A stretch of 44,746 bases of DNA from a virus (taxonomy: Duplodnaviria > Caudoviricetes): positions 1 through 44,746 of the IMG/VR virus record IMGVR_UViG_3300044297_000213, one strand, 5' to 3'. Position 1 is the stretch's first letter; every line of letters starts with the position of its first letter. Below the pieces are notes generated by a model. That model was not told the DNA's origin. It saw only the letters and a program-made list of their open reading frames with translations, and made no database searches. The position numbers and the translations under genes were made by a program. Of the stretch, positions 1 through 44,746 are shown in pieces.

Positions 1-247
1 ATCGCCGGGCACAACGTTGATGTTTCCGGTATCGATATGGGCGCGCGCATTGTTGCGCACATGCGCAAACTCGGTTCTGAAACCATGACCCAAGCCCAGA
101 CCATCAACGCAATCAACGAGTGGCAAGCCCTAAAAGAATCCATGGACTCGAAATCTGCCCCAGACTTGGCAGAATGTATGCGCGTATTTGCTCGCCACGC
201 AAAATCCCTTTCCGGTGCGATAGCATACGCGGAACATCTGTTTTCTC
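1..247. repeat. Terminal overlap copy 1 (circular assembly overlap)
   Basis: Identical to 44500-44746 except G120 vs A44619; lies inside the helicase gene. Confidence 0.95.
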
Positions 248-417
248 AGTCAGGCGGAACTATCCGGTTTATGACCGGACATAAAGCGAAGGGTCTGGAA
301 TTTGATACCGTATATCACTTAAACCAAGGGCTTTTGTCCAATCGTGGACAGGACCCGAATATAAAATACGTTATCGATACCAGATCAAGAGATTCTCTTA
401 CTTATATCGAGGTATAA
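1..417 (+). CDS. UvrD-like helicase, C-terminal part
   Basis: MTGHKAKGLEFDTV and YVIDTRSR (SF1 motifs V/VI); continuation of the 43513 ORF. Confidence 0.9.
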   Translation: MAGHNVDVSGIDMGARIVAHMRKLGSETMTQAQTINAINEWQALKESMDSKSAPDLAECMRVFARHAKSLSGAIAYAEHLFSQSGGTIRFMTGHKAKGLEFDTVYHLNQGLLSNRGQDPNIKYVIDTRSRDSLTYIEV

Positions 418-420
418 CCC

Positions 421-783
421 ATGCCGCTGTCTAATCAAATCACTGCTTACGAAGACTGCCGTAATCTATTCGATGCGGCAACTGAAGATTCTCTCGGAGC
501 CCGGCTTAAATTCCCAACCTATACCGAGGCACTCTATTTTCGAAATCGAATGAACCAAGCCCGGTCTTTAGAACGCGAAGAATCAAAACGGATATATGAT
601 AAAACCAGCCCGGCATACGGTAAGACCGATTACGACGCCTTTGTTGTTCGTATTCGCGAAGATACCGAAGGGTGGTTTTGGGTTTATGTCGAGCGGCGCG
701 AGACCCTGATCGATAAAATCGAAAAACTCTCTGACTTAGAAGACGATGACGATGACGCCGGAACTAATAAAGAGCTTACTTGA
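421..783 (+). CDS. Hypothetical phage protein
   Basis: 120 aa ORF tightly packed after the helicase. Confidence 0.75.
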   Translation: MPLSNQITAYEDCRNLFDAATEDSLGARLKFPTYTEALYFRNRMNQARSLEREESKRIYDKTSPAYGKTDYDAFVVRIREDTEGWFWVYVERRETLIDKIEKLSDLEDDDDDAGTNKELT

Positions 784-961
784 TCGTGCACAGACCGAAG
801 AAATTGGGTTGGTGCTTGATATTACCAACCCATATCGGGCGCGGAAGTTAATGAATGAGTTCATCTCGGTTAATCGAGGATACTCAAATCTGAAAGTATC
901 CTTGACCTCGCAAAAAGACCAAATCATGATCGAAAAGAAACTTGATGATAGACTGGAGTAA
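746..961 (+). CDS. Hypothetical protein
   Basis: 71 aa, operon packing. Confidence 0.6.
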   Translation: MTMTPELIKSLLDRAQTEEIGLVLDITNPYRARKLMNEFISVNRGYSNLKVSLTSQKDQIMIEKKLDDRLE

Positions 962-964
962 GTC

Positions 965-1300
965 ATGACAGAAGATAATCAAACCTATGAAAGTTATGTA
1001 AAGTATAAAAAAGAACAAGATAAGCTTAAACAAAGTAAACTTGGCTCACTATTTATACGTCTTAAAGTTGCAGCAGCTAACTATCATATTGAAGGCGAAA
1101 AAGATTTTTACTCGGATAAAAGATTTAAAGAATATCAGAATAAATACCAAGAAATTAATGCTGAGATGATAAAAATTATCTTCGAATATGAAAGTCAAAT
1201 TAAGAAACTTCAAGCTCTCGAAGCTGGCGGTGTTGATAATTGGGAATGGTATAGTGAATCTCTGAAAGATTGGTTTAAGGAGCAAGATGATGAAGAGTGA
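965..1300 (+). CDS. Hypothetical phage protein
   Basis: GGAG RBS; C-terminal LEAGGVDNWEWY motif seen in many phage proteins. Confidence 0.7.
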   Translation: MTEDNQTYESYVKYKKEQDKLKQSKLGSLFIRLKVAAANYHIEGEKDFYSDKRFKEYQNKYQEINAEMIKIIFEYESQIKKLQALEAGGVDNWEWYSESLKDWFKEQDDEE

Positions 1301-1487
1301 TCTAGTTGACCTTAAGGTAATGATTCATTCTGAAACTCCAAAAGCATATTTTGTATCTGATACGGGAGATAGAAATGACGCGAAATGGATACCAAAATCA
1401 CAATGTGAAATCTTTGAAGATCCAAACACATATGAAATAACATTAACCATTCCTGTATGGCTGGCTGAAGAAAAAGGATTCATCTGA
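1287..1487 (+). CDS. Conserved small phage protein (ETPKA...WIPKSQ...PVWLAEEKG)
   Basis: AGGAG RBS; motif typical of alphaproteobacterial phage proteins. Confidence 0.75.
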   Translation: MMKSDLVDLKVMIHSETPKAYFVSDTGDRNDAKWIPKSQCEIFEDPNTYEITLTIPVWLAEEKGFI

Positions 1488-1690
1488 TGAACGACCTCGA
1501 TGAACTAATGTCCCGTGATCCACTCTCACTCTCAGATTCTGATATCGATGAAATCATCCGCCTCGACCGGCTAAAACGCGCCAAAAAACTAGCAAAAACC
1601 GAACCAGCAAAATCTGCGATTGATGTATCTTCAATCTTAGATAAATATAACTCCCCCAAAGATACAGGATATGTTAGGAGACGGTCATGA
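1487..1690 (+). CDS. Hypothetical protein
   Basis: Stop/start overlap with the upstream gene. Confidence 0.7.
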   Translation: MNDLDELMSRDPLSLSDSDIDEIIRLDRLKRAKKLAKTEPAKSAIDVSSILDKYNSPKDTGYVRRRS

Positions 1691-1890
1691 ATATTAAAAC
1701 TGAATATTGGCTAAAACCAATTCCAACTGATAAATTCGATTACAGTGCTTATGATATAGACACATATGACGGTTCTGAGGATAGTAATACAAGAAATCAG
1801 ATCGGATACGGTAGAACTGAAATAGAAGCTATAAAAGATCTATTATCTATATTAGAGGAGTATAATGATGAAAAGAATGTCCAAAGCTGA
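1687..1890 (+). CDS. Hypothetical phage protein
   Basis: ATGA overlap, AGGAG RBS; IGYGRTEIEAI motif. Confidence 0.7.
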   Translation: MNIKTEYWLKPIPTDKFDYSAYDIDTYDGSEDSNTRNQIGYGRTEIEAIKDLLSILEEYNDEKNVQS

Positions 1891-2068
1891 GGAAGCTCTA
1901 AATCGCCAAATCAAAGAAATTCAACATCAGGTAGATGAAAAGAATGTTATGATAGAAAGATATACCACAGAAAGAAGTATGTTAATTTCGATTAAAAATC
2001 AACTTATGGAAGCTATGCAAAAATCGCGTCAAGTTCGAGAAGCTGCTTCTGCGAGGAACAAGCCATGA
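1865..2068 (+). CDS. Hypothetical coiled-coil protein
   Basis: GAGGAG RBS, helical composition. Confidence 0.65.
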   Translation: MMKRMSKAEEALNRQIKEIQHQVDEKNVMIERYTTERSMLISIKNQLMEAMQKSRQVREAASARNKP

Positions 2069-3120
2069 CCTCTATTAACCAAGCCCACCTAACCACAGGC
2101 AACCAATCCCCATTCCTTCCCGGCACCAAAATTCAATTCGCATGGGACTCAACCTCCCTCGGTCTCTTTAAAACTTGCCCCCGCCTTTACCAATATACTA
2201 TGATCGACGGTTGGGGTCACTCTGGCGAGTCCATCCACCTTCGTTTTGGCATCGAATACCACCAAGCCCTACAAGAATACGATATTTTACGCGCTGAGGG
2301 AATTTCACATGCCGATGCTATTCGCAACTGCATTAGGAACCTACTCAATCGAACAATGGACTTTAACCCTGAGCCTGACACCAAAGTCGGTAAATATAAA
2401 AATCGAAACACTCTACTATCGCTCGTCCTCGGTTATCTCGATCATTACGAGAACGACCCCGCCGAGACTTATATCATGCAAAACGGAAGGCCCGCGGTTG
2501 AATTGAGCTTTCGATTTGAGCTTGATTGGGGACCGGAAAATAATGAATATAAATGTGTAAATGGGCATGATCTATGCAATAGTATGACTCCAACATCGGA
2601 GTGCCCTTATTGTGAAAAACATCAAAATCAACAACCTTACGTCCTTTGTGGTCATCTTGATCGCGTTGTTAATTTCAATGATCAACTCTTGGTTATGGAT
2701 CATAAAACAACCACAACCACAATCTCCCCGAGTTATTTTGCTCAATGGGAGCCCAATAACCAAATGTCGCTTTATACCATCGCCGGACAAATCGTCCTCG
2801 GCACGCCTATTAAAGGCGTTTGCATTACCGCAGCCCAAATCCTTCTCACCGAACCACCCCGATACGTCAGAGGATTTACGTATCGAACTCCAGATCAAAT
2901 CGAGGAATGGCTCAGTGATCTTCATCAACATCTGTCTCTTGCCGAACATTACGCCAAGCAAGACTACTGGCCTATGAATGACACAGCCTGTGATAAATTC
3001 GGTGGGTGCCGATTTCGCGGAATATGTTCGAAAGATCCAAATGTTCGTGAAGCTTTCTTGAAAGCTGACTTCGAAAAACTTGAGGAGGATAAGCGATGGA
3101 ACCCGCTTCGCAGTCGATAG
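2065..3120 (+). CDS. Cas4/RecB-like PD-(D/E)XK exonuclease
   Basis: TCPR N-terminal Cys, GHLDRV...MDHKT, QMSLY, C-terminal CDKFGGCRFRGIC Fe-S-type cluster. Confidence 0.88.
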   Translation: MTSINQAHLTTGNQSPFLPGTKIQFAWDSTSLGLFKTCPRLYQYTMIDGWGHSGESIHLRFGIEYHQALQEYDILRAEGISHADAIRNCIRNLLNRTMDFNPEPDTKVGKYKNRNTLLSLVLGYLDHYENDPAETYIMQNGRPAVELSFRFELDWGPENNEYKCVNGHDLCNSMTPTSECPYCEKHQNQQPYVLCGHLDRVVNFNDQLLVMDHKTTTTTISPSYFAQWEPNNQMSLYTIAGQIVLGTPIKGVCITAAQILLTEPPRYVRGFTYRTPDQIEEWLSDLHQHLSLAEHYAKQDYWPMNDTACDKFGGCRFRGICSKDPNVREAFLKADFEKLEEDKRWNPLRSR

Positions 3121-3326
3121 CCCACATCGCTACCATCGAACGCATCGAGGAAAAATTCCGCCAGATAAATTGGGCCAAGAACTCAGAAGGACTTACAACA
3201 TATGACTCAATAAGCCTCGGTTGGTATGTGCTATTTGCTGGTGCCTCTGAATCAATTCGGCTTTTCGATGACGAACCAGATTGGAAAGTTGGAGACAAAA
3301 TCAAAATCACCTATCAAAAAGAATAA
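3096..3326 (+). CDS. Hypothetical protein
   Basis: Fills the gap between nuclease and ATPase; GAGGAGG upstream. Confidence 0.55.
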   Translation: MEPASQSIAHIATIERIEEKFRQINWAKNSEGLTTYDSISLGWYVLFAGASESIRLFDDEPDWKVGDKIKITYQKE

Positions 3327-3342
3327 CCATAAGGAACCTCCC

Positions 3343-4197
3343 ATGCCAAGCCTCAGCCAACACCAATCCAACTCCTATACCAAACTCCTTCTCCTTGGCG
3401 ACGCCAAATCCGGTAAAACTGGCTCGCTAGTTTCACTTGTTGCCGCCGGATACAAACTCCGCATCATTGACCTCGATAACCTTCTTGATATCCTCAAGTA
3501 CAAAATCCTCGAAGAATGCCCAGATAAAATCGACAATGTCGAGTTCGTCACCATCCGTGATAAATACAAATCTGGCCCGCAGGGAGCAATCTTAGATGGC
3601 AAACCAAAGGCGTGGATTGAAGTCATTAAGCTATGTGATAATTGGAGATACACCGACGATACTGGAACTACAGTGGACCTCGGAAAACCCGCCCAATGGG
3701 GCACCGATTGTATTCTTGTCATCGACAGTCTATCACGGCTCTGCGACGCAGCCTATGACCACCATGAGTCTATCATCCCACGAGGTAAATCCGGCGATTT
3801 CGACGGGCGAGCAGTGTATGGAAATGCTCAAGATGATGTTGAAAAATTCCTTGCCCTTCTTACTTCCAAATCAATGACAACGAATGTGATCGTAATCGCG
3901 CACGGGATTTATCAAGACCTTCCCGACGGCACGACGAAGATCTTTCCCCAAGGTGTGGGCCAGAAGCTCTCCCCGAAAATTCCGCAATATTTTCCGAATT
4001 ATATTCGGTATAAAAATGTCGGCGGCAAGCGAACTATTCAACTTACCTCTGACCCTATGATCGATCTCGCTACGACAAATCCGTCCGCGTTTGAGGGGAA
4101 ATCACTTCCAATTGAAACTGGGCTTGCAACATTCTTTTCAGCGCTCCGTGACAAGCCTGAAAAGCCAGAATCACTTACAATCAGGAGAACCAGATGA
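3343..4197 (+). CDS. AAA_24/Sak4-like P-loop ATPase (recombination/annealing)
   Basis: GDAKSGKT Walker A, ILVIDSLS Walker B, VIVIAH; start moved to ATG 3343 after an AAGGA RBS. Confidence 0.85.
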   Translation: MPSLSQHQSNSYTKLLLLGDAKSGKTGSLVSLVAAGYKLRIIDLDNLLDILKYKILEECPDKIDNVEFVTIRDKYKSGPQGAILDGKPKAWIEVIKLCDNWRYTDDTGTTVDLGKPAQWGTDCILVIDSLSRLCDAAYDHHESIIPRGKSGDFDGRAVYGNAQDDVEKFLALLTSKSMTTNVIVIAHGIYQDLPDGTTKIFPQGVGQKLSPKIPQYFPNYIRYKNVGGKRTIQLTSDPMIDLATTNPSAFEGKSLPIETGLATFFSALRDKPEKPESLTIRRTR

Positions 4198-4245
4198 CCT
4201 AATATTATCTAAAAGAAAAATGATCACACAACCAAAGGACCAAAC

Positions 4246-4689
4246 ATGTCTTCCCCAAACTTTGCCACCATCCTCGACGAAGCCCCGACCGAAGTCAACC
4301 GTCCTAAACCACTCCCAGTCGGAACATATACCTGTGTTGTCCAGGGTGCGCCGGTTTATGACAAATCTGCCAAGAAACAAACCCCTTACGTTCAATTCAC
4401 TCTCCGTCCGATTTCTGTCGGTGAAGATGTTGATGTGGAAGCTCTTCAAGAAATGGGCGGGATCGAAGGTAAGACTTTTCGAATTACCTTTTATCTCACG
4501 GAAGATTCAGTCTATCGCCTCGATGAGTTTCACCAACATTGTGGCCTCAGTCTCGATGACAAATCCTCACGCCGGAATCGAAATGAGGACATAATGAACG
4601 CGCAGGTTCGCGTTTATCTCAAACACGAAGCTTCCCCTGATGGATCATCGGTTTACGCAACCGTTGCCAAGACCCTACCAGTTGATTGA
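4246..4689 (+). CDS. DUF669-like single-stranded DNA-binding protein
   Basis: PKPLPVGTY motif; canonical Cas4-AAA-SSB gene order. Confidence 0.7.
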   Translation: MSSPNFATILDEAPTEVNRPKPLPVGTYTCVVQGAPVYDKSAKKQTPYVQFTLRPISVGEDVDVEALQEMGGIEGKTFRITFYLTEDSVYRLDEFHQHCGLSLDDKSSRRNRNEDIMNAQVRVYLKHEASPDGSSVYATVAKTLPVD

Positions 4690-4696
4690 TTAACAA

Positions 4697-4726
4697 TTGA
4701 TGGTGGGGCTTAGGTCCCACCATCAA
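4697..4726 (+). promoter_or_regulatory. Intergenic hairpin, core GGTGGGGCTTAGGTCCCACC (copy 1)
   Basis: 13-bp stem, C(UUAG)G loop; identical 20-nt core at 24957-24976 on the minus strand. Confidence 0.75.
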
Positions 4727-4741
4727 CCACAGGAGAAACCC

Positions 4742-5158
4742 ATGGAGTTAAGTCAAATGAACGAAGCCCTCGGTGGAACATTTGTTCCGCAAGAAAAATC
4801 TTCAGATATTGAAAAACAAATTGGTGAACTATTCACACCAATTAATAAGATTCATCGAGATCCAATTAAAACCACAGAAGCTTTGCTTCATGAACGTGGC
4901 AAAACTCACGGAGATTTTTCTGTCCACGCGCAAATCACACAAGATCTCAAAAATATCATGAGATCTGCTTATAAAGTTACTCCAGCCTCTGACGTACCTA
5001 TTAATGCTTGGGCCGGATTGACTAAAACCCAAGCTGAATCGCTCGACATGATCGTGCATAAAATTGGACGTATCATTGCCGGCGATGCGGATTTCCGAGA
5101 TCATTGGGATGATATCGCTGGATATGCGAAGTTGTCGGCGGATCTGTGCTCTAAATGA
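4742..5158 (+). CDS. DUF6378-like phage protein
   Basis: ERGKTHGDF...KIGRI...DHWDDIAGY; start moved to ATG 4742 (AGGAG RBS). Confidence 0.75.
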   Translation: MELSQMNEALGGTFVPQEKSSDIEKQIGELFTPINKIHRDPIKTTEALLHERGKTHGDFSVHAQITQDLKNIMRSAYKVTPASDVPINAWAGLTKTQAESLDMIVHKIGRIIAGDADFRDHWDDIAGYAKLSADLCSK

Positions 5159-6255
5159 AACCCCTATTCATCATCGGCGAGGCCTACGGCGAAGCAGAAG
5201 ATCGAATTAAATCTCCCTTCGTCGGGGCCTCAGGAATGGAACTCCTGAGGCAACTTCATGAAAGTGGAAATATTAGACTTTCCTCGATCGATTGGGACTA
5301 TATCAATCGATTCTATAAAACGTCAGATCCACATATGTTGGAATCAGTTTGGGAATTGCACCCTGAGATTAAACGAACAAACGTATTCAATCTTCGGCCA
5401 GCCAGGAATGATATTGAATATCTGTGTGGAGGAAAATCCGATGGTATTGAGGGTTATCCAGCTTTTATTAAGTCTAAGTATATCCTTGCAAAATACGAAT
5501 CTGAACTGGACCGACTCGCGCAAGAAATTCTTGCCATAGACCCAAACTTAATTGTCTGCCTTGGTAATACTCCACTTTGGGCTTTAGCCGGGCGCGGAGC
5601 GGTTACTAAAATCCGTGGCACCACACTTCTATCCACCCACACCGTCTCCGGTTATAAGCTCCTTCCAACCTACCATCCAACCGCAATCCTTCGTCAATAC
5701 GAAAACCGCCCGACGGCAATCGCCGATTTTATGAAAGCGAAACGTGAAAATGAATACCCCGAAATCCGCCGCCCGCCCCGAGAAATCTGGATTGAACCAT
5801 CACTTGAAGATATCAGAACTTTTAATGAACAATTCATTCGAGGCTGCGACTTACTTTCTGTCGACATTGAAACGGCTGGAGACAGAATCACTTGCATTGG
5901 ATTTGCTCCTTCCCCATCAATTGCAATCGTTATTCCGTTCGATGACGAGCGATCAAAAAGCCGATGCTATTGGGCATCTAGTTCTGATGAAGCTGCGGCT
6001 TGGAAGATTGTACGAAGGATCTTGTCTGACAGCAGCATACCCAAACTTCTCCAAAACGGAGTGTACGACATTGCCTTCCTTTGGCGTGCATACGGAATTA
6101 AAACAATAAACGCAATCCATGATACGATGCTACTTCAACACGCGTTACAGCCCGAAGCATTAAAAGGCCTCGGTTATCTTGGTTCAATATATTCCGACGA
6201 AGGTAGTTGGAAGCATATGCGGAAGAAACATGAGACTGTGAAGAAGGATAATTAA
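5155..6255 (+). CDS. Uracil-DNA-glycosylase-like domain fused to a partial 3'-5' exonuclease (N-terminal half of split DNA polymerase)
   Basis: UDG family-4-like GEAYG...PFVGASG and TYHPTAILR; ExoI SVDIET, ExoII QNGVYD, HDTMLLQH; no ExoIII. Confidence 0.85.
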   Translation: MKPLFIIGEAYGEAEDRIKSPFVGASGMELLRQLHESGNIRLSSIDWDYINRFYKTSDPHMLESVWELHPEIKRTNVFNLRPARNDIEYLCGGKSDGIEGYPAFIKSKYILAKYESELDRLAQEILAIDPNLIVCLGNTPLWALAGRGAVTKIRGTTLLSTHTVSGYKLLPTYHPTAILRQYENRPTAIADFMKAKRENEYPEIRRPPREIWIEPSLEDIRTFNEQFIRGCDLLSVDIETAGDRITCIGFAPSPSIAIVIPFDDERSKSRCYWASSSDEAAAWKIVRRILSDSSIPKLLQNGVYDIAFLWRAYGIKTINAIHDTMLLQHALQPEALKGLGYLGSIYSDEGSWKHMRKKHETVKKDN

Positions 6256-6257
6256 AA

Positions 6258-6461
6258 ATGAAAAAACTAAAATGCAGTTTAACTAATTGTGATCAAATAC
6301 CTGAGATTAATATGACATGGCTTATTCATATAAATGGTGTTGACAATAAACCACAACGCAATGGCGGCAATTTTTGCGGTTCATGCGCGTCTATGATTTA
6401 TGAAAAGATAGCGTTAATTCCAAATGTAGTATCTTCTATTATTTGTGCAGACCCAAAATAA
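6258..6461 (+). CDS. Small Cys-rich hypothetical protein
   Basis: AAGGA RBS; CxxxxC...CxxC. Confidence 0.55.
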   Translation: MKKLKCSLTNCDQIPEINMTWLIHINGVDNKPQRNGGNFCGSCASMIYEKIALIPNVVSSIICADPK

Positions 6462-6473
6462 AGGATAACTAAA

Positions 6474-6710
6474 ATGGATACCGACACCATCCTCCAACGA
6501 TGGAACAATTACCGGGCAGGAGAAGCTATTACAAGTGTTAAGATTAAATCTGACATGATAGAAGTATCAAAATACGGTGCGACCATTTCATATAAAGGAA
6601 AAATTTCCAAAGGAAATAAATATGTTCGATATTGGCGCTTTGAATCTAAAAAAGGTTATTTTAGATTTATTGCAGATTATTGGGATCATCTCGTGGGAGT
6701 TGAGTCTTGA
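6474..6710 (+). CDS. Hypothetical protein
   Basis: AAGGA RBS; its stop overlaps the TTG start of the polymerase. Confidence 0.6.
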   Translation: MDTDTILQRWNNYRAGEAITSVKIKSDMIEVSKYGATISYKGKISKGNKYVRYWRFESKKGYFRFIADYWDHLVGVES

Positions 6711-8206
6711 AAATAATTCAAACCCATAATATGGACCCAGAGTCTCTTTCCATATGGGAGCGTGATCAAGTTTACAATGGCCTCGATTGTTGTGTAACCC
6801 GCGATGTATTCAACGCCCTTGAACCTCAACTCGATAATAATACTTCTGCGACATATGCTTTCTCCCGTGCCCTTCAAGGCCCTACTCTTGAAATGCGTTG
6901 TCGCGGAGTATTAATCGATCAAGAACGTAAGAACCAAGTCATTGATGAATACCAAGACGCAATAGATCGCGTTGAGCACAACCTCGAACGACTGGTTTTT
7001 GAATGTATAGGTATGCCAAGCTTCAATTGGCGCTCACCTGCGGATTTGAAGAAACTATTCTACGAAGAACTTGCGCTACCTGTGATACGAAAAAACGGAG
7101 CCCCGACTACAGATCGCGGAGCTCGTGAGAAACTATCCGTCTATCCTTCCGCTGAGATTTATGTAAATCATATCAACATTCTTTATGACCTCGGTAAGAA
7201 AATCTCAGTCCTCAGAACTGATATCGACCCTGATGGAAGAATCAGAACTTCGTATAACATTGCCGGAACTTCGACCGGCCGGTTTAGTTCTTCCATGTCA
7301 GAATTCGGCACCGGCGGCAATCTTCAAAATATTGAGGAAAGACTTCGTTCAATTCTCATACCAGATCCAGGAATGAAATTCGCAAAATGCGATGCTAAGT
7401 CAGGAGAATCATTTTGTGTTGGCGCTCTTGAATGGAATCTTTTCGATGATCCGCGATTCCTTAATGTATGCGAATCCGGTGATCCCCACACTGCCGTCGC
7501 TCGTATCTGCTGGCCTAATCTCCCATGGACCGGAAACATTAAACATGACAAAAACATCGCCGAAACTCCATACTATCGACATTACACTCATAGATTCATG
7601 TGCAAAAAACTCGGGCACGGATCAAACTACGGGGGTCGCCCAAACACTCTCGCAGAACAATCAAAACTTCCGCTTGAAGTTGTCCGACAATTCCAACCTA
7701 AGTATTTTCAGGCTTTTCCAGCGCACCAAAAATGGCACCAGTGGGTGGAAGATAGACTCAGAGGGGATGGATATCTTATTACGCTACTTGGGCGCAAACG
7801 GTGGTTCTTTGGAAGACGTAATGATCCGGCAACACTCCGAGAAGCTATCGCTTTTGATCCTCAATCCTCCCTCGCTGAAATAGTAAACACCGCATTGCTT
7901 AATATCTGGCGACTTGGCTTAGTCGCTATTGTTATGCATGATCACGACGCCCTGACTTTCATGTACAAGGAAGAAGATGAAGACATAATAATTCCGCAGA
8001 TAATGAAGAACTTAATTGTTCCCGTTGAGCTTAAAAACGGACGTTGGCTTAAAATCCCATATGATTGCAAAGTAGGCTGGAATAAGGGCGACTATGATGA
8101 AGACTCCAACCCGTTCGGGCTCAAAGACTACACAGGCCACGACGACCGGAAACCCCCAAAGAAAGTTGACCTCTTGGATCGAGTCATTTATCGATCAAAC
8201 AAGTAA
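6707..8206 (+). CDS. Family A DNA polymerase (C-terminal half: ExoIII + polymerase domain)
   Basis: YNGLD (ExoIII), TSTGRFSSS, NLQNI, motif A CDAKSGE, motif B RFMCKKLGHGSNYG, motif C HDHDAL; TTG start with GGAG RBS. Confidence 0.9.
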   Translation: MKIIQTHNMDPESLSIWERDQVYNGLDCCVTRDVFNALEPQLDNNTSATYAFSRALQGPTLEMRCRGVLIDQERKNQVIDEYQDAIDRVEHNLERLVFECIGMPSFNWRSPADLKKLFYEELALPVIRKNGAPTTDRGAREKLSVYPSAEIYVNHINILYDLGKKISVLRTDIDPDGRIRTSYNIAGTSTGRFSSSMSEFGTGGNLQNIEERLRSILIPDPGMKFAKCDAKSGESFCVGALEWNLFDDPRFLNVCESGDPHTAVARICWPNLPWTGNIKHDKNIAETPYYRHYTHRFMCKKLGHGSNYGGRPNTLAEQSKLPLEVVRQFQPKYFQAFPAHQKWHQWVEDRLRGDGYLITLLGRKRWFFGRRNDPATLREAIAFDPQSSLAEIVNTALLNIWRLGLVAIVMHDHDALTFMYKEEDEDIIIPQIMKNLIVPVELKNGRWLKIPYDCKVGWNKGDYDEDSNPFGLKDYTGHDDRKPPKKVDLLDRVIYRSNK

Positions 8207-9338
8207 CTTACATTCCCCTGAAATCTTCCGCCGTTGGACAGCAATAACAACTATAGCCGCGGCTTTAGAACAAAAAGTTTGGGTTAGAACTTCACGGCCA
8301 TTGTATCCTAATATCTATGCATTTATTGTCGGTCATCCAGGTGTAGGGAAAAGTCGTACTATGCGGGAAGGTCGAAGTTATATTCAAGAACTACCCGAGT
8401 TTCATCTAGCTCCGATCTCAATGACCTTTGCGAGTCTTGTAGATTCTCTAGTCCGGTCAAAACGAAATATCATCTGTCCACCGGACGATCCGCTAGAATA
8501 TAACTCAATGTATATCTGTGCCGATGAACTCGGCGCATTCATGTCTAAATACGATAATGAAATGATAGATGGTCTGTCTGCGTTTTATGACCCTGACCCA
8601 TACCAACAAGTCCGGAGGACTTCTGATCTTCGAGTACAAATTAAATCCCCACAACTTAATATTCTTTGCGGAACTACCCCACAAAACCTAACCGAACTCA
8701 TGCCTGAAAAAGCTTGGGGACAGGGGTTTACATCGCGGCTGATTATGGTGTTTTCTGATGAACGAATCATCGGCGATGATTTTGCTCCAGAAGAAGCTCG
8801 TCATTCAGATGAGCTTAAATTTGATATTGAACGGATTAACAATCTTCACGGGGAATTTAAAGTAACCGAAGATTATCGTACCGCAGTTAATATCTGGCGT
8901 AATAACGGCGAGCCACCTGTGCCAGATCATCCGAAGTTAATTCATTATGTCACACGTCGCCGGGCCCATTTATACAAACTGTCTATGATCGCTTCAATCG
9001 ATCGATCTGATTCACTTATCCTAACCAAAACCGATTTCGACACAGCAATGCGTTGGTTACTTGAAGCAGAGCTTACCATGCCGGAAATATTTAAAGCTGG
9101 CGCAGCTAATGCTGACGGCCAAGCGATGCAGGAGATTTTGCACTTTATTAAAATTTCAGATAAAGGCCAGGGTGTATCGGAGCAACGCATTTATCGCTTT
9201 GCGCGAGATCGTATCCCAATGCATTCAATTCTGCGTATAATTGAAATCTTAGAAAAATCCGGCCAAATCACTTTACGTGGAATTGACCGGAACACAAAGT
9301 TGCGTTGGTATTCTGCTAATTCCGGAGAACTACCTTGA
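8094..9338 (+). CDS. DUF3987/YfjI-like P-loop helicase
   Basis: YPNIYAFIVGHPGVGKS Walker A, ICADELG Walker B, GFTSRL arginine finger, C-terminal wHTH-like region. Confidence 0.8.
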   Translation: MMKTPTRSGSKTTQATTTGNPQRKLTSWIESFIDQTSNLHSPEIFRRWTAITTIAAALEQKVWVRTSRPLYPNIYAFIVGHPGVGKSRTMREGRSYIQELPEFHLAPISMTFASLVDSLVRSKRNIICPPDDPLEYNSMYICADELGAFMSKYDNEMIDGLSAFYDPDPYQQVRRTSDLRVQIKSPQLNILCGTTPQNLTELMPEKAWGQGFTSRLIMVFSDERIIGDDFAPEEARHSDELKFDIERINNLHGEFKVTEDYRTAVNIWRNNGEPPVPDHPKLIHYVTRRRAHLYKLSMIASIDRSDSLILTKTDFDTAMRWLLEAELTMPEIFKAGAANADGQAMQEILHFIKISDKGQGVSEQRIYRFARDRIPMHSILRIIEILEKSGQITLRGIDRNTKLRWYSANSGELP

Positions 9339-9597
9339 TATGGGTCAGAACCCAATCAAGAATACCGGTAAGGTATGTGGCGATGAGGACAAGAATTGCA
9401 AATATTCGGCGGCCCCATTTAACGAATATAAGCCCTTCTTGTATAATCTCAACGCTAGGTGCCATGATTTTGATCTTGTCCTCCATTCGGGCCCCGCGTT
9501 CCATGATAACATCGAGTTTTCCATTCATTTCCTCGACGGAGTTTCTTAGCTGTTCATGGTTATTTTCCAGAACAGCTATCCTTTCAGCGAGAGCCAT
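9316..9597 (-). CDS. Coiled-coil protein with C-terminal TM helix (lysis-cassette membrane protein)
   Basis: Start moved to ATG 9597; ERIAVLE coiled coil, then IFAILVLIATYLTGIL. Confidence 0.7.
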   Translation of the reverse strand: MALAERIAVLENNHEQLRNSVEEMNGKLDVIMERGARMEDKIKIMAPSVEIIQEGLIFVKWGRRIFAILVLIATYLTGILDWVLTHIKVVLRN

Positions 9598-9598
9598 T

Positions 9599-9952
9599 TC
9601 AATTCCTTTTGAATTGTTCCCAAATAGTCTGCCCAGTTTTGAATGAATCAAGCGCGGCTTTATAAGCTGAAACCACATCAGTTGGACGATTGTCACAGAT
9701 TCCCTGAACCAGACCAAATGCTTGCGCGCCAGCTTGAGAATATTTCTCTGGAACATGGCCTAGATTCACTGTTAGATCAAAGCCAATCTTTACAAGCGGC
9801 AAATTTGCGCAGAGTTTGTCAAGCGCATTGTTAGCAGACGCAACAGCCTTATTAACCGCAGCGTCTACCTTCTTGACCGCCGCTGGATTAAGTTCAGGCC
9901 GTGGCCCACACCCAGCTAAAATTAGGGGCAGTGCAATGATAATATATTTCAT
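9599..9952 (-). CDS. Lipoprotein, putative spanin-like lysis accessory
   Basis: MKYIIIALPLILAG-C lipobox; located in the lysis cassette. Confidence 0.75.
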   Translation of the reverse strand: MKYIIIALPLILAGCGPRPELNPAAVKKVDAAVNKAVASANNALDKLCANLPLVKIGFDLTVNLGHVPEKYSQAGAQAFGLVQGICDNRPTDVVSAYKAALDSFKTGQTIWEQFKRN

Positions 9953-10203
9953 GACTTGTTCTCCTTCGGACCGAGGTAAAACTGCTTTGCACCATCTGGT
10001 CCAGATTTACTCGGAATAGCACCAAGAACAGCATTAACTGCATTTCCTATTCCAAGCAATATCATCAATCCGGCGAGGATTGCTTTTACCTGATGTGGAG
10101 TAAATCCGAGATCAGTTAACTGTGATCCTGTTCCGGAAAGAAAAGCCAAGATTGCCAGTATAATTGACAACCATACTGAGTAACGCGGATCTATCGTCAT
10201 CAT
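9949..10203 (-). CDS. Putative holin (2 TM helices)
   Basis: 84 aa, two hydrophobic segments, charged C-terminus, adjacent to the endolysin. Confidence 0.7.
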   Translation of the reverse strand: MMTIDPRYSVWLSIILAILAFLSGTGSQLTDLGFTPHQVKAILAGLMILLGIGNAVNAVLGAIPSKSGPDGAKQFYLGPKENKS

Positions 10204-10664
10204 GCACTCCTCATTTTCATAGCCAAATCCTTACAAGCTTTTTCTCTGGCCAACCAGCCTTTACCAAAGAATTTAAAATTAGCCAGATGCCGATAAAACC
10301 CAAGGCGTTTTTTATCGAGTTCTAGAATTTGAAAATATGAAGTTGAATTTGAAATTTCTTTATACCAATTTAATGCCCGTCCCGGTCCGGAATTAACAGC
10401 AATATCGAACATCATTAAATCAACACCGGCCGGAAGATCATCACCATTAACAGTGTTCCAAAATTTTTTATGATAAATATTTTCTGCCGTTGCTTTAGTC
10501 ATCCCCATAACATCACTAATCGTTGCTCGACGCCCGAGTTCATGTGATAGCGTTGCAATGGTGATTCCCATATTCGTAGGCCCGCCCGGGTCCTTTGAAT
10601 GATTTGAATATCCACCCTCGTATTTAAGAGTGAAATCTAAACAGCGCTTGAAGTTCTCTTTCAT
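10200..10664 (-). CDS. Endolysin, glycoside hydrolase family 108
   Basis: EGGYSNHSKDPGGPTNMGIT, FDIAVNSG, FGKGW; start moved to ATG 10664. Confidence 0.92.
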   Translation of the reverse strand: MKENFKRCLDFTLKYEGGYSNHSKDPGGPTNMGITIATLSHELGRRATISDVMGMTKATAENIYHKKFWNTVNGDDLPAGVDLMMFDIAVNSGPGRALNWYKEISNSTSYFQILELDKKRLGFYRHLANFKFFGKGWLAREKACKDLAMKMRSA

Positions 10665-13600
10665 CAATGATCTCCGCCGATCCAATCATCCCATGTATGT
10701 GAATGCTTTTTCAATGTTCCATATCTTAAACCTGTAACCCAACTCCATGGACCTTCTGGATCTTCATATCCAAGGTTTGTATTTATACTAAACCGGGCCG
10801 CTTTTCCTATTGGCAACGGTGCCATACCTGAAACTGTGCCCATTACTGCAAACATATCCTGAACTAACTTACCTGCATTTCTCTCATCGACCGGATTATC
10901 TTTCCGCAAATCCCGGAGCCAATTTGTGGCATTCTGTGCCATAGATCCAAGCAGTCCGAATTGCGGATCGCGGCCATAGCTCAAGCCCGAGACCAAATCA
11001 CGAAGACCGATAACACCAGCAGAAAGATATTTACCTGTTGCTTTAGCTACAGTCCAGGAAAGGTCTTCGTCTTTACCATGCGGCAGCGGCGAAACAAGTT
11101 CTTCATTCACCGCAGGAAATACCGCGTAAGCAAAGAAAGCGGCAGTAAGCATCGGTATTGTTTTAGTCGCGTCTTTGAAATCACCTTCTTTAAACAGATC
11201 ATAAGTCTCACCTGCTTTCCATCCAGTCTCAACCATTCGGTTAAAAATATCAGAGAAGAAATTATAAACCGAGGTCAACCACGGATTAGCATTTCTTTGA
11301 ACTGAAGTTCGATTAGTCGTCGCAGTTGATCCATGAGCTCGCCTAACCGCACGATCTCCTTCAATCACAGCTTCTTCATGATTATATCCTGCTTCGCGCT
11401 GTTCACGATACTTTGCCAGCCACGTGGGCACAGCTGAAAGATTGTCTGCAAATGAAACAGGTGTCGCGCCCCATTCCATAACCTTATGCCGCCAGAATTG
11501 AAACCCCTTTCCGAACATCTGGTTTTCCATAGTACCGTATAAAGTCTCTTGCCAATTTGGATGGCGACGTTGAAGTTCTAAGGAATGCTTCAAAGCAAAT
11601 TCACCATTAGAACTGGCTATTTCATCGCCCATTTCAAACAATGTTCGGACTGCATAATTATAATTCTGCCCTCCAACAATATCATAAGCTTTTGCAATGT
11701 CATCGTCTTTAATCGCACGCTTAACAGTCTCACGAAGAAAGTTTCCAACGCCGACCTCATGCATTGACATGACCAACGCAGTTGGACCGTGTTTCATTAC
11801 AGTACCAGGATTAAACGCAATTAACGTGGAGATTGTATTCTGTCGAATAAACTCCGACCAACGCCGCCAACCTTTTATAGCTTCTTGATCACGAAGAGAC
11901 GAATTAGCCACATCAATAAGATACGGCCTTAGCATCTCTGCATATTCATTTCCATACTGACGCTGAATCCCGTTAAAGATTTTATTATCAAAGAAAATCT
12001 TTCTTGCTTCGGTCACAGCTGGGCGCATGGCAAGATCATGTATCATTTGATCAAACCGCGCAGGGAACTCATCAAGACTCATACTGAGCGGACGTATATC
12101 TTTAGTCCGGGATTTAGTATACCCATTACTCACATAAGCATTAATATATCCTTGATCAAATAAATCCCCTGGTCCGCGAAGTTCACCGCTTTCCGCTTTG
12201 AAAACTGAATGCTCAATTATAGGCCAATATCCACCCTTAACTGGGCCGTGTTTTGAATAAAAATTCAACCCTTGAACTGTTTCCGGCGCGACTCCACCGG
12301 TCATACCACGATACATAATATCAACCTGAGTTTTAAACTCCCGCATTACCCCCCACATACCTTCCGCGAAAGCCCAATCAGATTTTGTGGCATGTTCATT
12401 AAGCCAATTCATCATCTGAGGCACAGTTACCCCATATCCGCCAGCCATCTTTTCGCGGTTTTGTTTGGTGCCTGAGTTAAGCATGATCATTAACATATTC
12501 CCTCGGGAAATGCTAAAGTCATACGAAGTTCCCGGCTGTTTCCATATTTTATTTGGGATAACCCGGTCGAAGTTCTTATCCTCAAGTGCCTCAAAAACAT
12601 CACGGATTTTATTCGCATAACTTCGCTTTAACGCATCGCGTGCATTCGCGGCGTCGATTAGATTATAAATAACTTTGTTCCATTCACCCTTTGAATCAAA
12701 TTTCGCAAAACGGTTAAAGACAGTCTCAAGCTGTAGATGCGCCGCCTTCGCCGATCGAATTACAGCCATCCCCGGAATAAAACTAACACGTTCACCTTCA
12801 GGGGTGTATTTAATCGGATCTCGATGCTCAAGCTGATTGACAAGAGTATCAATCAGAACCGCGCGATCCATTTTCTCGCCAAGTAAATCAATCTTCAATT
12901 CATCCCGGCCAAGATGTTCAAGAACCTTTACAGAATCTTTAAACCACCGAAGCTCTTGAACAGTTAATTGATCTAAGGGCTTTGTCCATGCCGGATCAGT
13001 CAGCGCATCCCATATATCAATAATATGACCCTGTGCTTGTTTATTCTCAACAAAGGTTTTAAAATCCTTTTGTTGAGTACCTTCCATTTGAAGTTTTAAA
13101 TCTTCAAAAGTTCTATTAACCTTAGCCCCAACCTTCATCATGGCTTGGTGAATATAATTAGTGTATTCTGGCGCCTCACCTTCGACAACCCGGCGCCGAT
13201 GTGTACGTAAAAACCGGTCGAGTTGTTTGATTTCTTTTTCCAACTTCCTCGCTTCGGCAGCTTGAATCGAAGTCAACAATCTCCGACCCATGGAGATTAC
13301 AGCTTCTTCAGGCTTATCTGCAATCAATGCCCGTTCAGCTTCAGACGCGTGTTTCTCTACAAGCGAAACAAGTTTAGAATAATTAACACCCGACGCAGTT
13401 TGTGAATCAAATATTCGTTTAGCTTCCGCTTTGATATCAGCCAGATCAACCGGAGTTTGTTTAGCAAGCAAAGCCGCGTTGGTATATTCTTCGGAAAGTA
13501 GATTTATTGCATTTTCTGAAAACGCAATATCATGAGCTTCTGTTGCGATATTCTCGGCCAGTTTACCATACCGGGCCTCCATAAGCTCGGCGGTTTTCAT

Positions 13601-16435
13601 GTCGATAATTTTCTTTACCATCTGTTGTGCAGATAAATCGCCTTTTTGTTCATGGTAGGCTTTAAGCGCTTCGACCATTTCTTTACCGGAGCCAAACCCG
13701 AACATTTGTGCAACGGGCTCAACTGGGATTCCGTCGTTGGAATAATACCAACGTGGGAGCATGGATTTTTCTTCCGCTGAGAGATCACTCGCGCGAAGTG
13801 GTATACGCTTTCGACCAGTTTGTTTATCTTTATATTCTCCAGAACCAATAAACAAATCTGCCGCAACATCAGGGCGTTGCTTAATAGTTTCTTCAACCTC
13901 AGCTCGAGTTTCTTTTATTCGCTCATTCCATTCAGGTGTCAACTTTCGTTTTGCTTCACGTTCGGCGGATTTAGCCGAGGCTTCGATATCTTCACGATAA
14001 CGTTCCTTGAGCAATTCTTGAAGGCGTTTAAAAGACTTCACATCGAGCTTAATCGCACTTGCCTGAAGAGAATCAAGCTGTGCTTGGAGTTGGGAATAAT
14101 CAAACGACTTCGATTCATCCACACTCAAACGATATCCGCCACGATCCGCAAAACCAGCGGGCTCTCGTGCACCTACTTCACCAGATTCAATCTGCCTAAA
14201 GATTGTATTAAAATCTGGCTCTTTACCAAGAACAGATTTGATCTGTGCTTTTATCTCATTCCAAAGATCTTCAAGTTTCTGGAAAATTCTTCCGACAGGA
14301 CTATCCACACGATTTTCGCGGTTCTGAGCCCACTCACCATAAGCATCAGCAACTGATTCTTCAAGCTTATAATGATCTGAAAGATTTTCATATCGCTGAT
14401 GAATATTATACCGATTCAACCAGCCTTCTGAAACAGCCGCCCTTTGTAAAGTCCCCCATTCACTTTCGCTCAAAAATCCATAATTGCGTAAAACATGTAG
14501 ACCTTCATGTCGTGCTGTTCTTCCTGGATTAGGGCTAAAAAAGTTAACCAATACTTGTGGAGCACGTTCACGACTTGGAATAAATGTTCCAAGCGCTTCG
14601 CGACCACCGGATTGTATTCCATGGACGAGATATGATTCTGCTTTAGGCGCAATACGACCAAGGATATCAGAGATAATTTTATGTGCAGAGGCTTCTTCTT
14701 TAGTATAAAGTTCGCGCGGCTTCATTCCACCAGTTACTTCTGGATGAAAATTTTTAAGCACTGTTCCCGACATAATTCGATTAAAATTATTAAAACTAGC
14801 GGGATTTAATATTTCATCAAATTTAACTTTCGGAAATGCATGAGTTTCACCAGTTGTCCCAGCCCCTTCACGGGCACCTGTAACCCGATGACCCGTGATA
14901 TATTCATAATCAGGAAACTCAGCCTTAAGTTGGCGCATGAGATCACGGACAAGACTCGGGCCGAACGAATTAGCCCAATGCCCCGCAGCCCCGCCAATCA
15001 TCTCAATATGCAATGTTTTAGTCGCCGGATCAGGAACCAGAGTCAAATCCCCTACAACCCTCCCATTCTGATCTAAAAGTTGAAATTCATTATAATGCTC
15101 AAAGCCCTCAATTCCAGAACCTTTCTTAAGTGAGATCTTTCGATCACCCCAAGCAAACATTGGTTCAAGGCCATTAGCACGAATCTGTGCCAACGGCGAA
15201 TCAACAACTTCCTTCGGTGACGCAGCCTCGGCTGCTTCGCGCGCAGTTATTCCACCATCCCAAAGACGTGTGTCTTGACGCAAAACCTGCCGAACTTCTG
15301 GCGTAGAATATGTCAACCAGTCTTTAAGTGGTATGCGAATGTCTTCTCCAGTGTCAATCGCATTTCGGAGTTGATTTTCAAAATCAGGAATCCAGCCCAG
15401 AATACCATCGTTTGATGCCGGGAGCTTATCTTTATAAAGCGCCGCAATTGCATCACCGGAAATACTAATACTATCATTCCCAACTTGTTCCTCAACCGCA
15501 GCGCGAAACATCTCAGGTGCGCGGGCTCGCGTTGAAGAATTTTCAGCCGCAGCCAACGCGGCTTCAATACGATTTAAACCTTCCTCATTTGCACGAGTTT
15601 TAAATTCATCTATAAAAGGATCAATTCCACGCGGAGGCTCAAGTCCAGCGTCCGTCCAAGGTTTAGCCGCTCGTTTGGCGCGTTCAATTCTAGCAACAAA
15701 TGCTTGTGCTTGTGTAGCAGCATGAACTGTACCACCACCGCCGCCCATAAAATAATTTTCAACACCGCCTTCAATATCCCGCAATAGATTTGATGGAGCT
15801 TCTTGCCCAATAGCGGCGAATAAACCTTTAGCACCCCCTTGTAATCCACCTGTTACGCCACCAGCAAATCCACCGATGGCGCGCACACCGAGTTCAATTG
15901 GCATTCCAAGTGTTGCCCATGCAACAGCTGAGTATGGATTTCGTTGACCGAACTCAGTATTAATCGCCCACGAACCCGGGATTGAAGGACCAACACCTTT
16001 AACAACGCCCTCAATTGCACCTTTAACAGGCGGCATAAGCACGTCGGTTAAAAGTTTATATTGACTCTGTGCTTCAAGTTCAACCGCTTTGACATAATTA
16101 TCACCATATAAACGGCCGAGTGTAGACATTACATTGGACAACGCACCATAATCGTCATTTGAAACAACGTCGGCGAGTGGATTGTTGTTAATATATGCCT
16201 GAAGCACAGGACTGTTTCTAACAATCCCGGCGGTGAGGTCGGTTTTATGTTCACGGTCTATATTATCAAGATCAGCATAAACAAGATTAGGCGGCAACCC
16301 TGTTGATTGAGCCAGTTGTAGAGCCCTTGCCCCACGCTCAGGATTCTCATCAATTGATCCGGCGGCTTTAACAACAGGACCATTCACCGCATTGGCGACA
16401 ATTGATTGAATATCATCAGGCGAAAGAGAGTCCAT
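10664..16435 (-). CDS. Large internal virion/ejection protein (T7 gp16-like position; polyvalent-type, HExxH motif)
   Basis: 1923 aa, helical; last of three core genes; RHEGLH...EESVADAY. Confidence 0.75.
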   Translation of the reverse strand: MDSLSPDDIQSIVANAVNGPVVKAAGSIDENPERGARALQLAQSTGLPPNLVYADLDNIDREHKTDLTAGIVRNSPVLQAYINNNPLADVVSNDDYGALSNVMSTLGRLYGDNYVKAVELEAQSQYKLLTDVLMPPVKGAIEGVVKGVGPSIPGSWAINTEFGQRNPYSAVAWATLGMPIELGVRAIGGFAGGVTGGLQGGAKGLFAAIGQEAPSNLLRDIEGGVENYFMGGGGGTVHAATQAQAFVARIERAKRAAKPWTDAGLEPPRGIDPFIDEFKTRANEEGLNRIEAALAAAENSSTRARAPEMFRAAVEEQVGNDSISISGDAIAALYKDKLPASNDGILGWIPDFENQLRNAIDTGEDIRIPLKDWLTYSTPEVRQVLRQDTRLWDGGITAREAAEAASPKEVVDSPLAQIRANGLEPMFAWGDRKISLKKGSGIEGFEHYNEFQLLDQNGRVVGDLTLVPDPATKTLHIEMIGGAAGHWANSFGPSLVRDLMRQLKAEFPDYEYITGHRVTGAREGAGTTGETHAFPKVKFDEILNPASFNNFNRIMSGTVLKNFHPEVTGGMKPRELYTKEEASAHKIISDILGRIAPKAESYLVHGIQSGGREALGTFIPSRERAPQVLVNFFSPNPGRTARHEGLHVLRNYGFLSESEWGTLQRAAVSEGWLNRYNIHQRYENLSDHYKLEESVADAYGEWAQNRENRVDSPVGRIFQKLEDLWNEIKAQIKSVLGKEPDFNTIFRQIESGEVGAREPAGFADRGGYRLSVDESKSFDYSQLQAQLDSLQASAIKLDVKSFKRLQELLKERYREDIEASAKSAEREAKRKLTPEWNERIKETRAEVEETIKQRPDVAADLFIGSGEYKDKQTGRKRIPLRASDLSAEEKSMLPRWYYSNDGIPVEPVAQMFGFGSGKEMVEALKAYHEQKGDLSAQQMVKKIIDMKTAELMEARYGKLAENIATEAHDIAFSENAINLLSEEYTNAALLAKQTPVDLADIKAEAKRIFDSQTASGVNYSKLVSLVEKHASEAERALIADKPEEAVISMGRRLLTSIQAAEARKLEKEIKQLDRFLRTHRRRVVEGEAPEYTNYIHQAMMKVGAKVNRTFEDLKLQMEGTQQKDFKTFVENKQAQGHIIDIWDALTDPAWTKPLDQLTVQELRWFKDSVKVLEHLGRDELKIDLLGEKMDRAVLIDTLVNQLEHRDPIKYTPEGERVSFIPGMAVIRSAKAAHLQLETVFNRFAKFDSKGEWNKVIYNLIDAANARDALKRSYANKIRDVFEALEDKNFDRVIPNKIWKQPGTSYDFSISRGNMLMIMLNSGTKQNREKMAGGYGVTVPQMMNWLNEHATKSDWAFAEGMWGVMREFKTQVDIMYRGMTGGVAPETVQGLNFYSKHGPVKGGYWPIIEHSVFKAESGELRGPGDLFDQGYINAYVSNGYTKSRTKDIRPLSMSLDEFPARFDQMIHDLAMRPAVTEARKIFFDNKIFNGIQRQYGNEYAEMLRPYLIDVANSSLRDQEAIKGWRRWSEFIRQNTISTLIAFNPGTVMKHGPTALVMSMHEVGVGNFLRETVKRAIKDDDIAKAYDIVGGQNYNYAVRTLFEMGDEIASSNGEFALKHSLELQRRHPNWQETLYGTMENQMFGKGFQFWRHKVMEWGATPVSFADNLSAVPTWLAKYREQREAGYNHEEAVIEGDRAVRRAHGSTATTNRTSVQRNANPWLTSVYNFFSDIFNRMVETGWKAGETYDLFKEGDFKDATKTIPMLTAAFFAYAVFPAVNEELVSPLPHGKDEDLSWTVAKATGKYLSAGVIGLRDLVSGLSYGRDPQFGLLGSMAQNATNWLRDLRKDNPVDERNAGKLVQDMFAVMGTVSGMAPLPIGKAARFSINTNLGYEDPEGPWSWVTGLRYGTLKKHSHTWDDWIGGDH

Positions 16436-18630
16436 TATTGCCTCGGGGGTTCAGGCTGCGCAGGTTCTGTAGTCGATGGCATAGTCAAACTTGCTCCGCC
16501 TGAGGGCGATGGCACAGGTAGACTTTGATTCATTGATTTACCGCCAACCCGTTTACCATAAAGTCTCTGATAAGTTAGATCCATATACATACGATTAAGT
16601 TGCTCTGGCGTCGGTGCAATTCCATGCACATTTTTAAATTCCGTTTCAAGCATTTTCTTTTCAGAATAACTCGGTTCCATACGGTAAAAACGAGATTTTG
16701 AATCAAACAAAACACCTTTAGAAGTCAGATTCTCTTTAAGCACGTTTGTTGCGATTTGTTTTTGTTCTTCATATGTCAACGGACTTTTCTTTTCTTCAGT
16801 AGCAAGTTCAAGTTGCAACCGAAGTGCCCCGATGAATTTATTATAATCCTTGCTTTTAGGATCAAGAACATTTTTTGTTAGTTCAGACACTGAACTAACA
16901 GCTTTATTCAAATCCGGAGCCTTTGCTGTTTGTTTAAGTAACTTTGTCTGTGCGGCCATGAGTCGAAGTTTTTGATCATTTGGCCCAGCCCAAGTTCCAA
17001 CTTTAAAATTAAGTAGCCGCTCACGATCTGCCGAGCTCAAATCATCCCGCGACATTTCCCCGAGCAAAGTCATAAACTGGTCTTGATTCTCCGGGGTCTT
17101 ACCATAACCCCCGCGCGCATTTGCAGCAAGAACATCTTGATATTGTTTTTTCTCGGTTGCAGTAAGCCGTTCCCATGCAGCGGCAGCATCTGGATTGGTT
17201 GTTATTTGATCAATCGACGTCGGAAGCTTTCCATCATCCCCAATTGCTTTTGTGAAAGCTTCGGTTAGAGTTTTATTATCGCGCACTGATTGGTCTTGTA
17301 TATTTCTATCCATTTCACGTTTGATAATATTCGCCCGCTGACCCGCATAAAAAGGCAGATCAGGATTTTCTGGCGCAAGTCTTTCAGCCCTCTGCTGCGC
17401 CGCCTCAGCCAATGTTTCGCGGCTAGATAGCTGTGCAATAATACTATTGGCTTTTTTAAGTTCTTTATCCGTATCTGATCCCGGTGTCATCCAAAGTTTT
17501 GCCGCGTCATTAAACGACTTACCTTTCATATCTTTCGCAAACAAAGTCTCAAATAATTTATCTTGAGCTTTAGGATCTTTTAGAAATTCTTCTTTTGTCA
17601 TAGAATCCATGCCAGCCCGTTTTAACATAGATCCGAGATTATAATCCATAACTCCATAACGACCGAGCGGCTGACCTTTATTACCAGCATTATCTATTAC
17701 TGTTGGGCCGATAGCACCGTATTCTCTTGCATTTTGACCATAACCACCAATAGCCGCTTTGGCTGTACTGATAGGAACTTCTTTTTCTCCAAGAATCTGA
17801 TCTTCACCGGAGTGAATATCTTGTGCAATATTTCGAGCACCGGATCGATTCTGAGAATCATGAATTATTTTATAAGCTTTATCGGCGTCGTCACGATTTA
17901 AATCCCCGCGTTTAAGAGCTTCTTTCATAAGCTTATCAGCTTTAAAAGGCTCAGTCACAGAGATAGTTTTAATCCGACCAAACCAAAGACTGCTCCGAGC
18001 ATCACGCGCAGCATTTTCTACAGTGACTGAATTTGCCCCGCGTTCAAGCGCACCATTCCTAGCCAGCCGATCAGTTTCAATCACAGTCTTTTTAAAAGCT
18101 TCATCATCGTTTGGATTTAATTCAACTTGATTTCTGTTAGCGTCAATCCGAGCTTGGTTTGTTTCGATTGAATATTTCTTAAGTTGCTCACCTGCATGAG
18201 CTCCGGCGGAAACGACTGTACGAGAATGAAGTGTGCGGGTTTCATTATCGAATAGTTTTTGTGCGTATGGAGTTTTTAATTTAGCTCGTTCTTCTTCTCG
18301 GATAGTGTCAAGATCTTTTTGAAATTGAGGTAGTGCATCCGACGCATTCTTACCCTCTTTTGATCGAAATCCGACCATGAGGTCGCCATAACGGGTTGAA
18401 GTTGCTGCAACACCAGCATTGGCATTAGCTGCTTCTTCGAGCTGTTGCATAGCCACAGCTCGATTAAAAAGCTCTTCTCCAACATGTTCAAGCTTGCCGC
18501 CAACACCTTGAATAGCCCGCGCAGTGTCAGCGCCGAATGCCGCCGCCGGAACGTTGATATTAAGATAAGGTGTTGAATTATTTTCAGGTGCAACACTTGG
18601 AGCGCCCGAATAAGGAACTTCCATCGCCAT
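16435..18630 (-). CDS. Internal virion/ejection protein (gp15-like) with lysozyme-like segment
   Basis: 731 aa, helical; LGRYGVM...EEFLKDPKAQD segment. Confidence 0.7.
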   Translation of the reverse strand: MAMEVPYSGAPSVAPENNSTPYLNINVPAAAFGADTARAIQGVGGKLEHVGEELFNRAVAMQQLEEAANANAGVAATSTRYGDLMVGFRSKEGKNASDALPQFQKDLDTIREEERAKLKTPYAQKLFDNETRTLHSRTVVSAGAHAGEQLKKYSIETNQARIDANRNQVELNPNDDEAFKKTVIETDRLARNGALERGANSVTVENAARDARSSLWFGRIKTISVTEPFKADKLMKEALKRGDLNRDDADKAYKIIHDSQNRSGARNIAQDIHSGEDQILGEKEVPISTAKAAIGGYGQNAREYGAIGPTVIDNAGNKGQPLGRYGVMDYNLGSMLKRAGMDSMTKEEFLKDPKAQDKLFETLFAKDMKGKSFNDAAKLWMTPGSDTDKELKKANSIIAQLSSRETLAEAAQQRAERLAPENPDLPFYAGQRANIIKREMDRNIQDQSVRDNKTLTEAFTKAIGDDGKLPTSIDQITTNPDAAAAWERLTATEKKQYQDVLAANARGGYGKTPENQDQFMTLLGEMSRDDLSSADRERLLNFKVGTWAGPNDQKLRLMAAQTKLLKQTAKAPDLNKAVSSVSELTKNVLDPKSKDYNKFIGALRLQLELATEEKKSPLTYEEQKQIATNVLKENLTSKGVLFDSKSRFYRMEPSYSEKKMLETEFKNVHGIAPTPEQLNRMYMDLTYQRLYGKRVGGKSMNQSLPVPSPSGGASLTMPSTTEPAQPEPPRQ

Positions 18631-19179
18631 TTAACCGCCCCATGCAGGGAAGAAACCCATTTGTTGGCCTTGAAGCCATCTATTGGAAACTGATCCGGCC
18701 ATGCCAACAAAAGATCCAATCCCGTTCAACCACCCAGCTTGCGACGCATTTTGTCCCGCTGCGGTATAAACAGCAGCCTGATTTGAAAAATTAGTTGACT
18801 GAACAGTGTAATCATATGCAGTTTTCGCTGCATTGGATCGGATTGTATCAAGATCAGACATAGCCACAAGATGCTGCGATTCTTGCACTTCCTTTGCTGA
18901 GCCAGAATTAATATCAATTCCTGACGCAGCTTGTGCGGATTTAATTTGCCCCGCTTGTTGCCGGGCTTTCATGCCATAATTCTGTGCTTCAATCCCACCT
19001 TTTTGTAGCGCATAGTCACGGTTCTGTAATGCTATTTGAGCATTAATCTGAGCCATCTGGGCTTGATAATTATACATCTGTTGATTAGCTTGACCAGACA
19101 TAATACCGCCGACGGTATTCATAATCCCGCCAGCGATACTCGATCCAAGCCCAATTGAGGCAACTGTTGGTGCACTCAT
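18631..19179 (-). CDS. Internal virion protein (gp14-like)
   Basis: Gly/Ala/Gln-rich, AASGIDINSGS motif, hydrophobic ends. Confidence 0.75.
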   Translation of the reverse strand: MSAPTVASIGLGSSIAGGIMNTVGGIMSGQANQQMYNYQAQMAQINAQIALQNRDYALQKGGIEAQNYGMKARQQAGQIKSAQAASGIDINSGSAKEVQESQHLVAMSDLDTIRSNAAKTAYDYTVQSTNFSNQAAVYTAAGQNASQAGWLNGIGSFVGMAGSVSNRWLQGQQMGFFPAWGG

Positions 19180-19595
19180 TTTTTAGCCCCAATTATGAAT
19201 GGCATAGTCCTATCGGAAGTTGGCAAAAAGACTGCGCCAAGCCATGTTAACCAGCGTTTAGACTCATTATTAACACAAACCCCGCAAATAGTGGAATATT
19301 GACTTAGAAGATTATTAATAACTTTTATCGACCACCGGGCAACAATATAAGGATGCTTTTCTGCTATTTTAGTATGATAAAACCAAATATAAGCTTCATC
19401 ACAAAGTAAAGCCAATCGCTTAGCACCAATGAATCCAAGAAGTCTATCATCACCAAATGCGGCGATTAAAAATTCTGACTGTATTGCAGCATCATATAAT
19501 GTTATTGCTTCAAGATCTGTTAATTCAGGCATATCTCGATGCAAAAGTAAAGACTTAAATTGTAGCCGATTGATATTATATATCTCCACTTTCAT
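19176..19595 (-). CDS. GNAT-fold virion assembly protein (T7 gp13-like)
   Basis: Position after the nozzle; N..SKRWLTWLGA.F motif. Confidence 0.7.
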   Translation of the reverse strand: MKVEIYNINRLQFKSLLLHRDMPELTDLEAITLYDAAIQSEFLIAAFGDDRLLGFIGAKRLALLCDEAYIWFYHTKIAEKHPYIVARWSIKVINNLLSQYSTICGVCVNNESKRWLTWLGAVFLPTSDRTMPFIIGAKK

Positions 19596-22405
19596 TTTGT
19601 ATCTCCGATTGTGTACGACGGAAATACGCCTAGGATTGTTGCTGGATATGGATTGGATTGGCGGATATAATACTGACCCGGGATAGTGTAAGCAGGTGAG
19701 AGAATTGTTTTCGCATCACCTGTAACAAGATTTGTTACAACCTGACTCGCTTGCCCTGTGAGCATAGATGACACGTTATTTAAAACCAAATCTTTCATTT
19801 GGACTAATTGACCACTATCTGGCCCGATGGAAAGCCCGAGAGTTTCAAAAACGCGTACGTCAACAGAGTTAATCTTTTTAACTTTACCTTGAACTGTTGG
19901 CTCACCAAGGTCAAGAGCTAGAGTTTGTAAATCACATGTATACCCTATACCAACAGATACCTTCGACGCGGGTGCTGGTAATGTAAATATACCAGAGGTA
20001 GGCATAACAAATGGTGTAATCGGAAGTCCGTCGGCAAGTCCAGTTACAGTTTGTCCGGCAAGATGTTCGCCACCTATAAATGTAGATGCGGGTGTGCCCG
20101 AATAACGAAGACCTGCATCAACACAGAATGCATCAGCAACAAGACCTGTTGTTGTACGTTCAGAAAGCCTTTCGATATATTTTACTGTATTACCATTTAT
20201 AACCCGTTCAATAACAAAATATGTCGCGTCAACATTTGTATTTTGATAGGGTTCTGAGGCAACAGCAATTGATTTAAAATTGCCGTTGTTTGTATAATGC
20301 TGAGCCCACCCAACAAATTCTTGTTCTTTCAAGAATGTTAGCGAAAGGAGCTTGCCATCATCACGAACTGACCAAGCAATATAATATGGTTGCTGTGCCC
20401 AAGCCCATTCTACAATTGTTTTATTTGCAAATAAATGCGAAGACATTACTGAAATGTCAGTGCCGGTGAATACATTATAGTAAATATTGAATGCCAGATC
20501 TCGAACGCCGGAACCTTTGGATTGAACGTAAAGAATATCATAATTCGCCACAATAGGAGGAACATCATTTGCGCCGATACCGGATTGCATGCTTGCAACA
20601 ATACTCGTAGGAGTTACAGCCGAACCTGATGATCCGCCATTGATGAGCCATGACGCATTGTCTGTAAGAACAAGCATTCCCGCGGTGGATGAAGCAATTG
20701 ATTTAATAGAATTCAATACACCAGAAACAAGTGTGGCTGTAATGGCATCATCACTTCGTACAGGCGCTGATACATCAAAATTAAACGGACTTCCCGGCCG
20801 CGACATATACAAAGTTTCTGGCGCTCCGGCAGGACCCGCGAGAACAAGCCTCTGTTGGAAGAAACTCGGAACAGTCGGATTGCCATTCGAAGTTGGCGCA
20901 AGCACTGCTGTTGCAGTTGCAAGACCCGCCGAAAAAGTAACTCCGGGTGCCGCAGCATAACCTGAACCAGAGGTAAGAACATTAACTTGACGCACACCCC
21001 ATGTTGCGTTAGCTGTAGCACCGGTACCACCGCCTGTAGTTGTAATTTGAGCCAACGGATTTGGCGGGGTGGCACCGGAAGTTATTGAGCCAAGATTAAT
21101 CGCGTGCCACGCAGTAACTGCACCAGCCGCGACGGCATCTACATACATTGTAAGAGAATTTGGAAAATCAATAAGGTCACCAACAGCATAACCCGCACCA
21201 CCGGCAGCAATACCAGGAGTTGCATTAACACCAAGTTGAGCTATACCTACAGCCGGAATAGTAGCAACACCAACGAAATTAACCGTTGGTACCGCAAGAT
21301 AGGCACCTACTCCTGTCACGGTGACATAAGCAACACCAGAACCAGCGAATGGATTGCGGGATATAGGTGGTGTCTGGGTGAAATCTGGGGAGATATTAGA
21401 ATCTATAAATTCACTGCCTTTGACAGTTCCCACAAAACCGTATTGAACCCCATAAGGTACAACACCGAAATAGGATACATTTGATTCATAGATATTATAT
21501 CCAACAGCATTTGCGTTGGGATTCCATGCGATTTTAATCGATCCAGCTGTGGTGCGGATATCAGAAGTATCAAGAAGTGTTGCTACATCAGAAAGAGACG
21601 ATTCTTGGCCGTTTGAATCAATGGAGGTTACACCATATGAATAATTAACACTACCTGATTTTAGTGTTGTGGTTATGGCAAGACCAGTTGGCGCGGAGAC
21701 TGTTGTACCAATTGAAATAGGTACAAGTGTCCAATTTGTTGCTGTGATAAGAGTTAATACATATGGAGAATGATTCGGATGACAGATTATCATTTGGTTT
21801 ACTTTAGAAGTAAACTTAAGCAAACGAAGATCATCAGCTGAAGTATAAGGCGAAGAAATTTCATAAATCCGTGAGGCAGTTCCGCCTGCGGTATAAGCAC
21901 TGAATGTTGTTGAATTTAAATTAGTTCCATCAAGATTGTGCAGTGTTACAAGATTACCAACAACATTGGCTACAATGAAATAACGGCCATTTATCTGGGT
22001 CATACCCCCAACGCCAGAAACATAAATCCATTTGCCAACAGTCAACGTGGTACCTACAATTGTAAGCACGCATGGATTAGCTTGAGTCGCACCGGAAATT
22101 ACTTCAGTGTTAGAAGTGATTACGCCGCCCCGATAAATAAATCGTATATAACCATTACCGCACTCTAAAACATAACCGATGTTAAATGCGGCTTGAAATG
22201 GAATAAGCCGCACGGGATTCGCGGAATCTTTACATTGGATTATATATTGAGTACCCGGACGACTTGAAGCACCACCGCGATAATCAACGAAGAAATTACG
22301 TAGAAGCGCCGCACCAGATTTATACTTAGCAATATCCACACGTGCATAAAGGTTCGGCGACCATTCGCCGGAATTAAATGAAGCCTGCGCGTAGATTTCA
22401 CTCAT
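19592..22405 (-). CDS. Tail tubular protein B / nozzle
   Basis: QASFNSGEWSP...RPGT start, FFQQRL, EQEFVGW, QSNPYPATIL end; start moved to ATG 22405. Confidence 0.9.
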   Translation of the reverse strand: MSEIYAQASFNSGEWSPNLYARVDIAKYKSGAALLRNFFVDYRGGASSRPGTQYIIQCKDSANPVRLIPFQAAFNIGYVLECGNGYIRFIYRGGVITSNTEVISGATQANPCVLTIVGTTLTVGKWIYVSGVGGMTQINGRYFIVANVVGNLVTLHNLDGTNLNSTTFSAYTAGGTASRIYEISSPYTSADDLRLLKFTSKVNQMIICHPNHSPYVLTLITATNWTLVPISIGTTVSAPTGLAITTTLKSGSVNYSYGVTSIDSNGQESSLSDVATLLDTSDIRTTAGSIKIAWNPNANAVGYNIYESNVSYFGVVPYGVQYGFVGTVKGSEFIDSNISPDFTQTPPISRNPFAGSGVAYVTVTGVGAYLAVPTVNFVGVATIPAVGIAQLGVNATPGIAAGGAGYAVGDLIDFPNSLTMYVDAVAAGAVTAWHAINLGSITSGATPPNPLAQITTTGGGTGATANATWGVRQVNVLTSGSGYAAAPGVTFSAGLATATAVLAPTSNGNPTVPSFFQQRLVLAGPAGAPETLYMSRPGSPFNFDVSAPVRSDDAITATLVSGVLNSIKSIASSTAGMLVLTDNASWLINGGSSGSAVTPTSIVASMQSGIGANDVPPIVANYDILYVQSKGSGVRDLAFNIYYNVFTGTDISVMSSHLFANKTIVEWAWAQQPYYIAWSVRDDGKLLSLTFLKEQEFVGWAQHYTNNGNFKSIAVASEPYQNTNVDATYFVIERVINGNTVKYIERLSERTTTGLVADAFCVDAGLRYSGTPASTFIGGEHLAGQTVTGLADGLPITPFVMPTSGIFTLPAPASKVSVGIGYTCDLQTLALDLGEPTVQGKVKKINSVDVRVFETLGLSIGPDSGQLVQMKDLVLNNVSSMLTGQASQVVTNLVTGDAKTILSPAYTIPGQYYIRQSNPYPATILGVFPSYTIGDTK

Positions 22406-22604
22406 CAGAGACTTCCAGATTCTTAAGTTTAGCATTTATTACAATAGTATCAATTACATTATCCCAATCATCCTTTGGTATCTTAGATAAAGCTTTTTGC
22501 AGTACAATTTTAATCAAAGCCAAAATAGATGGTAATCCATCTTGGGCATACAAAACTGTAATTGATTCCAATGCAGTTCTAAGATTATCTGTCTCTTGAG
22601 ACAT
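22398..22604 (-). CDS. Hypothetical protein
   Basis: 68 aa between the tail genes. Confidence 0.5.
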   Translation of the reverse strand: MSQETDNLRTALESITVLYAQDGLPSILALIKIVLQKALSKIPKDDWDNVIDTIVINAKLKNLEVSDE

Positions 22605-22607
22605 AGA

Positions 22608-23702
22608 TCACCCAAATACTGGCCACATATTGCCCCAATCAAATGATGATCCGGGACCGGCGAATGTTCCACCTGCGTTATATCCACGAATACGAATCCA
22701 ATCAGGCGTTAGATCATTGATAGTAAGTCCTTCACTAGCATCCTGGGCTCGGGCTTCAATAATCGCCATATTTGCAAGTTGTATTGCGTCATTGGCAATT
22801 TTCTTATCCCCAGTCAAAGCCATACAAACTGTGGCCCCAAGGATTTTAGTGTAAGCATCCTGAAAAAGATCATCAGTTATATTCATATCCGTAACGTCAC
22901 GGACATAAACAGCCGTGGCCTGCGGCTGATCCGTTAGTATAACTCTCTGCGGAGTTGGCGCTAATTGTGTTATACTAAATGCCGCGCCAGTTCCAGAACC
23001 TGACGTAGAACCTTGTTGAATAGACCCGGCCTGAATATTAAAATATGAGCCAGATTGAATTGGAACTGAATAAGGTACAGACTCTACAAGATCAGCGGAA
23101 GTAATTGCACCGAATGCGCCAATTGCATTTACTTTAACTTGAGCAGGAGCCCCGATTGGAGCTTGGTCTGTTGGACCCAATGCAAGAGTTATGATTTCAT
23201 CAACTACATAACCAGTTCCGGGCGCATCAATTGAAACTGTAGTAGCCGGGCGAAATGTATCAGTTTGCACCGCGTACTTAATAGGAGCCCCACTCATAAC
23301 CGCAGCAGGGCCGAAACTTACAGCCACAGGAGAAATCGGAATTATGAAATCATTACTAACCTGCGCGACTGGGATTATCCAACACATAAGAAGACAATCA
23401 ACAGGATATTGATATTCATAAAGCCATGGCGGGGTGGGCAATCCCGGAACCCAACGTGTAAACGATGCCGAGCCATTTTCAGGCGTGCCCGGCATCGAAG
23501 TAATATAAGCCAAATTCATCGTTTTCATTGCACAATCCCACGGCGCCATTCGAAGCAACCGCCGCCGGACATTGTCCTTAGCAATGTTGATTTGAATGGC
23601 TTCGTTGGTAGTATTGTTGTCAAGTTCAGGCCCAGTTACAGTAGTCCGAGTTCCGACAACTTGCAGCGCGCGATTGGCAATGTCAACGAAGGTGGTCATC
23701 AC
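22608..23702 (-). CDS. Tail tubular protein A / adaptor with inserted beta domain
   Basis: DIANRAL...LLRMAPWDCA...YQYPVDCL...DDLF...ALTG...PDWIRIRG. Confidence 0.85.
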   Translation of the reverse strand: MMTTFVDIANRALQVVGTRTTVTGPELDNNTTNEAIQINIAKDNVRRRLLRMAPWDCAMKTMNLAYITSMPGTPENGSASFTRWVPGLPTPPWLYEYQYPVDCLLMCWIIPVAQVSNDFIIPISPVAVSFGPAAVMSGAPIKYAVQTDTFRPATTVSIDAPGTGYVVDEIITLALGPTDQAPIGAPAQVKVNAIGAFGAITSADLVESVPYSVPIQSGSYFNIQAGSIQQGSTSGSGTGAAFSITQLAPTPQRVILTDQPQATAVYVRDVTDMNITDDLFQDAYTKILGATVCMALTGDKKIANDAIQLANMAIIEARAQDASEGLTINDLTPDWIRIRGYNAGGTFAGPGSSFDWGNMWPVFG

Positions 23703-23854
23703 CGCTTACCTTGTGTTCCACAATTACCGTGGTTGGTCCCGCCAAGGCCGGGGCCGTTAGTGGAAGGCCCTGGCCCGATCGGTTGGGAATAGGTGCCGCT
23801 AGAGACGGTGGGCTTGCCCCCGTTGGTAGTGGGAGCCGAAGCTGTTTTACTCAT
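23699..23854 (-). CDS. Small Gly/Pro-rich protein
   Basis: GGAG RBS, stop overlaps the adaptor start; start site uncertain. Confidence 0.5.
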   Translation of the reverse strand: MSKTASAPTTNGGKPTVSSGTYSQPIGPGPSTNGPGLGGTNHGNCGTQGKR

Positions 23855-24047
23855 TTTCATCATCTCCATCGTCGTTGTTTTCTTCTTCAACTTTAACCGA
23901 TTCTTCGGGATTTTTATAATTAAATTCTTCGGGTTCCATCATGCGAAGTTCTTCTTCAGCAGCACGAGCGATTTTTGTGGCCGCACTGACGCCAATTGAC
24001 TTATGCACTACTTGGAGCAATGTCAAAACTCGATCATAGTCGTACAT
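23847..24047 (-). CDS. Small acidic hypothetical protein
   Basis: AGGAG RBS, operon packing. Confidence 0.6.
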   Translation of the reverse strand: MYDYDRVLTLLQVVHKSIGVSAATKIARAAEEELRMMEPEEFNYKNPEESVKVEEENNDDGDDENE

Positions 24048-24056
24048 ATTTATCTC

Positions 24057-24449
24057 CTAGCTATTAGACTCTATCACCGTCAAAGCATTATTAGCCCCGG
24101 CAGCAACATCTGCAAACGCTTGCCATCCACCTTGAACTTCCCCTGTAAGTTCAATTGGAAGGTTATTAGCTTTTAGTTTTATACACCCACCCCGCGCCGC
24201 AAGACTCGGAACTAACGCTACATTTGAAGGCGTCGTTGGCGCCGTACCGAGTACATTTTGCACAAAAAGCGGAGCGATAAAAAGATCCTGTGTTCCAGGG
24301 TTGAAGAACACAATTTTCTGTCTCTGAGGATTTGGTTGTGCTACAATCACTAAACCAAATTCAGAGATATTATTATACCCATAAATCTTCCCGCCGGAAG
24401 CGGAGGCATTAGCAAGAACACTTCCGGGACTTCCGACGAACATACCCAT
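24057..24449 (-). CDS. Putative virion beta-sandwich protein (head spike/fibre base-like)
   Basis: NPQRQKIVFFNPG; late operon. Confidence 0.55.
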   Translation of the reverse strand: MGMFVGSPGSVLANASASGGKIYGYNNISEFGLVIVAQPNPQRQKIVFFNPGTQDLFIAPLFVQNVLGTAPTTPSNVALVPSLAARGGCIKLKANNLPIELTGEVQGGWQAFADVAAGANNALTVIESNS

Positions 24450-24937
24450 CAGACACTCCTGCGCATAGAAGATTTATTCATCTCGACAAGACCGCTGATT
24501 GCAGCCACAAGTTCCGCAAGACCCGGAATTTCAACAGGTTTCGTTTCAAGCTGAAACTTGGTTTGTATAGCATCTACAGCAGTTTGTGCATAATTCGCCG
24601 GCGCCGTTTCAGGATTATACGCCCACTTACTTTCAAACTGAGCACTGATAGCGCGAGCCTCATCATCGACGGGCATCATATCGGGAGTAGGATCACCAAT
24701 GAAGACAATATCATCAGCCTCACCCTGATCTTTCTTACAGACGATGATTTCACCTTGCTCATTGTCTTTAAATCCCCATCGCTTGGTCCAACAAGATTCA
24801 TCTTTAGGATCGAGAAAACGGGGCACAACAAATTTCTGCCTGACCGGCCGCCCGGTCACGCGATCATTTTCAGTATATTCCCAAGTTTCACCGGGAACAT
24901 TAAGATAGTGGGCAGTCATCAATTTCCAGCGGGCCAT
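24449..24937 (-). CDS. Hypothetical protein, head-tail region
   Basis: AGGAG RBS, 162 aa. Confidence 0.7.
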   Translation of the reverse strand: MARWKLMTAHYLNVPGETWEYTENDRVTGRPVRQKFVVPRFLDPKDESCWTKRWGFKDNEQGEIIVCKKDQGEADDIVFIGDPTPDMMPVDDEARAISAQFESKWAYNPETAPANYAQTAVDAIQTKFQLETKPVEIPGLAELVAAISGLVEMNKSSMRRSV

Positions 24938-24956
24938 GATACGCTCCTATATTTTG

Positions 24957-24976
24957 GGTGGGACCTAAGCCCCACC
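24957..24976 (-). promoter_or_regulatory. Intergenic hairpin, core GGTGGGGCTTAGGTCCCACC (copy 2)
   Basis: Exact 20-nt match to 4702-4721, each in the sense of local transcription. Confidence 0.75.
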
Positions 24977-24985
24977 CGAAGTTAT

Positions 24986-25615
24986 TTACTGCTCAATCCA
25001 CTGAATATCAGCGTGAATCAATCCCGTCGTGATCGAAGTCGCGTTGAGATTAATACAAAGCTGCTGCGCAGTTCCACGAAGAATTGCTTCCTGATCAAAA
25101 GACAATCCCGAAGAAAAGAACCATTCAATGGGCCTAATTGAAGTACCCGCCGAAGTCACTGGCAACGTGGTCCAAGCTGACCTAAGATAAGTCGGGGACG
25201 TATCATTGATCGTGGGATTCGCTGAGTAACTAATCAGCGTGGCCGTGGCGGTTGGGTTAGTGCTATCGTTCTTTGCGATAGTGTTTGCCCAGTTCGCCGT
25301 AGTGGTTGCAGCTGTTCCACCGGTGTCCACAGAAGCCCGCCGCAGCAACGTAAACGGCGCGGTAACAAGGGTGGCAGCAGTGCCAGTAATGCTGATACGC
25401 TTGACATAAACCGTCTTAGAAGACGATCCAGCGATACAAGCGATATCAGTTGCCGAAGCTGCCGGAGGCAAGTTCAGCGCCACAGCAGAATACGTCACCT
25501 GTCGAAGGGTTGCTGTCACCAACCCAACTTGAGGAACGACGTTAACCTGCGCGATTGCAATAGTCGCAATCAGAGCCGCAACCATACCGAGAATATAAGG
25601 ACGAAGTTTAGTCAT
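24986..25615 (-). CDS. Signal-peptide-bearing beta-rich protein in the capsid operon (putative head decoration)
   Basis: True start ATG 25615 (TAAGGAGG RBS): MTKLRPYILGMVAALIATIAIA/Q; Thr/Ala-rich; 2 Cys. Confidence 0.75.
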   Translation of the reverse strand: MTKLRPYILGMVAALIATIAIAQVNVVPQVGLVTATLRQVTYSAVALNLPPAASATDIACIAGSSSKTVYVKRISITGTAATLVTAPFTLLRRASVDTGGTAATTTANWANTIAKNDSTNPTATATLISYSANPTINDTSPTYLRSAWTTLPVTSAGTSIRPIEWFFSSGLSFDQEAILRGTAQQLCINLNATSITTGLIHADIQWIEQ

Positions 25616-25625
25616 AAATCCCTCC

Positions 25626-26180
25626 TTAGTTGGCGACATTAATTCCGGCCGGATAGCCAGAATACACACCACTAGCGCCCATGATCTGATCATCACGATC
25701 AAGCACAACATTAACTTCAATCGCGCCGCCGGTGTGAGTACCGACGGTAATAAAGTTAAGCCGGATAAACCGCGGCGGCGCCTGCCCAGGAATCACACGC
25801 GGGAAGTTAATATTACCCCACTGAGAACCAGCGACAAGTGACGCTTCGGCCACAGCAGACGAGGTCCACATCGTTGTGTAAGAACCCGGAGCACCAGAAC
25901 CGTTATCAGGCGCGCCCTGGATTTGAAGTTGAAGACTAGTGCCACCCACGAAGGTGGTAGTGATCAACGCCGACAATTCGAGCGAAGCATCTTCACCGAT
26001 ACCAATGTCGCGGCCACCTGCACCAGCAGCATATGCTGGAAGACCTTCAACACCGAGATCAATTATATTAGACGCAACCTGAGTACCCGTTGTTGGAGCA
26101 TCAGTTTGCGCGCCGGAGGTGATGCCGCCAGTTGCACCGTTAGACGTGCCGGTGAATGTAAGAAATCCATCGAGGATCAT
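25626..26180 (-). CDS. Capsid cement/decoration protein (BPP-1 Bbp16-like)
   Basis: MILD..L.F...SNIIDLG...RDIGIG...RFIRLNF; directly after the capsid gene. Confidence 0.8.
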   Translation of the reverse strand: MILDGFLTFTGTSNGATGGITSGAQTDAPTTGTQVASNIIDLGVEGLPAYAAGAGGRDIGIGEDASLELSALITTTFVGGTSLQLQIQGAPDNGSGAPGSYTTMWTSSAVAEASLVAGSQWGNINFPRVIPGQAPPRFIRLNFITVGTHTGGAIEVNVVLDRDDQIMGASGVYSGYPAGINVAN

Positions 26181-26211
26181 GTTTTATCTCCTAAGATTGA
26201 GGAAGCTCTGA

Positions 26212-27255
26212 TTAGACAACCTGAGCTTCATTGTTGAGAATAGCATCGCAGGTCCGAACCGGAATGCCCCGGAAAGTGGTAACAACTTTACCGTCGAACT
26301 CGCTGAGATTAAGCAAGATGTTGGTCTTGTTCATCGCCTGTAGATCAAGATAAGTCCGAACCACGCGGTTGCAGTAAATTACAGTTTTACCCATATTCCC
26401 ACGAACCATCGGCGTGTCGGATGATTGAATTGCCGTGGCTTGCGAGGGTGCCGTGGGCAGACGATAAAGGGCGCGAACAATAAGATTGATCAGATTCGCG
26501 GCCGAAACACCAGTGAGTTGGGTCACGTCGATATTTGCAACACGAGCCCAATAACGCCAGTCACGGAGAACAAGCCCAATCTCCCATTTAAAATGGTCAC
26601 GATAGGCCTGATAGGTTCTACCTGCCGAATCGGTAATCGGCCACTCACCCATGTCTTGATGCTGGAGACCAGTGATCTTACCCTTCGGGAAAGTTGCGTG
26701 ACACGTATCCGAGCCCCATACACCAACCCAAAGAGAAGTGTTCGTTGACGAAGTGCCGCCGCCATCAAGAACATTGTTGGCAGTCTGAGAATTCGCAGTG
26801 GTTTTGGTCGAATACCTTGCCGCAAGTCCAGTGAAGCGCTCAGGGTTGGTATGCTGGTTTCCATAAATAAGCGTTGCAGCGACCTGTTGCGACATACCTT
26901 CGAGGAAGCCGCGAACCTCAGACATACGGAACTCAGCGGTGTTACCATTGAGATCAGCGATGTCTTTGTCGATAACAGCGTAAGTTTCAAGATTACCGCA
27001 GGTATCAACAATCTGCGCAGTGGTTGATTTACCGCTGGGAACACCGGAGTTCAAAAGACGCCATGTCGCCTGAGGCAAGCCTGTGCGAACAGTGGTCTTG
27101 TGCCCGGTGGGAAGATTACCCTCGATGACAAGCATATCATCAAGGATTTCATTGGTCTGAGACAGGAGCTCAATGATGGAAGCAAGTTTATATCCATCAT
27201 CCATACGCTTAGCCCAATCCGCGTATGTAAGTGCATAGGTACCAATAGTCGCCAT
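26212..27255 (-). CDS. Major capsid protein (BPP-1 Bbp17-like)
   Basis: IIELLSQTNEILDD...GNLPTGH.TTVRTGLP...FRGIPVR.CDAI. Confidence 0.92.
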   Translation of the reverse strand: MATIGTYALTYADWAKRMDDGYKLASIIELLSQTNEILDDMLVIEGNLPTGHKTTVRTGLPQATWRLLNSGVPSGKSTTAQIVDTCGNLETYAVIDKDIADLNGNTAEFRMSEVRGFLEGMSQQVAATLIYGNQHTNPERFTGLAARYSTKTTANSQTANNVLDGGGTSSTNTSLWVGVWGSDTCHATFPKGKITGLQHQDMGEWPITDSAGRTYQAYRDHFKWEIGLVLRDWRYWARVANIDVTQLTGVSAANLINLIVRALYRLPTAPSQATAIQSSDTPMVRGNMGKTVIYCNRVVRTYLDLQAMNKTNILLNLSEFDGKVVTTFRGIPVRTCDAILNNEAQVV

Positions 27256-27328
27256 TTTGATATTCCTTCGATTGAATTATATCTTCATCTAAGGTCTGAG
27301 CTAAGCTGTTCTACCCGCGACGGGGCCC

Positions 27329-28006
27329 TTAAGATGGAAGATTAGGATATATGGCCGAAGCCATGGATTTCGGAGCGGCCTTGCCATTACTAACTTGGCC
27401 ATGCGGAGAAGGCCCATTGCCAGAAACTGGACGGCCTTCGCTGAGAAGCTCAGAAAGCTTCCACAAGGTTTTGACAATCACAGGATGATCTCCCATGCCA
27501 GTTTCATTCATAGTTTTATTAAACTCCGCACGGAGATCTGGTGGAAGCATTTCTTTAGCGCGGCCAATAACGGCGCCAATTTCAGTCTGCTTCCCTGCCA
27601 TATCTTTATCAGAAGCAATTGCCTGTCGCCAACCTTCTCGCATTTCATTAATCTGCTGAACCACGCGAGTCTGCTGATCCTTCGCGATTTCATTATACAA
27701 ACCAGAAAGTTTATCAGCCTGAGCCTGAGTCAAACCGAGTTCTTTGAAAACAGGCGAGGCAAGTTCAACAAGCTTCTGGTTAACTTCACCACCTTCACCA
27801 GCTTTAAATTCATATTTCTCTGGGACAGCAGATTTAGCTTCTAGTTTAACTTCAGGTTTAACCTCAGGTTTCTGCTCCGTAGACGTCAGTGCCGATTGAT
27901 CCTTCAACTCGCCCGTCGCCGTCCTCGCTTCTGGCGAATTCATCATCGGAGGCGCTTCCGTCCCCGTGATCGTCTGAGTCTGCTCCGGCTGATTCTCGAC
28001 TTGCAT
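27329..28006 (-). CDS. Capsid scaffolding/assembly protein
   Basis: VPEKYEF, KELGLTQAQA, GMGDHP motifs; precedes the capsid gene. Confidence 0.8.
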   Translation of the reverse strand: MQVENQPEQTQTITGTEAPPMMNSPEARTATGELKDQSALTSTEQKPEVKPEVKLEAKSAVPEKYEFKAGEGGEVNQKLVELASPVFKELGLTQAQADKLSGLYNEIAKDQQTRVVQQINEMREGWRQAIASDKDMAGKQTEIGAVIGRAKEMLPPDLRAEFNKTMNETGMGDHPVIVKTLWKLSELLSEGRPVSGNGPSPHGQVSNGKAAPKSMASAIYPNLPS

Positions 28007-28307
28007 CTATTTGCTCCAGCTGCTTGATTTCTTTCATCATCAGGACAAAATCGTCTAGACAATTTGTTACAATAGCATGATAAATTTTCAATCCAACATT
28101 TCGTTCACCTTTAGAGTAGGCTTCAACAAGGGCATCTCCGCTGAATGGGTCGGCGAAGATATGGCAGGAAGAGAGTAGGTCATGAAACCAAATTCGCCCT
28201 GCTGATGTTGACATTGCGGCACAGATAAAGTTGACACGGTTTCTTTCGGCCAACTCTGCCGCCTTCTCGGCTCGTCGTATTTCCTTCCGGTTTGACGCAT
28301 TTATCAT
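27864..28307 (-). CDS. Bbp19-like protein
   Basis: MSTSAGR.W...EGERNVGL motif between portal and scaffold. Confidence 0.75.
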   Translation of the reverse strand: MINASNRKEIRRAEKAAELAERNRVNFICAAMSTSAGRIWFHDLLSSCHIFADPFSGDALVEAYSKGERNVGLKIYHAIVTNCLDDFVLMMKEIKQLEQIDASRESAGADSDDHGDGSASDDEFARSEDGDGRVEGSIGTDVYGAET

Positions 28308-30037
28308 TGAACCCCGCCGAGTAATGCTTGAAGACCATTCGCGCCGCCACCAACATCAGCTTGTGATAGATTCTTTGCACCTTGAGCAAGTTGCTGCGCA
28401 ATTGCGGCTTGCTGTGCGGCTTGCTGCTGTTGGGCACGCTGTTGCCGAATTGCCATAACAGCATCAGGCGGTCGAATCATTCTAGGATCATTGTTTAGAA
28501 GACTTGAATATTTGTCAAGCGCAAAATCAGTGTCGATGTTATCCATAATCTCAGGTTTGACGCCGACAATATTTCCGGCTGTAGAAAGCACCCGTTCAAT
28601 CGAAGCGGCTTGAGTTGCAGATTGAGCCTGAGCCAACATTGATACAAAATCAATATTCATTGCCTTCCCGGCGATCTCTTGTGGAGGCGGGGGAAGAATA
28701 CCTGCACGCGCGGCGATTGAAAACACACGTTCGAGAATAGGTTTTAGAACTTCATTATCGATTCGTTCTAGCGCAGGCCCAAGCATAACAAGGGATTCTG
28801 ATTTACGCAGATCCCATTCAAGCGCAGTTACATTTGAGCGAGTTTCATATTGTGACGCGGTGCGAAGAACATCGTTGAAAAAGATTTGGGCAAGCCGGGT
28901 TTTGGCTTCGGTAAGGTCTGCGGTGATTTCTTGCACCGGAAACTTAGTGTCATAAACTGAGGCAAAACCGGGCTTACCCGATGCAGTATAACCTGTCACA
29001 TAAGTCACACCGCCGGGGGTCAGATTCGCGGGTTGGTTTTTAAGTTGAATATCCGCAACAAGCGGAGGATTTACCATCTTGTCAATTGCTTGGGCCTTGC
29101 GTCGAGTTTCAAGCTGAATTTGTTTTTGATCAGGAAGTCCGTCCATGCCTGGGGATCGACCATAGGCATCGTTAGAAACCACGTCCCAACGGCCGATAAT
29201 AGCCGCCTGCTCGAAGTATCCACGGCGACGAAGAAAACCAGTCGGCGTCGTTCCACCACCTTGCGGGCTGGCTGAACTTCCCCATTCCCAGTAAGCTTCG
29301 CGGAATTTGAATCTATCGGGAAATCCAAACTCTCGTCCGCGGCCATCGTTGTTTGGTTCAATAGAATGGGCGACAATTATCTCACGGGCCCGGCCGGAAC
29401 CGTCAGGAAGGTTGTAGGCATCGCGAACACTTTGTGAACAATTCTCAATTCCAAATTCAGAAACAACATTTTCAATGGTTTTGGTGTATTCACGGTAAAA
29501 AATTGTGGGTCGGTATTGACCGTCAATACCGACATAATATTCACCAAGGCATGGATTAATACAATTAATCACATTATCATAATCTTCATAAACAAGCATA
29601 GCACCAGTGCCGAAGACAACAAGGTCATAATAAAGTACCGCAATGGAATTATAAAAATTAGATTCAGCGAAGATAAGATAAAGTAGCCGTTCACATTCAG
29701 CGAGCCAAAGCGAAACTGGTGTGGTTAAGGTGGAATCAAGGCGGCCGATGCGGAGTTTAAACCACCGCGTAGTTGGTGAAGATTTGCCTGAAACCAAACC
29801 CGATGCAAGATTTCGCGCGTAGATGCAGCCCGAAGAATCAAGAATATTCTGATTAATCGGGCTGCCACGATTAGCTTGATTTGGTGTAATGAGCCATTTA
29901 TATCTACGAGGGATGAAATACTCAGCCAGTTCACGATAATGCGCGAACCAAGAATAGCGGTTCACTCGAAGGCTGATCAAGCGGCCTTCGGAGTAACGGC
30001 GGAATTTAAAATCTACAGCAGAATCACTCATTATCAT
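28304..30037 (-). CDS. Portal (head-tail connector), T7/BPP-1 type
   Basis: LASGL, SNFY, FGTG, YGRSPG, LGP.LER, Gln-rich tail. Confidence 0.93.
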   Translation of the reverse strand: MIMSDSAVDFKFRRYSEGRLISLRVNRYSWFAHYRELAEYFIPRRYKWLITPNQANRGSPINQNILDSSGCIYARNLASGLVSGKSSPTTRWFKLRIGRLDSTLTTPVSLWLAECERLLYLIFAESNFYNSIAVLYYDLVVFGTGAMLVYEDYDNVINCINPCLGEYYVGIDGQYRPTIFYREYTKTIENVVSEFGIENCSQSVRDAYNLPDGSGRAREIIVAHSIEPNNDGRGREFGFPDRFKFREAYWEWGSSASPQGGGTTPTGFLRRRGYFEQAAIIGRWDVVSNDAYGRSPGMDGLPDQKQIQLETRRKAQAIDKMVNPPLVADIQLKNQPANLTPGGVTYVTGYTASGKPGFASVYDTKFPVQEITADLTEAKTRLAQIFFNDVLRTASQYETRSNVTALEWDLRKSESLVMLGPALERIDNEVLKPILERVFSIAARAGILPPPPQEIAGKAMNIDFVSMLAQAQSATQAASIERVLSTAGNIVGVKPEIMDNIDTDFALDKYSSLLNNDPRMIRPPDAVMAIRQQRAQQQQAAQQAAIAQQLAQGAKNLSQADVGGGANGLQALLGGVQ

Positions 30038-30209
30038 TTTCCGTCGGAATAGAGCGATCTTCTTTAATATCAGGTTCTTGATCTGGAACAGAATTGATTT
30101 CCGGAATAACTAATCGCCCCTGCTCATTCATAACCCCAGCTGCCATGAGCAGATAATTCTGATCTACTTGAGGCAAAGCCGTCTGGCTTGACTGAGGTAC
30201 AGTGAGCAT
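30024..30209 (-). CDS. Hypothetical protein
   Basis: ATG 30209 immediately after the upstream stop. Confidence 0.5.
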   Translation of the reverse strand: MLTVPQSSQTALPQVDQNYLLMAAGVMNEQGRLVIPEINSVPDQEPDIKEDRSIPTENDNE

Positions 30210-30210
30210 A

Positions 30211-30450
30211 TTATTGCCCCAATAAAGTATGTGAAGCAGTATTTTGCTGCTGTGGCGCAGCAGCGGCCGCGAGAAAGCTCGGGGCCTGCGCCGGTTTATT
30301 AGTTGAAGGACTACCTTCCGGAGAACGAGCAGGAGCAGCCGGTGGCGGAGGAGCATTTACAGTAGGAGCCTGTGCCTGTCCGCCCGCCATCAAACTTCCA
30401 AAAAGTCCCGCGCCAGCAGAGATAAGTCCAATCGTCAATGGATCCGCCAT
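30211..30450 (-). CDS. Small Pro/Ala-rich virion protein (pre-portal, ends TLLGQ)
   Basis: Start ATG 30450; typical small gene before the portal in T7/BPP-1-like phages. Confidence 0.65.
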   Translation of the reverse strand: MADPLTIGLISAGAGLFGSLMAGGQAQAPTVNAPPPPAAPARSPEGSPSTNKPAQAPSFLAAAAAPQQQNTASHTLLGQ

Positions 30451-30451
30451 A

Positions 30452-31957
30452 TCACGCCGCCATTCTTTCAGGTGAGTAAGGATCGTATTCGGAGATAACA
30501 TTCGGCGTATGCGGATGATCCCCACCCGCCGAAGCATTACGAGAAAGTTGGTGAGCGAAGGTTAAGACCAACGCATCTATATCATCGAGTGAAATTCCAT
30601 TTCCATCTTCGTCGACAAGGTCTTCTTTACGTTCAAGGATGATTTCATCTTTTTTATTGAAAGTATATTTAATTGCCAACATCTGCCGCCGAAGTTCGGG
30701 ATCGTTGGGGATGGCACCGGTACGAAGCCATGCGCGGCAAGCACCGTACATGGCGGCGCGGTTATTTGCGTATTTCTCTCCGGTGTTGCCCCAGATAGTG
30801 TTGTATACTACATCTTTGCCTCCAAATTGAACTTCATAACAAAAGATCCGCTTTTGACGAATATTATCTACAACACCACCACCCACGCCGCCACCATCAA
30901 CCATGATCCCATCGGGCCGCATGGTTTCATTAAATACGGCGACTTCATCTGCGAGAGCTACAGTAGATAGACCGTTATACCGTCTTCGTTCTATTGTACG
31001 TGCGTCACGACCTTTACGGGGGAAAATGACTGATGCATTCATACCAAACCGAGCAACGTCAACACCAACGGCAAGCGGGTCGGAAATATCAACATAAACT
31101 TCTCGCGTCATTGCAGCATCAATATCTGCGGCGACGAAAAATTCCATCAGACCCTTACGAGGGAATTGACCGAGTACACGGACGCGAACGAAATCGGAAT
31201 CGTCTCCGTAGGCTGTGACCCAATTATTAAGACGGCTTTTGTTTGTAATTCGAACTGTACGAGAGTCGATTTGATTATGTTGCCATTGGTCGGCAAATTT
31301 GCCACCGTCGAAACATTCACGGAAGCGTCCTGTATTTCTGGTTGGGTTGCCAAATGCGAGCCAGATGATTTCGGTGTCAGAGTCTGTAAGCGCACCTTCA
31401 GCGGTCTCCCAAATGATATCTGGAATCTCAGAACCTTCATCAAACACAAGAAGAATTCGTTTACCTTGGTTATGGAGACCCGCGAACGCCGCCGGATTTT
31501 TTTCAGACCATGGAATCATATCGATTCGCCAAGTACGTTCGCGTTCAGGATCTTTAGAGAATAAACCTGTTGCGGTCAGATTAAAATGTTCTCGGCCAAA
31601 CCAACACAGATTAAACCATTTACCAAGCTCAGCCCATGTTTTAGTTTTAAGCTGTGTTTCAGTATTAGCTGTGACAACTCCGCGAGTATCCGGGAAAGTG
31701 CAGAAAGCCCAGAGAATTAAATGTGCAACAGTCGCGGATTTGCCAATACCATGGCCGGACGCAGTTGCGATTTGAATTGCAGTGTTAGTATCAATGAGTC
31801 CATCGCGAATTTGATTCATGAGCTTTACAGCCCATTCCTCAGGGCCGGAAAACTTTTCAAGCACAGTGCCTGATTGACCCCATGGAAAAGCACCCATTGT
31901 GAATGCCAATGGGTCATTTTTAACAGATGCAAGCCATGAAAACAATTCAATGGTCAT
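30452..31957 (-). CDS. terL: Terminase large subunit
   Basis: SGHGIGKS Walker A, VFDEGS Walker B, GNPTR, GVDVARFG nuclease motif. Confidence 0.95.
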   Translation of the reverse strand: MTIELFSWLASVKNDPLAFTMGAFPWGQSGTVLEKFSGPEEWAVKLMNQIRDGLIDTNTAIQIATASGHGIGKSATVAHLILWAFCTFPDTRGVVTANTETQLKTKTWAELGKWFNLCWFGREHFNLTATGLFSKDPERERTWRIDMIPWSEKNPAAFAGLHNQGKRILLVFDEGSEIPDIIWETAEGALTDSDTEIIWLAFGNPTRNTGRFRECFDGGKFADQWQHNQIDSRTVRITNKSRLNNWVTAYGDDSDFVRVRVLGQFPRKGLMEFFVAADIDAAMTREVYVDISDPLAVGVDVARFGMNASVIFPRKGRDARTIERRRYNGLSTVALADEVAVFNETMRPDGIMVDGGGVGGGVVDNIRQKRIFCYEVQFGGKDVVYNTIWGNTGEKYANNRAAMYGACRAWLRTGAIPNDPELRRQMLAIKYTFNKKDEIILERKEDLVDEDGNGISLDDIDALVLTFAHQLSRNASAGGDHPHTPNVISEYDPYSPERMAA

Positions 31958-32241
31958 TGCGCAGCCTGCCTTGCAGAATTAATGATACTTTCTGTAATCG
32001 GGCCAAAAGTTCGCGCTGCGCGCATACAATCGCCCCTTAGACATGAACGCTCTATCTCAGCATTGATCAGGCCTATCATAAGCTGTGCCTGCTCGGTAGT
32101 CAACGGTACAGACAAGGAAATCGCAGCAGCTTGCCTCGCCGCACGTGAAATTGGCGTTTCTGGTATATTAGGAGCAGGAGCTGGTTCTTCCTGAGCTAGC
32201 GCGGTAGTAGCACAGAACAGAAATGCAATAAGTGTGCGCAC
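31954..32241 (-). CDS. Signal-peptide-bearing small helical protein (putative fibre chaperone)
   Basis: True start GTG 32241 (GAGGAG RBS): MRTLIAFLFCATTALA/Q; LTTEQAQLMIGLI helix; CLRGDC. Confidence 0.7.
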   Translation of the reverse strand: MRTLIAFLFCATTALAQEEPAPAPNIPETPISRAARQAAAISLSVPLTTEQAQLMIGLINAEIERSCLRGDCMRAARTFGPITESIINSARQAAQ

Positions 32242-32251
32242 GAAAATCTCC

Positions 32252-33796
32252 TCAGTAAGCCGGAATGTATCGAACGGTGCCGGAGGCATTCTTCACAACA
32301 AACCATTCTTGAATGGTTGTATGAGAACCAGTCGGACCAAGACTTGTCATAGTGGTGGCCACGGCACCATTGGCCGTCCATTGCGCGGAGGAATTAAATT
32401 GCATCGCATTATTTAAATCCCACGTCAAAACTGCGTCGGATAGACCGAACCCGTTTGTGTCGGTACTTATGCGATTAAACAATCCAAGAAGTCCCGCACC
32501 TTGTGAGTTTTGTCTAATAAAGCCAACACCACCTTTTGGAACGGTAGTTTCGCCACCGGTTGTCACATCAAATCCGATTGACGCTAAAGGGCTGCCGCCA
32601 TTATCATTACGCGCAATGAAATTATAAGCAGTTCCGTTTATGGATGCATAAGACTCAACTATATTACTTGGCGTGGTTATACGAAAGCGTTGATTAGTTG
32701 CAATGTTCATAAATGCAAGTACAGAAGCCGAAGCTCCGTTATAACCGCGAAAATACAAAGGCACAGAAGCAACATTAGCTGCGGCGCCACTCGTAGCACC
32801 AAGAAACATACCTGTGGTTACACTGTTATCTGAGATTACAAAACCATTATCCCATTTAACATTAGTTCCAAGCGGGCTGACGATGGCTGCTGTCACGGTG
32901 CCCGACGGTTTGACTGTAGATCCGCCAATGAAAACAAGACCATAACCATTACCTGTCGGAGTTGCATTCGAATGATTTTTCACAAAATCCATATCGATTT
33001 CAATACCATAAAGAGTATCAAAATCATAACCTTGACCATCGGCTGCAACAGCAAGGCCTTTTATATTTCTTGTTACAGTGTTTAAACCCCAAAGATTTCC
33101 TGATGTATTTCTCGAAAGTGACGCGAGCGAAAAAACGCCAACAGAAGTGCCGCCTGCAACACTTGGTGCGTCCATTATATAAGCTGAAACTGCTGTGTGA
33201 GGCCATGGTGATTGAGTTTGACCTACTGGAACAGCAACAGCAGAGGACAATCCACCCATCACACCCAGCGGTATGTATGAATCAGAAGGATAATTACCGA
33301 CATTCAAATAAGCAGGAAATGTGGGGATTGATCCAAATGAACTAGGCCATGAGGCATTAATCGCAAGACTTGTGCCGGTGAGATTGGCCGAAGTTGTACC
33401 TGTAACTGTCAATGGATACCAAGTTTGAAGCGTTGCAGAATATTGATACGTTAACGCCTGATTTGTTGATGAAGTGCAACTTGTAACGCTCGCGGCAGAA
33501 ACAGCATCAGAGCCGTTTGACGTTACAGAAAGTGTTCCGACCGCGCCACCTGGACAGGAAATGGAAATTAGTTGTCCATCAAATGAAGGAAATGGAAGTT
33601 TTATGTTCCAAGTAGTAATTGCACCTTGTGCGAGAACATTAATATTGTTCGGAGAAACTGCATTACGAACGACGGTTGTGACCGTCGTCCCCGGCTGAAC
33701 ATTAATAACACCCGTTGCATAAATTGGCGGGTTCAAGAAACCTTGAGCAAAAGCCGAAGTAGAAACAAAAAGTCCGGTGAGAAATGATTTAATCAT
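32252..33796 (-). CDS. Fibre/receptor-binding-like protein with signal peptide
   Basis: Likely start ATG 33796 (GAGG RBS): MIKSFLTGLFVSTSAFA/Q; G/S/T/N-rich beta sequence; fibre-type C-terminus WFVVKNASGTVRYIPAY. Confidence 0.75.
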   Translation of the reverse strand: MIKSFLTGLFVSTSAFAQGFLNPPIYATGVINVQPGTTVTTVVRNAVSPNNINVLAQGAITTWNIKLPFPSFDGQLISISCPGGAVGTLSVTSNGSDAVSAASVTSCTSSTNQALTYQYSATLQTWYPLTVTGTTSANLTGTSLAINASWPSSFGSIPTFPAYLNVGNYPSDSYIPLGVMGGLSSAVAVPVGQTQSPWPHTAVSAYIMDAPSVAGGTSVGVFSLASLSRNTSGNLWGLNTVTRNIKGLAVAADGQGYDFDTLYGIEIDMDFVKNHSNATPTGNGYGLVFIGGSTVKPSGTVTAAIVSPLGTNVKWDNGFVISDNSVTTGMFLGATSGAAANVASVPLYFRGYNGASASVLAFMNIATNQRFRITTPSNIVESYASINGTAYNFIARNDNGGSPLASIGFDVTTGGETTVPKGGVGFIRQNSQGAGLLGLFNRISTDTNGFGLSDAVLTWDLNNAMQFNSSAQWTANGAVATTMTSLGPTGSHTTIQEWFVVKNASGTVRYIPAY

Positions 33797-33804
33797 AATT
33801 AACC

Positions 33805-34434
33805 TCATGGAGTTTCGTCTTCGGCAACAAGCGCAAGGTTAGTCCATGCATCGGCGGCGCCACCAGTGAAGCCGGTGATGTTGGCAAATCCGATTTTATA
33901 TCCCGCGCCAAGTGCAAGGTCAGGCATGGTGATAATAACATTGGTGCTATTTGCCGTTGGCGCGAATGGGTGCCCCGCATATGGTTGATTACTCAAACTC
34001 GCAGTTTGAGTGAAGATAAAAATTCCCTGCCAAACCACACCGTTGGAAGAATCCCAAATATAAGTGCTAATTCGCCTATTGGCAACGGTGGCGTCAGTGG
34101 TGAATAGTCCATAAAGAGCCCGCGGCCTGTAGACTTTACCAGCCGGGATTTGATATCGAGCGATGCCGTTAACTCCGCCCGGGGATGCTTCGAAAGAGGC
34201 TTGGGTTACCACTATGGGACGTGAAGCCCGCACGGCGAGAAGACTGCCTGAGGAATCACATTGAACCAACGCAAATTGGCCGGTAGTAATACTAGGCGCG
34301 GTGGAGTTATATGCGCAAGCAAGACCAGAGATCGGCGGGGTTGTGGTGGTCTGAGCCCGAAGATCGGCGAAGATGCCGAAGGTCATGATTAGACCAGCTA
34401 GTAAAGTCAGAATGTAAAATTGAAATCTGTTCAT
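33805..34434 (-). CDS. Signal-peptide-bearing putative virion appendage protein
   Basis: MNRFQFYILTLLAGLIMTFGIFADLRA/Q; CAYNSTAPSITTGQFALVQCDSSG segment followed by a beta domain. Confidence 0.7.
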   Translation of the reverse strand: MNRFQFYILTLLAGLIMTFGIFADLRAQTTTTPPISGLACAYNSTAPSITTGQFALVQCDSSGSLLAVRASRPIVVTQASFEASPGGVNGIARYQIPAGKVYRPRALYGLFTTDATVANRRISTYIWDSSNGVVWQGIFIFTQTASLSNQPYAGHPFAPTANSTNVIITMPDLALGAGYKIGFANITGFTGGAADAWTNLALVAEDETP

Positions 34435-34451
34435 GATCTTATCCTTAAACT

Positions 34452-34487
34452 GCCCGGGCTGGCACCAAGCCTAATACCAGCCCGGGC
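34452..34487 (-). promoter_or_regulatory. Strong GC-rich intergenic hairpin
   Basis: GCCCGGGCTGG/CCAGCCCGGGC perfect 11-bp IR, extended by G-U pairs only in the minus-strand RNA. Confidence 0.7.
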
Positions 34488-34519
34488 GCATCAGACGCGG
34501 CCCATGTTCCACGCCCGAA

Positions 34520-35065
34520 TTAATCCTCAAGTGGTTTGGCGTCGATAACACTACGCGAGCGCGCAATTGCTGCTTCGAGACTAGCGGCGAAGTTTAGATT
34601 CACATTCTGCGTCGCGGTCTTACGATGATAACCAACTCGATCGGCGGAAGAATCAGCGATTGCAAGAAGACGGTTTATTGGGAGGAGTTCCTCCCTGTCG
34701 TCTGCCTCATCCAGATGATCGTTTATCTGCCGCCATGCTTTTCGCCCTGCGGCACGGATATCTTCAAAGAAATTATCCCGGCCTTCACGCCAGGATTCAT
34801 GGATTTCTTCGCGGTATTTGGCGATAAGCTCTTGCATCGCCGGGGCCCGGGATAGCATAGAGACGCGTTCTTTAGTGTATCCAGTCGCCTCGGCGACTTG
34901 AATATTAGTCATGCCTTCGGCGAGAAGCATTGCCACGTTGTGATGTGAATTGCGGATGATCTTCATCCGCAAATTCGGCGCCGCGGCAGGAGAATTTAAA
35001 AACGATGAATCCTGCGCCGTCATAGGGCGGATTGACTTAATCTCGATCTTCTCAATCGGTCTCAC
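34520..35065 (-). CDS. Putative terminase small subunit (N-terminal HTH)
   Basis: LLAEGMTNIQVAEATGYTKERVS HTH, DRVGY, NVNLNF..LEAA; early in the late operon. Confidence 0.65.
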   Translation of the reverse strand: MRPIEKIEIKSIRPMTAQDSSFLNSPAAAPNLRMKIIRNSHHNVAMLLAEGMTNIQVAEATGYTKERVSMLSRAPAMQELIAKYREEIHESWREGRDNFFEDIRAAGRKAWRQINDHLDEADDREELLPINRLLAIADSSADRVGYHRKTATQNVNLNFAASLEAAIARSRSVIDAKPLED

Positions 35066-35385
35066 GCGCGCCTCCTAATGTAGGTGACGTTATCTTGCAT
35101 AGGGCTGGGGGCGGGGAGATTATAATGCGGTTTATATTCCTCAATAAGTTTATTAACCAAATCCTGAACTCGGTCAGGATGCTCTGGCCGGATTAAAATT
35201 TCATCGAACACAATACCCTGAATTGGCAGCCATGCTTTTTGAGGCTTCCGCGCGAGATTACGGTGAGTGGCGATCCGACTCAGCATTGATTTATTCGCGG
35301 CTCCGACAAACACAACCCGACCGCGAGCCCGGAGCACATAAACCCCGCCCGCCAAAACCGCCGAAATGTCCGCGAAGCCTTCCAT
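35062..35385 (-). CDS. GIY-YIG-like protein
   Basis: GVYVL...VVFVGAA...SRIATH...LIEEYKPHYN. Confidence 0.65.
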   Translation of the reverse strand: MEGFADISAVLAGGVYVLRARGRVVFVGAANKSMLSRIATHRNLARKPQKAWLPIQGIVFDEILIRPEHPDRVQDLVNKLIEEYKPHYNLPAPSPMQDNVTYIRRRA

Positions 35386-35408
35386 AGAATCCTCGATTCT
35401 CAGCTTAA

Positions 35409-35437
35409 ACTAGAGCATAGGGGTGTAGAAAAGTCAA
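35409..35437 (-). promoter_or_regulatory. Candidate promoter of the late operon
   Basis: TTGACT-N17-TCTAGT (weak -10) upstream of the GAGG RBS of the GIY-YIG gene. Confidence 0.45.
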
Positions 35438-35612
35438 GGGAAATTTTAAATTTTCAAAATTTTAAATTTTTGCTGAGAAGGGGTTTGCGGCGATCGGTCG
35501 AGGCAATTTTTGGCCCACCCCACCCACGGCTGGTATTTGAATTGGGAATTGAATGTCGATTGATAACGAAGAGGCGGAAGTTAGTGAGGGTTTAGTAAGG
35601 TAGAATGCAGGC

Positions 35613-35641
35613 AAAGAAAAACCCGCCGGTGAGGGCGGGTT
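35613..35641 (-). terminator. Intrinsic terminator ending the leftward early operon
   Basis: CCCGCC-ctcacc-GGCGGG followed by TTTTTCTTT on the minus strand. Confidence 0.8.
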
Positions 35642-35663
35642 GGGAAGGGGAAGAGATTTGGGT

Positions 35664-35840
35664 CTATTTGATTTCAACCTGATATTCCTTTCCGTAGTCC
35701 ATAGCCATGGATTTACAACGTTTGCATTTCAGGTTGCGCCATTCGTCGGTTTTGTATTCCTTTGGCGGTTTGGCTTGTTGCATGTAACCGCATTCCTGAC
35801 ATTTACGCATCCAGATAGTTTTCAGATTTTCAAGGGACAT
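35664..35840 (-). CDS. 58-aa zinc-ribbon protein (below the ORF-track cutoff)
   Basis: AGGAG RBS; MSLENLKTIWMRKCQECG...KCKRCKS (CxxC...CxxC). Confidence 0.7.
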   Translation of the reverse strand: MSLENLKTIWMRKCQECGYMQQAKPPKEYKTDEWRNLKCKRCKSMAMDYGKEYQVEIK

Positions 35841-35849
35841 GGGAAGCTC

Positions 35850-36005
35850 CTAGACTGCAAAGAGAGCAGAAAGAAGGATGATAGTGAGGCAGGCATAGAA
35901 GGACCGGTCAACCCAGTTGATTGGACTGGGCTTGGTTAGGTAGAAACTTCCACCGAGTCGCCCGATGCGGAAATGATGCAGTCCGCCGATTTTGCGATAT
36001 GTCAT
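35850..36005 (-). CDS. 51-aa membrane-anchored protein (below the ORF-track cutoff)
   Basis: AAGGAG RBS; MTYRKIGGLHHFRIGRLGGSFY...CLTIILLSALFAV. Confidence 0.65.
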   Translation of the reverse strand: MTYRKIGGLHHFRIGRLGGSFYLTKPSPINWVDRSFYACLTIILLSALFAV

Positions 36006-36138
36006 GATTATCACTCCTTCTCAGTCAGGTCGATATAAAGCCGGGTGAGGTAGATAGCAACGAACGGCGAAGTCCAAAGGGCGATGTTGACACAGAGATG
36101 CGCGAAAGACATAGGAAACTCCATTCGTTGATGATTGT

Positions 36139-36167
36139 GTTATCTCATATCCCATCAACCTTGTCAA
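36139..36167 (-). promoter_or_regulatory. Candidate sigma70-type promoter
   Basis: TTGACA-N17-GATAAC. Confidence 0.5.
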
Positions 36168-36185
36168 GGCTTTTATCTCAGACAC

Positions 36186-36423
36186 TCCCTAGATACTCCC
36201 TATATCCGCCCCATATTGCTAGATTTGAAAAACTGGGCACTCTGCCCCCTCCCTACCCCTATATCCGTCAATCCATCTTCTATTTAAAAAAAAAAAATTC
36301 TCTAAATAGATAGAGATAGGGAGGGATATCCCCCTAGGGAGAGAGATGGAAGAGGGGTAGAGGCCAATCTAGCAATCTGGGGAGGATATGGGTAGGGTAT
36401 AGGGAGTATCTGGGGATTATGGG
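36186..36423. repeat. Long imperfect inverted repeat around a poly-A core; G4 motif in the right arm (candidate replication origin)
   Basis: Arms 36186-36225 and 36366-36416; inner TCTATTTA/TAAATAGA; six G3+ runs at 36379-36423. Confidence 0.75.
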
Positions 36424-36587
36424 AAGAGAGGAGAAGGAGGAGAATAATGGCCCCGCGCCGCATTTTCGTATTTCATATACCAATAATAAAGGGCAATGGT
36501 TAAGGTGTGATCATACCGATAATAATACCAATCGGCGATATGAGCACAATGGTTAGGGTTGAGCCGAGACGTTTCGATTGAGAACAT
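36417..36587 (-). CDS. Small Tyr-rich hypothetical protein
   Basis: AGGAG RBS before ATG 36587. Confidence 0.45.
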   Translation of the reverse strand: MFSIETSRLNPNHCAHIADWYYYRYDHTLTIALYYWYMKYENAARGHYSPPSPLFP

Positions 36588-36669
36588 GGGAAAGCTCCTG
36601 TTGGTTTGTCCAAGCTGGCGCAAGCTCAGTCGCGTCAGCGAAAGCCCGTGGTTTAATGTCCTGAATAAC

Positions 36670-36987
36670 TCAATCTTCAGAACACAATTCAATCGCTCGA
36701 TCAAAAGCGGCGAGAACTTCCGCGTGGGTGCGGTCTGGACTATCATTCCACCCTATAATACTATTCATATTTATTACTAGCTCAATAACTTGTTGAGCTT
36801 TATTGTTTGCAAATAAAGACTTTCCAGTCATTTCCATCGCCCCTAACATGCACCAGCAGACAGCAGATGCTTTATACCCAAATACAGATGGTTTACCATT
36901 TATATCCCTAGACATAGCCCCTTGCGTCCAATTTTCAGGCTTCTCAATGAGCTTCCGCGCGCCGATCAAGATTTCCCGCGTATTCAT
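36670..36987 (-). CDS. Conserved phage protein (DUF6197-like)
   Basis: WTQG...CWCMLGA...WNDSPDRTHAEVLAAFDRAI; GAGG RBS. Confidence 0.75.
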   Translation of the reverse strand: MNTREILIGARKLIEKPENWTQGAMSRDINGKPSVFGYKASAVCWCMLGAMEMTGKSLFANNKAQQVIELVINMNSIIGWNDSPDRTHAEVLAAFDRAIELCSED

Positions 36988-37025
36988 GGCTAGTTACCTC
37001 TTGTTGAGTGACAGACAAATCTAGC

Positions 37026-37057
37026 ATAAAGGCGGATCGGTATCAATCCGCCTTTAT
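37026..37057. terminator. Hairpin/possible bidirectional terminator
   Basis: Perfect 12-bp IR ATAAAGGCGGAT/ATCCGCCTTTAT. Confidence 0.65.
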
Positions 37058-37064
37058 TGATCGA

Positions 37065-37388
37065 TCAACCGAGTGATTTGATAAACGCCGCGTAATCTCG
37101 CTTGCCCGCGCTCGCCCGTGCTTTCGGAGCCCGCGCCACGGAAATTCCGTATTTATATCCGAATTTCAGCGTTTCGTTATCATTGAGGTCTGCCCGGTCG
37201 ATAAACATTTCTTCGAATGCGTCCCGAGCCGCGCGAATGCCTTCATAGGCTTTGCGCAAATCATTAGGCAAGCTCGCCGGATCGATTTGTTGCCAGTTAA
37301 GGGTATTCGCGTCTTTGATAATCTTGTCCGCGACTTTAGCGAGGGTTTCAGCCTTGGGCTTGAAGGTAATTGCGGTAGCTTGTGACAT
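37065..37388 (-). CDS. Hypothetical early protein
   Basis: AAGGA RBS before ATG 37388. Confidence 0.7.
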   Translation of the reverse strand: MSQATAITFKPKAETLAKVADKIIKDANTLNWQQIDPASLPNDLRKAYEGIRAARDAFEEMFIDRADLNDNETLKFGYKYGISVARAPKARASAGKRDYAAFIKSLG

Positions 37389-37423
37389 GGGCTTGGTTCC
37401 TTCGGTTTGAGGTATGCTTAGGC

Positions 37424-37681
37424 TCATTCAATCTCAATATTATACAAAGTAGAAAAATAATATTTGATCAAATTTTTACATGCATTAATAGCCTTAGCTT
37501 CACTATCAAAGATAATATCTTTATATGCATGATTGTCAATCTTCCCGAAATATTTGATCTTATAGAAAACTTGATTAAAAACCTCAAAAATACTGATTTC
37601 AGCCGCGAGAAAACCGAAGACATGAATGGTAATAATATTACTATGTTTCCATTCTTTAACTTCAAAAGCTTTGGTTTTCAT
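37424..37681 (-). CDS. Hypothetical early protein (AT-rich)
   Basis: AGGAG RBS; first gene after the leftward promoter. Confidence 0.6.
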   Translation of the reverse strand: MKTKAFEVKEWKHSNIITIHVFGFLAAEISIFEVFNQVFYKIKYFGKIDNHAYKDIIFDSEAKAINACKNLIKYYFSTLYNIEIE

Positions 37682-37719
37682 GATCTTATCTCCTAATCAG
37701 CAACCTTGCCGATGCTTAA

Positions 37720-37748
37720 AACCTACTCCAATTCCTCCTCGCCGTCAA
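37720..37748 (-). promoter_or_regulatory. Leftward early sigma70 promoter
   Basis: TTGACG-N17-TAGGTT. Confidence 0.65.
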
Positions 37749-37966
37749 CAATTATTTTCGTCACAAAAATGTGAAAGGTTCATCATTCTTCCGGCACAAT
37801 ATTTGCTGCGTACATATATCCCGCACATCATATGCATTTATACAACAATGTGACATTAAAACCACTAATGGATTAATCAATTTCAAACATATCTACTTCA
37901 CCTGCGGATTTTATAAACCACCTGATAAATTCCCCTATATAATTCCAGATTTCCTATATTTTAATC

Positions 37967-37995
37967 TTGACTTTAACTTTATTATATAGTATAGT
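37967..37995 (+). promoter_or_regulatory. Rightward early sigma70 promoter
   Basis: TTGACT-N17-TATAGT with AT-rich upstream DNA. Confidence 0.8.
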
Positions 37996-38024
37996 ATGTA
38001 TACTGAGAATTGCGGAGGATTAAC

Positions 38025-38249
38025 ATGTCAGACTTCGAGTGGTTTGATGATAAGGAAAATGAAAGCCTCCGCCTTCGTTGGCGCGGTTATACTGTAGGTA
38101 AGATTTATAAAAAGCTTAAGAATCAAGGAATATCTTACATAGCTGTTCATCATTCATACACAGCCTCAAAATTTCAGATTAGCACACTAACCCTAGATAA
38201 TGCAAAAATTAGGCTTATTGAAGCTGTCACTAAAAATGTCAAATTCTAA
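38025..38249 (+). CDS. Hypothetical early protein
   Basis: GGAGG RBS before ATG 38025. Confidence 0.65.
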   Translation: MSDFEWFDDKENESLRLRWRGYTVGKIYKKLKNQGISYIAVHHSYTASKFQISTLTLDNAKIRLIEAVTKNVKF

Positions 38250-38259
38250 GGATTAATCC

Positions 38260-38487
38260 ATGACCTTCCTAGACTTCCTCGACCATCTCGCAATAATCTC
38301 AAGCAATACCAGCGTATTCTGGGACTGGTATAATAAAGATACTGAAGCGAAATATAATAATCTCCATATAATGTATCGCAATATCCTTACCGACGAGATG
38401 AAATTAAACCAAGCCGAGGAAATAGTTCTCGCATTCATCGCTTGCGCACGCGAGGCGACCGGTCAAATTTCCGCCACAATTCAGTGA
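38260..38487 (+). CDS. Hypothetical early protein
   Basis: AAGGA RBS. Confidence 0.6.
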   Translation: MTFLDFLDHLAIISSNTSVFWDWYNKDTEAKYNNLHIMYRNILTDEMKLNQAEEIVLAFIACAREATGQISATIQ

Positions 38488-38528
38488 GAAACTTGAAATC
38501 GTCGGCAAGACAAATCGAGGACAAGATC

Positions 38529-38825
38529 ATGATCGAAGGTAAAATTCTCCTACTTTGGGATGGTCTTCTAGAAAATACAGACGAATGGTTTGAAATAACC
38601 AATTTCGATATTAAAGAAATCGTATTACAATGCGATGGTGTTTATATTAACGCAACAAACTCTATTGAACAGGAAGAATTGGTAAATAAAATTCAATCAA
38701 TGCTTATTTGTGATATTGACGGCAACCCAATAGATAATCTCCCTTCTGGAGTAAAGCGTATAGACAATCGAATGACTCTTTTAGGGCCATATTCCGCGAT
38801 TATCAAATGCGGATTTGTTCCCTAA
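38529..38825 (+). CDS. Hypothetical early protein
   Basis: GAGGA RBS before ATG 38529. Confidence 0.6.
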   Translation: MIEGKILLLWDGLLENTDEWFEITNFDIKEIVLQCDGVYINATNSIEQEELVNKIQSMLICDIDGNPIDNLPSGVKRIDNRMTLLGPYSAIIKCGFVP

Positions 38826-38829
38826 ACCG

Positions 38830-38960
38830 GACCTCTCTTTCAAGGGGAACTCACATTCCTCTTCGACGAGCGATCCGCTCGAACGGAATGTACCAAAGAC
38901 CAGCGATGGATAGAAGCTCCGGCTTCAATGACCCTAAAACCCGACTGGTAGTGTCATTCC
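38830..38960 (+). ncRNA. Candidate structured leader RNA (multi-helix, possible pseudoknot)
   Basis: ACATTCC/GGAATGT, CGAGCG/CGCTCG, GAAGC-UCCG-GCTTC, AATGAC/GTCATT, ACCAG/CTGGT. Confidence 0.45.
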
Positions 38961-38979
38961 ACAACCTAGAGTGCTAGCA

Positions 38980-39648
38980 ATGGGAAATAAATACCAAGTT
39001 CCGATCTCGAAAGCCAAGCGGTCTATCGAGGTTGACGAAAGTGACCTGTCTGATGAAATGTTCAAGCTTGTGGTTGCGGAGGGCCTCAAAGTTCTCCTCA
39101 ACGCCAAGATGAGCACGATCAAGACGACAGGTAAGGAAGGCGAAGAACTCGCTAACCTTCAGGCTGAAGCTTACGCTAAGGCTGAAACTAACCTTAGTGA
39201 TCTCAAAGCTGGCAAGGTCTCCAAGGGCCGTGTCACCAGTAAGATCACCAAGGATGGCAAGAAGATTGCCGGACCGGTTCTGGTCGAGGCCCGTCGTCGT
39301 GCCAAGGAAATTGTGCGAAACGAACTCCGCGCTGCGAATGTTCGTATTTCCTTGGTCGCTGCGTCGGATATCACCAAGGCTGCGAATGCATTCCTCGAAA
39401 CCGACGCTGGTCAGCAGATCATCGTCGATGCTGAGGCTGCAATCGCCGCTCGGGCTGGTGTCAAGTCTGGTCTCAACATTCTCGACATGGTGAAGGAATC
39501 CCCGATCCTTGTCAAGCGTGCCGAGACTGAGAAAGCTGAGCGTAAGTCTGTATCCTCTGCGAAGCAGGCGGGTAAGCCTAAGGTCCGAGCCTCTGGCAAG
39601 GTTCCTCCGGCTAAGCCTAAGGCTCCCGAGACTCAGCCCACCGCTTAA
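38980..39648 (+). CDS. Lys/Ala-rich, probably abundant protein (possible DNA-binding)
   Basis: Strong GCT/AAG/GGT/CGT codon bias; basic KPK-rich tail. Confidence 0.75.
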   Translation: MGNKYQVPISKAKRSIEVDESDLSDEMFKLVVAEGLKVLLNAKMSTIKTTGKEGEELANLQAEAYAKAETNLSDLKAGKVSKGRVTSKITKDGKKIAGPVLVEARRRAKEIVRNELRAANVRISLVAASDITKAANAFLETDAGQQIIVDAEAAIAARAGVKSGLNILDMVKESPILVKRAETEKAERKSVSSAKQAGKPKVRASGKVPPAKPKAPETQPTA

Positions 39649-39656
39649 TCCGATCT

Positions 39657-39798
39657 TTCCAGCAATGAGCAGCCACTGAGATTCTATCTTACGTAAGCTC
39701 AGGATGGAACGGTTAGCAGCAATGAGCAGCCACTGATGTACGAAGAAATCGAACAACTTCCCTTGTCGATCGATCTACATTACGTAAGCTCAGGATGC
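39657..39798 (+). ncRNA. Tandem duplicated structured motif (A-stem-B x2)
   Basis: CAGCAATGAGCAGCCACTGA at 39660 and 39717; TTACGTAAGCTCAGGATG at 39689 and 39780; differing but self-complementary spacers. Confidence 0.6.
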
Positions 39799-39810
39799 GC
39801 CGTGATCATT

Positions 39811-39834
39811 TAGGAGGGACTACGGCCCCTCCTA
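39811..39834 (+). promoter_or_regulatory. Hairpin with C(UACG)G tetraloop
   Basis: TAGGAGGG..C-TACG-G..CCCTCCTA. Confidence 0.6.
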
Positions 39835-39890
39835 TCTCAACCCCCAAATAGAGTCCGGAAATCGAGTCCGGCTAAGTAAGGAACCAAGCC

Positions 39891-40418
39891 ATGTCTACCT
39901 CCACCATGAACGACATTCTCGCCACCCTGCAAGAAGGTAAAGAGGCCATTGAAGCGCAGCCGGGACTGCTGGCAACAATTGCTCAGCTTGAGCAGAAGCT
40001 CCGAGACTCTGAGGAAGCGCTTCGAACCACGGTTGAGAGCCTTCATCACACCCAAGACGATCTGACCAAAATCCGTGCCGACCTCCAAGCAAAGGAGGCA
40101 GATTATGAGTCCGCCACCTTTCGCGGCATGGAATTGGAGGATCAGCTTAAGGCTGTGGAAAAGTCGATGAAAGATATCATGGGCTTTTTCAAGCAGCCTG
40201 AGCCGGAGCCGAAGTCTGAGGCAGTTAAAACTGAGTCTGTCGAAACCAAGCCCGCTGAAACAGCTGAGGCCAAGACCAATCCTCTCGAACCTTCCTATGT
40301 GGGATTTTCTTGGTGGGCTAAGCCCGATAACGTTACCCGTGAGGAATTTGAACGGCTTGGGGGACAACGGATGGCTGAGCCGGAGTCAGAACCTGTAGCA
40401 AAGAAAAGTTGGACTTGA
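39891..40418 (+). CDS. Coiled-coil hypothetical protein
   Basis: AAGGA RBS; long heptad region, then PEPE linker. Confidence 0.75.
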   Translation: MSTSTMNDILATLQEGKEAIEAQPGLLATIAQLEQKLRDSEEALRTTVESLHHTQDDLTKIRADLQAKEADYESATFRGMELEDQLKAVEKSMKDIMGFFKQPEPEPKSEAVKTESVETKPAETAEAKTNPLEPSYVGFSWWAKPDNVTREEFERLGGQRMAEPESEPVAKKSWT

Positions 40419-40435
40419 TTTCTAGCAAATAAAAC

Positions 40436-40462
40436 TTGGGGCGGCATATTTCGCCGCCCCAA
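40436..40462 (+). terminator. Hairpin/possible terminator
   Basis: TTGGGGCGGC/GCCGCCCCAA 10-bp IR, weak U tract. Confidence 0.55.
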
Positions 40463-40495
40463 TAATCCTTTTAGGGAATTTAGGAAGATTTCACC

Positions 40496-40828
40496 ATGCA
40501 AACCACAGAATATGGCTTTGACCTAACCGAATTTCGGATCGGCGCATGGGAAAGGATATGTGCATTAATTGATCTCGAATATGCTGGTCGTGATGTAAAA
40601 AATTATAACACTTTTATGTGGGCAGGGCTTGGATTAATTGTTATAACAACCAATAATCCCATTACAGGTGAGTATCATTTAGGTGATCATATTCGTAAAC
40701 CTGAAATTGGTTTCGTAGGATATATTAGTGTTATTGGAAAAATTAATAGAGTAGCTCAATTTAAAAAATCTGTCTTAGAACGTGCTCTTTATGTAAAAAA
40801 TCATGGTGAAGGTCGGAATTATATATAA
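40496..40828 (+). CDS. Hypothetical protein
   Basis: 110 aa, AGGA RBS. Confidence 0.65.
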   Translation: MQTTEYGFDLTEFRIGAWERICALIDLEYAGRDVKNYNTFMWAGLGLIVITTNNPITGEYHLGDHIRKPEIGFVGYISVIGKINRVAQFKKSVLERALYVKNHGEGRNYI

Positions 40829-40844
40829 ACGAAAGGCCACTCCA

Positions 40845-41132
40845 ATGTCTGCCACTTCCACAACCTTCCCAATTCCCGCCAATGCCCTCACCATCTGGCG
40901 CGATCGAACTAACATCTTCGTCCTTCTTCCCGGCCCAACCGAAGCCGGGACCATAATCTCCTATCCCTTTGCTACCGGCGGACTTTCCAAAGCCCTTGCC
41001 CTTCTAGGTAAACAGCCCGATACCTCCGGTACACCAGAATACGCGCCCGCGCGTAGGCTCCAGCGTGTAGGAACACCTGCACAACATTCCGCCGCACATA
41101 TGATCCTTCAAAAACAAGGACTGATTCCTTGA
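40845..41132 (+). CDS. Hypothetical protein
   Basis: AAGG RBS before ATG 40845. Confidence 0.65.
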   Translation: MSATSTTFPIPANALTIWRDRTNIFVLLPGPTEAGTIISYPFATGGLSKALALLGKQPDTSGTPEYAPARRLQRVGTPAQHSAAHMILQKQGLIP

Positions 41133-41458
41133 TTGAAGATTTAATCACCGAAATAAATGATCTTGGTTGGCATCTTTATTCTTGCCACCAAACAAAAGAT
41201 ATCGCACGTGCTGATTGCTGGCAAATTACACTTCGAGAAATCACAATAGAACCTGTTGCTAAAGTTGTACACGCGCAGGGACATTCGATTTCATCTACTC
41301 TCGCTGAGGCTATAGATAAAATCCACACCGCAACTGAAACAATAAACGCGCAACCAACAATATACGAAGGATCTCTTGAACAAAAACCAGATTTCGCAAA
41401 GATAATATCAAAGCTTTCTGGTGAGAAACCTTATGTAAGACGTTGGACTAAAGATTGA
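41129..41458 (+). CDS. Hypothetical protein
   Basis: TTG start overlapping the upstream stop, AAGGA RBS. Confidence 0.6.
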   Translation: MIEDLITEINDLGWHLYSCHQTKDIARADCWQITLREITIEPVAKVVHAQGHSISSTLAEAIDKIHTATETINAQPTIYEGSLEQKPDFAKIISKLSGEKPYVRRWTKD

Positions 41459-41548
41459 GTTACTGGAAGAAATCCAAACCCGCGAAGCGGAAGTAGAGGA
41501 GCCTTGGCGTGGAAAATCAGAAGTCGATCAATGAAACGGAGTAAACAA

Positions 41549-41857
41549 ATGATTAAAGATTGGCTACGTGAGTTCTTGGGTATTAACACAATTCAAATTC
41601 AAATAAATCAACTGCACAAAGATATAGATAATTTTAATAAAAATATGGCAATAAACAACAGAAATGCTCATCTCAACCTCATGGAGCAAATCAAAATCAC
41701 CCAACTTGCCCACGCGCGCATTATCGCCAAAATAGATCCAGCATTTAACAAAGACATGGCTTCTCCCGAAGCTCGTGCACAATCCGATAAAATAGGCGAG
41801 GAGGTTCTTAAAAAACTAATTTCCGAGCATAAATTCAGTAATCCCAATGGAGTCTAA
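41549..41857 (+). CDS. Hypothetical protein
   Basis: GGAG RBS before ATG 41549. Confidence 0.65.
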   Translation: MIKDWLREFLGINTIQIQINQLHKDIDNFNKNMAINNRNAHLNLMEQIKITQLAHARIIAKIDPAFNKDMASPEARAQSDKIGEEVLKKLISEHKFSNPNGV

Positions 41858-41859
41858 CC

Positions 41860-42090
41860 ATGTCTAAATATTCCACCTTTGGCGGAGTCCCAACCCGCGC
41901 TGAAGCCTATCGCAAACTTATGCACCACATTGAAGAAGCCCAAGATCAAGCCGCGGTCCTTGCCCATCTTCACAACACTGAAGATTCAGAAATGGACAAA
42001 CTTATGGCCAAAGGTTGGCTCGGAATTTCAGAAATGTTTAAAATGACCCGTTGGAAAATCACCAAACTCGCCGCGAATAAATTCCAGTAA
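41860..42090 (+). CDS. Hypothetical protein
   Basis: GGAG RBS, operon packing. Confidence 0.7.
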   Translation: MSKYSTFGGVPTRAEAYRKLMHHIEEAQDQAAVLAHLHNTEDSEMDKLMAKGWLGISEMFKMTRWKITKLAANKFQ

Positions 42091-42101
42091 GGAATCCCCC
42101 T

Positions 42102-42482
42102 ATGCCTTATCCCGCTGATTCTCTCGCCGATATCTGGCTCAAAAAAGCTAAAATCCGTAATGCAGTTGCGCAAGCATCAATACCGCCATTTTGTATTTTA
42201 GAAGTAGCAAATTTCAAACCAGATTTGCCTAATCTGATTCTTGAAACAACAATTAATTTTAATCGGGCTGATGTTAAACGCTGGATTATATCTGAATTTA
42301 TCCTCGACGTAAAAGCAATTTACGAAATAAATCCATCCGAACGCACCTGCGTAGATATCACCAATTCTATCGCAGCAGAAATCAACGCAGAGCTTTGGTC
42401 ACAACGAAAAGTCGGAACTAAAAACCTTCTTGATTGGCTTGAATGGTGTGGGTTTACTGTATTTTATGGAGAAGATCAATGA
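42102..42482 (+). CDS. Hypothetical protein
   Basis: TAAGGA RBS. Confidence 0.6.
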   Translation: MPYPADSLADIWLKKAKIRNAVAQASIPPFCILEVANFKPDLPNLILETTINFNRADVKRWIISEFILDVKAIYEINPSERTCVDITNSIAAEINAELWSQRKVGTKNLLDWLEWCGFTVFYGEDQ

Positions 42483-42721
42483 CGAGTGAATCCCTGTATA
42501 GCGGAGAAATCACATGAAAACACCACCACATCTACTTCAAAAACCAAAATCCATATTTCCACGAACTGTCCATAGATCAACTCACAGAAGAAAGAAATTA
42601 TTGGCAAGAACAAGTAAAGATCGCATCAGAATTTGTCTCAGCTAAAGCTGCTGATAATTTTCGGAAAGCTTGTGAAACACAAATTGAACTGAGAGAACTC
42701 AAAAATGGCTACAGCGCGTGA
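42479..42721 (+). pseudogene. Interrupted or recoded small gene
   Basis: Protein-like frame 42518-42721 lacks its own ATG/GTG/TTG; in-frame TGA at 42515 after ATG 42479; out-of-frame ATG 42514 with RBS. Confidence 0.45.
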
Positions 42722-43247
42722 AAAAGAAATTGATGCTGTTCTAGCCAGAGCCGCAGAGAAATATAAATTAACACCAATAAAAAATGAACCACTGCCTATA
42801 TATAAACCTAAACGTTTAGTCACCTCCCGAGTTCTAGCCCTTGAAGCCGAAGGATATACTGTAAGAACAAGTTTCGGCAAAGGTATTATTTACGTAATCG
42901 ACGGCGACAATAAAATTTACCGAGCCCTTAAAACTGACAAATACAGTCCGCGACGTTTATTCGAAGTAAATGAACTTGCAACATATGAAGCCGCGCGAGA
43001 TTTGGTTTATAAAATAGCTGAGGAGCATGAAATAACCGTAAATTCCCTGTTATCCAAAAGCCGAAATATTAAAATCGTAACCGCCAGAAACGCAGCGATT
43101 AAAGCTGTGCATAAATTAATGTCACATTGGTCAGTTGTTGATCTAGGTGTATTTTTTAATTTAAACCACACAACCATATTATACAACTTAAACCGAAGAA
43201 AAAATAGAAAATGTAAATTAAACCTTGACAAATCAGATCAAATCTAG
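42705..43247 (+). CDS. Protein with DnaA C-terminal (domain IV)-like HTH
   Basis: IAEEHEITVNSLLSKSR...VTARNAAI...SVVDLGVFFNLNHTTILY. Confidence 0.75.
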   Translation: MATAREKEIDAVLARAAEKYKLTPIKNEPLPIYKPKRLVTSRVLALEAEGYTVRTSFGKGIIYVIDGDNKIYRALKTDKYSPRRLFEVNELATYEAARDLVYKIAEEHEITVNSLLSKSRNIKIVTARNAAIKAVHKLMSHWSVVDLGVFFNLNHTTILYNLNRRKNRKCKLNLDKSDQI

Positions 43248-43253
43248 TATTAT
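43225..43253 (+). promoter_or_regulatory. Sigma70 promoter driving the replication operon
   Basis: TTGACA-N17-TATTAT. Confidence 0.8.
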
Positions 43254-43277
43254 ATAAGAACACTAAGGATCAAGCCA

Positions 43278-43505
43278 ATGATTAAATTAACTCGTGTCTA
43301 CTTTGAAGAAGGTACAAGTAACCATATTTGGATTAATCCCTCACAAATAACTTATTTACTGGAGGCTTATAAAATTATTAATGATCGCATTTCAGACAAA
43401 AAATGTACGCATGTTTGTTTTCCTTCTACCGACGACTATATAGCAGTAGAAGAATCAATGGTAGATATTATATTTTTATGTAATGCAGTACGTAAGTTTA
43501 AATAG
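43278..43505 (+). CDS. Small FlbD-like beta protein
   Basis: MIKLTRV...IWINPSQI...VEES pattern; AAGGA RBS. Confidence 0.55.
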   Translation: MIKLTRVYFEEGTSNHIWINPSQITYLLEAYKIINDRISDKKCTHVCFPSTDDYIAVEESMVDIIFLCNAVRKFK

Positions 43506-43512
43506 GTGCCTT

Positions 43513-44746
43513 ATGACCAAGCCAACCCCAACCCATGAACAAGCTGATATTCTTGATTTCATCCGGTCATCAAAATCAAATCTTATGATCCGCGCTTACG
43601 CAGGTTGTGGCAAGACCTCCACCCTCGAAATGATTGATGAAGCTTCATCCATCCGCCCGAAGCTATTCCTTTGCTTTAATAAAGAAATCGCAAAACAAGC
43701 TAAGGATAAAATGTCATCAACTACATCTATCCGAACATTCAATTCCATCGGACACACCATCTGGTCCGACACTATAGCTAAAAAACTTACATTAAACCCA
43801 AAGAAAATTCTGGAGATTTATCGTGGAATCGTTGACGCCGCTGACAGATCGGATCGTTCTGATCTTTGGAGTATTTATGATCTCGTTCGTTCTGGCGTCG
43901 ATCTTGCTCGGGCTTTAGGCTACATCCCGGCCAAACATCAAAAATCAGATAAATCCCTAACAAGCTTCCATGAACTAGAACAGCTTCTCGATGAAACTCC
44001 GTCGCCAGAAGTTCATGCAATAATCGACCGAGTTCTTCTGGAATGTATTCGTTTGTCCTACCAAGGAATCGTTGACTTTAACGATCAAGTATATATGCCC
44101 GCATTATTTGGCGGACTTTTCCCGCAATTCCCTATGGTTCTTGTCGATGAATATCAAGACCTCTCACCTATTAATCACGCTATGGTTAAAAAACTTTCCC
44201 GTACCGCCCGCCAAATTGGCGTCGGAGACGAAGCCCAAGCAATTTACGCCTTCCGTGGCGCGGATGCCGAAGGAATGGATCGAGCTATCAAATCTTTTTC
44301 AATGGACGTTAAACCACTCTCAATTTCCTTCCGCTGTCCATCTGAGATTGTCAAAAACGTCAAATGGCGCGTACCTGCATTTCGTTCAGCTAAAGCTGGC
44401 GGTACCGTTACAATCAATAACTCCGCTAGACCTACTGATCTGGCAACCGTTCTTTGCCGCAACAACGCGCCATTAACCAAGCTCGCAATGCAGAGTCTTA
44501 TCGCCGGGCACAACGTTGATGTTTCCGGTATCGATATGGGCGCGCGCATTGTTGCGCACATGCGCAAACTCGGTTCTGAAACCATGACCCAAGCCCAGAC
44601 CATCAACGCAATCAACGAATGGCAAGCCCTAAAAGAATCCATGGACTCGAAATCTGCCCCAGACTTGGCAGAATGTATGCGCGTATTTGCTCGCCACGCA
44701 AAATCCCTTTCCGGTGCGATAGCATACGCGGAACATCTGTTTTCTC
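43513..44746 (+). CDS. UvrD/Rep-like SF1 helicase, 5' part (continues across the origin; about 467 aa total)
   Basis: Not in the ORF track. ATG 43513; translated by hand: Walker A AYAGCGKT, VLVDEYQD, GDEAQAIYAFRGAD, SFRC, VLCRNN; in frame with position 1. Confidence 0.92.
   Translation, partial: MTKPTPTHEQADILDFIRSSKSNLMIRAYAGCGKTSTLEMIDEASSIRPKLFLCFNKEIAKQAKDKMSSTTSIRTFNSIGHTIWSDTIAKKLTLNPKKILEIYRGIVDAADRSDRSDLWSIYDLVRSGVDLARALGYIPAKHQKSDKSLTSFHELEQLLDETPSPEVHAIIDRVLLECIRLSYQGIVDFNDQVYMPALFGGLFPQFPMVLVDEYQDLSPINHAMVKKLSRTARQIGVGDEAQAIYAFRGADAEGMDRAIKSFSMDVKPLSISFRCPSEIVKNVKWRVPAFRSAKAGGTVTINNSARPTDLATVLCRNNAPLTKLAMQSLIAGHNVDVSGIDMGARIVAHMRKLGSETMTQAQTINAINEWQALKESMDSKSAPDLAECMRVFARHAKSLSGAIAYAEHLFS
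44500..44746. repeat. Terminal overlap copy 2
   Basis: Repeats 1-247; implies a circular unit genome of about 44,499 bp. Confidence 0.95.

Follow-up and report, generated by a model that had tools for sequence, protein, structure and literature searches.

The particles of tailed phages are taken to be complete before lysis, while still inside the reducing cytoplasm. The proteins pIII and pVIII of filamentous phages (Inoviridae) carry Sec leaders, and pIII acquires disulfides in its receptor-binding domains while in the periplasm; both proteins are anchored in the membrane, and their assembly takes place during extrusion, with no lysis. The mosaic adhesive trimer (MAT) fibres of Bdellovibrio are, according to the available part of their description (PMC10769870), built from a signal peptide, directly behind it a beta-rich domain that is conserved and about 130 aa long, and a mosaic phage-type fibre, with disulfides. 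I found no description in the literature of exported virion fibre proteins in tailed phages: the available parts of the Circe (PMC13001222), LME-1 (PMC12407071, where the word 'signal' is unused in that part) and PBR31 papers, and of PMC3426561 and PMC5567305, contain nothing about exported virion proteins.

The window, that is, the whole 44,746-nt stretch of DNA that was analysed (linear, completeness about 92%), belongs to an uncultured, short-tailed freshwater podophage of the BPP-1/epsilon15 type, with a PF12236 portal, a PF20911 capsid, a Bbp16 cement protein, a T7-type adaptor, a nozzle and ejection proteins. Relatives of its capsid protein occur in four MAG bins, the taxa of which are unrelated, and in Ralstonia condita at 67%. 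Three consecutive minus-strand open reading frames, here called A, B and C, lie between an HTH gene (34520..35065, minus strand), which is the terminase small subunit by position and has PHROG HTH matches, and the terminase large subunit gene (30452..31957, minus strand; phrog_2, with epsilon15/phiV10-type relatives at 42-45%), the start of which overlaps the stop of gene C. In most relatives the HTH gene directly precedes the large subunit gene. The gap that separates gene A from the small terminase gene holds an RNA hairpin of 16 pairs without a U tract (34452..34487, minus strand) and a second hairpin (34491-34518), the region reaching -50.9 kcal/mol over a 101-nt stretch (z -5.98). A promoter scan gave chance level (8 found vs 9.0 expected). 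An assembly or frame artefact was rejected, as contigs from three other runs (X8, X9, X10) span most of the stretch without indels and in identical frames, and homologues are abundant.

The first-pass annotation had proposed that three consecutive late genes start with a Sec-type leader followed by Gln, and an n/h/c heuristic of my own, used in place of SignalP, bears this out as quoted; the heuristic was designed after reading that proposal and rewards Gln at +1, and with this bonus removed Gln+1 is kept in 63 of 89 leader proteins. The proposed starts hold as well, namely ATG 34434 for A (AAGGA upstream), ATG 33796 for B (GAGGT 5 nt upstream) and GTG 32241 for C (GAGGAG), the alternative ATG 33808 for gene B being without an RBS. 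A heuristic score of at least 5 is reached by 4 of the 69 minus-strand open reading frames of at least 60 aa: A, B, C and the frame at 24986-25615, called D hereafter. Shuffled sequences matched the own score 5, 0 and 0 times per 2000 for the three genes and 0 times for D. By the same heuristic, the leaders have the features expected of Sec export and SPase I cleavage (a basic n-region, a hydrophobic h-region, small residues at -3 and -1, no lipobox), except for a Leu at -3 in A and a short h-region in B. The leader of B is also weakly hydrophobic, yet a leader call is given to 48 of the 51 proteins homologous to its N-domain, so that the conservation in homologues that had been named as a check is indeed seen. 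The pattern holds across the family.

The mature chains each contain two Cys, as had been claimed (C40/C59 in A, C81/C107 in B, C67/C72 in C), with one further Cys of gene C lying within the leader. Among the 89 dereplicated leader proteins of related loci, the number of mature Cys is even in 79, odd in 4 and zero in 6, whereas the 165 core virion proteins, without a single leader call, have 35 even, 55 odd and 75 zero counts; for Cys-containing proteins this amounts to 79/83 vs 35/90 even (Fisher p 2e-16). Homologues of B of at least 300 aa differ likewise according to the leader, with 75 even, 3 odd and 3 zero counts when it is present (n 81) and 11, 12 and 6 when it is not (n 29; p 3.6e-7). 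The Cys pair, whose conservation had also been suggested as a check, is complete in 47 of 50 rows of the B alignment, missing in 3 and never single, and the pair of D, Cys60/Cys187, is invariant in 18 of 18. Even counts, joint retention or loss and the link to the leader together form a disulfide-type signature. The export and oxidative folding that had been proposed are thus strongly supported by conserved leaders, leader-linked Cys parity and the joint fate of the pairs, and judged from these sequence patterns the leader proteins are very probably exported and folded with disulfides.

Gene B (32252..33796, minus strand; 514 aa) encodes a predicted leader (1-17), an N-domain (18-135), a fibre body (about 135-440) and a conserved tip (455-514), and is likely a receptor-binding fibre, a suggestion of the first-pass annotation that gains support because its body and its tip are homologous to proteins annotated as tail fibres. 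Both parts are also found in leaderless fibres, of the T7-type phrog_1640 (P0023, P0155), DUF2793 (P0144) and S74-chaperone (P0054) kinds, and the C-terminus is a polar fibre-tip motif, not a membrane anchor. The N-terminus of B has no leaderless T7-type virion anchor, but a leader and an XD-like domain instead. This N-domain, with Cys81 and Cys107, adopts a T4 gp9/gp10-like (XD) fold (model pLDDT 84.8) and matches the Pa223 capsid spike (Z 9.6), CBA120 TSP4 (Z 9.5) and the KP1 baseplate chain 9f4a (Z 9.1), with rmsd 2.8-4.9 and 96-102 aligned. However, the fold does not show docking, because the secreted bacterial protein 6o38 ties for the top match (Z 9.7; StcE Z 6.5) and in Pa223 the match falls on the distal knob and not on the anchor. 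Elsewhere the N-domain is found joined to cargo of the beta-helix, BNR and endosialidase-N kinds; it was not found in 702 bacterial genomes searched (with a positive control), B had no match in plasmids, and pattern scans for the whole of B and for its N-domain returned no locus. Population variants in the body of B are non-synonymous in 3 of 3 cases, few and conservative changes, compared with 13/13 synonymous in core genes.

Gene A (33805..34434, minus strand; 209 aa) is likely a spike or head-fibre-type protein, with a predicted Sec leader (1-27), a 40-aa N-terminal module containing Cys40 and Cys59, and a beta-rich domain. A leader precedes this module in every case, and the C-terminal parts joined to it, in proteins 65-439 aa long, are unrelated; the C-terminal domain of A has a leaderless, Cys-free homologue (P0012, E 6.5e-3). 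Its Atlas matches are unnamed viral clusters only, XepA at 0.76 giving a weak lead, and a pattern scan of metagenomes found no locus. Population variants number 12 in codons 22-59; all of them are synonymous, and they form one linked block. Gene C (31954..32241, minus strand; 95 aa) has a predicted leader (1-16), a Pro-rich linker and a probably helical body with Cys67 and Cys72. Its earlier label of fibre chaperone, given by position, is unsupported: Pfam, PHROG, Atlas and homologue searches all gave no match. Small leader-bearing genes follow leader fibres likewise in two related loci (L037, L067), the similarity of gene C to the one in L067 being weak.

The fourth gene, D (24986..25615, minus strand; 209 aa), was overlooked in the first-pass annotation. 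It has the same layout of leader (predicted, 1-22), Gln and two mature Cys, lies directly after the Bbp16 cement gene and is likely a capsid spike or decoration. The notion of a three-gene module consequently stands as far as the leaders are concerned, but not as a self-contained unit. The family of D shows small residues at -3 and -1 and an invariant Ala-Gln, and its leaders are nearly as alike as its mature chains (mean identity 0.36 vs 0.42). Its jelly-roll domain (model pLDDT 82.5) has generic matches, with Z up to 8.7, tied across viral capsids, turrets, cement proteins, TNF/C1q and carbohydrate-binding modules, and therefore these name no function. No homology between A and D was detectable (hhalign probability 0.1). 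None of A, B, C and D has a family match in Pfam or PHROGs, homologues of A, B and D were not found in cultured phages, and the alignments A1, A3 and A4 gave no PDB sequence match. In relatives, leader genes occupy three slots that vary, and a locus holds between 1 and about 7 of them. One fixed four-gene cassette was rejected, the gap between the two terminase genes being short in 56 of 61 loci.

The lysis cassette (9316..10664, minus strand; a GH108 endolysin with holin-like and lipobox spanin-like genes, the latter two labels resting on sequence features) directly follows the gene of a 1923-aa ejection protein, and no fibre-sized gene was found between them. A T7-type fibre anchor (phrog_1640) was detected neither in this genome nor in 5 of 5 relatives that are 97-100% complete, with BcepC6B as a positive control; this negative is limited, because the PBR31 tailspike escapes the anchor model. 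Nor is the leader class always the sole fibre, since three relatives (L092, L055, L069) retain leaderless fibre-like genes beside the leader-bearing ones. A conserved, leaderless 130-aa gene product without a family match (24057..24449, minus strand), the gene of which is followed in relatives by a leader-bearing fibre, is a candidate docking part that would be made in the cytoplasm. The leaderless tail adaptor (363 aa) and the likewise leaderless nozzle (937 aa; 19592..23699 for the two, minus strand) have long Gly/Thr-rich insertions, flanked by the two-stretch matches to phrog_394 (190 positions) and phrog_376 (712 positions), and are candidate docking sites or, alternatively, a candidate receptor-binding surface.

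The leaders, the paired Cys and the lack of a recognisable ordinary tail fibre suggest that these parts likely fold outside the cytoplasm. I consider it rather probable overall that A, B and D, with C, are exported and dock onto the particle, presumably at lysis. The Sec machinery would direct them to the host periplasm, where removal of the leader would leave an N-terminal Gln, disulfides would form and the chains may trimerise; opening of the inner membrane by the holin could then bring them together with the particle built in the cytoplasm, with docking through the short modules behind the leaders (A 28-67, B 18-135). Of the periplasmic appendage pathway proposed in the first place, export and folding are upheld, and the joining to particles is supported only indirectly, by the lack of another fibre gene and by the proteomics annotation of phage phi10:1.

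Alternatively, the exported, disulfide-bonded proteins could act on the envelope of the infected cell, either binding or masking surface glycans of the host (superinfection exclusion, no re-adsorption of progeny) or serving as MAT-like adhesins, which I consider unlikely. The succession of signal peptide, beta-rich domain, phage-type fibre and disulfides is that of the MAT cell-surface adhesins in the available part of PMC10769870, the N-domain fold of B is known in secreted bacterial proteins, and L092 has leader and leaderless fibres together. However, the genes are in a late morphogenesis operon, in slots adjoining cement and tail genes; A, B and D have neither a lipobox nor a C-terminal membrane anchor; no integrase was found among 27 open reading frames scanned; the B N-domain was not found in the 702 bacterial genomes searched; and a role at the envelope would leave the phage without a recognisable fibre.

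Release at lysis of a periplasmic stockpile of soluble helpers, which would bind or cut glycans and clear matrix or capsule for the progeny without a fixed site on the particle, appears improbable. While A to D themselves lack an enzyme family match, GDSL esterase, pectate-lyase-like and BNR domains do occur in leader proteins of relatives, and the variable gene number would suit such helpers; against them speak the small jelly roll of D, conserved beside the cement gene, and the recurrence of short N-terminal modules on unrelated cargo, like virion attachment peptides. That the hydrophobic N-termini are retained anchor or assembly helices on proteins folded in the cytoplasm like other fibres is very improbable. 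The short, weakly hydrophobic leader of B, Asp and Arg in the c-region of A, and the closeness of leader and mature-chain identity in D would fit retention, but not the cleavage-site residues conserved in the D family, the restriction of Cys parity to proteins with a leader, or the existence of the same domains in leaderless homologues.

Maturation of fibres and spikes in the periplasm and their docking onto the particle at lysis would mean that virion assembly spans two compartments and that premature or abortive lysis frees non-infectious particles. The host Sec and Dsb pathways would be phage host factors, fibres could take up disulfide-dependent lectin or enzyme domains from the bacterial secretome, and such fibre proteins would need periplasmic expression for folding. 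Annotation tools that read a signal peptide as non-structural would overlook receptor-binding proteins in many soil and freshwater phages. It is conceivable, though I hold it somewhat more doubtful than probable, that in a large family of lytic tailed phages the entire apparatus for recognising the host (fibres, capsid spikes and helper) is made in the periplasm with the signal peptidase and disulfide catalysts of the host, joined in some members by an O-antigen-ligase-like glycan transferase that the phage encodes, and that the particles become infectious only after lysis mixes the compartments, lysis being the last step of assembly.

Compared with the described systems, the phage studied here differs from the inoviruses in that it encodes terminase, portal, T7-type tail and lysis cassette while its protein B lacks a membrane anchor. 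The MAT fibres are chromosomal bacterial surface adhesins, whereas gene B lies in a phage late operon, and the likeness seen is one of layout. In Cellulophaga phage phi10:1 (NC_021802), four late fibre or structural genes, gp091-gp094, all receive leader calls with Gln+1 and are annotated from virion MS/MS proteomics according to the GenBank notes, although co-purification is possible in such particle preparations; phi10:1 is an unrelated Bacteroidetes siphovirus, its proteins have few Cys (0-2), and no sequence homology to A to D was found. The GenBank record itself is silent on leaders. Among cultured podophages, Burkholderia phage BcepC6B gp19 and Xanthomonas phage PBR31 gp35, the latter without mention in the available part of the PBR31 paper, are Cys-containing proteins with a leader-like N-terminus annotated as tail fibre or structural, and BcepC6B has a BPP-1-type head and tail, as here. 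Unlike the present phage, both have a separate tailspike or fibre too (gp18 with a T7-type anchor, and gp34), and their leader-like proteins show neither Gln+1 nor homology to A to D. Finally, B has body and tip modules in common with podophage fibres and with tailspikes that carry T7 gp17-type or DUF2793 anchors, and its N-domain shares the fold of the XD domains found in the Pa223 capsid spike and in CBA120 TSP4; unlike B, these proteins are leaderless, made in the cytoplasm and without Cys parity.

In the minus-strand late operon of the phage (BPP-1/epsilon15 type, 35.4 to 9.3 kb), three genes in the gap that separates the small terminase gene from the large one, namely A (33805-34434), B (32252-33796) and C (31954-32241), and a fourth directly after the cement gene, D (24986-25615), all on the minus strand, start with a predicted Sec signal peptide, or leader. 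The first-pass annotation had assigned to A, B and C their starts, a leader, a Gln as first residue of the predicted mature chain (Gln+1) and a Cys pair, and all of these agree on re-reading the sequence. I called leaders with a purpose-written n/h/c heuristic at a score of at least 5, which 4 of the 69 minus-strand window ORFs reach, namely A to D; shuffled sequences matched the gene's own score 5 times for A and 0 times for B, C and D, per 2000. The heuristic gives a bonus for Gln+1, and with this bonus removed Gln+1 is kept in 63 of 89 leader proteins. A Gln after the cleavage site, cyclised to pyroglutamate, is described for Bacteroidetes signal peptidase I substrates in PMC5837995, which is no pointer to the host here.

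The window spans an entire IMG/VR virus record, which is linear with a completeness of about 92%, and its virus is present in freshwater metagenomes. The operon contains terminase, PF12236 portal, scaffold, PF20911 capsid, Bbp16 cement, T7-type adaptor and nozzle, ejection proteins and GH108 endolysin; the closest cultured terminases and capsids are epsilon15/phiV10-like (42-55% identity), and no integrase was found among 27 mostly early ORFs scanned. An ejection-type protein of 1923 aa (10664-16435) has an N-terminal LPD22 domain, and the DNA polymerase (phrog_17) is split over two ORFs (5155-6255 and 6707-8206) with two small ORFs, of 67 and 78 aa, between them. The nozzle (937 aa, 19592-22405) and adaptor (363 aa, 22608-23699), whose lengths are kept in relatives, have Gly/Thr-rich insertions of about 150-250 aa relative to their PHROG profiles. 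Two adjoining hairpins without a U tract (34452-34518, minus strand, z -5.98) separate the small terminase gene from gene A, and a shorter GC-rich one lies 3' of gene D (about 24955-24978); they are possible processing or stability sites.

A search with gene B against 1.84 billion representatives gave 621 matches at E <=0.001, and 153 proteins, the best rows of these 621 plus rows of another search, were examined. Among these, the N-domain (residues 18-135) is common to 51, the fibre body (about 135-440) occurs in 37 (17 with leader) and the tip (455-514) in 61 (27 with leader), body and tip together in 4 (1 with leader). Among the leaderless proteins that share body or tip are ordinary fibres that have a T7-type anchor (P0023, P0155), DUF2793 (P0144) or an S74 chaperone (P0054), a homology that supports the earlier reading of B as a fibre; most of the 72 such proteins scanned had no family match. 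Seven of 46 proteins scanned join the N-domain to cargo of the beta-helix, BNR or endosialidase-N kind. Judged from these sequences, gene B is a mosaic fibre. Leader and Cys pair are conserved in homologues, as the proposal of an exported fibre module had called for: 48 of the 51 have a leader call, and the pair is present in 47 of 50 rows, absent in 3 and reduced to a single Cys in 0. As body and tip occur in both leader-bearing and leaderless proteins, they provide a paired control of Cys parity, for which the 118 homologues of at least 300 aa starting with Met were kept (35 of 153 dropped). Cys numbers are even in 75, odd in 3 and zero in 3 leader-bearing homologues, versus 11, 12 and 6 in leaderless ones (p 3.6e-7) and 4, 3 and 1 in eight ambiguous ones.

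The model of the B N-domain (pLDDT 84.8) matches best the secreted protease CpaA (6o38, Z 9.7), the Pa223 capsid spike (9.6) and CBA120 TSP4 (9.5), followed by the KP1 baseplate chain (9.1), a Solidus tailspike (8.0) and StcE (6.5); further Foldseek matches, with weak E-values, are T4 gp9 and the T4 baseplate. The matching part of Pa223 is its distal knob, according to bioRxiv 10.1101/2025.06.11.659172, so that the fold suits a virion appendage and is no proof of an anchor. A second, partial N-domain copy lies near the cement-gene slot of a relative (G001:C1:348-566, minus strand, E 1.9e-9), and stand-alone distant versions lie near this slot in loci L047, L033, L012 and L037. In P0095 and P0059 a leader-like N-terminus precedes the domain that opens the leaderless fibre P0094 (P0095: 31% over 71 aa, E 5e-9; P0059: no BLAST match), possibly one anchor with and without leader.

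Residues 28-67 of A form a module that stands behind a leader in proteins whose lengths range from 65 to 439 aa and whose C-terminal parts are unrelated, and in L047 and L020 both its Cys have moved together to other positions; the C-terminal domain of A has one weak homologue, leaderless and Cys-free. The anchor of the Pa223 spike, about 40 N-terminal residues in that preprint, is a precedent in size only. Gene D is kept beside the cement gene, with Ala-Gln, Cys60 and Cys187 invariant in 18 of 18 sequences, and its model is a jelly roll with generic structural matches. No homologues of gene C were found. Small leader genes also come after the leader fibres of L037 and L067, with a weak resemblance of the L067 gene to C (38% over 26 residues), and thus the earlier label of fibre chaperone rests on position, as a guess.

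Loci of relatives were fetched via terminase (64) and via gene D (23). A small terminase gene is present in 61 loci; in 5 of these (two of the five nearly identical) its distance to the large one is more than 1 kb, and all five have leader genes in the gap, at 3/3, 2/2, 2/2, 1/3 and 2/2. In most other relatives leader genes, from one to about seven in number, lie downstream of the cement gene and of a leaderless 130-aa gene (window 24057..24449, minus strand). The leader trait is family-wide. Mature Cys counts of 89 leader proteins (dereplicated at 70%) are even in 79, odd in 4 and zero in 6, versus 35, 55 and 75 in 165 core virion and packaging proteins with zero leader calls (Fisher p 2e-16), in a count of related, non-independent proteins that over-samples the D family by design and omits 290 other ORFs, a part of which are leader genes whose starts were mis-called. 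The lysis cassette of the complete relative G003 includes a 163-aa gene with a leader and two Cys (L099:9642).

Export of the leader proteins is nearly certain from the comparison with relatives, and export with disulfides is highly probable. Whether they join the particle is addressed indirectly. The endolysin comes straight after the ejection protein gene, every leaderless late ORF >162 aa in the window has an assignment, and the T7-type anchor model (phrog_1640) has no match there, nor in any of five relatives that are 97-100% complete, three of which have terminal repeats. The model detects BcepC6B gp18, the positive control, but not the tailspike of PBR31, and would thus overlook anchors of other types. 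In phi10:1, gp091-gp094, with GenBank notes of MS/MS-based annotation, have leader and Gln+1 in 4 of 4, and 8 other structural-region genes checked, portal and capsid included, have no leader. Population variants are synonymous in core genes (13/13) and in A codons 22-59 (12/12, one linked block, both Cys codons included), with one further change at residue 151 of A; those in B, a tiny sample, are non-synonymous (3/3), all within the body. The absent other fibre, the phi10:1 annotation and the variants favour joining, indirectly. Against it count L092, with leaderless and leader-bearing fibre-like genes together, the same pairing in BcepC6B and probably PBR31, and the adaptor and nozzle insertions, which might be receptor binders. 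Leader proteins that stay off the particle could act on the infected cell's envelope, which I consider unlikely, or be free helpers let out at lysis, which is less likely still; that the N-termini are uncleaved anchors, rather than cleaved before Gln as predicted, seems the most doubtful.

The best reading, and a reasonably probable one, is the whole route from export through attachment at lysis. The leader genes would be transcribed late and their products exported by Sec, cleaved before Gln, oxidised to disulfides by the host periplasmic oxidase and piled up in the periplasm. When the holin opens the inner membrane, particles would meet the appendages before spanins breach the outer membrane, and the post-leader modules would dock onto leaderless particle parts, with capsid or Bbp16 as candidate partners of D and A, and the 130-aa protein, adaptor or nozzle of B. 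At eight loci (seven contigs) an O-antigen-ligase-like membrane gene lies inside leader arrays (L047:9083-10165, leaderless, about 355 aa; homologues in L030, L033, L036, L048, L059/L085 and L060); two of the five scanned matched Pfam Wzy_C at E ~1e-3, which is below cut-off, and the gene was not found in the window or cultured phages. A periplasm-facing enzyme at this place agrees with a late programme that has a periplasmic branch, with glycosylation of the exported proteins possible.

No description of Sec-exported tailed-phage fibres or spikes was found in the full-text literature, a coverage that leaves out most subscription papers. The routing of inovirus pIII is a known parallel, and the window's leader proteins would be alike in routing, but lack its defining features. 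Bdellovibrio MAT fibres (PMC10769870) are alike in architecture, whereas their defining features are absent from the window's proteins. BcepC6B gp19 has a Thr/Asn-rich fibre motif without Cys, whereas the leader fibres after the 130-aa gene in L005:18151-20013, L066:6938-8401, L067:11496-13346, L072:12277-14283 and L086:1396-3138 open, by eye, with a version of this motif stapled by two Cys about 11 apart. Leader-bearing fibre- and spike-like proteins are a real, widespread and unexplained feature.
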